Shown: positions 1 through 29,305 of the stretch, one piece after another | Position numbering within the stretch: position 1 is the first letter of the stretch | Layout: every line of letters starts with the position of its first letter | Source of the DNA: an uncultured Eubacteriales bacterium | GTDB lineage: Bacteria > Bacillota > JAAYKD01 | DNA length: 29,305 bases | Direction of reading: 5' to 3' | Assembly (NCBI GenBank): GCA_964484445.1 | Contig: CAZAFY010000001.1 | Coordinates: 1-29,305 of the forward strand | Program-made: the position numbers and the translations under genes | Notes under the pieces: generated by a model | The model's input: only the letters and a program-made list of their open reading frames with translations | Told to the model about the DNA's origin: nothing | Databases searched by the model: none

Positions 1-1361
1 ATCATGGTCAGTTCGTATAATTGTTGAATCGGGACCCCACGTCGCAAAGCGGTAAGCAAGTGGAACAAGCGCAAATCATCGCCATAGTGGATCCGTTCTA
101 AAAGGAAATCCGTCTCCAGTTTTTCACTTTCGGGTGCTCTGACCGCAGAATAACCTTGTTCCATGGAACGCACTGCTTTTTGCATTGCTTCCGGAAGATT
201 CCGGCCAATTGCCATGACTTCACCGGTGGATTTCATTTGAGTGTTCAATTGGCGGTTTGCAACTCTGAATTTATCAAACGGCCATCGGGGAACTTTGGCT
301 ACGATATAATCGATGACCGGCTCAAAACAAGCACTGGTGCGACCTGTGACCGGGTTGACAATCTCATCTAACGTGTATCCTAAAGCTATTAGGCTAGCGA
401 TACGGGCAATGGGGTAACCGGTCGCTTTAGAGGCTAAGGCAGACGAGCGACTAACCCGTGGATTGACTTCAATTACATAATATTGCTGACTTTGTGGGTC
501 CAAAGCAAACTGGACATTACAACCGCCTTCAATCCCTAAATGACGAATAATATTGAGTGCTGCTGTTCTCATCATCTGATAATCGCTGTCGTTCAAGGTT
601 TGGGTAGGTGCCACAACAATGGAATCACCGGTATGAATGCCCAAAGGATCCAAGTTTTCCATGGAGCAAATGGCAATGCAATTGTTATTGGCATCGCGCA
701 TAACTTCGAATTCGATTTCTTTCCAACCCTTTAAGGATCTTTCGATCAGGCATTGTTGAATCGGACTCATCTTCAAACCGATCGGTAGCAACTCACGTAA
801 TTCTGCTTCGTTATCACAGAAACCACCACCGGTACCACCCAATGTAAAGGCCGGACGAACCACAAGGGGATATCCAATCTCTTCTGCTAAAGGAATCGCC
901 GATTCTAGATCAGTAACTGTAAAGCTATTTAAAACCGGTTCGTTGATGCTTTCCATAGCATTTTTAAACAATTGACGGTCTTCACTGCGCTCAATGGAAT
1001 CTAAGGGTGTGCCTAACAGTTCTACATTGAATTTTTGCAGTATCCCTTTTTGCCCCAACGTCAGTGCCATATTCAATCCAATTTGGCCACCTAAGGTAGG
1101 TAAGATGCCATCGGGACGCTCTTTTTCGATGATTTTTGTTACGATTTCAGGGGTTATGGGTTCTAAGTATGTTTGATACGCCATTTCCTTATCGGTCATG
1201 ATCGTCGCCGGATTCGAGTTGACTAAGATGACTTGAACCCCTTCATCTTGCAACACGCGGCAAGCTTGGGTTCCGGCATAGTCGAATTCGGCTGCCTGAC
1301 CAATCACAATAGGACCGGAACCGATGACTAAAATCTTCTTCAGATACGATTTTTTTGGCAT
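1..1361 (-). CDS. carB: Carbamoyl-phosphate synthase large subunit, N-terminal part (truncated by left window edge; absent from ORF track)
   Basis: Manual translation from ATG at 1361 gives [34 protein letters not shown]...[10 protein letters not shown]...[24 protein letters not shown], hallmark CarB motifs; starts 2 nt after the carA stop. Confidence 0.97.
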
Positions 1362-1363
1362 GC

Positions 1364-2434
1364 TTACACCTTACTTTCTTGGAAAAATCGAACAAAATCC
1401 CGGAAATAGTGCGCGGAATCTTGCGGACCGGGGGAACCTTCCGGATGATACTGCACGGAGAGTAAGGGTAGACGTTTATGACGCAACCCTTCTACCGTAT
1501 TGTCATTGATTTGCACATGGGTCACTTCTAATTCAGTTTGTGCCACACTTTCCCACTCCACGGCATAGCCATGATTCTGTGAGGTCATGCGCACTTGATT
1601 GCGTGCTAAATCTTTGACCGGATGATTACCGCCACGGTGACCAAAGGGCAACTTATAGGTCTTTGCCCCCATTGCTAAAGCTATGATCTGATGCCCCAAA
1701 CAAATACCGACCATCGGCACCTTTCCTGCCAGCTCTTGCACGGTTTTAACGGCATCTACACGCAGTTCGGGAGCTCCGGGGCCATTGGATAATAACAATC
1801 CCTCCGGCTTAACTGACAAAATCTCTTCCGCAGTGGCATTGGGTGGAAAAATACTGATCCTGCATCCTAACCCTTTGAGCATACGAATGATATTGTTCTT
1901 GGCACCAAAGTCGATGACAGCTACATGGGTTCCTTCTCCAGAAATTTCATGGGCAACTTTACAGGCAACCTCTACGACATAATCGGGTTGTGGCATATTG
2001 CTTAATACCTTTAAAGCTTCTTCTTTGGTATAGGAGTCCGGCACTATGATGCCGTTCATGACGCCACTGCTTCGTAAAACGCGCACCAAAGCCCGTGTAT
2101 CCAATTCGGAAATCGCAGTCACATGATGTTGGGTCAAAAAATCTTCCAACGTCCCTTCCGATAAATAATGATTGGGAGCAGCACAGAATTCTCTGACGAT
2201 CAAGCCTTTCGCCCAGACTTGCTCGGATTCTCCACTGCTTTCATTGACACCATAATTTCCCTGGATCGGATACGTCATCGTGATCATTTGTCCGGCATAG
2301 GAGGGATCAGTGATCGTTTCCCAATAACCGGTCATACCGGTCGTGAAAACAACTTCCCCCATCGCCGGCTGACAGGCTCCTGAAAGTTTGCCCGCAAATT
2401 CCATACCGTTGGCTAAGATCAATTTTCCGTTCAT
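1364..2434 (-). CDS. carA: Carbamoyl-phosphate synthase small (glutaminase) subunit
   Basis: [25 protein letters not shown] (catalytic Cys), SQNHGY, QYHPE. Start moved to ATG 2434, which overlaps the pyrC stop (TGATG). Confidence 0.97.
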
Positions 2435-3729
2435 CAAATTCGCTCTTCCCTTCTGTATCGAACTTGTCCTTCGACCAAAGTGCAAATCGGCCACCCTTTT
2501 AACGACCAACCGGTATAGGGTGTATTTTTGCCCTTCGATCGAAACGTTTTCGGGTCGACAATACGCTCTTCCTCGAGATCCAAAATCGTGATATTCGCAA
2601 GCGCTCCCTTTGCTATGGTTCGAGTAGGGAGACCGTAAACCGAGGCGGGTCCTTGTGATAATGCTTGAATCGCTTCATTTAGTGAAAGCTCGCCACGGCT
2701 AACCAAACGATCTAAAACCAAAGCTACAGCCGTTTCTAAACCGGAAATCCCAAAAGCTGCATAATCAAATTCCATACGCTTGTCATCAAGGTGATGCGGT
2801 GCATGATCTGTAACGATTGCCGAAATGACTCCCTCACGCACCCCTTGAACTAACGCTTTACGATCTGTTTCTGAACGTAATGGCGGATTGATTTTGGTAT
2901 TGGTATCGTAATTACTTTGTTCTACGATCTCGTCAGTCAAGATCAAATGATGCACGGTCACTTCGCCGGTGGCTTGAATGCCCTCTTCTTGGGCTTGTTG
3001 CAGCAAGCGCACTGAATTCGCGGTTGAGAGGTGACAAAGGTGGATTTTTCCGCTGACCAATTTAGCAAGTTGCAGATCGCGATATGCCATAATCTCCTCC
3101 GCTGCCGAAGGGATCCCTTTTAGCCCTAAACGGGTCGAAACCGCACCGTGATGCATCACTCTGCCTTCGCTCAAATATGGGTCTTCTAAGTGACTGGCTA
3201 CGGGTAAGTTAAACATGGAACTGTATTCCAAAGCATTACGCATCACTTCGCCATTGATCACCGGCTTGCCATCATCGGAGACTCCAACTGCTCCGCAAGC
3301 TCGCAATTCCCCCATCTCCGTTAATTCCTCACCCTGTTCTCCTTTGGTAATGGATGCTAACGGATACACTTTCGCTGCTCCCACTTGCTCGGCGCGACGT
3401 TGGATAAATTCAACTAAACTGCGGTTATCACAGATTGGTTTGGTATTGGGCATGCAACAAACTGCAGTGAACCCTCCGGCAATCGCGGCTTTTGCACCGC
3501 TTTCAATATCTTCTTTATATTCCAGACCCGGTTCACGCAAATGAACATGGGCATCGATAAAACCCGGAGCAATGATCTTGCCACGGCAGTCGATCAACTC
3601 CGCCTCTTGATCCTCAATATTCAAAGCAACTTCAACAATGCGGTCATCCTCGATCAGAACATCGGAAACCCGATCCAGTTTCAAGGCAGGGTCTACTACC
3701 CTTCCGCCTTTTAAGAGTATTTTAGTCAT
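2434..3729 (-). CDS. pyrC: Dihydroorotase (type I)
   Basis: [39 protein letters not shown]. Start ATG 3729 with AGGAGGTG RBS, overlapping the pyrB stop. Confidence 0.96.
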
Positions 3730-4651
3730 GGTTCTCACCTCCTGCCAAGAGAAATAGGAGTGCCATACGAATGGCGACACCATTGGTAACCTGTTCTTCG
3801 ATGGTCGATTGAGTCGAGTCTGCTACCGAAGTAGAAATTTCAACACCCCGATTCATCGGCCCCGGATGCATCACCAGTGCGTTTGGTTTGGCACGTTGTA
3901 AACGTTGTGAATCCAGTCCCCAAAAACTGTGATACTCGCGCACACTGGGAAATAAGCCTTTCTTTTGCCGTTCTAACTGCAAGCGCAAGACATTGATCAC
4001 ATCGGCATTCTCTAAAGCAGCATCGGTGTCATACGTAACATTCACACCCCAGGACTTTGCCTCAATGGGCATTAGTGTTTTGGGGCCGCACAAGGTCACT
4101 TCTGCACCGAATTTTTTCATAGCGTAAATATTTGAACGTGCAACGCGACTGTGGGCAACATCCCCTAAAATCACACATTTTTTACCTTCTAAAGAACCTA
4201 ATTTATCGAGCATGGTATAAAGATCCAGTAACCCTTGGGTGGGATGCTCATGCATACCGTCGCCGGCATTAATGACGCTGCAGGTTAAATGCTGAGCAAT
4301 AAAATGGGGAGCGCCTGAAGCACCATGGCGCATAACCAAGATGTCGGTGCCCAGTTGCTGGATGGTTCGTGCGGTATCACGCAAGGTTTCCCCTTTGACC
4401 ACACTGGAGGTGCTGGTAGTAACATTGATGACATCGGCACCCAAATATTTCCCCGCCAATTCAAAGGAGCTGCGGGTACGGGTCGAAGGTTCATAAAAGA
4501 GATTGACGACTACTTTCCCTCGTAATTGATTGGTTTTTTTGATCGGTTGCTCAATAATCCGCTTCATTTTTTTCGCTTCATCTAAAATCAAAGAAATTTG
4601 TTCGCGACTCATCTGTTCCAAACCCAGAACATCCTTACCGATTACGCTCAT
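3722..4651 (-). CDS. pyrB: Aspartate carbamoyltransferase catalytic subunit
   Basis: [43 protein letters not shown]. Start ATG 4651 preferred (AAAGGA upstream). Confidence 0.97.
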
Positions 4652-4702
4652 TGTACCATCATCCTTTCTGCGATACATCTATGGAGTTTAAAAAAGTGCA
4701 AC

Positions 4703-4739
4703 AAAAAACGCCTATCCCTTGGTAAAAAAGGATAGACGC
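4703..4739 (-). terminator. Attenuator terminator in pyr leader
   Basis: Minus strand CGTCTATCCTT-TTTTACC-AAGGGATAGGCG followed by TTTTTT, between the promoter and pyrB. Confidence 0.8.
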
Positions 4740-4767
4740 ATCGTATAAACATCATGTTTCCCCCTCA

Positions 4768-4800
4768 CCTTGCTCGTCTCACAGGACTGAACTTAAAGGA
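4768..4800 (-). promoter_or_regulatory. PyrR-binding RNA loop (anti-antiterminator)
   Basis: Minus strand CCTTTAAGTTCAGTCCTGTGAGACGAGCAAGG resembles the PyrR loop consensus ARUCCNGNGAGGYU with the upstream CUUUAA element; lies upstream of the terminator. No pyrR gene in the window. Confidence 0.85.
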
Positions 4801-4820
4801 TTTAGCTGGATACTCCTTGT

Positions 4821-4849
4821 AGTATAAAGGACTGAATTGTCCTTGTCAA
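4821..4849 (-). promoter_or_regulatory. Sigma-A promoter of the pyr operon
   Basis: TTGACA-17 nt-TATACT on the minus strand. Confidence 0.85.
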
Positions 4850-4893
4850 GCATAAATTTCGAGTAGAAACCTAAGGGAATAATGGATTCACGC

Positions 4894-4922
4894 TTGACAA
4901 AAATTTGTGCTTCCCTTACAAT
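4894..4922 (+). promoter_or_regulatory. Sigma-A promoter of rubrerythrin
   Basis: TTGACA-17 nt-TACAAT. Confidence 0.8.
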
Positions 4923-4928
4923 AATTAG

Positions 4929-4943
4929 TGATAACTATTCTCA
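4929..4943. promoter_or_regulatory. Fur/PerR-family operator candidate
   Basis: TGATAACTATTCTCA matches 12 of 14 defined positions of TGATAATnATTATCA, just downstream of the -10 of a peroxide-defence gene. Confidence 0.6.
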
Positions 4944-4962
4944 AAAACAAGGAGGAACGACA

Positions 4963-5502
4963 ATGGAATTGAAAGGTTCAAAGACCGAACAAAATTTACA
5001 AACTGCGTTTGCAGGCGAATCCATGGCGACCAACAAGTATTCCTACTATGCTTCTCAAGCCAAAAAAGATGGCTTCGTCCAAATCTCCGAAATCTTTGCC
5101 GAAACATCCGGCAACGAACGCGAACATGCCAAACTGTGGTTCAAATTACTACATAATGGTGGCGTTCCCGATACTCTAACCAACTTAAAAGATGCTGCCG
5201 CCGGCGAAAATTATGAATGGACCGATATGTACGCCGGTTTTGCAAAGACCGCCAAAGAAGAAGGCTTTGCAAAAATTGCTTACTTGTTTGAAGGCGTTGC
5301 CAATATTGAAAAGCACCACGAAGAACGCTATTTAAAATTAGCAAAGAATATTGAAGATGCAAGCGTCTTCAAAAAGAATGAAGTCGTAGCTTGGCATTGC
5401 ATCAACTGTGGCCACATTGTCAAAGCAGTCAATGCACCTGCATTATGTCCGGTATGTGATCATCCTCAGGCTTTCTTCAAAGTTCACTCTGCCAATTACT
5501 AA
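4963..5502 (+). CDS. rbr: Rubrerythrin
   Basis: [12 protein letters not shown]...AFAGES, di-iron E/ExxH motifs ([14 protein letters not shown]), C-terminal rubredoxin CINC...CPVC. Start ATG 4963 with GGAGG RBS. Confidence 0.95.
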
Positions 5503-5519
5503 AATCGTTTCGTTTGATC

Positions 5520-5549
5520 GCCACCCATTGATTTCAATGGGTGGCTTTT
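5520..5549 (+). terminator. Rho-independent terminator
   Basis: GCCACCCATTG-ATTT-CAATGGGTGGC-TTTT. Confidence 0.85.
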
Positions 5550-5551
5550 AC

Positions 5552-5580
5552 TTGCCTTTTTCGCACTTCCCCGTTATACT
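5552..5580 (+). promoter_or_regulatory. Sigma-A promoter candidate
   Basis: TTGCCT-17 nt-TATACT, 32 nt before the ATG at 5613. Confidence 0.6.
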
Positions 5581-5612
5581 GAAGAAGCTACTCTCACGAA
5601 AGGAGGTAACGC

Positions 5613-6287
5613 ATGAAGTCTAAAATTCTGCGGGTCATATTGGCAACACCGCTTCTGGCAGCGGTTCTGATCTTTTCAATCAATCTGCTCGTGACCTCGA
5701 GCGGTAAAAATACTATTGTAACTCAAGAAGAACTCCTCGGTACCCAAGCAGACTGCATTTTGATTTTCGGTGCCGGAGTGCTCTCCAACGGAACCCCTTC
5801 TCCAATGCTGCGAGATCGATTGCTTACCGGAATCGCCTGTTACCATGCCGGCTTAGCCCCGAAAATTGTGGTCAGCGGTGACCATGGGGAGGATTTCTAC
5901 GACGAAGTCAATATCATGAAAAATTTTTGCATCCAGCATGGAGTTCCCTCGGAAGATATCTTCATGGATCATGCCGGTTTTTCAACCTATGAAAGTGTTT
6001 ATCGAATTCGCGATATTTTCCAGGCTCAACAAGTCATTCTGGTAACACAAAAATATCATTTGTATCGAGCTCTCTATGTTGCCAACCGTTTCGGATTGGA
6101 TGCTTACGGTGTATCGGCTGATTTACAAGAATATGCCGGACAATCGTATTACGATAGCAGAGAATTGGTAGCACGAATCAAAGACTTTGCTTATACCATA
6201 GTCTTCCCAAAACCCACCTTTTTGGGGGAACCCATATCTCTCCTTGGAAATGGTGATATCACCAATGACAAAGCCCCGAACCACTAA
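5613..6287 (+). CDS. SanA/YdcF-like (DUF218) membrane-anchored protein
   Basis: N-terminal TM helix; GAGV...PSPMLRDRL, SGDH...YDEV, DHAGFSTYES, TQKYHLYRA, RE motifs. Confidence 0.85.
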   Translation: MKSKILRVILATPLLAAVLIFSINLLVTSSGKNTIVTQEELLGTQADCILIFGAGVLSNGTPSPMLRDRLLTGIACYHAGLAPKIVVSGDHGEDFYDEVNIMKNFCIQHGVPSEDIFMDHAGFSTYESVYRIRDIFQAQQVILVTQKYHLYRALYVANRFGLDAYGVSADLQEYAGQSYYDSRELVARIKDFAYTIVFPKPTFLGEPISLLGNGDITNDKAPNH

Positions 6288-6319
6288 CGGAAAACAACGC
6301 TTTCCGTAGTGGTTTTTTT
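6279..6319 (+). terminator. Rho-independent terminator overlapping the stop codon
   Basis: AACCACT-A-ACGGAAA-loop-TTTCCGT-AGTGGTT followed by a T run. Confidence 0.75.
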
Positions 6320-6431
6320 GTTGCCTTGAAACATTTTGTGACTTTTCGTCATTATTCCAATTTGGTCATTTCGACAATTGGACTTATGCCGCTTATGATC
6401 AGGAAATACACAGGGAGAATTGGACTACTAA

Positions 6432-6449
6432 TTGTGAAACATTGCACGA
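6432..6449. promoter_or_regulatory. Rex operator candidate 1
   Basis: TTGTGAAACATTGCACGA, 12/14 match to TTGTGAAnnnnTTCACAA. Confidence 0.65.
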
Positions 6450-6461
6450 TATGAGATAATC

Positions 6462-6479
6462 ATGTGATATATTTCACCA
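6462..6479. promoter_or_regulatory. Rex operator candidate 2
   Basis: ATGTGATATATTTCACCA, 11/14 match. Confidence 0.55.
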
Positions 6480-6553
6480 TCGGGTTAATTATATTATCTG
6501 CTTAATGAAATTTCAAAATTACCAGTAAAATAGTACTGATTTAAAGCTCATAT

Positions 6554-6581
6554 TTGACAAATTAAACCTATGTGTTATACT
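6554..6581 (+). promoter_or_regulatory. Sigma-A promoter of the hydrogenase operon
   Basis: TTGACA-16 nt-TATACT with extended -10 TGn. Confidence 0.75.
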
Positions 6582-6595
6582 TCCGTCAGAATGAT

Positions 6596-6613
6596 TGGTG
6601 AAAAAAAGCACAA
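6596..6613. promoter_or_regulatory. Rex operator candidate 3 (downstream of the -10)
   Basis: TGGTGAAAAAAAGCACAA, 11/14 match, followed by a further TTCACAA half-site. Confidence 0.5.
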
Positions 6614-6642
6614 TTTTGATTCACAAAAGGAGGATATTTTCA

Positions 6643-7125
6643 ATGGCTTGTTCTAGCCTTCAGTCCAAATTTCAAGAATTGGATCATTATATTGACAACT
6701 TATCCATTTCCGATAAAGGCTCTGCCTTGATTCCGGTTCTTCACAAAGCACAAACGATTTTCGGTTATCTCCCCCAAGATGTCCAGGCTCATATTGCGGA
6801 ACGTTTAGACGTTTCTACTGCAAAAGTCTATGGTGTGGTCAGCTTTTATACCTTCTTTACCATGGAACCCCGCGGGAAATTCAACATCAGCGTCTGCTTG
6901 GGAACTGCTTGCTTTGTTGGTGGAGCCGATGCCGTGCTGAAAGAATTTGAAAAAGTTCTTCAGATCAAAAGTGGTGAAACCACACCGGATTTCAAATTTT
7001 CCATCATCCCGGTTCGCTGCGTAGGCGCTTGCAGCTTAGCTCCGATCGTTATGATCAACGACAAAGTGTATCCCAGGGTGAAGGTCAGCGAAGTAGCTCA
7101 TATTCTTGCAGAGTATGAAGAGTAG
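6643..7125 (+). CDS. hydC: NAD-linked [FeFe]-hydrogenase gamma subunit (NuoE-like, 2Fe-2S)
   Basis: LIPVLHKAQ..FGYLP, VYGVVSFY, CLGTAC...CVGAC. Start ATG 6643 after AGGAGG. Confidence 0.92.
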   Translation: MACSSLQSKFQELDHYIDNLSISDKGSALIPVLHKAQTIFGYLPQDVQAHIAERLDVSTAKVYGVVSFYTFFTMEPRGKFNISVCLGTACFVGGADAVLKEFEKVLQIKSGETTPDFKFSIIPVRCVGACSLAPIVMINDKVYPRVKVSEVAHILAEYEE

Positions 7126-7136
7126 GAGGAAGTAGC

Positions 7137-9053
7137 ATGGAACGAATATTAACTTTTGATCAATTAAAACAATTCTATGAGTCCGTTAGATACCAAACCA
7201 ATATGCGCTTACATCCTCTGAATCAAGCACCTGATTTTGTGCAATTACCGGAAGCGTATCGTAAAGAAACTAAAATGCGTCATGTTATGGTCTGTGCCGA
7301 TACCGGCTGTGCTGCTTCACATTCCGTTGGCATAGCCGATAAACTCGAGCAAGCAATTGCACGCTACGGCTTACAAGATCAAGTGATTGTGGTAAAAACC
7401 GGTTGTTTTGGTTTGTGTTCCCAAGGCCCGATCGCGGTCATTCATCCTGAACGGATCATGTACACACAACTTAAAGCCGAACATGTCGAAGAAATCGTGC
7501 GTGATCATTTGCGCGACGGTCATTACGTTGAACACCTCTTATTGGGTGCCCGCGAGGGTGCTCCGACTACACAATACGATAACGTTGATTTTTTCAGAAA
7601 CCAAGTCCGCATTGCCACCCGAAACTGCGGTGTAATCAATCCCGCTAGTCTGGAAGAATATATTTCACAAAAAGGCTACTTAGCCTTAGGAAAATGCATT
7701 CACGAAATGACACCCGACCAAGTCGTGGAAACCGTGAAACAATCCGGTTTGCGCGGTCGAGGCGGGGCAGGATTTCCCACCGGTCTAAAATGGGGCTTTA
7801 CTGCCATTGAAAAAGAAGATCAAAAGTATGTCTGCTGTAACGCCGACGAAGGCGACCCCGGTGCATTTATGGATCGTTCTGTCCTTGAAGGGGATCCCCA
7901 TTCTGTATTAGAAGCCATGGCTATTGCTGGTTATGCAATTGGTGCAAACATGGGTTTCATCTATATTCGTGCGGAATACCCCAGTGCAATCCGTCGCCTG
8001 CTCTCCTCTATTGAACAAGCCAAAGCAGCCGGCTTATTGGGAGCCAATATCATGGGAAGTACCTTCTCTTTTGATATTGAACTCCGATTAGGTGCCGGAG
8101 CCTTTGTTTGCGGTGAGGAAACCGCACTAATCGCTTCTGTGGAAGGAAATCGAGGCGAGCCTCGCAATAAACCACCTTACCCTGCTTCCAAAGGAATCTA
8201 CGGCAAACCCACTGTCATCAATAATGTTGAAACCTTAGCAAATATTTGCCCGATCATCCTTAACGGACCCGAATGGTTCCGTTCAATTGGCACCGAAAGA
8301 AGTCCCGGTACCAAGGTTTTTGCCCTGGCCGGAAAAGTAAACAACGTTGGGCTCATTGAGGTTCCCATGGGTACTACCCTACGGGAAATTATATATGAGA
8401 TCGGCGGGGGTATCGTTGACAACAAACAACTTAAGGCAGTGCAAACAGGCGGTCCCTCCGGTGGTTGCATTCCAGCTCGCTACCTCGATACCCCAATCGA
8501 TTACGAATCCCTCCAGGTCATAGGTACCATGATGGGTTCCGGTGGTATGATCGTTTTAGATGAAACCGCTTGTATGGTCAATATTGCCAAGTTTTACTTG
8601 GAGTTCACAGTAGAAGAATCCTGTGGCAAATGCACTCCCTGTCGCTATGGCAACCACTATCTCCTCGATATCATGAACAAAATCACCAGCGGTAAAGGGG
8701 AACGTGAGGATTTAGATCGCCTTTTCAATTTGGGCGAAACCATTAAGCAAGCTTCTCTTTGTGGCTTAGGACAATCTTCACCGAATCCGGTTTTAAGTAC
8801 AATGCGTTATTTCCGCGATGAGTACTTAGCCCATATCGACGAAAAACGTTGTCCTGCCGGTGTTTGCAGCGATTTACTTCAATACCATATCGTGCCGGAG
8901 CTCTGTATCGGTTGTACGATTTGTGCTAAGAACTGCCCTGTGCAATGCATCAGCGGAAGCCTTCGCGAACCTCATGTGATCAATCAAGAAGCTTGCATCA
9001 AATGCGGCGTCTGCTTTACCAAATGCCCTAAGAAGGCAATCATCAGAAAGTAG
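7137..9053 (+). CDS. hydB: NAD-linked [FeFe]-hydrogenase beta subunit (NuoF-like, FMN/NADH)
   Basis: N-terminal thioredoxin-like 2Fe-2S (CADTGC, GCFGLC), GLRGRGGAGFPTG, NADEGDPGAFMDR, GAGAFVCGEET, ESCGKCTPCR, C-terminal 2x[4Fe-4S]. Confidence 0.94.
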   Translation: MERILTFDQLKQFYESVRYQTNMRLHPLNQAPDFVQLPEAYRKETKMRHVMVCADTGCAASHSVGIADKLEQAIARYGLQDQVIVVKTGCFGLCSQGPIAVIHPERIMYTQLKAEHVEEIVRDHLRDGHYVEHLLLGAREGAPTTQYDNVDFFRNQVRIATRNCGVINPASLEEYISQKGYLALGKCIHEMTPDQVVETVKQSGLRGRGGAGFPTGLKWGFTAIEKEDQKYVCCNADEGDPGAFMDRSVLEGDPHSVLEAMAIAGYAIGANMGFIYIRAEYPSAIRRLLSSIEQAKAAGLLGANIMGSTFSFDIELRLGAGAFVCGEETALIASVEGNRGEPRNKPPYPASKGIYGKPTVINNVETLANICPIILNGPEWFRSIGTERSPGTKVFALAGKVNNVGLIEVPMGTTLREIIYEIGGGIVDNKQLKAVQTGGPSGGCIPARYLDTPIDYESLQVIGTMMGSGGMIVLDETACMVNIAKFYLEFTVEESCGKCTPCRYGNHYLLDIMNKITSGKGEREDLDRLFNLGETIKQASLCGLGQSSPNPVLSTMRYFRDEYLAHIDEKRCPAGVCSDLLQYHIVPELCIGCTICAKNCPVQCISGSLREPHVINQEACIKCGVCFTKCPKKAIIRK

Positions 9054-9066
9054 GAGGTTTCACCCT

Positions 9067-10809
9067 ATGTCAACGGTCAATCTGAGTATCAATGGCTTGC
9101 CTGTTTCTGTGGAAGCCGGCACCACCATTTTGGATGCAGCAAAAACAGTGGGTATCAAGATTCCCTCCTTATGCTATCTGCATTTACCCGATGTCGATGT
9201 TGTTTGTAAAAGTTCTTCCTGTCGTGTATGTTTGGTTGAAATCGAAGGACGCCGCAATTTAGCACCTTCTTGCTCGACCACAGTCGTAGAAGGCATGATC
9301 GTCAAAGCCGATACTGCTCGTGCTGTAGATGCTCGAAAAACCATGTTAGAACTGATGCTTTCGAATCATCCTCACAATTGTTTATTCTGCAAACGGCGCG
9401 AATCCTGTGAACTCAAGGCGTTATCGGCAGAAATGGGAATCGATGAACTTCCCTTTCAGGCTCCGGTGCCGGAAGCAGATCTCGACACCTCGAACTTCTC
9501 CATTATTCGAGACACCTCAAAATGTATTTTATGCCGTCGTTGTGAGACTGTTTGTACCGAAGTTCAAACGATGGGCATTTACTCGGGCGTAAACCGAGGG
9601 TTCGATACTCGTATCGACACAGCGTTCCATACTCCTATGATGAGTACGGCTTGCACCTTCTGTGGACAATGCGTAGCTATTTGCCCCACAGCAGCTCTGA
9701 CCGAAGTCGACAATACTCCTGCCGTCTTCAAAGCTTTACGTGATCCAAAGAAAACAGTCATCGTTCAGACCGCTCCTGCGGTTCGTGTGGCTTTGGGTGA
9801 AGAATTGGGCTACCCAGTCGGCACCAATGTAACCGGAAAAATGGTCACCGCTTTGCGACGTTTAGGCTTTGACAAAGTTGTTGACACCGACTTTACTGCC
9901 GACTTGACGATTATTGAAGAAGCTACTGAACTGATTCATCGCATCCAGAACAACGGCGTATTACCCATGATGACCAGCTGTTGTCCGGCTTGGATCAAAT
10001 TTTTAGAACATAAATTCCCGCATCTATTACCCCATTTATCGACTTGCAAATCTCCTCATGAGATGTTGGGAGCAGTAATCAAGGCGTTCTATGCTGAAAA
10101 GTTAAACGTCAAACTTGATGATCTCATCGTAGTCTCTGTCATGCCTTGTTTGGCGAAGAAATACGAGAACAATCGTCCCGAGCTAAGCGATGGAAAATAT
10201 CCCGATGTCGACATCGTAATTTCTACCCGCGAATTGGGAGCCATGATCAAACATTCCGGCCTACAATTCAAGAGTTTGCCGGACGCTGATTTCGACCGAC
10301 CCTTTGGCGAAAGTTCCGGTGCCTCCGTCATCTTTGGTACGACCGGTGGCGTAATGGAAGCTGCTTTACGTACTGCTTATGAAACCCTCACCGGCAGAAC
10401 ATTGGATCATGTTGAATTCGAAGAAGTGCGTGGCTTTGAAGGGATCCGATCCGGTAATGTTATGATCGGTGATTTAGAAGTTAAAGTAGCCATTGCTCAT
10501 ACCCTCAGAAATGCTCGTAAGCTCATGGAAGAGGTCGAAAATGGCACTGCTGATTATCATTTCATTGAAGTTATGGCTTGTCCGGGTGGATGCATTGGTG
10601 GAGGTGGTCAACCTTATCATCATGGAGAAATGGACACCTTGCGCAAACGGGCTGCTGCTCTCTACAGCGCAGATGAAGCCAAAGTCATCCGTCGTTCTCA
10701 TGAGAATCCCGATATCACGCGGTTGTATCAAGACTTCCTAGGAGAACCGAATGGACATCTAGCTCACGAATTGTTACATACCCACTACGTCAAAAGAAGT
10801 AAACACTAA
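9067..10809 (+). CDS. hydA: [FeFe]-hydrogenase catalytic alpha subunit (group A, multimeric)
   Basis: H-cluster motifs TSCCPAW, MPCLAKKYE, EVMACPGGCIGGGGQP; N-terminal 2Fe-2S, His-ligated 4Fe-4S (HPHNCLFC) and 2x[4Fe-4S]. Confidence 0.96.
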   Translation: MSTVNLSINGLPVSVEAGTTILDAAKTVGIKIPSLCYLHLPDVDVVCKSSSCRVCLVEIEGRRNLAPSCSTTVVEGMIVKADTARAVDARKTMLELMLSNHPHNCLFCKRRESCELKALSAEMGIDELPFQAPVPEADLDTSNFSIIRDTSKCILCRRCETVCTEVQTMGIYSGVNRGFDTRIDTAFHTPMMSTACTFCGQCVAICPTAALTEVDNTPAVFKALRDPKKTVIVQTAPAVRVALGEELGYPVGTNVTGKMVTALRRLGFDKVVDTDFTADLTIIEEATELIHRIQNNGVLPMMTSCCPAWIKFLEHKFPHLLPHLSTCKSPHEMLGAVIKAFYAEKLNVKLDDLIVVSVMPCLAKKYENNRPELSDGKYPDVDIVISTRELGAMIKHSGLQFKSLPDADFDRPFGESSGASVIFGTTGGVMEAALRTAYETLTGRTLDHVEFEEVRGFEGIRSGNVMIGDLEVKVAIAHTLRNARKLMEEVENGTADYHFIEVMACPGGCIGGGGQPYHHGEMDTLRKRAAALYSADEAKVIRRSHENPDITRLYQDFLGEPNGHLAHELLHTHYVKRSKH

Positions 10810-10814
10810 AACAA

Positions 10815-10842
10815 ACACCGTCGAGTGAAAACTCGACGGTGT
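10815..10842. terminator. Probable bidirectional terminator
   Basis: Perfect 12-bp stem ACACCGTCGAGT-GAAA-ACTCGACGGTGT between convergent genes. Confidence 0.85.
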
Positions 10843-10847
10843 ATTTC

Positions 10848-11594
10848 TTATCCACGTATTGCTAAAAACAAAGTTGAGGGGGAATCCTCTTGCCACGTCG
10901 TCCCTTCTACACTACCATAGAAATCTACTACCACAAATCCAGCGTCTTGCAACATTTTCTGAATTTGCAGTCGTCGTATTGGATAAACCACGATTTCTTG
11001 CTTGGTCAACTCCTTTGCATCAATGCGCAATAAGGATAATTCAGTCTGCATGCTGAGATACCCATCATTACGTAAGCGGAGTTTGCGTTGCACTCGAATA
11101 CCGGTATCTTCATTGACCAAATCCGGTAACTCACGAACTTTATAATCTAAGAGCATATCATAGTTGAACAGTTGCATAACCAACCGCCCGCCTTTATTCA
11201 GCAAGGTAGCAGCCTGCTTGAAAAAAGCTTGATATTCACTTTCGTCTTTTAAAACGGAGGATGCGTTGTTTAGACAAAGGATCACATGATAACTACTGGG
11301 CTTACCGGGCAACTCCAATAACGGTGCCGACTCAAATTGTAAGGCTCTTGGTACTTTATCTTTCATGGAATACGCTTTCGCGTTCCTGAGTAAAGCTTGC
11401 TCGCTTTCAACTGCGGTTACGACCGAGCCCGATACTGCTAAAGCATGCGCTAACTCTCCCCCACCGCATGCGGCATCCAAAACATGGGCAGATGAAAGAT
11501 TGCCTATTTCATTGGTCAGAAAACTAACCATTCCCAAGGAAGGTTGCACCAAAGTAGCATAATAATCGATGAATCCATACATAATATCGGACAT
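10848..11594 (-). CDS. Class I SAM-dependent methyltransferase
   Basis: Motif I VLDAACGGGELA, acidic end of beta2 (AVES), YHVILCL, LNKGGRLVMQ; GGAGG RBS; 18 nt after the LysR stop. Confidence 0.85.
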   Translation of the reverse strand: MSDIMYGFIDYYATLVQPSLGMVSFLTNEIGNLSSAHVLDAACGGGELAHALAVSGSVVTAVESEQALLRNAKAYSMKDKVPRALQFESAPLLELPGKPSSYHVILCLNNASSVLKDESEYQAFFKQAATLLNKGGRLVMQLFNYDMLLDYKVRELPDLVNEDTGIRVQRKLRLRNDGYLSMQTELSLLRIDAKELTKQEIVVYPIRRLQIQKMLQDAGFVVVDFYGSVEGTTWQEDSPSTLFLAIRG

Positions 11595-11612
11595 CTGTAT
11601 CCCTCCAATGGT

Positions 11613-12488
11613 TTACTGATTCTTTAGAATCTTCCTTGCCAAGGATAAGAATTCCTCCTTCAAGTAGAAAGAATTCTCTTTTCGGTAGATCAGTGAATTG
11701 CAACGGGCGGAGGGTAAGAATTTTTCTTGCTGAATGATGCGCAATCTCCCTCGCTCAATCGCTTGGCTGACAGCCCGTACCGGCAGTAGTGTATATCCTA
11801 ATCCGGCTGCTGCCATTTCACGAAGCGCTTCTATACTATCCATTTCCATAACGTTTTCCGGAACAAAACCGTGCTGAGCAAAAAATTGATCAATATAGGT
11901 GCGAAAGCCTGTTCCTCTGGCAAAGATCAACCAAGGGCCTAAGGCTAATTCCGCTAAACTGTGAGGATGCAGTTCCGGCGAAGCCACAATCGCCATGGTA
12001 TCATAAAAAAGCGGTTCTACCGTGAGTCGTGCGTGGATCACTTCTGAACTGACCAGACCAACATGAGCGGTTCCGTCTTCGACCATGCGCACTGTTTCTG
12101 TTGTTTTTCCGGAGTAAACCGTCAATTGTGCCTTTGGAAATTGTTTGCGATACATTGCCAAGACTCGTGGCAACAAATAGGTCATGGTCACGCTCCCGGC
12201 TACCACGACCAAGCGTCCTTGATAAGGGTCAATCGCCTGTGCAGCTTCCGCTTTCAATTCTTGAACTTGACTGACGATTCTTTGAGCACGTGGTAAGATC
12301 ATCTCTCCAAAGGGTGTAAGCTGAAGTTGCCTACCTTTTCTCACAAAAAGCTGCCCGCCCAGTTCTCCCTCTAATTGCTGGATTTGCTTACTGACAGCGG
12401 GTTGGCTGAAACCAAGTAAATCTCCGGTTCGTGTCATATTCAACGTTTCAGCAGTTCTGCAAAAAACCAAGAGTTGCTGTACTTCCAT
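11613..12488 (-). CDS. LysR-family transcriptional regulator
   Basis: HTH (SQPAVSKQIQQLEGELGGQLFVR..R...LTPFG) plus substrate-binding domain. Start ATG 12488 preferred. Confidence 0.93.
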   Translation of the reverse strand: MEVQQLLVFCRTAETLNMTRTGDLLGFSQPAVSKQIQQLEGELGGQLFVRKGRQLQLTPFGEMILPRAQRIVSQVQELKAEAAQAIDPYQGRLVVVAGSVTMTYLLPRVLAMYRKQFPKAQLTVYSGKTTETVRMVEDGTAHVGLVSSEVIHARLTVEPLFYDTMAIVASPELHPHSLAELALGPWLIFARGTGFRTYIDQFFAQHGFVPENVMEMDSIEALREMAAAGLGYTLLPVRAVSQAIERGRLRIIQQEKFLPSARCNSLIYRKENSFYLKEEFLSLARKILKNQ

Positions 12489-12619
12489 TACCACCACCCC
12501 TTTCAAGTATTCCTTATGGTTATGATTCAATAGAAGATTATCATTTCCCTGCTATGGCTTGGTTATTGTATAATCTTTTTGTTGGATATTTATCCCAAAG
12601 ATGGAAAGGCGTGATTTTT

Positions 12620-13891
12620 ATGTCAGTCAGAGCAATCGTTGGAGCACAATGGGGAGACGAGGGCAAGGGTAAAATTGTCGATCTTTTGGCACAAGAGGCC
12701 GATATCGTAGTTCGATTTCAGGGAGGGGCGAATGCGGGACACACCGTAGTCAATTCGTATGGCAAGTTTGCTTTACATCTGATTCCCTGTGGAATCTTTA
12801 ATCCCAAAGTCACCAACATTATTGGTACCGGTACCGTCGTAGACCCGGCTGGCTTAGTAACCGAAATTTCACAATTACATCAAGCCGGTATTTCTACAAA
12901 GCAGTTGAAGATATCAAATCGTGCTCATTTATCGATTCCTCTTTACGGTTATTTAGACCGTTTGTTGGAATTGGCCCGTGGTAACTCTGCTCAAGGATCC
13001 ACCCTAAGAGGGATCGCACCGGCATATGCTGCAAAAAGTTTACGGGTTGGCTTGCAAATGGGCAGCATGCTCAACCGAGAACGTTTTATGCAATCTCTGC
13101 GTGACATTTTGGTCAGTGGCAATCAACTGATTGAAGCGGTCTTCAAAGAGAAAGCAATCGACATTGATGCAACTTTAATTGAATTTGAAGAATACCTACG
13201 AGTCTTATCGCCGTATATCTGTGATACGCTTCCAATTTTACACCAAGCTGCCAAAGAAGATAAAAATATACTCTTGGAAGGTCAATTAGGGGTGATGCGC
13301 GATCTCGATTGGGGAATTTATCCTTATAGCACCTCTTCCAACCCCACTTCCGGTGGAGCTGCTTCCGGCAGCGGTTTACCTCCGCATCTAATCAGTAGAG
13401 TAACCGGTATAGTAAAGGCTTTCTCAACAGCCGTAGGCGCCGGCCCTTTCCCTACTGAACTCAAAGATGAAGTAGGTTCGTACTTACGCGACTTTGGCGA
13501 AGAATTTGGTGCCACAACCGGTAGACCACGGCGTTGCGGTTGGCTTGACTTAAATGCTCTCCGTTATGCTGCCCAACTCAATGGGTTCACCGATGTCGCT
13601 ATTACAAAATTAGATACTTTGGATCAATTAGAGCATCTCAAAGTTTGTACGCATTATCGACTCGATGGTCAAATCGTGGAAGGAATGCCCTTAGCAGAAG
13701 ACTTAGAACGTGTGGAACCGGTCTACGTTGAAATGCCCGGCTGGAACTGTTCTACCCAGCAAGTGAGAAGTTGGCAAGATCTACCCAAAGAAACCAAAGC
13801 CTATGTAGAATTGATCGAAGAAGCCTGTGGGGTCAAAGCCTCTTGGCTTTCGGTTGGTCCCTCGCGAGAAGCCACCTTCCGTCGTAGTTAA
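12620..13891 (+). CDS. purA: Adenylosuccinate synthetase family protein, divergent paralog
   Basis: GAQWGDEGKGK, GGANAGHT, EFGATTGRPRRCGWLD, TKLD, SVGP; but EGQLG replaces EGAQG and STAVG replaces STRVG. Start ATG 12620 (the ORF-track extension covers the promoter region). Family is certain, function is not. Confidence 0.85.
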   Translation: MSVRAIVGAQWGDEGKGKIVDLLAQEADIVVRFQGGANAGHTVVNSYGKFALHLIPCGIFNPKVTNIIGTGTVVDPAGLVTEISQLHQAGISTKQLKISNRAHLSIPLYGYLDRLLELARGNSAQGSTLRGIAPAYAAKSLRVGLQMGSMLNRERFMQSLRDILVSGNQLIEAVFKEKAIDIDATLIEFEEYLRVLSPYICDTLPILHQAAKEDKNILLEGQLGVMRDLDWGIYPYSTSSNPTSGGAASGSGLPPHLISRVTGIVKAFSTAVGAGPFPTELKDEVGSYLRDFGEEFGATTGRPRRCGWLDLNALRYAAQLNGFTDVAITKLDTLDQLEHLKVCTHYRLDGQIVEGMPLAEDLERVEPVYVEMPGWNCSTQQVRSWQDLPKETKAYVELIEEACGVKASWLSVGPSREATFRRS

Positions 13892-13900
13892 AAAAGAAGC

Positions 13901-13929
13901 TTGAATTTAGTTTCATTTCAAGGTATACT
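13901..13929 (+). promoter_or_regulatory. Sigma-A promoter candidate for the OsmC-like gene
   Basis: TTGAAT-17 nt-TATACT, 29 nt before ATG 13959. Confidence 0.7.
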
Positions 13930-13958
13930 TAAAGTATCAACTACAAGGAGGTTTTTCC

Positions 13959-14330
13959 ATGGCCTACATGTCTTTTTCTCTCACGCCACAAGGCACCTTG
14001 ATTCAAATGGAAGGCAAAGCCGACCAACTCGTCAACAAAGAAAACTTTGGCCCAACCGATCACTTCTTTGCCGGGATCGGCGCCTGAATGTATGCTGGAA
14101 TTGCGTCTTACGGACGTAAATTCGAGCTTCCGGTGGAAGCTATTACCATGACCCTAGATACTACAAAAAACGAAACCACTCGTTTGATCAACAAGATGGA
14201 TTTCCAAGTCAAATTCCCCGAAGGGTTCCCTCCTCAACATCTGCAATCGATCTTGAAAAACATGAACGCTTGTTATGTTAAAAAACATTTGTATGATCCT
14301 CCTGAAGTCACAGTGACGGTCATAGAATAA
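13959..14330 (+). CDS. OsmC/Ohr-family protein, probable selenoprotein (TGA 14085-14087 = Sec43; 123 aa)
   Basis: AAGGAGG RBS before ATG 13959; MAYMSF...FGPTDHFFAGIGA-[TGA]-MYAGI... continues in frame into ORF 14088-14330. The TGA occupies the first conserved OsmC Cys; the second Cys is in NACYVKKHL. Confidence 0.8.
14094..14141 (+). promoter_or_regulatory. Candidate SECIS hairpin(s) of the OsmC-like gene
   Basis: Hairpin GCT-G-GAATTGCGTC-TTACG-GACGTAAATTC-G-AGC (loop at +21 from UGA) and overlapping AGCTTCC-GGT-GGAAGCT (loop at +45). Folded by eye. Confidence 0.5.
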
Positions 14331-14339
14331 CAGATCAAT

Positions 14340-14393
14340 AAAAACCCCACCCTATACTTTTGAACGAATCAAGAGCATTGGGTGGGGTTTTTT
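14340..14393. terminator. Bidirectional terminator
   Basis: AAAAACCCCACCC...GGGTGGGGTTTTT with an inner CTTTTGA/TCAAGAG stem, between convergent genes. Confidence 0.8.
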
Positions 14394-14401
14394 ATCTCTC
14401 A

Positions 14402-14815
14402 TTATTTAAACAACCGGATGATCAAGAAACTAATGGTTGCGGTTGCCCCGCTCAAAAAAGTTCCCCAGATCAAATCGATGATTGTGATCATAATCGGCCA
14501 ATCGCGTATCGTAGCCAAATTGGTCAGATCATAGGTAGCATAAGTGACAAAGCCAAAGAACATACCGGTAAACAAAGCAACCTGCCAACTCTGCTTTGCT
14601 AAAGCCGGATTGATTACAAAAAACAACATACCCACAATAAAAATGGCGTAGAAGATGAAGGCAGCTGCAAAATTGGTTTTCGGCGCCATGAGGTAGCCTA
14701 ATTTTTCAGTATACAAGTTTTTAGCTACAAACCCCAACCAAATCAGATCGATGACTAAAAAAACGCCAAAGGAAATGAAGAAATTGCGGAAATCCGCACC
14801 ACTGATCGAACTCAT
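14402..14815 (-). CDS. DUF2177-like membrane protein
   Basis: IDLIWLG, FY..FIVG, FG..TYATYDLTN.AT...W......IDLIWGT motifs. Start ATG 14815 (AAGGTG RBS). Confidence 0.8.
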   Translation of the reverse strand: MSSISGADFRNFFISFGVFLVIDLIWLGFVAKNLYTEKLGYLMAPKTNFAAAFIFYAIFIVGMLFFVINPALAKQSWQVALFTGMFFGFVTYATYDLTNLATIRDWPIMITIIDLIWGTFLSGATATISFLIIRLFK

Positions 14816-14834
14816 GGTCACACCTTCTCTTTGC

Positions 14835-15590
14835 TTACTTTTTGGGGAACCAGGGGATGAAGACAGGGGTTTTCTCGGCATATTCTTTGAATCCGGGGCG
14901 TTTCATCATAGAACGTTCTAACATTGGCACTCCGGAAACAAAGACCAATAAATACGTGATCACTGCAGGACTGATAATCACCCAAAACGGAGCTCCGGAA
15001 GCGCGAGATAGTACATAAATCCCCCACCACATCACGGACTCCCCAAAATAGTTGGGATGACGTGTATATTTCCATAGACCTTCGGTCATGATTTTACCCT
15101 TATTTTCAGGATTTTCCTTAAAGGCTTCCAACTGCCAATCACCTACTGCTTCAAAATAGAAGCCGATCACCCAAATAAGACCTCCCAGCCCGGTCAAAGA
15201 TGGATTCCATAGATTCGCGTCTGTTCCGGCAAATATGATGCCGAGAGCGACGACTAACATAAAGAAAGCTTGAGTCATGTAAACTTGCAGAAAAGCTCGA
15301 GGAACAACCATACTTCCCCATTCTTTACGCCATTGCGCATAGCGGAAATCTTCGGGCTTCCCCCAGTTGCGACGAATGATATGATAAAACAAACGCAATC
15401 CCCAAATGGATACCATGAGGGTCATCACCGTTACCGGAATCGGCACCGGCCTGCGGGTCAACCAAGCATACCAAGAAATAATCACAAAACCGATCCCCCA
15501 ACCGATATCAACAATGGAATTATTCTTGATCACGGTACCTACGATAAAGAAGAGGATAAAGTATATAAAAATCAGTGCAACAACATCCAT
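14835..15590 (-). CDS. DUF1295 / steroid 5-alpha-reductase-like membrane protein
   Basis: NNSIVDIGWG, WGLRL, EDFRYAQWR, EAVGDWQL..FK, GLWKYTRHPNYFGE..WWG, SGVPMLE. Confidence 0.85.
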   Translation of the reverse strand: MDVVALIFIYFILFFIVGTVIKNNSIVDIGWGIGFVIISWYAWLTRRPVPIPVTVMTLMVSIWGLRLFYHIIRRNWGKPEDFRYAQWRKEWGSMVVPRAFLQVYMTQAFFMLVVALGIIFAGTDANLWNPSLTGLGGLIWVIGFYFEAVGDWQLEAFKENPENKGKIMTEGLWKYTRHPNYFGESVMWWGIYVLSRASGAPFWVIISPAVITYLLVFVSGVPMLERSMMKRPGFKEYAEKTPVFIPWFPKK

Positions 15591-15602
15591 GCCTTCAACT
15601 CC

Positions 15603-17399
15603 TTAAACTTTTATAAAACAAACCGCAACACTGCCCGGACCGGAATGAATAGCAACCACCGAGGAGATTTCTGTGATAAATGCCGGTTCTTTCCCGATCT
15701 TGCTGCGTAAAAGATCTTTATATTCCAATGCCAATGCCAGATTATCCGCATGAACAATACAGTAATCTTCGATACCACCGCTTTGAAGTGCTTCATCCAC
15801 CAGTTTCATGATTCGAGAGGTGATCCCCTTTTGACTGAATGCAGCACCAAAGGCGATTCCTTTGCCGGCTTCATCAATCGACATGATCGGACGAACTCCT
15901 AACATATTCCCGATTTTGCCAACCGTATTGGGAACCCTTCCCCCCTTCGCTGCAAATTCCAGCGTATTCAAACAGACGTATATTTTGCTTTTGGCAATGC
16001 GTTCTTGAACAAGAGTTGCGATTTGATCATGGTCCAACCCCTGACTTCGCGCTTCCACAGCAGCTTTAACAATCAATCCTTGCGCACCGCTGTTGAGCAG
16101 ACTGTCAATGACTGTAATCCTCTTCCCCATTGCCTGTAACTGGTTCGCTTCTTTCTCCAAAGCTGCATGCGTACCGCTCATCTTGGAAGAAACCGTGATC
16201 ACAATCAGGCTCTCGAATTGATCTGCAGCCCATTGCAGATATTGGCTGATTCTTCCCGGTTCGGGTTGTGAACTGGTAGGGTGATGTGCGGTAGTTTTCA
16301 TGCGCTGGAAAAGCTGTTGTAAGCGAATGGTGGTTTTATCTAGATAAATCAGGTCGTCCAGCAACAACCCCAAAGGCAAAACCGGAATTTGTTGTGCCAA
16401 AACTAATTCACCGGAAAGATCAGCTATGGAATCCGTTAAAATCCCGATCGGTGATATTCTCTGATTGATGATTCGATTTTGCAGTTCCATATCATCAACA
16501 ATCTGATCAATGATCCTTCCCCATTTGCGCAATCTTTCCACAACCAATTCCGGTGTATTGGTATGGATATGAATTTTTAGTTTTCGTTCCATGGTTGTAA
16601 CAAGTAGGGAATCGCCAAATTCACGCAAATCAGCTTTGACCCGATCTACAAAGCCGGAGTCCGACATTCCTGTTTCAATCTCCACTGTTATGGTCGTGCA
16701 GTAACGAAACAAGATCTTTTCGACCTGATGATGATCAACATTTTCAACCACCAATTCGTCCTCTACCGGTTGGCTCACATGCAACGATTCACTGGCAAGA
16801 AAGCGATTGATCCCTTGAACGAAGAACAAGAAGCCTGCCGCACCAGAATCGACAACATTGTTCTTCCGTAATAATTCCAATTGCTCCTTGGTGTGCTCCA
16901 ACGACTGGGCTACGATTTGCTGGGAGTCCCGTAAAAATTCCAGGAACCCCTGATAATGCTGATGATTCTGAACCAGGAAAGTAGCCCAATCTTTGATGAC
17001 ACTGATGATCGTTCCCTCTACCGGTTGATCAATAGCTTGGTACATCCCTTTTACAGCTCGATTCGCAATTAAGGCAAAATCAGATAACCCTATTTTCTCA
17101 AAAGGTCCGGCTTCAACCGCCATGGCATTGACATAGGCAGCAAAAATGATCCCTGAATTTCCCCTAGCATTGGCCAAGCCGGTTTGCGAAATTTCATGCA
17201 GCATGCTATTAAAAGCCGTCTTGCGACTGGTTTTATCGACCATGGCCCGTAAAGTAACCACTAAATTGCTACCGGTATCGCCGTCGGCAACCGGAAAAAC
17301 ATTGATTGAATTCAAGTATTTACGATGCTCATGAATTTCTTCGGCCCCATATTTAAACCAACCGTATAAATCGGTTCTGGTAATAAATTGTCTGTTCAT
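15603..17399 (-). CDS. DAK2 (FakA-like) - DegV (FakB-like) fusion, putative fatty acid kinase
   Basis: NVFPVADGDTGSNL and ARGNSG (DAK2); YCT...HIHT middle domain; SSQP, SSKMSGT, GGR, HSGPG (DegV). Start ATG 17399 preferred. Confidence 0.88.
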   Translation of the reverse strand: MNRQFITRTDLYGWFKYGAEEIHEHRKYLNSINVFPVADGDTGSNLVVTLRAMVDKTSRKTAFNSMLHEISQTGLANARGNSGIIFAAYVNAMAVEAGPFEKIGLSDFALIANRAVKGMYQAIDQPVEGTIISVIKDWATFLVQNHQHYQGFLEFLRDSQQIVAQSLEHTKEQLELLRKNNVVDSGAAGFLFFVQGINRFLASESLHVSQPVEDELVVENVDHHQVEKILFRYCTTITVEIETGMSDSGFVDRVKADLREFGDSLLVTTMERKLKIHIHTNTPELVVERLRKWGRIIDQIVDDMELQNRIINQRISPIGILTDSIADLSGELVLAQQIPVLPLGLLLDDLIYLDKTTIRLQQLFQRMKTTAHHPTSSQPEPGRISQYLQWAADQFESLIVITVSSKMSGTHAALEKEANQLQAMGKRITVIDSLLNSGAQGLIVKAAVEARSQGLDHDQIATLVQERIAKSKIYVCLNTLEFAAKGGRVPNTVGKIGNMLGVRPIMSIDEAGKGIAFGAAFSQKGITSRIMKLVDEALQSGGIEDYCIVHADNLALALEYKDLLRSKIGKEPAFITEISSVVAIHSGPGSVAVCFIKV

Positions 17400-17576
17400 T
17401 TTACACCCCACAATGAAAATTTGTAACGATTTCTTAGTAGGAATAGTTCTCCATAGCAATTAAAATTCCTTTACCAAGGGAGAAACTTTAGAAAAAAACA
17501 ACTTGAAAAAATTGTTATTTTCTGGTATTCTCTATTTGTTCATTTTTTCGTTAACTTTGTACGAAAGGGGTACTGT

Positions 17577-18494
17577 ATGGATAAGATCATTCAAGTTGAA
17601 CAACTTTATAAAAATTACGGCAACTTACAAGCCGTCAAGGGAATCAGTTTTTACGTGGAGCGGGGTAAACTTTTTGCCTTTTTGGGTCCGAACGGAGCAG
17701 GAAAATCGACCACTATTGATATCCTATGCACTCTTTTAAAACCGGATCAAGGAGAAGTCCTAATCGATGGTATCGCCTTAGGTCAAAATAATGATGCTAT
17801 TCGCAAACAAATTGGTGTCGTCTTCCAAGAAAGCCTCTTAGACCCTCAATTAAGTGTTTTGGAAAACCTCCAAACCAGAGGACGCTTCTATGGTTTACAG
17901 GGAGATACCCTTCAAAAAGCGGTCGACCGGGCACTTTCTATTGTCGAAGCGCATGAATTTGCCAAGCAAGCGTATGGCAATTGTTCCGGAGGTCAACGAC
18001 GTAGGGCTGATATAGCCAGAGCCTTGATCCATACTCCCAAAATTCTTTTCCTTGACGAGCCGACCACCGGCTTAGACCCCAAAACCAAAGAAAACGTGTG
18101 GCAAACCATTGAAAATCTGCAAAAACAAAGTGGTATGACGGTCTTTCTTACAACCCATTATATGGAAGAGGCGGCCAAGGCTGATTATATCGTTCTGCTG
18201 CAAAAAGGGGAAATCGCTGCCAAAGGCACTCCTTACGATCTTCAAGATCGCTATAGCTCCGACACGATGCGCCTCAAAGCCCGACACCCGGGAAAGATCG
18301 AACAAATCTTGGCAGAAAACCAACTCTCTTTTGAGCTCAGAAACGGAATTTACATCGTGCCCTTGACCGATACTCTGCTTGCGATTCCACTGGTTCAAGC
18401 CATGCAAAATGATTTGGAGAGCTTTGAAGTGGTTCATGGCTCCATGGAGGATGTCTTCCTAAACATCATCGGAGGGGAGTGGGAGCATGCTTAA
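17577..18494 (+). CDS. ABC-2 type exporter ATP-binding subunit
   Basis: Walker A GPNGAGKST, signature CSGGQ, Walker B LFLDEPTTGLD, TTHYMEEA. Confidence 0.93.
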   Translation: MDKIIQVEQLYKNYGNLQAVKGISFYVERGKLFAFLGPNGAGKSTTIDILCTLLKPDQGEVLIDGIALGQNNDAIRKQIGVVFQESLLDPQLSVLENLQTRGRFYGLQGDTLQKAVDRALSIVEAHEFAKQAYGNCSGGQRRRADIARALIHTPKILFLDEPTTGLDPKTKENVWQTIENLQKQSGMTVFLTTHYMEEAAKADYIVLLQKGEIAAKGTPYDLQDRYSSDTMRLKARHPGKIEQILAENQLSFELRNGIYIVPLTDTLLAIPLVQAMQNDLESFEVVHGSMEDVFLNIIGGEWEHA

Positions 18495-19338
18495 CTTAGC
18501 CGTTCGAAATCTCAAGATTTTCTTCCGTCAGAAAAGTGCCGTCTTTTTCTCATTATTAGGTGTTTTCATTGTCATGGGTCTGTATCTTCTCTTCCTAGGA
18601 GATGCTTATGTTGGCAACAGCACCTTACCCGGCATGAAATCGCTAATGGACCACTGGCTGATTGCCGGTATCGTTTCCATTACTTCCATAACGACCACGA
18701 TGGGTGCTTTTGAAATCATGGTCATCGATCGAGCCAATCACCGCGACAAAGACTTTTTTGCAGCTCCTATGTCACGAAGGACCATTGCCGGCGGTTATAT
18801 TCTATGTGCCTTTCTCGTAGGTTTAATCATGACCTTAACCTCTTTTGTGTTAGGTGAACTCTACATTTTGACACAAGGGGGACAATTGCTTTCGTTCACA
18901 GCAATTCTGCAAATGCTAGGCGTGATTCTTCTTTCTACCATGATGTCCAGTTCTTTTATTTTCTTCTTGGTTAGCTTTTTCTCCAGCATCAGTGCTTTTT
19001 CTACCGCTTCAACCGTGTTAGGTACCATGGTAGGTTTTCTGACCGGTATTTATGTACCCATTGGCAATATGCCTGCATCGGTGCAATGGTTGATCAAAAG
19101 CTTTCCTGTGGCCCATGCTGGTGCCTTAATGCGTCAGATCATGATGAGAGACGCCACTGCTTTTACTTTTGCCGGTGTCCCTTTGGAACATCTTGCCGGC
19201 TTTGAAGAATTTATCGGTGTCTATTTTGTCTATGGGGAATGGAAGAGCACTCCGGCTCTTCATCTCGCTGTCATGGTTGTTTCAGCAGTTCTCTTCTTTG
19301 TTTTAGCAACTTGGAATGTTTCCAGAAAGTATAAATAA
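18487..19338 (+). CDS. ABC-2 type exporter permease
   Basis: About six hydrophobic segments, GFLTGIYVP motif; overlaps the ATPase stop by 8 nt. Confidence 0.88.
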   Translation: MLNLAVRNLKIFFRQKSAVFFSLLGVFIVMGLYLLFLGDAYVGNSTLPGMKSLMDHWLIAGIVSITSITTTMGAFEIMVIDRANHRDKDFFAAPMSRRTIAGGYILCAFLVGLIMTLTSFVLGELYILTQGGQLLSFTAILQMLGVILLSTMMSSSFIFFLVSFFSSISAFSTASTVLGTMVGFLTGIYVPIGNMPASVQWLIKSFPVAHAGALMRQIMMRDATAFTFAGVPLEHLAGFEEFIGVYFVYGEWKSTPALHLAVMVVSAVLFFVLATWNVSRKYK

Positions 19339-19341
19339 CTC

Positions 19342-20457
19342 TTAGCCTTTTAACAGCTGTTTAAACATATCTACTGCTGTTGGAATGATATCATCGGGGA
19401 AGTCATATTCTTGACTGTGTAAAGGCGGATGCGCTTCGCCATTACCGACATAGAATATGGCTCCTTTGGTTTTCTTGGTAAAATAGCCAAAATCTTCGGA
19501 ACCGCGTGAAGCTTGGGGCAACTCAATACAATTCAAGCCTAACCTTGCTGCAGCATTTCGAACCTTGTCAGCACTTTCGGTGTGATTATAGGTCTCTGGA
19601 AAAACATCGTGTTCTTGCCATTCAAAGGTGAGTTGTTCTTTCTGTGCTTGTTTTATCGCTAAGGCTACGAGCAGTTCTTGCAATGTCTCCATTTCTTCTT
19701 CCTTTTCAGCACGGATCGTCATCAACAACTCTCCTCTGCCGGGTGAAACACCAAACGCTCTTTCTCCCACATCTACATGGACTACAGTGCAAAAAGCCGG
19801 TTTTGCAAACGGATGTTCCTTCAAAAGTATGGGAATGCTACGAATGACTTCAGCAATGGCAAACACCGGATTTCTCCCCAATTCAGGAGTGCTGGCATGG
19901 GTTGTAGCCCCGGTAAAAGTGAAGATCAATCCCTTCGAAGCAAAATGACTTACCCCGTTACGAATCCCAATAGCGTGCTTCGGTAAGCCACTTACATTGT
20001 GAAAAGCAAAGATTTCCTTGATCTTCAAGGCTTCGATCACCTCTGCACAGACCATGGCACCGGCACCGATCTCCTCTGCATGTTGAAAAATAAAGACCAC
20101 TGACCGATCAGCACCCAACTGATCGATTTCCCAAGCAAAAGCAGCTAAGACTGCTGCATGCCCGTCATGACCACACTGATGTGCTACACCGGGATTTATT
20201 GATTTATAGGAGACAGAGGATCGTTCTTCAACAGCTACTGCATCGTAATCCGCACGAAAGGCAATTGTTGGTTTTGCTGATTCCGCATGATACAAAGCAT
20301 AAAACCATGACCCTTGGTCCACCACTTGAAGTTTGGTATGTTCTTTCAAGAAATGAATCAGTCTCTTTTTTGTTTCAACTTCTCTTAAAGAGAGCTCCGG
20401 ATTTTGATGTAATTCCCGACGCAGGCTAACGATTGCTTTCAGATTGTCTTCATTCAT
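19342..20457 (-). CDS. M20D-family amidohydrolase
   Basis: LHQNPELS..E, RADYD, HQCGHDGH, QHAEE, THASTP, SEDF, LH. Confidence 0.9.
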   Translation of the reverse strand: MNEDNLKAIVSLRRELHQNPELSLREVETKKRLIHFLKEHTKLQVVDQGSWFYALYHAESAKPTIAFRADYDAVAVEERSSVSYKSINPGVAHQCGHDGHAAVLAAFAWEIDQLGADRSVVFIFQHAEEIGAGAMVCAEVIEALKIKEIFAFHNVSGLPKHAIGIRNGVSHFASKGLIFTFTGATTHASTPELGRNPVFAIAEVIRSIPILLKEHPFAKPAFCTVVHVDVGERAFGVSPGRGELLMTIRAEKEEEMETLQELLVALAIKQAQKEQLTFEWQEHDVFPETYNHTESADKVRNAAARLGLNCIELPQASRGSEDFGYFTKKTKGAIFYVGNGEAHPPLHSQEYDFPDDIIPTAVDMFKQLLKG

Positions 20458-20530
20458 TGTACCATCTCCTTTGTTTTATTGTATTCTAACTCACCCATTG
20501 AAACCCTTCCAAATTGCGAACACCGTACAT

Positions 20531-20564
20531 AAAAAAAGAAGAAGCCTAATGACTTGCTTCTTCT
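20531..20564 (-). terminator. Terminator of the nad operon
   Basis: AGAAGAAGC/GCTTCTTCT stem with a U7 tail on the minus strand. Confidence 0.75.
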
Positions 20565-20571
20565 TCTATGA

Positions 20572-21417
20572 TCAATAAAGGAAATTCACACTTAAGTCCA
20601 AAGCTTTAACACTGTGGGTCAGTGCTCCTATGGAGATCAGATCGACTCCGGTTTGCGCTACAGCTCGTAAGTCTTTTCTACCCATGTTTCCGGAAGCTTC
20701 TGTTAACGCCCTGCCCTTGATCCAGTCTACTGCCTCTGTCATTTGGTCCAAGCTCATATTATCGAGTAAAAGAATGTCCGCACCTGAATCAATCGCTTCT
20801 TTGACCTGTTCAAAGTTCTCTACTTCTACTTCGATTTTCATTGTGTGAGGACTCTTGATCCGTGCCGAAGTTACCGCTGCGGTGATCCCACCGGCTGCTC
20901 GGATGTGGTTATCTTTGATCAAAATGCCGTCAGCCAAATTAAACCGATGATTAAAACCTCCACCAATGCGCACCGCATATTTTTCAAAAAAGCGCAGACC
21001 CGGGGTTGTTTTTCGAGTATCGATGATTTTGCAGGGTAACCCTTCAATTTGCTTGACTGCAGATTTAGTGGCAGTTGCGACGCCCGACAATCTCTGCAAT
21101 AAGTTTAGGGCAACCCGTTCACCGGTCAGCAAACTACGAGCCGGTCCTTGCAATTCCGCCAAAACTTGTCCCGGTTCCACCGAAGCTCCTTCTTCAACCA
21201 AAAGCTTTACATTAATACTTTCATCGAGGAGGAAGAAAACACGTTTGAACAATGGAAGGCCGCACAAAACCCCTTCGTCTTTGGCTAACAGATGAGCCTG
21301 CACCCAACTGTCATCGGGAACTGTAGTGTTGGTAGTTAAGTCACCCTGGCCAATATCCTCTTGTAAAACTTGCCAGAGAAAGGTATCAATGAATCGATTC
21401 ATCTTTAATGGAGTCAT
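20572..21417 (-). CDS. nadC: Nicotinate-nucleotide pyrophosphorylase (quinolinate phosphoribosyltransferase)
   Basis: EDIG.GDLT, ERVALN, DTRKTTPG, HRFNL.DGILIKDNH, EVEV, LLDN, EASG. Confidence 0.97.
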   Translation of the reverse strand: MTPLKMNRFIDTFLWQVLQEDIGQGDLTTNTTVPDDSWVQAHLLAKDEGVLCGLPLFKRVFFLLDESINVKLLVEEGASVEPGQVLAELQGPARSLLTGERVALNLLQRLSGVATATKSAVKQIEGLPCKIIDTRKTTPGLRFFEKYAVRIGGGFNHRFNLADGILIKDNHIRAAGGITAAVTSARIKSPHTMKIEVEVENFEQVKEAIDSGADILLLDNMSLDQMTEAVDWIKGRALTEASGNMGRKDLRAVAQTGVDLISIGALTHSVKALDLSVNFLY

Positions 21418-21438
21418 ATCTAGTCCTCGTTTCTTCCT

Positions 21439-22353
21439 TTAGCCAAGATTCATCATTCTGGTAACAGAATGGGTAGCCTTTTCCAAAATGTGTTTGTCGA
21501 TTTCAATAATGAAACGATTCTTTTCTAGTGAAGCTTCGATTGAAACCAAAGAGGTGCGTTTCATACTAGGGCAAATCATTCCCGAATGAACCGGGTAAAA
21601 TTCCTTCAAGGGGGATCGATTTTGCATTTGGTGTATAATTCCCATTTCCGTACCAATAATAAACGACTTCGCTTTGGAAGTTCGAGCAAATTCGATCATT
21701 TGTGATGTACTACCAATAAAATCAGCCGCATCACAGATTTCAGGCTTGCATTCAGGATGCACTAAAAACAATGCATTCGGGTGTTCGCTTTTCGCTTCCT
21801 GGACATGATTTAAGGTCACATGATGATGCGTAGGACAAAAACCATTGCTGAAGAAAAACTCTTTATCGGGGCAATGCCGCGCTACATACTGGCCTAAATT
21901 TTGGTCCGGTACAAAGATGATCTTTCTCTCCGATAAAGACCGCACCACTCGAATGGCATTGGCTGAGGTGCAGCAAATATCGCTAACGGCTTTGACCTCG
22001 ATCGAAGAATTCACATAACAAACTACTGCTGCATCGGGATGCGCCACTTTCAATGCAAGCACATCTTTGGCTGTCACCATGTTCGCCATGGGGCAACCGG
22101 CATTAGGATCCGGTATTAAAACTGTTTTATCCGGATTCAAAATCTTGGCTGTCTCTGCCATGAAGCTAACACCGGCAAAAACAATGACGTCCGCCTTTGT
22201 GTCTCGAGCATGTTTGCTAAGTTCTAAGGAGTCACCAACAAAATCAGCAACATCCTGGACTTCCGGTGGTTGGTAGAGATGTGCCAAAATGACTGCATTC
22301 CGTTCTGATTTTATCTTGCGGATGTTTTTGGCGAGGATTCGATTTCGATTCAT
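21439..22353 (-). CDS. nadA: Quinolinate synthase A
   Basis: LAHLYQ, GDSL.L, FMAETAK, three 4Fe-4S Cys (GCPMA, CPTH, CPSMK), HPEC. Confidence 0.96.
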   Translation of the reverse strand: MNRNRILAKNIRKIKSERNAVILAHLYQPPEVQDVADFVGDSLELSKHARDTKADVIVFAGVSFMAETAKILNPDKTVLIPDPNAGCPMANMVTAKDVLALKVAHPDAAVVCYVNSSIEVKAVSDICCTSANAIRVVRSLSERKIIFVPDQNLGQYVARHCPDKEFFFSNGFCPTHHHVTLNHVQEAKSEHPNALFLVHPECKPEICDAADFIGSTSQMIEFARTSKAKSFIIGTEMGIIHQMQNRSPLKEFYPVHSGMICPSMKRTSLVSIEASLEKNRFIIEIDKHILEKATHSVTRMMNLG

Positions 22354-22919
22354 CTGCTCACACGCTCCTCTTGAGAACTCCCAGATTGAGGCGTTTCCAC
22401 CAACAACCCTGCTTTGTGCAATTTACTTTCAATAGTATTCATCGTTTCTTCGTCTGGAGTCTCCACCGTATGCAGGTGATTTCCATTGGTGACAGCTGAG
22501 AGCATTAGGGAACGGCTGGATTTGGCTCTTTCCAACCAAGTATCAACCATGTCGATCGTCGACAGCATTAGGTTGCCTGTGATTTCTCCATAGATTGGAT
22601 GTTCAACCATGACATCACGTACTTTACCGCCGTTTTTGACAATGATCTTCAGCTCTTGCTCGGCTTGGTCTAGGGTTTCATGATAACAATTCAAAACCTT
22701 AATGAATCTCTGTTTTGTTGTTTCTCGAATCAGAAGATATCCCGATGTCGTTGAAACCAAGGGTAATCCTCCTGCTCGCAAGATTGCAATATCTTGCACA
22801 ATCACCTGGCGAGTAACCCCTAACAATTGTGCTAATTCACTTCCGGTTATCGGCTTATCTGAAGTTTGAAGATATTCTGTTATTTTTGATCTCCGCTGAT
22901 TGGCATCCATCATCCTCAT
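22350..22919 (-). CDS. niaR: Niacin-responsive repressor (HTH + 3H domain)
   Basis: GSELA..LGVTRQVIVQDIAILR, HE, VEHPIYG, HLH. Stop overlaps the nadA start (ATGA). Start ATG 22919 (22913 and 22910 also possible). Confidence 0.92.
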   Translation of the reverse strand: MRMMDANQRRSKITEYLQTSDKPITGSELAQLLGVTRQVIVQDIAILRAGGLPLVSTTSGYLLIRETTKQRFIKVLNCYHETLDQAEQELKIIVKNGGKVRDVMVEHPIYGEITGNLMLSTIDMVDTWLERAKSSRSLMLSAVTNGNHLHTVETPDEETMNTIESKLHKAGLLVETPQSGSSQEERVSR

Positions 22920-22946
22920 ATTCCATCCTCTCTTTTTTCTGACTTC

Positions 22947-22975
22947 ATTATAGTCATTGCCACTCCTCTTGTCAA
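22947..22975 (-). promoter_or_regulatory. Perfect-consensus sigma-A promoter of niaR-nadA-nadC
   Basis: TTGACA-17 nt-TATAAT on the minus strand. Confidence 0.9.
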
Positions 22976-22993
22976 CAGATGTATATACAGGTG
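22976..22993. promoter_or_regulatory. NiaR operator candidate
   Basis: Palindrome CAgaTGTATATACAggTG with a TGT-N4-ACA core, abutting the -35. Confidence 0.7.
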
Positions 22994-23051
22994 ACAACTA
23001 AAGCTGAATAACGACAAAATCAGCAAATGAAGGAATATTGTTGAGAAAAAC

Positions 23052-23078
23052 GGAACTAAACAATGGTAGCTAACGTCT
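23052..23078 (+). promoter_or_regulatory. ECF-sigma-type promoter candidate
   Basis: GGAACT-16 nt-CGTCT, 25 nt before ATG 23104. Confidence 0.5.
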
Positions 23079-23103
23079 GTATCTGTAGGAAGGAGAGATT
23101 TAT

Positions 23104-23805
23104 ATGAAAATTAGAAAACGCGTTTGGCTTGTTCTGCTGCTAGTTGTTGTATTTTTAGCTGGCTGTCAACAACAACCAACCCCAAATACACCCGAAGACC
23201 CAGAGGGCCCGGAGGTTCCGGAGTTTGAATACACACTCATGGATGAAACCACCCCCATGGAAGAAGGGTTACCCGGCCTGCTCGATTATGTAAAAGACAT
23301 ACCGGGGTATTTGATCCACACAACCGAAACCACAAATTACCTGATCATCAACATGGGTGAAAAACCTACCGGAGGATTTGCTTTAGAAGTGGACTCGATT
23401 AACCTTGTGGGTGGTGAATTAGGGATCACTCTGAAGGAGATCTCACCCAAGCCCGGTGATGCAGTCACCGAAGCATTGACATATCCGCAACTTGTGCTCC
23501 TCTTTAACGAAGAAGTCACCGCTGCTCGTATTGAGAGTGACCAGGAGACTGTTTATGAAGCCCTTGATATCACTTTGAAAACCGATAGCGGTCGTTACCA
23601 AGGCTTAAGCGAAGATTTTGAACTACAAATCAAAATCAGTGGTGTACCCGACGAAATTCCCGCAAAAGTATTCGCTTTGACCCCCCTCCAAGAGGAGATC
23701 ATTCCGCAAATGAAACTGCTAAAAGACTACGAAGTACTATTCTATTACGTAGAGCGAACAGATGAGCTACCGATCATTGTTGAACTCTCCCCTATGGGGA
23801 AATAG
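23104..23805 (+). CDS. Lipoprotein with PrcB C-terminal-like domain
   Basis: Signal peptide with lipobox FLAG-C21, Pro/Glu linker, MGEKPTGGF...PKPGDAVTEALTYP motif. Confidence 0.75.
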   Translation: MKIRKRVWLVLLLVVVFLAGCQQQPTPNTPEDPEGPEVPEFEYTLMDETTPMEEGLPGLLDYVKDIPGYLIHTTETTNYLIINMGEKPTGGFALEVDSINLVGGELGITLKEISPKPGDAVTEALTYPQLVLLFNEEVTAARIESDQETVYEALDITLKTDSGRYQGLSEDFELQIKISGVPDEIPAKVFALTPLQEEIIPQMKLLKDYEVLFYYVERTDELPIIVELSPMGK

Positions 23806-23808
23806 ACG

Positions 23809-23847
23809 AAAAAAATCCCCTTGCTTGTAAAGCAAGGGGTTTTTTTT
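23809..23847. terminator. Bidirectional terminator
   Basis: A7-TCCCCTTGCTT-GTA-AAGCAAGGGG-T8. Confidence 0.9.
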
Positions 23848-23851
23848 GCGA

Positions 23852-24637
23852 TTAATCGGGTATATGAATCGTTCCTTCTAAATATAGAACCGCTTCTCCG
23901 GAAAGTTTGATTCGTTCTCCCATATTGGCACAGATGATTTTACCGCCTCTCAAGGAACGCTGATACGCTAAAAATTCAGTTTTCCCTAAAACTCTGCTCC
24001 AATAAGGAACCAAACTGCAATGTGCCGAACCGGTTACCGGGTCTTCATCTACACCCATTTTAGGAGCAAAATACCGAGAGACAAAATCTCCTTTATCTCC
24101 TTTAGCGGTTACGATTACCCCATGGGCATCCAGTTTTTTCAGCTCTTGAAAATCCGGCTGAAGTCGCAAGATGTCCTCTTCTTTTTCATAGACCGCCAGA
24201 TAATTATACCCTTTTTGTACTTCTATAGGTCTTTTACCTAATCCCTTGATCAAAGCTTCCGGAGCTGTGCTACGGGTAGTTTCTTTCGGTGGAAACAACA
24301 TGGTCAAGAGTTTACCCTCTTTAAAAACCATAAGGATTCCTCCCTTGGTGAAGAAGGTTATGTTGGAACGTTTGGGTTCAATAAAACTCAAAATCACAAA
24401 AGCGGTCGCCAAGGTTGCGTGCCCGCAAAGCTCTACTTCTCCTTTTGGAGTAAACCATTTTAAATCATAATCGTCTCCTCGACGCACAAAAAAGGCAGTC
24501 TCCGATAAATTGTTTTCTGCAGCGATCTTCTGCATGGTTTCATCGGGTAACCACTGTTCCAAAGGGCATACTGCAGCCGGATTTCCCCGGAACAATTGAT
24601 TGGTGAAAGCGTCGACTTGATAGATAGGAATCTTCAA
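23852..24637 (-). CDS. PhzF/DAP-epimerase-superfamily protein
   Basis: YQVDAF...GNPAAV, NLSETAF, FTP..EV.LCGHATLA, SRYFAP..GVDEDPVTGSAH. TTG start with GGAGG RBS. Confidence 0.92.
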   Translation of the reverse strand: MKIPIYQVDAFTNQLFRGNPAAVCPLEQWLPDETMQKIAAENNLSETAFFVRRGDDYDLKWFTPKGEVELCGHATLATAFVILSFIEPKRSNITFFTKGGILMVFKEGKLLTMLFPPKETTRSTAPEALIKGLGKRPIEVQKGYNYLAVYEKEEDILRLQPDFQELKKLDAHGVIVTAKGDKGDFVSRYFAPKMGVDEDPVTGSAHCSLVPYWSRVLGKTEFLAYQRSLRGGKIICANMGERIKLSGEAVLYLEGTIHIPD

Positions 24638-24708
24638 TCCATTCTCTCCTCCTTTGAAGTTTTTCTATGTATTAGGGTGGATTTTAACCATTGTTGATCT
24701 TACCATAG

Positions 24709-24737
24709 AATTTAGCACTTTTTCCCTTGCGCGTCAA
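24709..24737 (-). promoter_or_regulatory. Sigma-A promoter candidate for the PhzF-like gene
   Basis: TTGACG-17 nt-TAAATT on the minus strand. Confidence 0.5.
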
Positions 24738-24800
24738 TAGATTTTTTCTTCATTAATCCAAATTAATTCGCAATCGTTCAAAAACCCACGATTCTCCGAT

Positions 24801-24830
24801 AAAAAAAGAAGCTACCCTTATTTGGGTAGC
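24801..24830 (-). terminator. Terminator of the five-gene operon
   Basis: GCTACCC/GGGTAGC stem with a U-rich tail on the minus strand, just after the cupin stop. Confidence 0.75.
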
Positions 24831-24842
24831 CTCTGCTTTACC

Positions 24843-25190
24843 TTAAATATCCCCTCTGGGTGGTACGACACAGACAAATTTCAGATTGTCTTTACCAGCG
24901 TTTCTGATCTGGTGGCTAGCATTATCGGGGACAACAATCGAATTACCAAAGCCTATGTTTTCTTCTTTTCCTTCTAAGTCGAGCACCCCTTGACCTTCTA
25001 CCACAAACATATATTGTGGCCAAGGATGTTGATGTTTGGGTGTATAACCGCCCGGTTCGATCTCGAAGAATCGCATCACATAATCCGGCCACCCGTTCCA
25101 GGGACCGATCATGGATTTTTTGTGCACCGCACTGGCTCCGTTGCTGTCATACAGCACCTCTTTAACGTTTTGAATGTGATCTAGGGACAT
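24843..25190 (-). CDS. Cupin_2-domain protein
   Basis: MRFFEIEPGG.TP.HQHPW....V.EG.G and G....VP....H...N cupin motifs. Confidence 0.88.
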   Translation of the reverse strand: MSLDHIQNVKEVLYDSNGASAVHKKSMIGPWNGWPDYVMRFFEIEPGGYTPKHQHPWPQYMFVVEGQGVLDLEGKEENIGFGNSIVVPDNASHQIRNAGKDNLKFVCVVPPRGDI

Positions 25191-25219
25191 ATGCTTTCTC
25201 CTCTCTCTATCTTCTTTTT

Positions 25220-26686
25220 TTAGGATTTCTCATAAGGGTTGGGAATGGCGGTAGCTGAAATATCGTATAAGCCTTCGTATGACTGGAAGGCTTTGATCTT
25301 CTTCTCACCCACCCGATTTTGCAGTTCTTCAAACGCCTTCTCGGCATCTTTTAGAATCTGCTTTTCATCACAAAGCAGCATTTTTCGATTCTCCATCATA
25401 ACTTCACCATCAACAATAACTGTATCAACATCTTGGCCTTGCGCATGATACACTAAACGCTGTACCGGCATGATGCCAAAAGGTGCCAAGTGAGGTTGCT
25501 GGGTATTGACAATGATTACATCTGCTTTTTTGCCTTTTTCTAAAGAACCGATTTGATGATCCAGTCCAAAAGCTTTGGCGACCCGAATACTGCACATCTC
25601 CAAAACGCGTCCCGGAGGAGCTAAGAGGGTGTCATGTTCGTGAGCTCGATGTAGAACCTGGAAAATTTTCATATCGCGCCAAATGTCATAGCTACGATCA
25701 GGCGCTGTTCCGTCTGTAACGATCACGACTTCCCCACCTGCTCTTAAGACTTCATAAACCGGACAGCGATTCTTTATGTTGGCTCTGGTGGTTGGGCCAT
25801 GGAATAAAACGGCACCTGTTTCAGCAAAGATTTCAATCTCTCTCTCGCTTAAACCGGTTGAGTGGGTCAAGGACGTGGTTGGTCCCAAAATCTCCGGCGT
25901 TGTATCATAAACAAATTGTAATCCGCCCCCATAAACATGGGTATGCAAAGGCGTGTTATACTCTTTTGCAATCCGGCTCATGGCACGGTTCTTCCAAATG
26001 GCAAATTCACGGGTATCTCCGGCTACTTCACTAATCCCTAAATTTCCCGGGGCGACCACACAGATCTGTCGTTTGTGTTTTCCGTTCAAGTGTTTGACGC
26101 TGTATTCGGTGTTTTGCACCATTTGCTCGGGTGTAAATACTGTTTCAGTGGGTTTTCCGTTTTTCCAAACCCAGGGATTTTTCGGCCAGGGACCTTCGCA
26201 GGAACCAATGCCTGAAATCTGACGGATCCCCGTTTTCAAAGAACCTTCAAAATGCGCTTCCAAGTTTGGAATATGATCCGGCCTGGGGGTACTGCCAAGC
26301 ATGGAAACACCGGTCGTAATCCCGAATTTTAAGCGTTCTGCTGCTGCTAAAGCTCCTTCCGCATACCAAAAAAACTCATCGGTGTAATGGAAATAGAGAT
26401 CTTCTGCCATGGATCCCCACCAGCCACCGGTTTTGGTATCACTACTTTCAGACATCGTTTTCAACAAGCAATGTCCTGCGTGGCCGTGACCATCGATCAA
26501 CCCAGGCATAACAGCTAATCCGGTTGCATCGATGACTTTCTTCGCTGCAAATTCATTCGGTAAATCAGACATTGGTCCAATTGCAACAATGGTTTCACCC
26601 TGAATCGCTACATAGCCGGGCTGATACACATGATGCTCGGCATCGACGGTAATAACGGTTCCGTTTTTGATCAAAATATCAAACAT
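25220..26686 (-). CDS. Metal-dependent amidohydrolase (MTA/SAH-deaminase / chlorohydrolase-like fold), substrate unknown
   Basis: MPGLIDGHGH, GITT, HTH, TH, TDG, GSLEKGKKAD, VDTVIVDG. Confidence 0.88.
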   Translation of the reverse strand: MFDILIKNGTVITVDAEHHVYQPGYVAIQGETIVAIGPMSDLPNEFAAKKVIDATGLAVMPGLIDGHGHAGHCLLKTMSESSDTKTGGWWGSMAEDLYFHYTDEFFWYAEGALAAAERLKFGITTGVSMLGSTPRPDHIPNLEAHFEGSLKTGIRQISGIGSCEGPWPKNPWVWKNGKPTETVFTPEQMVQNTEYSVKHLNGKHKRQICVVAPGNLGISEVAGDTREFAIWKNRAMSRIAKEYNTPLHTHVYGGGLQFVYDTTPEILGPTTSLTHSTGLSEREIEIFAETGAVLFHGPTTRANIKNRCPVYEVLRAGGEVVIVTDGTAPDRSYDIWRDMKIFQVLHRAHEHDTLLAPPGRVLEMCSIRVAKAFGLDHQIGSLEKGKKADVIIVNTQQPHLAPFGIMPVQRLVYHAQGQDVDTVIVDGEVMMENRKMLLCDEKQILKDAEKAFEELQNRVGEKKIKAFQSYEGLYDISATAIPNPYEKS

Positions 26687-26705
26687 GGGTTCTCACTCCT
26701 TCTAG

Positions 26706-27176
26706 TTATAGAGTTTGAAGTTGGTCCAAAATCTCAAAGATCTCTTCACTCTCGGGAATATCTTGCATCGAATTACCGTAGTGAGCAAAGCGAAGGACCC
26801 CTTGCTTATCGATCAACATTTGAGCAGGCATCCGACCTAATTTTAGCAATTTGACTTCTTGACCATAAAGATTCAGAACCTGTTTTTGCTCGTCGGGTAA
26901 GCCGATGAAGGGGAGTTGGTTCTTCTCCCAGTAGTTTTTAAAAGCGGAGGCATTTTCGGGGCCAAGCACAACAATGACGGTATCTCTTTTAGTAAATTGC
27001 TCGAATTCTTGACGCAACTGCGCCATATGCTTTTGGCAAAAGGGTCAGATAAATCCCCGGTTAAACACCACTAAGATATGGGACTTCCCTTGGTACTTTG
27101 AGAGTTCAAATAATTCTCCGTTGAAATCGGGTAAAGAAAAGTTTGGGGCCTGCATGTTTACGTCTAATCTTGCCAT
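26706..27176 (-). CDS. Peroxiredoxin-like (AhpC/TSA, PRX_like2) protein, probable selenoprotein with UxxC (TGA 27047-27045 = Sec44; 156 aa)
   Basis: AGGAG RBS before ATG 27176; MARLDVNMQAPNFSLPDFNG..FELSKYQGK.HILVVFNRGFI-[TGA]-PFCQKHMAQ... is in frame with ORF 26706-27026. The TGA is the first position of the CxxC motif. Confidence 0.88.
27010..27025 (-). promoter_or_regulatory. Candidate bacterial SECIS
   Basis: Minus strand UGGCGC-AGUU-GCGUCA; the apical loop starts 26 nt after UGA and has G as its second base followed by U. Confidence 0.65.
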
Positions 27177-27187
27177 ACCATTCACTC

Positions 27188-27637
27188 CTAACTTTTTTCT
27201 GGTTCCTCGTTTTTTGCAACGATTTGATTCAAGGATGCACTGATCGGTTCACGGGTGAATTCTTGTCCGACCAGTTCCTGGATCACAATTTCACCTACGA
27301 AGAGGATTCTGCTTTCTTCTAAATGCCCAGCTACGGCTTGTTTATCATCGGATACAACAACGTGAACATGCGGCTGCCCCTCGGCAATAAATCCTTGGAG
27401 TGCGACCACCTCTAAAGGCACATCATTCCATTCCGGATATACGAAGACCGGAGGTTGACTGACATTGATCGCTGTTTTCAAGCGACAATGATCGAAACTG
27501 GCAATTCCGGAAGCAATATAGCCGTTTTTTAGATCAGCTTGATCGATCACTAAACGTAGACTCTCCATAACATAATCTCCCGGGTTTAGTCGAACTACTA
27601 TGGTACGACCCGGTTTAGCTTGGTCATAAAATTTCAT
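27188..27637 (-). CDS. DUF296 / PPC-domain protein
   Basis: IVVRLNPGD, ASGIASF, LEVVALQGFI, PHVHVVVSD...VAGHL, EIVI. Start ATG 27637 (AGGAGG 8 nt upstream). Confidence 0.85.
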   Translation of the reverse strand: MKFYDQAKPGRTIVVRLNPGDYVMESLRLVIDQADLKNGYIASGIASFDHCRLKTAINVSQPPVFVYPEWNDVPLEVVALQGFIAEGQPHVHVVVSDDKQAVAGHLEESRILFVGEIVIQELVGQEFTREPISASLNQIVAKNEEPEKS

Positions 27638-27660
27638 ATGCAACACCTCCTTGTTTTAAT

Positions 27661-28986
27661 TCAATAACTAACGTTTTTTCCCCTTCTTGTCGTAATAGCA
27701 ACTTTCAAAATCCCCAAAATCGGCAGTAACCAAAGATAAATCGCCCAAGGAATGGCGGCATAAGATGCGCCCAATAAACTCAACGGTATCGCGCAAGCGG
27801 TGTTCCAAGGAATTAACCCGGCAATCGTGACCGTGGTGTTAGACATATCGAGCATCATTTGTGTATCCGACAAGTTTCTTCTCACATAGAGAGGTTTGAT
27901 CAATTGTGCTTCTAAAATCAATGATAAGGTTTGATTACAAGCAATCGCCGAAACCGGTACGCTGGTCAAGGCCATCACTGGGAACACTCCAATGCTTTGC
28001 GCCCAAATCTCCAGCCTTTTCCAGAGATCCGAGAGCATGTTGGTCCCTTTGAGGATACCGGAAAAAGTGGCTGAGATTAGTATAATTAGAATCGCGTTTT
28101 TCATACTCCACATACCGCCACCTTGAAACATTTTCAAAGCAATATTTTCGGTGGTGTAGCCGGTGAGCAATGCTTTTAGAATTGATGACAAGGGTTGCTG
28201 TTGGATCCATGCAGCTAAAATAAACCCAATGCCAATACTTACCGCCATGGCATCTCGAATTTTTACCTTCAAAAAAGGAGCAACCAAGATGACAAACACC
28301 GGAAGCAACAACCACGGTGATAATGTCACCTGTTGTGCTATGCTTTGACTCATATTTTGAGAAGCTGCTTTCAACGGAAAAATCAAACTTAAACCTGCGT
28401 ATGTAGCGGTCACCACGGCCATGGGGAGAATGGTGTCCTTTAGCATATGTTTAACATTGTCATAAAGTTCCGTAGACGTGAGAAAAGCGACTAGATTGGC
28501 ACAGCTGGAAGCCGGGCTGGCCCGATCACCAAAATAAGCTCCAGAAACTACCGCTCCGGCCGTGATCAGCGGACTTACTCCTCCTGCTTCGGCCAAGACC
28601 ATGAGTACGACCCCGATCGTTCCGCAGGTACCAATACTAGTCCCAATCAGGTACGATACCGCCGAAGAAAGCAAAAAGGCTAACAGGATAAACGTTTTCG
28701 GGGCAATCAGTTGAATCCCATAGTAAACCAAGTAAGGTATGGTTCCGCTGATCCGCCAGATTCCGGTCATCGCACCAATCAGTAACAAAATGCGAATCAC
28801 AATGAAACTATCGCGGATGCCTCTACCCATCATCGGTACGATTTCTTTGAGAGGATGCCCTTCCCATAGTGCTGCCACAAAAAACGCAACCGCTCCAGCT
28901 GACAAGCCAAAGAGAATGCTATAACCAAAAATCACACAAAAAAAGATCGCTCCAATTAGAACCGACAACGCAAATAGAAATGGCAT
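27661..28986 (-). CDS. NhaC-family (IT superfamily) transporter
   Basis: Multi-TM protein; GTIPYL.YYG, IGTSIGT.GTIGV, GAVVSGAYFGDR.SP.S, LIPW motifs. Start ATG 28986 or TTG 29007, uncertain. Confidence 0.85.
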   Translation of the reverse strand: MPFLFALSVLIGAIFFCVIFGYSILFGLSAGAVAFFVAALWEGHPLKEIVPMMGRGIRDSFIVIRILLLIGAMTGIWRISGTIPYLVYYGIQLIAPKTFILLAFLLSSAVSYLIGTSIGTCGTIGVVLMVLAEAGGVSPLITAGAVVSGAYFGDRASPASSCANLVAFLTSTELYDNVKHMLKDTILPMAVVTATYAGLSLIFPLKAASQNMSQSIAQQVTLSPWLLLPVFVILVAPFLKVKIRDAMAVSIGIGFILAAWIQQQPLSSILKALLTGYTTENIALKMFQGGGMWSMKNAILIILISATFSGILKGTNMLSDLWKRLEIWAQSIGVFPVMALTSVPVSAIACNQTLSLILEAQLIKPLYVRRNLSDTQMMLDMSNTTVTIAGLIPWNTACAIPLSLLGASYAAIPWAIYLWLLPILGILKVAITTRRGKNVSY

Positions 28987-29103
28987 AGACTTGTCGCCTA
29001 CTTTCAAAAAAATAGCTTCTTCGTGGCATTATGGAATACTAATTGTTCATATTCTTCTAAGAATCCTTCTCTGTATCCAATTCTCACAAAATCCGTTTTT
29101 CTC

Positions 29104-29132
29104 TTGCCAATTCGCTACAAGACTCGTATAAT
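29104..29132 (+). promoter_or_regulatory. Sigma-A promoter candidate
   Basis: TTGCCA-17 nt-TATAAT. Confidence 0.7.
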
Positions 29133-29180
29133 GATGAGGACGGATTCATTCCGATTATCATTTTTTGAGGAGGAATCACC

Positions 29181-29305
29181 ATGTTGTTAACCGATGTCTT
29201 TACCCCTTCTCGCTTTACATCTGAGGGCAGTATCATGCTCCGCGGTGTAAAAGTTCCTTATCACACCGTTTGCGAGGACAATGTGTTCTATGCCGACGAT
29301 GGCAA
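29181..29305 (+). CDS. Partial CDS (right edge); weak resemblance to the N-terminus of bacterial S10 serine carboxypeptidases
   Basis: GAGGAGG RBS; MLLTDVFTPSRFTSEGSIMLRGVKVPYHTVCEDNVFYADDG, open to the window end. Product is a guess from about 41 aa. Confidence 0.5.
   Translation, partial: MLLTDVFTPSRFTSEGSIMLRGVKVPYHTVCEDNVFYADDG

Follow-up and report, generated by a model that had tools for sequence, protein, structure and literature searches.

The purA-like gene and its surroundings

The window, by which we mean the whole stretch of DNA that was analysed (29,305 nt, from an uncultured Eubacteriales bacterium), carries a purA-like gene that is divergent to a gene for a LysR-family regulator. 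The features of the locus are listed below by position and strand, with the evidence for each in brackets.

10848..11594, minus strand: class I SAM-dependent methyltransferase gene, downstream of the LysR gene (Pfam; a neighbour in relatives)
11613..12488, minus strand: gene for a LysR-family regulator, 291 aa from the ATG at 12488, divergent to purA (PF00126 and PF03466)
12489..12619, no strand: spacer between the LysR and purA genes, 131 bp (six-locus alignment and sequence)
12606-12612, plus strand: ribosome binding site GGAAAGG (sequence)
12620..13891, plus strand: purA-like gene, coding for an adenylosuccinate synthetase (AdSS) of the 'type II' lineage described below, 423 aa (translation, PF00709, NF002223, AlphaFold model)
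12995..13036, plus strand: GSTLRGIAPAYAAK loop, E. coli residues 127-140 (carries the own-clade changes T128S, G134A/S and D139A)
13277..13303, plus strand: EGQLGVMRD, the type II signature, in which Q222 aligns with E. coli A223, L223 with Q224 and R227 with L228 (columns of 271 PurA proteins)
13430..13432, plus strand: Ala271 within STAVG, aligned with E. coli Arg272 (column analysis)

The ATG at 12620 is the likely start codon, since GGAAAGG lies 7 nt upstream, homologues are 421–427 aa in length, and the ORF beginning at a GTG (12431) overlaps the LysR gene. The 423 aa product scores 552.8 bits against PF00709 (Pfam; cut-off 27) and exceeds the cut-offs of two NCBIfam equivalogs, NF002223 (520.7; cut-off 402) and TIGR00184 (476.7; cut-off 395.55), so that by profile scores the match to the PurA family is strong and chance is excluded. 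Its closest solved relatives are the AdSS of B. anthracis (E 4e-122) and that of E. coli. The exact protein was recovered elsewhere only on one 1.8-kb Logan contig.

Active site, base pocket and structure model

E. coli PurA (L012), aligned with 269 homologues, was used as the numbering reference. The catalytic residues D13, K16, N38 and H41 and the P-loop are invariant in the window protein, in its own clade and in type II; the IMP phosphate and ribose ligands (T129, R143, T239 and V273) and the aspartate site (R131, T300, T301, R303 and R305) are complete, and the guanine-specificity elements TKLD (K331, D333) and SVGP (S414-x-G-P) were both found in the 423 aa translation, as was the motif TTGRPRR. 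Within the GSTLRGIAPAYAAK loop, T129, R131 and K140 are unchanged. A sequence-only reading of this DNA had described the catalytic, GTP and aspartate-loop elements as intact, and the alignment to E. coli PurA bears this out for every residue that it listed. Among 32 diverse homologues, 77 columns are invariant and include all of the catalytic residues.

The base-pocket substitutions relative to E. coli PurA are A223Q, Q224L, L228R, H232W and R272A, and further substitutions are T128S, G130L, G134A, D139A and R147Q. The first three fall within EGQLGVMRD, which stands where canonical PurA has EGAQGTLLD and is followed immediately 3' by DWGIYPYST; DWG and STAVG likewise replace DHG and STRVG. The altered base-pocket motifs had also been pointed out in the sequence-only reading, and each of the substitutions it listed is real and correctly placed. 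From the Honzatko/Fromm literature we take Gln224 and Leu228 to be base contacts in E. coli AdSS, and Val273 to be a ribose contact; Gln224 is also reported to be important for catalysis in that enzyme. The two base contacts are a hallmark of the characterised enzymes, which are type I. The window protein has Leu and Arg in place of the two base contacts, as do 143/143 type II sequences, while in the alignment the remaining functional residues are retained in the window protein, in its clade and in all type II proteins. The absence of Gln224 from the window protein counts against reading it as a working IMP enzyme.

The AlphaFold model of the product has a pLDDT of 89.7 and superposes on the ligated AdSS structures of B. 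anthracis and E. coli (4M9D, 1CG3) with a TM score of 0.95 and an rmsd of 2.1–2.2 Å. The pocket loop (residues ~221–240) is modelled less confidently (pLDDT 56–68), and a search of the PDB with the pocket segment gave best matches that are all type I (EGAQG/STRVG), with no solved type II pocket.

Judged on alignment, profiles and model, the product of 12620-13891 is a real member of the adenylosuccinate synthetase family by all criteria tested except the Gln224/Leu228 contacts. That the gene is instead a decayed or non-catalytic relic is hardly credible: the missing Gln224, and nothing else, speaks for decay, against which stand the intact reading frame, the invariant columns with their catalytic residues, the confident structure model, and homologues of 60–94% identity that are conserved in many assemblies.

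Two PurA types

An alignment of 271 PurA proteins was built from the best 120 database homologues and 150 representatives of an exhaustive HMMER search. The motifs EGQLGx[M/L][R/K]D and DWG occur in 120/120 of the best database homologues, and ST[A/C/S]VG in every one of these with a readable ST.VG motif. Most of the 120 are ~55% identical to the window protein and bear labels such as Anaerolineae, Caldilineae, WOR-3 and Firmicutes. Over the whole alignment, positions 223/224/228/272 (E. coli numbering) exist in only two states, which we designate type I (A-Q-L-R, n = 128) and type II (Q-L-R/K-[A/C/S], n = 143). Mixed states are absent apart from rare variation at 272, where type I has R in 99% of sequences, type II has A, C or S, and one protein (P0166) carries Lys together with R228. 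The columns that discriminate the two types at ≥85% conservation are 18, 223, 224, 228 and 272. Public annotation already names type II proteins adenylosuccinate synthase.

In a neighbour-joining tree calculated without the diagnostic columns, type II is near-monophyletic, a single clade into which one other sequence intrudes, and the window protein (QLRA) lies inside a monophyletic type II sub-clade (n = 35, 60–94% identity). The changes specific to this sub-clade (H110Y, D114E, T128S, G134S/A, Y269F, D139A and R147Q) are all mild. The mean corrected distance to type I is 0.97 in the window's clade and 0.985 in the rest of type II, compared with 0.91 within type I, values that give no sign of a burst of divergence. 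Judging from the alignment and tree, type II is a distinct, ancient PurA lineage, and because the pocket signature is common to a large, near-monophyletic clade it is better regarded as a mark of lineage than as the product of one neofunctionalised paralogue. The striking pocket is a clade trait and most likely functionally silent.

The proposal, made from the sequence alone, that the altered pocket reveals a repurposed paralogue thus loses its footing, as EGQLG..R, DWG and ST[A/C/S]VG are shared across the clade and no rate acceleration is seen. GSTLRGIA, offered as a further sign of repurposing, is clade-specific but conservative. The phylogeny of EGQLG homologues, one of the checks suggested in that reading, reveals a clade that tracks taxonomy across phyla and not an isolated paralogue. 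A literature search found no description of two PurA pocket types or of a type II lineage. Gln224 has so far been regarded as invariable in the AdSS IMP site, and here is a whole clade without it; the four-residue swap gives enzymologists a directly testable case of natural active-site rewiring, and a caution that single pocket substitutions are poor evidence of neofunctionalisation.

Distribution of type II

A degenerate DNA pattern for EGQLGxMRDxDWG was searched for in GTDB genomes, one per species, and gave at least 120 matches. Among the matches listed, most belong to Chloroflexota (Anaerolineae, Caldilineae, Chloroflexia, Limnocylindria and Thermoflexus) and Spirochaetota (Sphaerochaetaceae, Treponematales and others), and further ones to Alicyclobacillus isolates, Armatimonadota, Dormibacterota and some Myxococcota MAGs. 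A tree of the scan sequences groups them by taxon (the Chloroflexota classes, Spirochaetota, Alicyclobacillus). From the phylum-wide, taxonomy-tracking pattern, Chloroflexota and Sphaerochaetaceae would have type II as their sole PurA, and type II is probably the standard enzyme in many spirochaetes as well as in Chloroflexota. The deep type II representatives all come from uncultured organisms and include no model organism.

Within Bacillales, the distribution of type II is patchy. A protein search from A. mengziensis retrieved it from at least 15 named species of Alicyclobacillus, as well as from Pullulanibacillus sp. KACC 23026, whose type II protein has close relatives only in Alicyclobacillus (52–56%). 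No type II gene was found among PLSDB plasmid records, where no match reaches 60% identity and the ones that were checked proved to be type I.

The LysR partner and the spacer

The window LysR is not assigned to any NCBIfam subfamily at cut-off, its best scores being to the selenium-associated LysR (144.9; cut-off 250) and GltC (133.8; cut-off 350) models. Its orthologues adjoin purA-II in five relatives (L002, L003, L004, L011 and L013; 47–72% identity), and a LysR gene adjoins purA-II in 5/7 lineages of the window's clade. The arrangements in this clade are as follows.

P0003, P0004 and P0121 (PurA identity 74–75%): methyltransferase and LysR genes, divergent to purA
P0008 (PurA identity 64%): methyltransferase and LysR genes, divergent to purA
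P0012 (PurA identity 64%): LysR gene, divergent to purA
P0024 and P0015: purA-II without LysR

The methyltransferase is a neighbour in the window, L002, L003 and L013, and in L011 (30% identity), and its link to purA is uncertain.

The pairing extends beyond this clade. Among the matches listed from the motif scan, counting loci with enough upstream sequence (L087 being included after correction of its ORF call), a divergent LysR gene abuts purA-II in 7/7 evaluable Bacillota loci, six from Alicyclobacillaceae and one from a Bacillota MAG, and LysR is adjacent in 1/82 loci of other phyla, that one being an Armatimonadetes MAG. One Treponematales locus has a LysR gene 1 kb from purA-II. In Pullulanibacillus the LysR–purA-II pair is likewise adjacent. 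The partner LysRs match the window LysR over their full length with 107–165 bits (27–40% identity), compared with 36–58 bits for an unrelated LysR encoded at a type I locus, and for this reason are probably orthologous. For Bacillota, the partnership between type II purA and its divergent LysR is real and conserved.

The spacer contains a conserved block at ~12511-12552, TCC.T..GTTAT...TTC.AT...ATTTCCCTGC, that was seen across six loci, two of which have PurA proteins only 64% identical. ATTTCCCTGC occupies 12542-12552, and the block ends at the would-be -35, 17 nt before a TATAAT at 12569-12574. The spacers of Alicyclobacillus share a different block, CAATTTTACACATA. These blocks are putative LysR operators, which from their conservation and position would overlap activator-dependent promoters. 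A search of the whole window with Rfam returned no riboswitch or other RNA element at gathering score, and a consensus scan for promoters and terminators gave sites that are no more frequent than in shuffled sequences.

It had been argued from the sequence alone that the gene is inducible through the divergent LysR and is not the housekeeping purA. The first part gains from the conserved partnership and the spacer block; the second does not follow, since a divergent LysR is no argument against a housekeeping role (lysA, ilvC and metE). The unusual feature of 12620-13891 is its conserved pairing with a LysR regulator. We know of no LysR described for purA, and a literature search found no description of such a pair; to our knowledge, dedicated control of the AMP branch point by a LysR-type regulator would be seen here for the first time.

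Genomic neighbourhood and copy number

The canonical Bacillota locus, rplI-dnaB-purA with a type I gene, is seen in Paenibacillus cellulosilyticus and Acetoanaerobium noterae. In a Peptococcaceae MAG the order is rplI-dnaB-FAD-depend_C-purA, and another lineage has FAD-depend_C-purA, both with type I. An orthologue of FAD-depend_C is kept near purA-II in three sister lineages of the window's clade, at a distance of 1.7–5 kb and with a class I (Glu/Gln) tRNA synthetase gene between them; these FAD-depend_C proteins share 73–76% identity with each other and 47% with their type I-linked counterpart. No type I purA follows FAD-depend_C at that site in the three lineages, and the presence of purA-II there is a hint that type I has been replaced. 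In the window's own sub-lineage the FAD-depend_C/GlnRS context is lost, and purA-II lies beside a HydABC hydrogenase operon.

The same neighbourhoods can be read differently, with the window gene as an IMP-dependent second copy that is induced by LysR while a housekeeping type I purA occupies another site in the genome, such as the one after dnaB. Such an isozyme might be used in particular conditions or might differ in its sensitivity to feedback or inhibitors, for instance if the pocket Arg discriminated against AMP. The window gene is indeed outside the dnaB context, the position after dnaB is the standard Bacillota arrangement for type I, and LysR and purA-II act as a two-gene module across Bacillota. 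Two purA genes are present in some Paenibacillus genomes (PMC4186907). The Pullulanibacillus pair lies in mid-chromosome, at 1.875 of 4.80 Mb, amid accessory-looking genes (acetyltransferase, NUDIX and nucleoside deoxyribosyltransferase-like), and together with relatives found only in Alicyclobacillus and the patchy occurrence in Bacillales this makes an added copy the better fit in that genome. For the window's clade a second copy is possible and has an appreciable, if minor, share of the probability, as it has to contend with the sister lineages, which carry type II and not type I near FAD-depend_C, with the vertical distribution of type II across the genus Alicyclobacillus, and with an evolutionary rate equal to that of housekeeping PurA.

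Our preferred reading, to which we assign a probability of about 0.58, is that 12620-13891 codes for a type II AdSS, IMP-dependent and controlled by LysR, which has probably supplanted type I. In the wider clade of the window, purA-II would then have taken the place of the canonical type I purA rather than joining it.

Substrate and proposed mechanism

On this preferred reading, the ORF product would convert IMP, L-aspartate and GTP to adenylosuccinate, GDP and Pi. In type II the substitutions A223Q, Q224L, L228R and R272A/C/S occur as one block around the hypoxanthine/ribose site, and the catalytic base and acid, P-loop, guanine motif, aspartate loop and IMP-phosphate ligands are the same as in type I. 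We envisage a compensated rewiring, in which the hydrogen-bond donor to the O6/N7 edge of IMP shifts from Gln224 to Arg228, and loss of Arg272, the neighbour of the ribose-contacting Val273, may free the space for Arg228. As the changes are on the N7/O6 side of the base, and the chemistry of D13 and H41 needs an N1-H and a 6-oxo group, IMP is the most likely substrate. Since Arg only donates hydrogen bonds, it may, speculatively, disfavour the 6-amino group of AMP and so weaken product or feedback inhibition. Expression of purA-II would be governed from an activator-type promoter by the divergent LysR, bound at the conserved block over the -35, a layout that would resemble those of LysR-lysA, IlvY-ilvC and MetR-metE.

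The sequence-only reading had instead proposed an aspartate ligase, GTP-dependent and induced by LysR, whose substrate is a non-IMP purine nucleotide; candidates would be deoxy forms and 7-deaza-, 8-oxo- or 2-substituted 6-oxopurine nucleotides. The ligase itself and its altered base contacts stand; the new substrate probably does not, the pocket being lineage-wide. Both E. coli residues that touch the base (Q224 and L228) are altered, no type II enzyme has been characterised, and LysR regulation is unusual for purA. ToyG of toyocamycin synthesis is a PurA homologue with another substrate. PurZ is a second homologue of this kind (PMC12884076). Even so, a new substrate is unlikely: among the matches listed, the same pocket is found throughout Chloroflexota and in many Spirochaetota and groups like a core gene, rate acceleration is absent, the required N1-H and 6-oxo group limit the choice of base, and the 2'-OH ligands V273 and R303 are retained. 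The product also scores 93.2 against the PurZ model NF038379 (cut-off 300), and no partner lyase, reductase or deazapurine gene was found in the window or in the 10-kb flanks of its relatives.

A broader departure from classical AdSS, by type II as a whole or by the LysR-linked Bacillota enzymes, is rather doubtful. It could take the form of activity on another 6-oxopurine nucleotide, or of an IMP enzyme that the Arg-for-Gln pocket renders insensitive to feedback by AMP and adenylosuccinate or to natural AdSS inhibitors, in which case the dedicated LysR might switch on type II so that the housekeeping enzyme is bypassed under certain conditions. Should type II respond differently to feedback or inhibitors, this would be relevant to the engineering of purine flux and to AdSS-targeted inhibitors; if it is an ordinary AdSS, the result amounts to nothing beyond a useful note for annotation.

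Comparison with known systems

The phage 2-aminoadenylosuccinate synthetases PurZ and PurZ0 (6FM1, 7ODX, 7VF6) belong, like the window protein, to superfamily PF00709. The window protein aligns to PurZ structures over its N-terminal ~140 residues only (E about 1e-11), and unlike PurZ it keeps the guanine-specific TKLD and the full-length PurA architecture. Identity with PurZ was rejected on the NF038379 score and on TM scores of 0.58–0.65 between the model and PurZ structures. Homologues from deazapurine pathways (ToyG-like) cluster with PurB-like lyase, GMP-reductase-like and preQ0 genes; a role of this kind was rejected, as no such Pfam families occur in the window or the flanks of its relatives.

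A divergent LysR gene is a classical layout for biosynthetic genes, among them lysA, ilvC, metE and gltAB. The window pair is like LysR-lysA, IlvY-ilvC, MetR-metE and GltC-gltAB in its head-to-head genes and ~130-bp spacer, and like LysR-lysA-type pairs in having a conserved block over the presumed -35 of the target, with a weak -35 and a good -10. It differs from these named pairs in that its regulator falls below all NCBIfam subfamily cut-offs.

The nearest known system is canonical PurA (EC 6.3.4.4; E. coli 1ADE/1CG0, B. anthracis 4M0G/4M9D), with which the window protein shares 43–46% identity, length and fold, together with the P-loop GDEGKGK and the catalytic, IMP-phosphate, aspartate and guanine residues detailed above. 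Unlike canonical PurA, it lies outside the rplI-dnaB-purA context and has a divergent LysR as partner, and it carries the block swap A223Q, Q224L, L228R and R272A, with H232W, that marks it as type II.

Candidate selenoprotein genes in the window

Two genes with an in-frame TGA were found in the window, one of them immediately downstream of purA:

13959-14330, + strand, OsmC-like candidate selenoprotein gene, beginning 67 nt downstream of purA
26703-27185, - strand, AhpC/TSA-like (peroxiredoxin-fold) gene, in-frame TGA at 27047-27045

The first forms a single frame, MAYMSF...GIGA-TGA-MYAGIASY...TVIE, interrupted by the TGA at 14085-14087, and when this codon is read through as Cys or Sec the product is an OsmC-like protein of 123 aa. 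It matches PF02566 with 31.3 bits (cut-off 27.5), and the TGA lies inside the matched span, at what we take to be the position of the first catalytic Cys of OsmC/Ohr proteins. The TGA is also present in the corresponding gene (11391-11759) of L013, a relative's locus with LysR beside type II purA, and a hairpin is found 11-40 nt 3' of the window's TGA (MFE -19.8, z -3.3). The product is a candidate selenoprotein. For the AhpC/TSA-like gene, reading the TGA as Sec gives ...GFI-U-PFC..., a UxxC motif, and the annotated 106-aa ORF matches its Pfam model from position 45 onward only. No significant hairpin was detected downstream of this TGA (z -0.1), and the gene is either a second selenoprotein gene or a pseudogene.

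The LysR gene of the window (11613-12488, - strand) has as its top NCBIfam match NF040786, 'selenium metabolism-associated LysR', but its membership was rejected, the score of 144.9 bits being below the cut-off of 250. This sub-threshold match is curious, as a candidate selenoprotein gene lies two genes from LysR.

Other genes of the window

14402-15590, - strand, DUF2177 (159 aa) and DUF1295 (251 aa) genes
15603-17459, - strand, 618-aa fusion protein gene (PF02734 and PF21645 N-terminal, PF02645)

The fusion protein joins a DAK2/FakA-like N-terminal part (PF02734 and PF21645) to a full DegV/FakB-like domain (PF02645); both fatty-acid-kinase subunits appear to reside in a single polypeptide. 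The DUF1295 product is a steroid-reductase/ICMT-like membrane protein, and the 47 nt overlap of its gene with that for DUF2177 suggests that the two are translationally coupled.

Unusual carriers of type II purA

Two near-identical copies of type II purA lie on separate contigs of the Limnocylindria MAG SMAG_U1271; the pair may reflect either duplication or redundancy in the assembly:

L057, contig DASSPF010000099.1, type II purA copy
L117, contig DASSPF010000059.1, type II purA copy

The near-identical type II purA genes at loci L030 and L049, from bins labelled Ruminococcus intestinalis and Eggerthellaceae, are nested within the Spirochaetales group, and their presence in these bins is probably due to contamination during binning. 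The representative protein P0166 has the type II EGQLGVMRD motif yet retains a basic residue at 272 (TTKVG), and may represent an intermediate stage in the evolution of the joint change at E. coli PurA positions 223/224/228/272.

LysR-purA spacers in other lineages

Six Alicyclobacillus LysR-purA spacers (L022, L054, L072, L080, L087 and L126) share a common block, (ATGCA)-N7-8-CAATTTTACACATA, which differs from the spacer block of the window's clade; the Armatimonadetes locus L037 has ATCAATTT...ACCACATAG, similar to the Alicyclobacillus block.

Follow-up and report, generated by a model that had tools for sequence, protein, structure and literature searches.

In the 29,305-nucleotide stretch of DNA from an uncultured Eubacteriales bacterium analysed here (the window, taken at its full length), a short reading frame on the forward strand is interrupted by a single in-frame TGA, and the question raised by this locus is whether that TGA is a stop codon between two small peptides, a lesion in a decaying gene, or a codon read as selenocysteine (Sec, U) at the active site of a redox protein. 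The first-pass annotation had chosen the last of these readings, taking the gene at 13959-14330 for an OsmC/Ohr selenoprotein with Sec in place of the first catalytic Cys, and this choice is supported by a profile HMM match, by the occurrence of TGA in 14 of 14 loci, by the Cys found in the same column of homologues, by dN/dS ratios and by a second UGA-containing gene in the window. Judging from the sequence evidence set out below, we consider it very probable that the gene encodes a genuine selenoprotein of the OsmC superfamily.

Gene structure and annotation in public records

Located 3' of purA, the gene is monocistronic. A promoter scan placed a sigma-70-like promoter (TTGAAT, a spacer of 17 nt, TATACT) at 13901-13929 on the plus strand, and a ribosome-binding site, AAGGAGG, was read directly at 13945-13951 on the same strand, 7 nt 5' of the ATG at 13959. 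From this ATG run 42 sense codons ending in ...GPTDHFFAGIGA, followed by the TGA at 14085-14087, which is codon 43, and by 80 further in-frame codons that include the stretch NACYVKKHL and lead to a TAA at 14328-14330. Translated with U at codon 43, the coding sequence 13959-14330 (plus strand) thus comprises 123 codons and the TAA, and its assignment to a selenoprotein with an OsmC/Ohr-type redox fold draws on this translation, a Pfam match, a structural model and dN/dS. On re-reading, the promoter described in the first-pass annotation was found to be exact, as were its ribosome-binding site, start codon, codon counts on both sides of the TGA and NACYVKKHL motif. Alignments of the orthologous loci show that the promoter hexamers are kept as CTTGAA and TATA(C/A)T, and every orthologue has a purine-rich site of the (A)AGGAGG type 5' of its ATG, in slightly shifted alignment columns. 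Downstream of the gene, the region 14345-14393 on the plus strand contains a hairpin (CCCCACCC...GGGTGGGG) and, after it, a T-run, in the manner of a terminator; a consensus terminator scan missed this hairpin because of its long loop, and it was read from the sequence and folded directly.

In the mechanical list of open reading frames, the locus is represented solely by the 80-codon piece, which is started at the ATG directly 3' of the TGA. In the public records that we found (NCBI, JGI, ENA and Logan), the gene appears either as two pieces of 42 and 80 aa, each called "hypothetical protein", or with a Trp at the active site; these split or Trp-containing gene calls cover 14088-14330 of the window and 10001-10243 of the syntenic contig L001, and the name selenoprotein is never used for the clade in any of these records. 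JGI names the 80-aa fragment [quoted passage not shown] (YcaO), which is wrong and was probably carried over from the OsmC-YcaO fusions described by TIGR03549.

Conservation, selection and fold around codon 43

A word-index protein search returned only three close relatives: two 80-aa C-terminal fragments and one protein of 123 aa whose residue 43 is W, most likely through the use of genetic code 4 by the gene caller. The comparison was made at the level of DNA with 14 loci taken from public assemblies and one GTDB scan, and codon 43 is TGA in all of them, which was the codon that the first-pass annotation had proposed to inspect in orthologues. The 14 loci reduce to nine distinct sequences from at least four clades, with identities of 80-99% inside the window clade and of 36-52% between clades. 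When 1.84 billion representative proteins were searched exhaustively with HMMER, 101 matched, and in the alignment of the best ones the TGA column is occupied by Cys in full-length distant homologues, with the consensus LFLASxGTCxG. A Cys at this place had been expected in orthologues, and in the full-length distant homologues it is near-invariant. The second Cys is likewise near-invariant, being conserved in at least 90% of 30 homologues within the motif C-x-V-K-K-H-L. The residues after U read UMYA or UMFA in the window clade, UMAA in locus L008, ULLS in L010 and UMGA in L011, and the UxxT redox motif is absent from the window clade and from these three loci.

Both parts of the gene are under strong purifying selection. 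Nei-Gojobori estimates within the window clade put dN/dS at 0.02-0.09 both in codons 1-42 and in codons 63-123, where dS is close to saturation or past it, which bears out the suggestion that conservation should be sought on both sides of the TGA. Lesions other than the TGA were not seen, and these ratios give no sign of the relaxed selection that had been named as a mark of a pseudogene.

When U was replaced by C, as the first-pass annotation had recommended, the protein matched the Pfam OsmC profile (PF02566) with 31.3 bits at a cutoff of 27.5, residues 28-119 being aligned with profile positions 4-99/100. The match runs across the TGA and exceeds the cutoff, and the gene is therefore more than a chance reading frame. 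An AlphaFold model (pLDDT 88, pTM 0.80), for which 30 aligned homologues served as input, places residue 43 within a long helix formed by residues 32-54 and Cys105 just before a short helix at residues 106-110. In a Foldseek search of the PDB with this model, nearly all of the top 50 matches were OsmC/Ohr proteins, with probabilities of 0.95-1.0 and TM-scores of 0.5-0.67 at a sequence identity of only 9-19%, and the closest solved structures include the uncharacterised proteins 2pn2, 2onf and 1ml8. A profile of the homologues searched against the PDB also found OsmC entries, whose two active-site Cys residues align to column 43 and to Cys105. Thus, both active-site Cys positions of the OsmC/Ohr superfamily are kept, the first as U43 and the second as C105. 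The TGA at 14085-14087 (plus strand), read as Sec, would supply residue 43 at the alignment position of the first, peroxidatic Cys, on the combined evidence of the 14 loci, the distant homologues and the alignment with OsmC structures; the TGT at 14271-14273 (plus strand) encodes Cys105, the second or resolving Cys, in the motif C-Y-V-K-K-H-L, which aligns with the C-P-V of OsmC. Residues C105, V107, K108 and H110 are each conserved in at least 90% of the 30 homologues.

Probable selenocysteine decoding and RNA structure downstream of the UGA

TGA terminates four of the 27 other long reading frames in the window, one of which is nadC (20572-21417), whose 281-aa product is equal in length to its counterpart in L001. 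Because TGA is the ordinary stop of four window genes, the standard code applies, rather than code 4 or 25, and an altered genetic code was rejected on this ground. In the window and in eight related loci, ARAGORN reported no tRNA, and hence no tRNA-Sec; selA, selB and selD were found neither in the window nor among the genes tabulated for the fetched loci, which amount to about 200 kb.

A second candidate selenoprotein gene is encoded on the minus strand at 27176-26706. Of its 156 codons, number 44 is the U codon (TGA at 27047-27045), in the context NRGFI-U-PFC, and the gene was recognised as Prx-like (AhpC-TSA) from Pfam, NCBIfam and its relatives: it matches Pfam AhpC-TSA with 76 bits, and its best NCBIfam match is SelL-related redox protein with 72 bits, which is below the cutoff of 120. 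The database holds 1653 relatives of this protein, and most of those listed are C-terminal fragments of about 105 aa that begin with MAQLRQ, just after the U codon, the other listed ones being about 155 aa long with W, or rarely Cys, at the U position. The UxxC gene that the first-pass annotation had reported 13 kb away therefore exists, as a minus-strand Prx-like gene with U-P-F-C whose relatives show a Sec/Cys pattern. The minimum free energy of the 76 nt behind its UGA is not significant (z=+0.3), and by eye a possible SECIS hairpin, UGGCGC-AGUU-GCGUCA, can be seen that starts at a distance of 19 nt from the UGA. That one 29-kb window has two independent genes with UGA in a catalytic Cys column is a strong, though indirect, argument for a host that decodes Sec.

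A structured RNA element that the first-pass annotation did not mention lies directly behind the UGA of the OsmC-like gene. Within the window clade, third positions vary in 5 of the 16 degenerate codons among codons 44-60 versus 90 of 101 elsewhere in the gene (Fisher p=2e-6), and dS for codons 44-62 is only 0.17-0.52 while the flanks are saturated. The low-variation block folds into two hairpins, in which 96 of 96 pair cells are standard pairs in six sequences of the window clade, and the 60-nt fold has a z-score of -3.1. Hairpin 1 of this putative SECIS, at 14098-14123 (plus strand), starts 10 nt after the UGA and has a stem of 10 bp with one bulged A and the loop UUAYG. It is backed by complete pairing in all six sequences and by a compensatory pair: pair 22-30 occurs as U-A, G-C and U-G, and pair 14-39 as G-C and G-U, and in L002 and L007, which have the G-C form of pair 22-30, a Ser-to-Ala replacement is matched by a synonymous change in a Gly codon. 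When pairing partners were slid, pairing fell to 18-56%; the shuffle control is modest with only six sequences, since 28 of 500 shuffles reach the observed value. Hairpin 2, GCUUCC-GGU-GGAAGC at 14126-14140 (plus strand), is perfect, lies inside the frozen synonymous block and is invariant in the six distinct orthologues, so that the window clade offers no covariation by which to test it. A SECIS-like structure after the UGA is present and is under selection at the RNA level.

The divergent loci L008, L010 and L011 have a hairpin of 7-8 bp with an unrelated stem sequence at the same codons, and its loop, GGU(A), lies 18-19 nt after the UGA. Single-sequence folding z-scores in these clades are weak (-0.6 to -1.7), and the argument for a SECIS there is one of position and loop motif only, with hairpins offset by 1-3 nt between clades and only four independent clades to compare. 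SelB contacts a G-U dinucleotide of the SECIS loop in E. coli and Moorella, and the usual search model for bacterial SECIS elements expects the apical loop 16-37 nt after the UGA. Like the elements of E. coli fdhF and Moorella fdhA and the bSECISearch consensus, the structure found here is a stem-loop inside the coding region; its stem begins 10-13 nt behind the UGA, and its apical loop, which opens at a distance of 18-20 nt, includes a G, in three clades as part of GGU(A). It differs from them in the window clade, where the UUAYG loop of hairpin 1 has G at its last position only and no GU dinucleotide, and where a second, invariant hairpin carries the GGU loop that sister clades have on their first hairpin. 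This GGU loop begins 44 nt after the UGA and is too far away for the 16-37 nt of the usual model. Rfam SECIS families gave no match at gathering thresholds anywhere in the window, and around the UGA (14060-14180) Rfam gave only chance matches, with E-values up to 10. We speculate, as a rather improbable extension of these observations, that the window clade may use a two-hairpin SECIS: in a Bacillota-specific OsmC subfamily, of which every member found so far has Sec and which annotation pipelines and the OsmC_like_Se model have missed, the GGU loop contacted by SelB would have moved from the first hairpin to the invariant second one at +44 nt, past the usual bacterial distance.

The decoding steps themselves are established for bacteria in general (PMC9312934), and in their use at this locus, as we infer it, SelB carrying Sec-tRNA(Sec) would be recruited by the stem-loop element (14098-14140) that closely follows the UGA within the reading frame. 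Other fates of the UGA have to be weighed against Sec insertion. The lack of Sec machinery in the window and the fetched loci, together with the W of some public gene calls, which most likely stems from genetic code 4, would be compatible with a UGA read by a near-cognate tRNA for Trp or Cys, or with local recoding that needs no Sec machinery. However, TGA is the normal stop of four window genes, Trp would abolish the chemistry in a column that holds the catalytic Cys in homologues, a conserved structured element right after a UGA is a signature of SelB-dependent decoding, and the window contains another gene whose UGA aligns with Cys. We regard such readthrough as very unlikely. Slightly less probable still is a split gene, in which ribosomes would stop at the UGA and restart at the adjacent AUG (UGAAUG) to give peptides of 42 and 80 aa that assemble. 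It would account for the ATG directly 3' of the TGA in eight of the nine distinct sequences and for the separate listing of the two reading frames in databases, but the assembled protein would lack its catalytic residue, since that very codon would be the stop; moreover, L010 has CTC after the TGA, no Shine-Dalgarno sequence precedes the ATG at 14088, the break would fall midway in the continuous helix 32-54 of the model, and the synonymous sites are frozen after the UGA and not before the AUG. Termination and reinitiation can be regarded as effectively excluded by the lost catalytic codon, the CTC of L010, the missing Shine-Dalgarno sequence and the broken helix.

The least probable reading, which we put close to exclusion, is that an OsmC-like gene has been inactivated by a nonsense mutation from TGY to TGA. 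A single in-frame stop in an otherwise recognisable domain is what such a pseudogene would present, but the same TGA recurs in 14 loci whose clades are only 36-52% identical, dN/dS is 0.02-0.09 on both sides with dS saturated, and the gene has no other lesions and has kept its promoter, ribosome-binding site and terminator. The conserved TGA and the purifying selection on both sides of it effectively exclude this explanation. Insertion of Sec at codon 43 is accordingly the reading that we retain, with the strength given at the outset.

Function, relatives and host

The selenoprotein that we propose would be the 123-residue product of the monocistronic gene, a member of the OsmC/Ohr superfamily in which codon 43 is decoded as Sec. 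Sec43 would sit in the central helix at the place of the peroxidatic Cys of OsmC/Ohr, and Cys105 would act as the resolving residue. By analogy with Ohr/OsmC chemistry, the selenolate of Sec43 may attack a hydroperoxide and be converted to a selenenic acid, which would react with Cys105 to form a selenenylsulfide, and the latter may be reduced by a dithiol reductant of the lipoyl protein or thioredoxin type. Given the superfamily to which the protein belongs, a hydroperoxide-reductase function seems fairly likely. This proposal is weakened by the fact that the subfamily has no characterised member and has a K-K-H motif of its own, that no recognisable catalytic Arg was seen in it, and that, among named relatives, it stands closest to the OsmC domain found in OsmC/YcaO fusions.

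The same features would suit a genuine selenoprotein that is not a hydroperoxide reductase and in which Sec43 and Cys105 would perform other redox chemistry, such as thiol-disulfide exchange, persulfide exchange or a task comparable to that of the YcaO-fused OsmC domain. In NCBIfam, the N-terminal OsmC domain of TIGR03549 (OsmC/YcaO fusion) is the best match for the query and for 28 of the 30 homologues; the best homologue reaches an E-value of 7e-28, and the query scores 22 bits over profile positions 36-128 of 723, against a cutoff of 900, so that a full-length match including the YcaO domain was not obtained. The near-invariant Lys and His of the subfamily motif C-x-V-K-K-H-L differ from the C-P-V of solved OsmC proteins. 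By sequence, a conserved Arg corresponding to the catalytic Arg of Ohr/OsmC was not seen in the N-terminal part of the nine distinct sequences, where Lys20, conserved in all nine, is the only basic candidate seen, and three of the closest solved structures (2pn2, 2onf, 1ml8) are themselves uncharacterised. On the other hand, both active-site Cys columns are kept, the residue nine positions before U is acidic (D or E) in eight of the nine distinct sequences, the exception being a Q in the single divergent clade of L010, and the gene neighbourhood of this anaerobe contains a rubrerythrin gene (in a syntenic locus) and the gene of the Prx-like candidate selenoprotein. To our knowledge, all biochemically characterised members of the OsmC superfamily are peroxidases, which also counts against another function. 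We consider a role outside peroxide reduction unlikely, and the hydroperoxide-reductase reading is the one that we prefer.

Researchers described an "OsmC-like protein" selenoprotein family (COG1765/PF02566) with the motif UxxT from the Sargasso Sea in 2005 (PMC1088965, Zhang, Fomenko & Gladyshev), and this UxxT family is the only OsmC entry in reviews of 2022 and 2026 (PMC9312934, PMC13188914), the latter of which counts more than 110 prokaryotic selenoprotein families (PMC13188914). The family, now modelled as NF041052 (OsmC_like_Se), shares with the window protein the status of a bacterial PF02566 selenoprotein whose UGA is followed at once by a SECIS-like stem-loop; the Sec presumably stands in the same active-site column. 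In contrast to it, the window protein has U-M-Y-A instead of UxxT and the subfamily motif C-Y-V-K-K-H-L, its 123 aa compare with a model of 144 positions, and its clade belongs to anaerobic Bacillota of bioreactor and digester metagenomes, whereas NF041052 comes from marine surface bacteria. The query scores 19.4 bits against the NF041052 cutoff of 95, and the homologues reach E=2.6e-14 at best. As far as sequence can tell, the window protein resembles the OsmC_like_Se family in kind and is not a member of it as now defined.

With Ohr/OsmC proteins of solved structure (PDB 1vla, 1qwi/1nye, 1zb9 and 6ecy), the window protein shares the fold, two Cys columns about 62 residues apart, the first within the long central helix and the second where a short helix begins, and the acidic residue nine positions before the first Cys. 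It differs from these proteins in having Sec for the peroxidatic Cys, an N-terminus shorter by 15-20 residues and no obvious catalytic Arg, at an identity of 9-19%. The likeness to the OsmC/YcaO fusions (TIGR03549) consists in their N-terminal OsmC domain, the best NCBIfam match at 22 bits, but the window protein stands alone with 123 aa and no YcaO domain, and remains far under the 900-bit cutoff. The clade is an unannotated, new Sec-containing subfamily of a superfamily that was already known to include selenoproteins.

All carriers are uncultured Bacillota, namely Eubacteriales, "Firmicutes bacterium" and Symbiobacteriaceae metagenome-assembled genomes, and one record comes from a bioreactor metagenome. 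The gene follows a HydABC-like [FeFe] hydrogenase (NuoE-like, NuoF-like, HydA), a methyltransferase, a LysR regulator and purA, an order seen in the window (6595-13891) and in L001, L011, L017 and L018, the last of which lies on a 2.9-Mb contig (ena:ERZ21831265:ctg82124c). From the hydrogenase to the OsmC-Sec gene, the window clade agrees in this order with a clade only about 50% identical to it. In the same neighbourhood, the mechanical purA reading frame (12431-13891) begins with GTG at 12431 and has 486 aa, compared with 422-426 aa in orthologues, and its 5' part runs into the divergent LysR gene; translation probably begins about 60 codons further on, at the ATG of MSVRAIVGAQWGDEGKGK. Further along, a gene for a 618-aa fusion of Dak2/FakA-like and DegV parts (15603-17459, minus strand) occurs in the window and in L016 and is absent at the matching place in the syntenic L001, where DUF1295 is directly followed by an ABC transporter.

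Since selenoproteins of the OsmC superfamily have been known since 2005, a further one would not surprise a specialist. Its recognition would nevertheless correct public records in which the gene is split, given a Trp or misnamed, and would add a second Sec-containing OsmC subfamily to the catalogue of prokaryotic selenoproteins. The paired hairpins would offer a small and well-conserved case for studying the flexibility of SelB-SECIS geometry in Gram-positive bacteria, and the contribution of selenium to this peroxidase chemistry could naturally be tested on an Ohr/OsmC active site that carries Sec. For the organisms themselves, the gene would mark these uncultured, hydrogen-metabolising digester anaerobes as selenium users.

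Follow-up and report, generated by a model that had tools for sequence, protein, structure and literature searches.

A lineage-restricted five-gene operon with an NhaC-family carrier, an amidohydrolase and a UxxC selenoprotein in an uncultured Eubacteriales bacterium

Does a run of five co-oriented genes in an uncultured Eubacteriales bacterium encode one dedicated pathway with a selenoprotein at its heart, or was it put together from separate parts? The window analyzed here is the whole stretch of 29,305 nucleotides of contig CAZAFY010000001.1. A sequence-only reading had proposed that the five genes serve the import and breakdown of one small molecule with a thiol/selenol redox step, in a combination that it did not recognize as a described pathway; our literature search likewise found no pathway with these genes.

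Layout of the operon

The five ORFs, all on the minus strand and with the same boundaries as in the sequence-only reading, encode an NhaC-family secondary transporter (27661..28986, 441 aa from its ATG), a small PPC/DUF296 protein (Pfam PCC; 27188..27637, 149 aa), a Prx-like (AhpC/TSA, redoxin) selenoprotein with the motif U-P-F-C (26706..27176, 156 aa), a metal-dependent amidohydrolase (25220..26686, 488 aa) and a TM1459-like, single-domain cupin of the Cupin_2 family (24843..25190, 115 aa). Pfam confirmed each of the family assignments made earlier, with E-values from 1e-16 to 1e-38. In the order NhaC, PPC, redoxin, amidohydrolase, cupin, the genes are separated by 23, 11, 19 and 29 nt, and the four downstream genes are preceded by Shine-Dalgarno sites (AAGGAGG, AGGAG, GAAGGAG and GAGAGGAG, respectively). 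An intrinsic terminator on the same strand (24807..24834; 11-bp stem with 6 G-C pairs, 6-nt loop, T7 tail) begins 8 nt past the cupin stop codon and is the sole strong one in the region; the remaining promoter-like and terminator-like matches inside the operon are weak and occur at no higher rate than in a shuffled sequence. The layout as originally described, down to the single closing terminator, is therefore present, and by this layout the genes form an operon-like polycistronic unit that is probably co-transcribed. The same five-gene order is found in relatives whose synonymous sites are saturated, which argues that the arrangement did not arise by chance.

The operon diverges from an S10-like serine carboxypeptidase gene, whose 5′ end (29181..29305, plus strand) is cut by the window end. 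Its translation starts MLLTDVFTPSRF, the product in relatives is 479 aa long, and the orthologue at the related locus L001 matches Pfam Peptidase_S10 (E=1.5e-9). This gene has a promoter-like site of its own (TTGCCA-17-TATAAT, 29104..29132). No convincing sigma-70 promoter for the operon was found in the 173-nt intergenic region between the S10-like and NhaC-family genes, no riboswitch was found upstream of the latter, and the operon contains no regulator gene, other than possibly that of the PPC protein. One mixed-culture metatranscriptome yielded a handful of low-depth contigs (~2x) on the PPC, amidohydrolase, S10-like and PrcB genes, a weak sign of transcription given that these data are unstranded and may include DNA.

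A genuine selenoprotein with its SECIS element

Reading the in-frame TGA at 27045..27047 (minus strand), inside the AhpC/TSA redoxin gene, as selenocysteine yields a full AhpC/TSA domain (E=3e-21); the best NCBIfam match is 'SelL-related redox protein', which falls under its cut-off. Of the 77 loci of the family that were examined, 75 have TGA at this position and the other two have TGC (Cys). Full-length database homologues have either C or W here, the W presumably reflecting translation of TGA under a code in which it specifies Trp.

A SECIS hairpin lies just downstream (27008..27027, minus strand), with a core stem at 27025..27010 (UGGCGC / GCGUCA) and an apical loop AGUU at 27019..27016. 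Counted from the U of UGA, the stem starts 22 nt downstream, at an identical position in 77/77 loci, and 99% of its cells are paired (vs. 25-57% for slid partners). Two of the stem pairs have compensatory changes, from G-C to A-U and from C-G to U-A, which also alter the encoded residues (MAQLRQ to MMQLHQ), and the observed covariation score was reached by none of 500 shuffles. Taken on its own, the window's hairpin does not exceed shuffled sequence in stability. In the 43 codons that precede the TGA, dN is 0.16-0.24 and dS is saturated, which indicates purifying selection, and the selenoprotein is kept with intact UGA and SECIS at the related loci L001, L002, L078, L086 and L087. When the window is compared with L001, dS rises from 0.12 upstream of the UGA to 0.98 downstream, a sign of recombination inside the gene. 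From these sequence comparisons the selenoprotein is judged genuine, as had been claimed, and a member of the Prx-like thiol:disulfide oxidoreductase (UxxC) family described previously. This family is listed among the prokaryotic selenoproteins 'predicted with high confidence' in Table 1 of PMC13188914, and a 'Prx-like protein' with a UXXC motif was described in PMC1088965.

Distribution of the gene set and its possible explanations

The five-gene order occurs at L001, L002, L078, L086 and L087 and nowhere else among 74 genome loci. L086 and L087 apparently duplicate the records of L001 and L002, which leaves two or three close relatives, and the contig of L087 ends after the selenoprotein gene, the order being seen only that far. 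L001, L002 and L078 have amidohydrolases of 84-96% identity, the reading frames of all five genes are intact in the close relatives, and the cupin gene also lies 3′ of the amidohydrolase gene in L001, L002, L005, L078 and L086. Beyond this group the linkage is broken. L005 keeps a PPC-amidohydrolase-cupin trio at 64-72% identity but lacks the transporter and the selenoprotein, the PPC gene being followed directly by that of the amidohydrolase. L075, L076 and L083 keep NhaC-PPC with other enzymes downstream, an F390-synthetase-like adenylating enzyme and an S51 peptidase, and this lineage also has an upstream PaaY/gamma-carbonic-anhydrase-like protein. The conserved linkage expected of a pathway thus held among close relatives and failed outside them.

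NhaC-PPC is the most stable pair of the operon. Carrier orthologues (61-66% identity) adjoin PPC in L075-L077 and L083-L085; the divergent S10-like gene is also kept in L075 and L076, the upstream end being cut in L077 and L083-L085. In the lineage with only this pair, the two proteins are 61-67% identical to those of the window, close to the values for the flanking NadA, NadC and NiaR (58-68%), which suggests that the pair was inherited vertically while the genes downstream were replaced. Since the related loci all belong to a single family-level clade and share synteny, NhaC-PPC may have been retained through phylogenetic inertia rather than for its function. At each related locus whose sequence extends far enough (L001, L002, L005, L075, L076, L078, L086 and L087), the S10-like gene lies upstream in divergent orientation, its copies being 81-100% identical to that of L001, and its adjacency to PPC is the only feature common to all of them. 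The operon sits at a spot flanked by this conserved gene and by a PrcB/NiaR-NadA-NadC block, and the gene content from S10 to NiaR varies lineage by lineage. Elsewhere the parts have other company. The amidohydrolase gene is widespread and usually alone (1067 proteins listed at E<=1e-20), its other loci (L003-L074), in other species-level genomes, lying mostly in unrelated and often housekeeping contexts. At 78 other selenoprotein-family loci, no full-length NhaC, PPC, amidohydrolase or cupin homologue adjoins, the sole other match being a short, weak cupin-like one at L088; the neighbours there are DUF4345 proteins, alpha/beta hydrolases and glyoxalases. The five-gene set is thus confined to a small number of closely related uncultured anaerobes and seems built from independently mobile parts.

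Our preferred explanation, held tentatively, is a lineage-specific mosaic operon for uptake and C-N hydrolysis, accreted at a variable spot, with the selenoprotein as an accessory. Its core would be the NhaC-family carrier followed by a PPC protein carrying a putative metal site of three histidines, the downstream enzymes differing by lineage; in the window's lineage these would be a Glu-less ATZ/TRZ-type amidohydrolase and a TM1459-like metal cupin, with the UxxC selenoprotein between PPC and amidohydrolase. The carrier may import a small nitrogen-containing organic solute (e.g. an amino-acid- or peptide-derived compound, a modified base or a heterocycle), in which the amidohydrolase would cut a C-N bond using a catalytic arrangement unlike that of characterized deaminases and dechlorinases. 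The cupin and PPC could be metal-dependent accessory enzymes, or PPC a regulator, and the selenoprotein would act as a co-expressed general thiol-disulfide reductant or protector, not as an obligatory step. In favour of this explanation, PPC proteins of more distant kinship are likewise encoded in catabolic-looking operons beside transporters or enzymes, as in an ABC transporter-PPC-glyoxalase set and in GntR-BKACE-PPC-metallo-beta-lactamase-IlvD/EDD.

The earlier proposal goes further, making the five genes one dedicated pathway in which the selenoprotein performs an obligatory thiol/selenol step on an imported disulfide- or sulfur-containing substrate, or on a pathway enzyme. The selenoprotein gene, with its own ribosome-binding site, is indeed wedged at 11 and 19 nt between its neighbours, and this spacing, together with its retention at saturated dS, argues that it is more than a passenger; DUF296-glutaredoxin fusions in bacteria (PMC2679010) also hint at a functional link between PPC and thiol oxidoreductases. 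However, both L005 and the NhaC-PPC lineage do without a redoxin, none of the 78 other family members adjoins full-length homologues of these genes, and no redox domain turned up in those longer members of the close PPC subfamily that were tested. A single conserved pathway with an integral redox step is thus not borne out, the suggested substrate class (S- or N-heterocycle, disulfide) is conjectural, and we consider this the most doubtful of the explanations weighed here. The opposite extreme, that functionally unrelated genes gathered at an insertion-prone spot and share only a promoter and terminator, would account for the lineage-by-lineage content of the S10-NiaR interval, for the wide occurrence of the amidohydrolase and selenoprotein in other contexts, for amidohydrolases at 78% identity (L003, L004) lacking the partner genes that one at 72% (L005) retains, and for the recombination signs in the selenoprotein gene. 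It is unlikely in view of the uniformly tight spacing with a ribosome-binding site per gene and one terminator, the recurrence of the trio and of NhaC-PPC in other lineages, and the intact frames, with purifying selection measured for the selenoprotein gene.

A further explanation, which we regard as unlikely, is that PPC is the operon's own DNA-binding regulator and that the unit serves not nutrient uptake but stress or detoxification, through efflux or ion exchange, a redoxin and hydrolases that attack a xenobiotic or a damaged metabolite. LmiA of EHEC, the only functionally characterized bacterial DUF296 protein found in the searchable literature, has been described as a positive regulator of virulence that putatively binds DNA, and it has a similar histidine site (PMC7667037), and the operon has neither another regulator nor a riboswitch. 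The structural relatives of the amidohydrolase include xenobiotic dechlorinases and damaged-base deaminases; relatives of the enzyme are also found fused to a PNPOx-like domain and adjoining a 3-methyladenine glycosylase. Yet the PPC gene lies within the operon, neither upstream nor divergent, the promoter region showed no conserved operator-like palindrome, the solved structures carry only the annotation 'putative DNA-binding', and a PPC relative (L081) belongs to an operon with GntR regulators of its own. Globally, our data make the mosaic operon a modest lead, not a newly found conserved pathway.

The products compared with known systems

The carrier is a polytopic membrane protein with a Na_H_antiporter domain (residues 156-434, E=1e-38); a TTG at 29007 is an alternative to the ATG start at 28986 and would give 448 aa. 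Domain and length (~440 aa) are those of the NhaC family (TC 2.A.35), with its NhaC Na+/H+ and ArcD arginine/ornithine antiporters, but the scores of 208 bits against NCBIfam TIGR00931 (NhaC, cut-off 370) and 138 against ArcD (cut-off 650) are under both cut-offs, so the protein is not an equivalog of either. The family also includes the MleN malate/lactate antiporter and riboswitch-linked amino-acid carriers of Firmicutes, from which the window's gene differs in having no upstream riboswitch. The protein could also be a simple ion antiporter.

The PPC protein (E=2e-16) belongs to a family of about 324 clusters at E<=1e-10, mainly stand-alone proteins of ~145 aa. It shares the PCC domain and a three-His putative metal site with LmiA, PH0802, VCA0587 and the plant AHL PPC domains. 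Its H90, H92 and H105 are invariant among 13 aligned relatives and correspond to the putative Zn site His85, His87 and His101 of LmiA (PMC7667037), the spacing being given as the same (2/14). The closest solved structures are uncharacterized structural-genomics proteins (PH0802, VCA0587, 'putative DNA-binding protein'), and similarity to them is low (best E=2.8e-13). The window's protein differs from these PPC proteins in having no AT-hook and in being encoded within an operon, straight after a transporter gene.

The selenoprotein has the AhpC/TSA (PF00578) fold of the Prx-like UxxC family, Sec as the first residue of a thioredoxin-like UxxC motif, Cys-containing homologues and a bacterial SECIS hairpin just 3′ of the UGA. 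The protein itself shows no substantive difference from the family; what sets it apart is its transporter/hydrolase operon setting, seen at 0/78 other loci. The cupin (E=2e-17), whose closest solved structure is the Mn-containing TM1459 (E=1e-15; deposited as 'uncharacterized protein'), resembles the TM1459-type Mn cupins in its single Cupin_2 barrel of ~115 aa with both metal-binding motifs, but its first motif, HQHPWPQ, by eye appears to have Gln in place of the usual Glu ligand.

The amidohydrolase (Amidohydro_1, E=2e-26; all NCBIfam matches far under cut-offs) gave an AlphaFold2 model with a pLDDT of 93, which confidently places its predicted fold in the ATZ/TRZ, or cytosine-deaminase-like, group. 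Both by sequence and by structure it matches this group best, the leading structures being AtzA, MTA/SAH deaminases, TrzN, and isocytosine and guanine deaminases (TM ~0.76). With this group, to which 8-oxoguanine deaminase also belongs, the enzyme shares the (beta/alpha)8 fold, the N-terminal beta-sandwich, the HxH motif (H67, H69) and the conserved His (H250, H275) and Asp (D325) residues. The identity is only 20-22%, and a profile alignment sets AtzA H243 opposite H250 but AtzA E246 opposite G253, the catalytic Glu of HxxE being replaced by Gly. The enzyme further differs in its family motif, PLHTHxYGG, which is separated from HxH by an insertion of ~60 residues, as estimated from motif spacing.

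Organization of the operon and its surroundings

The operon consists of five ORFs arranged head to tail on the minus strand, from 28986 to 24843. They encode a NhaC-family transporter (28986..27661; Pfam Na_H_antiporter, 1e-38; with TTG at 29007 as an alternative start codon), a PPC/DUF296 protein (27637..27188; Pfam PCC, PF03479, 2e-16), an AhpC/TSA redoxin with an in-frame TGA at 27047..27045, 156 aa long when read through (27176..26706; PF00578, E=3e-21; PF08534, E=3e-18), an amidohydrolase (26686..25220; Pfam Amidohydro_1, 2e-26) and a Cupin_2 protein (25190..24843; Pfam Cupin_2, 2e-17). The genes are separated by 23, 11, 19 and 29 nt, with a good Shine-Dalgarno sequence ahead of all four downstream genes. 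The one strong intrinsic terminator of the region (24834..24807, minus strand; 11-bp stem and T7 tail) lies 8 nt past the cupin stop codon; the remaining promoter- and terminator-like matches within the operon were weak and occurred at least as often in shuffled sequence. The ORF, Pfam, spacing, Shine-Dalgarno and terminator results thus bear out in full the layout proposed by the sequence-only reading. None of the five proteins reached an NCBIfam equivalog cut-off.

An Rfam search of the whole window at gathering thresholds, and of the operon at E<=1, returned no riboswitch, leader or SECIS family; the sole hit, a Phe_leader match on the terminator, was rejected as spurious. When the intergenic regions between the NhaC gene and the divergent S10-like gene upstream were compared across related loci, the S10 promoter was the sole conserved element, with no convincing operon promoter, palindrome or shared operator. 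The window, or near-identical sequence, occurs in metagenomes from groundwater, wastewater, mixed cultures, landfill and sludge. Among the public RNA runs searched, one mixed-culture metatranscriptome contained contigs of about 2x depth on the PPC, amidohydrolase, S10 and PrcB genes, which offers weak evidence for transcription of the region and does not address transcript structure.

The S10-like serine carboxypeptidase gene (29181-29305, plus strand) is cut by the window end and spans 4067-5506 in the related locus L001. Its copies in other related loci are 81-100% identical to the L001 copy, more than the operon genes (61-93%), and its product had no match whatever in NCBIfam. Just downstream of the operon terminator is a PhzF-family isomerase gene (23852-24637, minus strand), for which a separate promoter-like site is present (TTGACG-17-TAAATT with an upstream TG, 24737..24709). 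Next comes a PrcB_C-domain gene in convergent orientation (23104-23805, plus strand), whose product has a signal-peptide-like start. Both genes are conserved in L001 and in a second related locus, L078; PhzF is missing from a third, L005. Further away, the genes at 1364-4678, with carbamoyl-phosphate-synthase small-chain, dihydroorotase-like and aspartate/ornithine carbamoyltransferase domains, probably serve pyrimidine biosynthesis. A rubrerythrin gene and a three-gene HydABC-type set (4882-5502 and 6595-10809, plus strand), the latter encoding a thioredoxin-like 2Fe-2S protein, a Nuo51-like flavoprotein and the large subunit of an [FeFe]-hydrogenase, identify the host as strictly anaerobic.

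Distribution of the gene linkage

A scan anchored on the amidohydrolase, with one genome per species, returned 74 loci. The full order NhaC-PPC-selenoprotein-amidohydrolase-cupin was present in only two of them, L001 (uncultured Eubacteriales MAG, 96% amidohydrolase identity) and L002 (Bacillota MAG, 84%). L005 (72%) had PPC-amidohydrolase-cupin only, and most of the remaining loci, including L003 and L004 (78%), had unrelated neighbours; the closest orthologues adjoin housekeeping or unrelated genes (SerRS, ParB, M17 peptidase, GNAT, creatininase). tblastn, clustering and Pfam counts of the 90 co-oriented neighbours revealed no recurrent amidohydrolase partner across the 74 loci, the sole trend being a loose excess of assorted transporters. 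A peroxiredoxin beside the amidohydrolase relative in L031 proved to be an ordinary BCP/PrxQ protein with a TPGC motif, and its position coincidental.

Anchoring on the PPC gene added L078 (89% identity), where the whole five-gene operon is repeated together with its flanks. The full set is thus found in L001, L002, L078 and L086, and in L087 as far as its contig extends, L086 and L087 looking like duplicate records of L001 and L002. The five-gene set is confined to one narrow lineage. The sequence-only reading had inferred here a five-gene uptake and catabolic pathway with a thiol/selenol redox step. This interpretation is supported in part: a true selenoprotein and an operon-like unit are borne out, but the full linkage occurs in close relatives and not in phylogenetically diverse genomes, and a conserved catabolic cluster is not supported.

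Sub-modules do recur elsewhere, namely NhaC-PPC and PPC-amidohydrolase-cupin. The NhaC-PPC pair is kept at 61-67% identity in L075 (a MAG labelled Negativicutes), L076, L077 and L083-L085. The divergent S10-like peptidase gene is visible in L075 and L076 (L077 and L083-L085 are cut at that end), and PPC adjoins it in every related locus reaching that far. In the L075-type lineage, the genes after NhaC-PPC encode an F390-synthetase-like adenylating enzyme of 428 aa and an S51 peptidase, while the gene ahead of the pair encodes a PaaY/gamma-carbonic-anhydrase-like protein. The downstream NadA, NadC and NiaR proteins are 58-68% identical between the window and L075-type lineages, indicating that the region is syntenic by descent and that its central content has been exchanged. 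The NiaR-NadA-NadC block (20572-22997, minus strand, in the window) keeps a constant position relative to the S10 gene, even in L075 and L083 (58-62% identity). With both borders fixed, the variable region between them stands out as a hot-spot where genes are exchanged. PPC proteins of lower similarity (40-47% identity) lie in other operons, of the types ABC transporter-PPC-glyoxalase and GntR-BKACE-PPC-metallo-beta-lactamase-IlvD/EDD.

Seen from the selenoprotein, 78 other loci of the family (besides L086 and L087) had no full-length NhaC, PPC, amidohydrolase or cupin gene nearby; L088 showed a short, weak cupin-like match only. The usual neighbours are DUF4345 proteins, alpha/beta hydrolases and glyoxalases. 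The selenoprotein is therefore a lineage-specific addition to the operon.

A Prx-like UxxC selenoprotein and its SECIS element

The redox motif of the read-through product is FNRGFI-U-PFC, with the UGA as the first position of UxxC. Among the 77 readable metagenomic loci of the family, this codon is TGA in 75 and TGC in two, and the Cys-containing database proteins P0137 and P0167 align at the Sec position. A search with the Cys version of the protein gave 1653 relatives, where most of the best-scoring 120 clusters are ORFs of 103-110 aa starting at the Met right after the TGA. These short entries are Sec genes called as 5′-truncated ORFs. The full-length database relatives have C or, in several entries, W at this position; we infer that the W-bearing forms come from translation under a code in which TGA is Trp. 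Public protein sets systematically misannotate this selenoprotein family, with truncated or Trp-bearing forms among P0136, P0140, P0141, P0145 and others and P0152 and P0173-P0255.

All family loci (n = 77) share a hairpin, UGGCGC-AGUU-GCGYCA, whose start lies 22 nt beyond the U of the UGA; in the window, it occupies 27027..27008, with AGUU as apical loop. It follows soon after the UGA and has G/U in the apical loop, as expected of a bacterial SECIS, and the bSECISearch model reportedly accepts distances of 16-37 nt between the two in bacteria. Stem pairing was preserved in 99% of cells over 74 distinct sequences, compared to 25-57% when the 3′ partners were slid. Two neighbouring stem pairs switch together from G-C/C-G to A-U/U-A, changing the peptide from MAQLRQ to MMQLHQ, and the covariation score was reached by none of 500 shuffles. 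The post-UGA segment of the window folded alone gave no signal (z = 0.11); it is the family-wide comparison, and not single-sequence folding, that makes the SECIS convincing. In three sequencing runs, contigs of other organisms matched the window only over about 27007..27053, showing that this stretch is strongly conserved at the nucleotide level.

Purifying selection acts on the 43 codons that precede the TGA (dN 0.16-0.24, dS saturated, versus L002, L078 and L087), with dN/dS well below 1. The AhpC/TSA thioredoxin-like fold, the in-frame UGA with Cys homologues in the UxxC motif, the SECIS and this selection together place the operon redoxin, as a new member, in the known Prx-like thiol:disulfide oxidoreductase family. 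The description of this UxxC family comes from the Sargasso Sea selenoproteome (PMC1088965), and a 2026 review lists it as "predicted with high confidence" (PMC13188914). No tRNA or sel gene (selA, selB, selD, tRNA-Sec) was found within the 29-kb window. Between the window gene (26706-27176) and its L001 counterpart (7511-7981), dS rises from 0.12 upstream of the UGA to 0.98 downstream, a mosaic divergence suggestive of a recombination breakpoint close to the SECIS. In X1 and X3, two of the sequencing runs X1-X3 from groundwater, wastewater and mixed-culture samples, contigs show a dense patch of differences at 26315-26381, within the amidohydrolase gene.

Possible roles and comparison with known systems

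The AlphaFold2 model of the amidohydrolase (pLDDT 93) matched the fold of AtzA, TrzN and deaminases with a probability of 1.00, the best structural matches being AtzA, MTA/SAH deaminases, TrzN, isocytosine and guanine deaminases (20-22% identity, TM about 0.76). The family motif is PLHTHxYGG, and H67, H69, H248, H250, H275, H296 and D325 are conserved without exception in the alignment of the family, which includes the metal-ligand set of the ATZ/TRZ/cytosine-deaminase-like group (HxH, further His residues, Asp). However, the HxxE catalytic Glu of these relatives is absent: in a profile alignment AtzA E246 stands opposite G253, and the MTA/SAH deaminase Glu falls within an insertion that the window family lacks. 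The chemistry of the characterized relatives is thus not transferable. The family comprises 1067 proteins at E<=1e-20, with hosts in Oscillospiraceae, Lachnospiraceae, Christensenella, Intestinimonas, Anaerovoracaceae, Solobacterium and even Sutterella; an exact look-up of the window protein in the assembly index gave no record. The Glu-less subfamily (L003-L074) is widespread among Clostridia of the gut and rumen, where the gene usually stands alone, with tandem duplicates in L011 and L062. In one further locus (L166, 6001-7926), a relative carries a fused PNPOx-like FMN-binding domain, and the next gene encodes a 3-methyladenine DNA glycosylase. A role in modified-base metabolism, hinted at by this arrangement, was dropped because no more than one or two examples were seen.

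Each part of the operon is of a known kind; their combination is new and restricted to one lineage, and we favour its description as a mosaic. The NhaC-family carrier and its conserved PPC partner would import, or respond to, a small nitrogenous organic solute; the Glu-less amidohydrolase and the metal cupin would process it; and the Prx-like selenoprotein, expressed along with them, may act as a general thiol-disulfide reductant or protector. The wealth of peptidases around the operon (the upstream S10-like carboxypeptidase, the M20 peptidase at 19342..20457 and the S51 peptidase of the alternative gene set) would fit amino-acid- or peptide-derived or other C-N compounds as substrate.

Other accounts of the same genes can be weighed against the mosaic. 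In one, the selenoprotein would perform an obligatory selenol step within a pathway; its relatives sit among other neighbours, and we consider such a step improbable. The PPC protein may instead be the operon's own putative DNA-binding regulator in a stress or detoxification unit, by literature analogy with EHEC LmiA, which is described as a positive virulence regulator and putative DNA-binding protein (PMC7667037). The S10-NhaC regions compared yielded no shared operator, and the proposal seems to us unlikely. That the five genes are simply co-transcribed, with no functional relation, agrees with the scattered neighbourhoods of the amidohydrolase and less well with the recurrence of NhaC-PPC; it too is doubtful. 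A further and rather unlikely reading takes NhaC-PPC beside the divergent S10-like gene as a conserved uptake module into which lineage-specific downstream sets plug. The three-His PPC would then cooperate with the carrier or with the enzymes encoded downstream, acting perhaps as a metal-dependent enzyme or substrate-processing factor, and in the window lineage it would work with the UxxC selenoprotein.

As the operon does not amount to a new conserved pathway, it is of limited general significance. Nevertheless, three of its five proteins belong to large families without an established physiological function (bacterial DUF296/PPC proteins, TM1459-like cupins and Prx-like UxxC selenoproteins), and a fourth to a widespread Clostridia amidohydrolase subfamily without the catalytic Glu of its characterized relatives; the operon provides a concrete, testable context for all four. 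The NhaC-PPC pairing, as a handle on DUF296 function, and the Glu-less amidohydrolases are useful leads. If the uptake-module reading were true, bacterial DUF296 proteins encoded within operons would gain a first physiological role, and a Prx-like selenoprotein a first role defined by its context. More modest by-products are a well-supported SECIS consensus for the selenoprotein family and the evidence of miscalled database entries.

Compared to known systems, the carrier scored 208.5 bits against the NhaC Na+/H+ antiporter equivalog TIGR00931 (cut-off 370), which supports membership of the PF03553 superfamily only. Among solved structures, the cupin comes closest to the Mn cupin TM1459. In the PPC protein, the His triad H90, H92 and H105 of the PCC domain (PF03479) is invariant and has the spacing of the putative Zn site of LmiA; the solved PPC homologues are uncharacterized proteins, and the searchable literature yielded no functionally characterized bacterial DUF296 protein beyond LmiA. 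The longer members that were tested from the close PPC subfamily carried no redox-domain fusion or other extra domain. The partnership of PPC and selenoprotein envisaged in the uptake-module reading would nonetheless echo the DUF296-glutaredoxin fusions reported in bacteria (PMC2679010).

Follow-up and report, generated by a model that had tools for sequence, protein, structure and literature searches.

A TGA-interrupted gene in an uncultured bacterium

We analyzed a 29,305-nt stretch of DNA (hereafter referred to as the window) from an uncultured Eubacteriales bacterium, in which one minus-strand gene is interrupted by a TGA codon. Its features are listed in Table 1. The frame from 27176 to 26706 contained only one in-frame TGA, within the motif RGFI-U-PFC (U, selenocysteine [Sec]). 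The Shine-Dalgarno sequence upstream of the ATG overlaps the TAG stop codon (27190..27188) of the preceding gene, which encodes a PCC-domain protein, and a protein alignment showed that homologues begin at the equivalent Met (MARLD or MARVE). The PCC-domain gene and an amidohydrolase gene flank the interrupted gene tightly, with gaps of 11 and 19 nt, and the same gene order is kept in a syntenic relative (L081).

The list of open reading frames (ORFs) breaks this gene into two pieces. The ATG of the 106-aa ORF has no Shine-Dalgarno sequence, and the encoded piece lacks strands beta1 to beta3 and the active site. This ORF is an artefact, as the gene caller starts at the first Met past the UGA. 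The original prediction held that the ORF track displays only this fragment, that a ribosome-binding site and the ATG at 27176 yield a full protein, and that a single in-frame TGA occupies the position of the first Cys of a CxxC motif; all three features were seen in the sequence and its translation.

We also looked for recurrent neighbours by clustering the genes around 190 distinct loci, and this revealed no recurrent redox partner, as even the top neighbour was present at no more than 18% of the loci. The commonest neighbours encoded DegV, DUF1295 and a small membrane protein, each found at fewer than 20% of the 190 loci and restricted to particular lineages. As the neighbourhood offers no recurring reductase partner or substrate clue, the enzymatic function that can be assigned to the protein stays generic.

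Table 1. Features of the Prx-like locus and of a second TGA-interrupted gene (positions in the window)
Feature	Position	Strand	Evidence
Candidate Sec-encoding gene, 156 codons including Sec44	26706..27176	minus	Translation; Pfam; homologues on either side of the TGA
Start codon ATG	27176..27174	minus	Sequence
Stop codon TAA	26708..26706	minus	Sequence
Shine-Dalgarno AGGAG, 8 nt 5' of the ATG	27189..27185	minus	Sequence
In-frame TGA, codon 44, predicted to be read as Sec, the nucleophile of UxxC	27047..27045	minus	Homologue alignment
TGC, Cys47, partner (resolving) Cys of UxxC	27038..27036	minus	Protein alignment
CGG, Arg115 in the K-x-G-R-x-P motif	26832..26834	minus	27/27 full-length sequences
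Artefactual 106-aa ORF reported by gene callers	26706..27026	minus	ORF list; no Shine-Dalgarno before its ATG
46-aa ORF piece holding the 5' part of the gene	27045..27185	minus	ORF list
Predicted SECIS core hairpin	27008..27027	minus	RNAalifold; covariation; synonymous freeze; bSECIS model
Hairpin 5' arm UGGCGC	27025..27020	minus	Fold
Apical loop AGUU	27019..27016	minus	Fold
Hairpin 3' arm GCGUCA	27015..27010	minus	Fold
Outer U.G pair of the hairpin	27027/27008	minus	Fold
Second TGA-interrupted gene, OsmC-like, 123 codons	13959..14330	plus	Pfam OsmC when joined
In-frame TGA of the OsmC-like gene	14085..14087	plus	Sequence
Stem-loop after the TGA of the OsmC-like gene	14094..14127	plus	-16.3 kcal/mol; z = -2.8

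The TGA is conserved in relatives from many phyla

Searching with the protein yielded 1,653 relatives, and most of those listed were fragments of 102-112 aa covering the C-terminal two-thirds of the protein, as produced by a gene caller that restarts at the Met after a stop. In the JGI annotation, the two parts appeared as separate calls of 43 aa and 106 aa. Such splitting and truncation by standard gene callers had been anticipated in the original prediction. The homologues stored in databases as full-length proteins mostly carried W at the TGA column, with a few carrying C and one carrying R (P0009). At the DNA level, the W of one such homologue (L082) was a TGA, on a short contig of about 1 kb that had been translated under code 4.

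In species-representative genomes, we confirmed 574 relatives and retained the best 80 for analysis. Codon 44 was TGA in 80 out of these best 80 of 574 relatives, which represent at least nine phyla. The carriers belong to Chloroflexota, Bacillota, Actinomycetota, Acidobacteriota, Calditrichota and Spirochaetota and to Deltaproteobacteria of the Syntrophia/Desulfuromonadia type, including Syntrophaceae/Smithella and Desulfuromonas, among others. The active-site pattern used for this locus search was back-translated from W/C, so the search was unable to favour TGA. A second DNA pattern, which permitted TGA, TGC or TGT before the conserved downstream sequence, gave at least 121 matches in 120 stretches, and TGA was present in 121 out of 121 among the matches listed.

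In an alignment of 82 sequences, codon 44 was TGA in every case (82/82). The codon for Cys47 was TGC in 81 and TGT in 1 of the 82 sequences, and the protein alignment put the conservation of this residue at 90% or more. A genuine Cys orthologue (P0002) had TGC at the TGA column in two independent assemblies (L083/L084), and an exhaustive scan for this motif in its Cys form uncovered only ten true Cys-type homologues, whose codon was TGC or TGT. These homologues gave the outcome expected in the original prediction, with either TGA or a genuine Cys codon at this column. The 43 codons upstream of the TGA differed from those of L081 by five synonymous and no nonsynonymous changes and from those of another relative (L001) by three synonymous and no nonsynonymous changes, and the segment 5' of the TGA was free of stop codons in 196 out of 198 loci.

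These data bear on whether the gene is simply broken. A TGA is one substitution away from TGC or TGT and counts as a stop for gene callers, and a point change of this kind could mark a pseudogene, a nonsense mutation or an assembly error, that is, a dead or mis-sequenced gene. However, the same TGA is shared by all 82 aligned sequences and by at least 121 of 121 listed pattern matches, which come from independent assemblies and many phyla; purifying selection acts on the upstream segment; and a dedicated, covarying hairpin lies downstream of the TGA. Because the TGA is conserved across independent assemblies and phyla, we exclude a nonsense mutation, a pseudogene and an assembly error, to which we attach a negligible probability.

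TGA is a stop codon elsewhere in the window, with one further exception

The 28 genes of the window ended in TAA (20 genes), TAG (4 genes) or TGA (4 genes). Trp was encoded by 90 TGG codons, versus two in-frame TGA codons, both of which were located at redox-Cys positions. We had scanned all six frames for TGA codons that join two coding pieces, and only two sensible cases emerged. TGA is therefore an ordinary stop codon elsewhere in the window, with no codon reassignment. A reassignment of TGA to Trp or Gly throughout the organism (code 4 or 25) would account for the W seen in most full-length database homologues. However, that W is a TGA translated under code 4 on contigs of about 1 kb, and the carriers of the TGA belong to ordinary code-11 phyla. 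Together with the use of TGA as a terminator and of TGG for Trp in the window, these observations leave such a reassignment with almost no credibility.

The second case is an OsmC-like gene on the plus strand (Table 1). It lies within an unannotated gap (13891..14402) and is accompanied by an AGGAGG ribosome-binding site and a terminator-like hairpin. When the two halves were joined with Cys in place of Sec, the protein matched the Pfam OsmC model with 31.3 bits against a cutoff of 27.5, and the halves alone matched nothing. Three relatives with 86-93% identity keep the TGA, with W at this column or a start at the following Met. On a syntenic contig of 436 kb, the OsmC-like gene was split into pieces of 42 and 80 aa at the equivalent place; the other syntenic contig is 104.5 kb long. 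As a case independent of the Prx-like gene, this putative selenoprotein gene indirectly supports Sec decoding in the organism.

Searches for the decoding machinery within the window gave negative results. No ORF of at least 90 aa in the 29-kb window had a Pfam domain matching selA, selB or selD, and a tRNA scan of the same 29 kb yielded no tRNA, hence no selC, with no Rfam match either. A tRNA scan of 260 further loci likewise detected no tRNA-Sec.

A conserved hairpin follows the TGA

The original prediction described a hairpin with an AGUU loop 26 nt downstream of the TGA, and the first loop base is indeed the 26th nucleotide after the TGA, which corresponds to a spacing of 25 nt. The hairpin sits inside the coding sequence, across the codons for H-M-A-Q-L-R-Q-E. 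The 24-nt core hairpin folded with an energy of -8.1 kcal/mol and accounted for 77% of the ensemble (z = -3.0), and only 2 out of 200 shuffled sequences folded as well. The 71-nt region after the TGA folded no better than shuffled sequences (z = 0.05). Single-sequence folding of the wider region was thus uninformative, and the core hairpin and comparative analysis were the useful approaches.

In the 82-sequence alignment, the RNAalifold consensus recovered the hairpin helix, and 98.4% of the stem cells were paired. None of 500 shuffled alignments reached the observed pairing or covariation, and slid registers of the stem gave 26-57% pairing. Compensatory changes were located at pairs 28-39 and 29-38, where G-C or G.U was replaced by A-U (19 sequences) and C-G by U-A (16 sequences); these counts overstate the independent support, as the compensatory change may represent few events, mostly in one Clostridia-type clade. 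Three of the seven stem pairs were invariant and are uninformative on covariation, since they never vary. RNAalifold also placed a second mini-helix, UGC/GCA, at alignment columns 13-15/21-23, whose pairs never vary and are hence uninformative as well. Only the short core hairpin was conserved, and not the wider region.

Codon usage pointed to the same element. The Ala codon at position +8 was GCG in 63 out of 63 cases, the Gln codon at +9 was CAG in 82 out of 82 sequences, versus 34 CAG and 30 CAA for the next Gln, and the Leu codon at +10 was TTG in 82 out of 82. The Arg codon at +11 was CGC or CGT only, whereas all six codons were used for the Arg at -4. This freeze at synonymous sites was restricted to the stem codons. 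The common variant of the stem changes GCG...CGY (Ala...Arg) into AUG...CAU (Met...His), altering two residues together with pairing kept, and the intermediates ACG...CGU and AUG...CGU also retain pairing.

In the ten Cys-type homologues, the hairpin had dissolved. One of them (L231) has the same peptide, M-A-Q-L-R, written as ATG GCC CAA CTG CGG, which did not fold (z = +0.24), and in others the peptide had been swapped for MARLH, MDTLQ or MSRLQ. We considered whether conservation of the amino acids H-M-A-Q-L-R-Q could explain the pattern 3' of the TGA with no RNA element at all, given that the peptide is highly conserved and that not all stem pairs vary. However, the synonymous freeze is confined to the hairpin, the main variant exchanges Ala for Met along with Arg for His so that pairing is kept, and Cys-type homologues either write MAQLR with stem-breaking codons or drop the peptide. 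We give this possibility next to no weight.

The published model of bacterial SECIS (bSECIS) elements specifies an apical loop of 3-9 nt, an upper stem of 4-16 bp, a G within the first two loop positions that is usually followed by G or U, a UGA-to-loop distance of 16-37 nt and a minimum free energy of -7.5 kcal/mol or lower (PMC13188914, Fig. 2). The hairpin fits on every count, as the original prediction would have it, with a 4-nt loop, a 6-bp stem, G at loop position 2 followed by U, a distance of 25 nt and an energy of -8.1 kcal/mol. This energy lies just past the threshold of the model. No Rfam family matched, either across the whole window at the gathering score or in the interval 26950..27100 at E <= 10. 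From these comparative data, we identify the conserved hairpin as a predicted bacterial SECIS element that is coupled to the TGA.

We also weighed an explanation that does without a SECIS, in which a near-cognate tRNA (for Trp, Cys or Arg) reads through the TGA, or a 43-aa peptide and the 106-aa protein are made separately, with the hairpin serving pausing or mRNA stability. The lack of Sec machinery within the 29-kb window and the homologue with Arg at the TGA column (P0009) are compatible with this explanation. However, the hairpin agrees with every SelB-type bSECIS criterion, down to the loop G-U and the spacing of 25 nt, and it is coupled to the TGA and lost in Cys forms. Moreover, a UxxC/CxxC motif with Trp or Arg in the nucleophile position would have no activity, and a separate 106-aa product would start at an ATG that has no Shine-Dalgarno sequence and would be deprived of part of a single-domain fold. 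We consider this explanation improbable and Sec insertion the far better account of the hairpin.

The joined product has a peroxiredoxin fold

When the gene was read through with Cys in place of Sec, the product matched the Pfam AhpC-TSA model (PF00578) from end to end (76 bits against a cutoff of 26, 3.2e-21, profile positions 2-123 of 124), in agreement with the thioredoxin-fold protein originally proposed. It also matched Redoxin across its full length (66.6 bits, 2.7e-18). A full-length AhpC-TSA/Redoxin match was obtained only on read-through. The Pfam match spans residues 7-130, and with the domain beginning at residue 7, neither a signal peptide nor an anchor would fit before it, so we take the protein to be cytoplasmic.

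No NCBIfam model reached its cutoff for either selenoprotein candidate of the window, which explains why annotation pipelines miss the Prx-like gene. The best NCBIfam match of the Prx-like protein was to the SelL-related model (NF040769), with 72 bits against a cutoff of 120 and covering only residues 9-105 (the N-terminal two-thirds), and we rejected membership in that family. Membership in ResA (NF002854) was likewise rejected, at 52.4 bits against a cutoff of 170 and with a domain that from residue 7 leaves no anchor.

We modelled the structure with AF2 on the natural Cys orthologue P0002, which is 64% identical to the window protein (pLDDT 86.6, pTM 0.84). In this model, residue 44 is positioned at the N-terminus of helix 45-56, straight after strand 33-38. 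The N-terminus of that helix is the position of the nucleophile in thioredoxin-fold enzymes. The best structural matches to the model were BCP/PrxQ proteins (TM 0.87-0.89), followed by ResA, and sequence searches of the PDB agreed.

The protein is not a typical peroxiredoxin by signature, even though it shares the peroxiredoxin fold and the position of the helix. The PxxxTxxC(U) signature is absent, with Val37 (-7) and Gly41 (-3) at the Pro and Thr positions and the conserved residues N39-R40-G41-F42 in its place. The partner Cys is at +3 from U44, as in thioredoxin-like CxxC proteins. Arg115 was invariant in 27 out of 27 full-length sequences, and in the phmmer alignment it adjoins the Arg of Bcp1 from Sulfolobus solfataricus, where the alignment is gapped. 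It is likely the counterpart of the conserved peroxiredoxin active-site Arg, judging from these alignments. We therefore describe the protein as a putative oxidoreductase of the selenol/thiol (UxxC) type, built on a peroxiredoxin scaffold, which may act on a peroxide or a disulfide substrate.

Relationship to known selenoproteins and peroxiredoxins

The Prx-like 1 selenoprotein family was reportedly introduced by Kryukov & Gladyshev (2004) and by Zhang et al. (2005-2008). We take WP_010940744.1 from Geobacter sulfurreducens to be its published reference member. The family is catalogued as Prx-like thiol:disulfide oxidoreductases with a PF00578 domain and a UxxC or UxxU motif, first reported in 2004 and "predicted with high confidence"; it is listed as predicted, with no published experimental proof of selenium incorporation for any member (PMC13188914). 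Members have been reported in Syntrophus and Geobacter genomes, which also carry SelD (PMC1794560), and in ocean metagenomes "Prx-like 1" comprised 2,740 Cys versus 225 Sec homologues (PMC2398784). Sec versions of such proteins are thus known, as the original prediction had stated. Like these proteins, the window gene combines PF00578, a UxxC motif with Sec at the first position and a UGA followed by a bacterial SECIS. On the basis of its domain and UxxC motif, the gene is a new predicted member of this catalogued family.

The hosts of the family and of the clade around the window gene (NRGFxUPFC...HMAQLRQ...GRMPAQ) also resemble each other, as both include anaerobes of the Syntrophus type and Desulfuromonadales, although this overlap is only suggestive. 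The composition differs: Cys forms predominate in the published family, whereas the window clade is almost entirely Sec (80/80 for the best 80 of 574 relatives and at least 121/121 among the matches listed, versus ten Cys forms).

The closest characterized structures were BCP/PrxQ proteins, namely Bcp1 (3drn) and Bcp4 (3hjp) from S. solfataricus (phmmer 1e-11, TM 0.87-0.89, rmsd 2.2-2.3 A). In these proteins, too, the nucleophile starts the corresponding helix (alpha2), and the invariant Arg of the window protein (Arg115) probably has a counterpart, but they have the PxxxTxxC signature and a partner Cys at +5, whereas the window protein lacks the signature, has its partner Cys at +3 and is only 24-27% identical. 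PrxU of Eubacterium acidaminophilum is an experimentally verified Sec peroxiredoxin with a TxxU motif (Sohling et al. 2001, cited in PMC13188914). It resembles the window protein in its PF00578 domain, its origin in an anaerobic Firmicute and the use of Sec as the nucleophile; however, as the window protein has UxxC and no Thr, the two belong to different subfamilies. ResA/TlpA proteins (1st9, 1su9 and 4nmu) have a CxxC at the same structural position, with 27-30% identity and TM values of 0.7-0.8, but they are membrane-anchored extracytoplasmic factors for cytochrome maturation, whereas the window protein has no anchor. SelL-related proteins (NF040769) and eukaryotic selenoprotein L share the Prx-like fold and, in the equivalent position, carry a dithiol/diselenol motif.

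Discussion

We conclude that the locus very probably harbours a genuine Sec-encoding gene that is recoded at its UGA codon via a SECIS element. Recoding rather than a nonsense mutation was the central claim of the original prediction, and it is upheld by the TGA in 82 out of 82 aligned sequences and at least 121 out of 121 among the matches listed and by the covarying hairpin downstream; the occurrence of the same TGA in independent assemblies from many phyla also disposes of the sequencing error that might have undone it. The single gene would give rise to a cytoplasmic peroxiredoxin-fold redox protein of roughly 17 kDa with a Sec nucleophile. UGA codon 44 would be recoded by the standard bacterial pathway, with SelB presumably binding at the hairpin and selenium being incorporated at this codon. 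At the N-terminal end of the first long helix, Sec44 would be followed one turn further along by Cys47 (U-P-F-C). The pair may cycle between the selenol/thiol and selenenylsulfide states as a peroxide or a disulfide is reduced, and re-reduction could be provided by a thioredoxin-type system.

The find adds one member to a family that catalogues already list among the predicted selenoproteins. What goes beyond the catalogue entry is a clade that is almost all Sec and a short predicted SECIS whose nucleotides hardly differ between at least nine phyla and which appears to constrain the protein's own sequence. A stronger proposal is that the clade is an almost obligately Sec branch in which a SECIS of 16-20 nt, nucleotide-identical in at least nine phyla, dictates M-A-Q-L-R or M-M-Q-L-H; we put this forward tentatively, as a possibility that we rate at somewhat below even. 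If true, the clade would reverse the usual pattern of Cys over Sec, and horizontal transfer has probably carried the gene along with its SECIS. The hairpin would then act as a compact module for Sec insertion with broad SelB compatibility, and an unannotated selenoprotein would be present in hundreds of species-representative genomes. Taken together, the codon freeze, the covariation that changes amino acids and the decay of the hairpin in Cys forms illustrate a minimal bacterial SECIS in nature with unusual clarity.

Annotation truncates the gene, splits it or gives it Trp, both on this contig and across hundreds of species-representative genomes and metagenome catalogues, and protein databases consequently lack the half of a redox enzyme that holds the active site. 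The first biochemical proof for the family could well be sought in this Sec-dominated clade. For the organism itself, the Prx-like and OsmC-like genes would, on sequence grounds, point to selenium use by an uncultured anaerobic bacterium of the Clostridia type, one that may invest Sec in oxidative-stress or thiol-redox enzymes.

Nucleotide-level constraint after the Sec codon

The codon five positions downstream of the TGA in the gene for the peroxiredoxin (Prx)-like selenoprotein (codon 49, with its third base at window 27030; column 21 of A2, our alignment of Sec-type sequences) had G as its third base in 81 out of 82 Sec-type genes, while the codon itself varied (AAG, CGG, GCG, AGG, TCG, GTG or GAG). 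Among the ten Cys forms, the true Cys-type homologues, the third base was G in only six. RNAalifold predicts an invariant 3-bp mini-helix, UGC/GCA, in which this base is paired to the Cys47 codon's C. Together, these observations indicate an additional constraint on the nucleotide sequence 5' of the main hairpin.

Cys, Arg and duplicated homologues

At two homologous loci, L083 and L084, we observed a genuine TGC (Cys) orthologue directly 3' of a reverse-transcriptase (RVT_1) gene and close to a DsbA-like gene. The SECIS hairpin sequence of this orthologue is still intact (ATG GCG CAG TTG CGC CAG), which suggests a very recent Sec-to-Cys conversion. One full-length homologue, P0009, carried Arg at the Sec/Cys column (NRGFF-R-PFC); the residue could be encoded by a CGA that arose from TGA, mark an inactive variant or simply be erroneous. 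The UxxC plus SECIS signature occurred twice, 3 kb apart, within the single 3.5-kb contig of a Clostridiales MAG (L089, PKTO01000299.1; 259..293 and 3252..3286), and we regard the two copies as putative tandem paralogues of the Prx-like selenoprotein gene.

Representation in protein catalogues

The public ENA and Logan metagenome protein catalogues contain entries for the Prx-like selenoprotein in which Trp replaces Sec, an outcome of using genetic code 4 to translate short contigs. These entries included P0001 and most of the "full-length" protein-search matches, with L082 381..854 as an example on DNA. Other entries held the 102-112-aa C-terminal fragment alone, and JGI labelled these fragments "peroxiredoxin Q/BCP".

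A second candidate selenoprotein gene and gene neighbourhoods

A window gap without any called ORF was occupied by an OsmC-like reading frame, preceded by an AGGAGG RBS, that we consider a candidate second hidden selenoprotein gene. Its product has the Sec motif GIGA-U-MYAG and another Cys at residue 105. The joined halves scored 31.3 bits against the Pfam OsmC cutoff of 27.5, and database searches showed the protein to be very rare: it had just three close relatives, each of which had the TGA. The candidate did not reach the cutoff of the NCBIfam "OsmC-related (seleno)protein" model (19 versus 95), and its motif is UxxA, whereas the published one is UxxT. With a score so far under the cutoff, it may belong to a separate OsmC-like Sec subfamily.

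Features of the contig and of homologous loci
Feature	Location	Strand	Detail
HydABC-type [FeFe] hydrogenase set and rubrerythrin	6595..10809 and 4882..5502	+	
OsmC-like selenoprotein candidate	13959..14330	+	123 codons; TGA 14085..14087
Stem-loop after OsmC-like TGA	14094..14127	+	
Terminator-like hairpin of OsmC-like gene	about 14345..14393		
Cys orthologue of Prx-like gene	L083 3001..3471; L084 2975..3445		TGC

The window has a GC content of 44.8%. Its three-subunit HydABC-type set (2Fe-2S thioredoxin-like, NuoF-like and Fe-only hydrogenase large subunits), together with rubrerythrin, is consistent with a strict anaerobe that is equipped against oxidative stress. The commonest neighbours of Prx-like selenoprotein genes encoded DegV (35 out of 190 loci) and DUF1295 (31 out of 190), mostly in Chloroflexota (for example, L092 and L050). 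In the window, genes for DUF2177, DUF1295 and a FakA-DegV fusion (14402..17459) adjoin the OsmC-like gene, not the Prx-like gene. DegV proteins bind fatty acids, and DUF1295 proteins are membrane proteins resembling steroid reductases and ICMT. Speculatively, the DegV/DUF1295 neighbourhood may hint at a tie to lipid or lipid-hydroperoxide metabolism.
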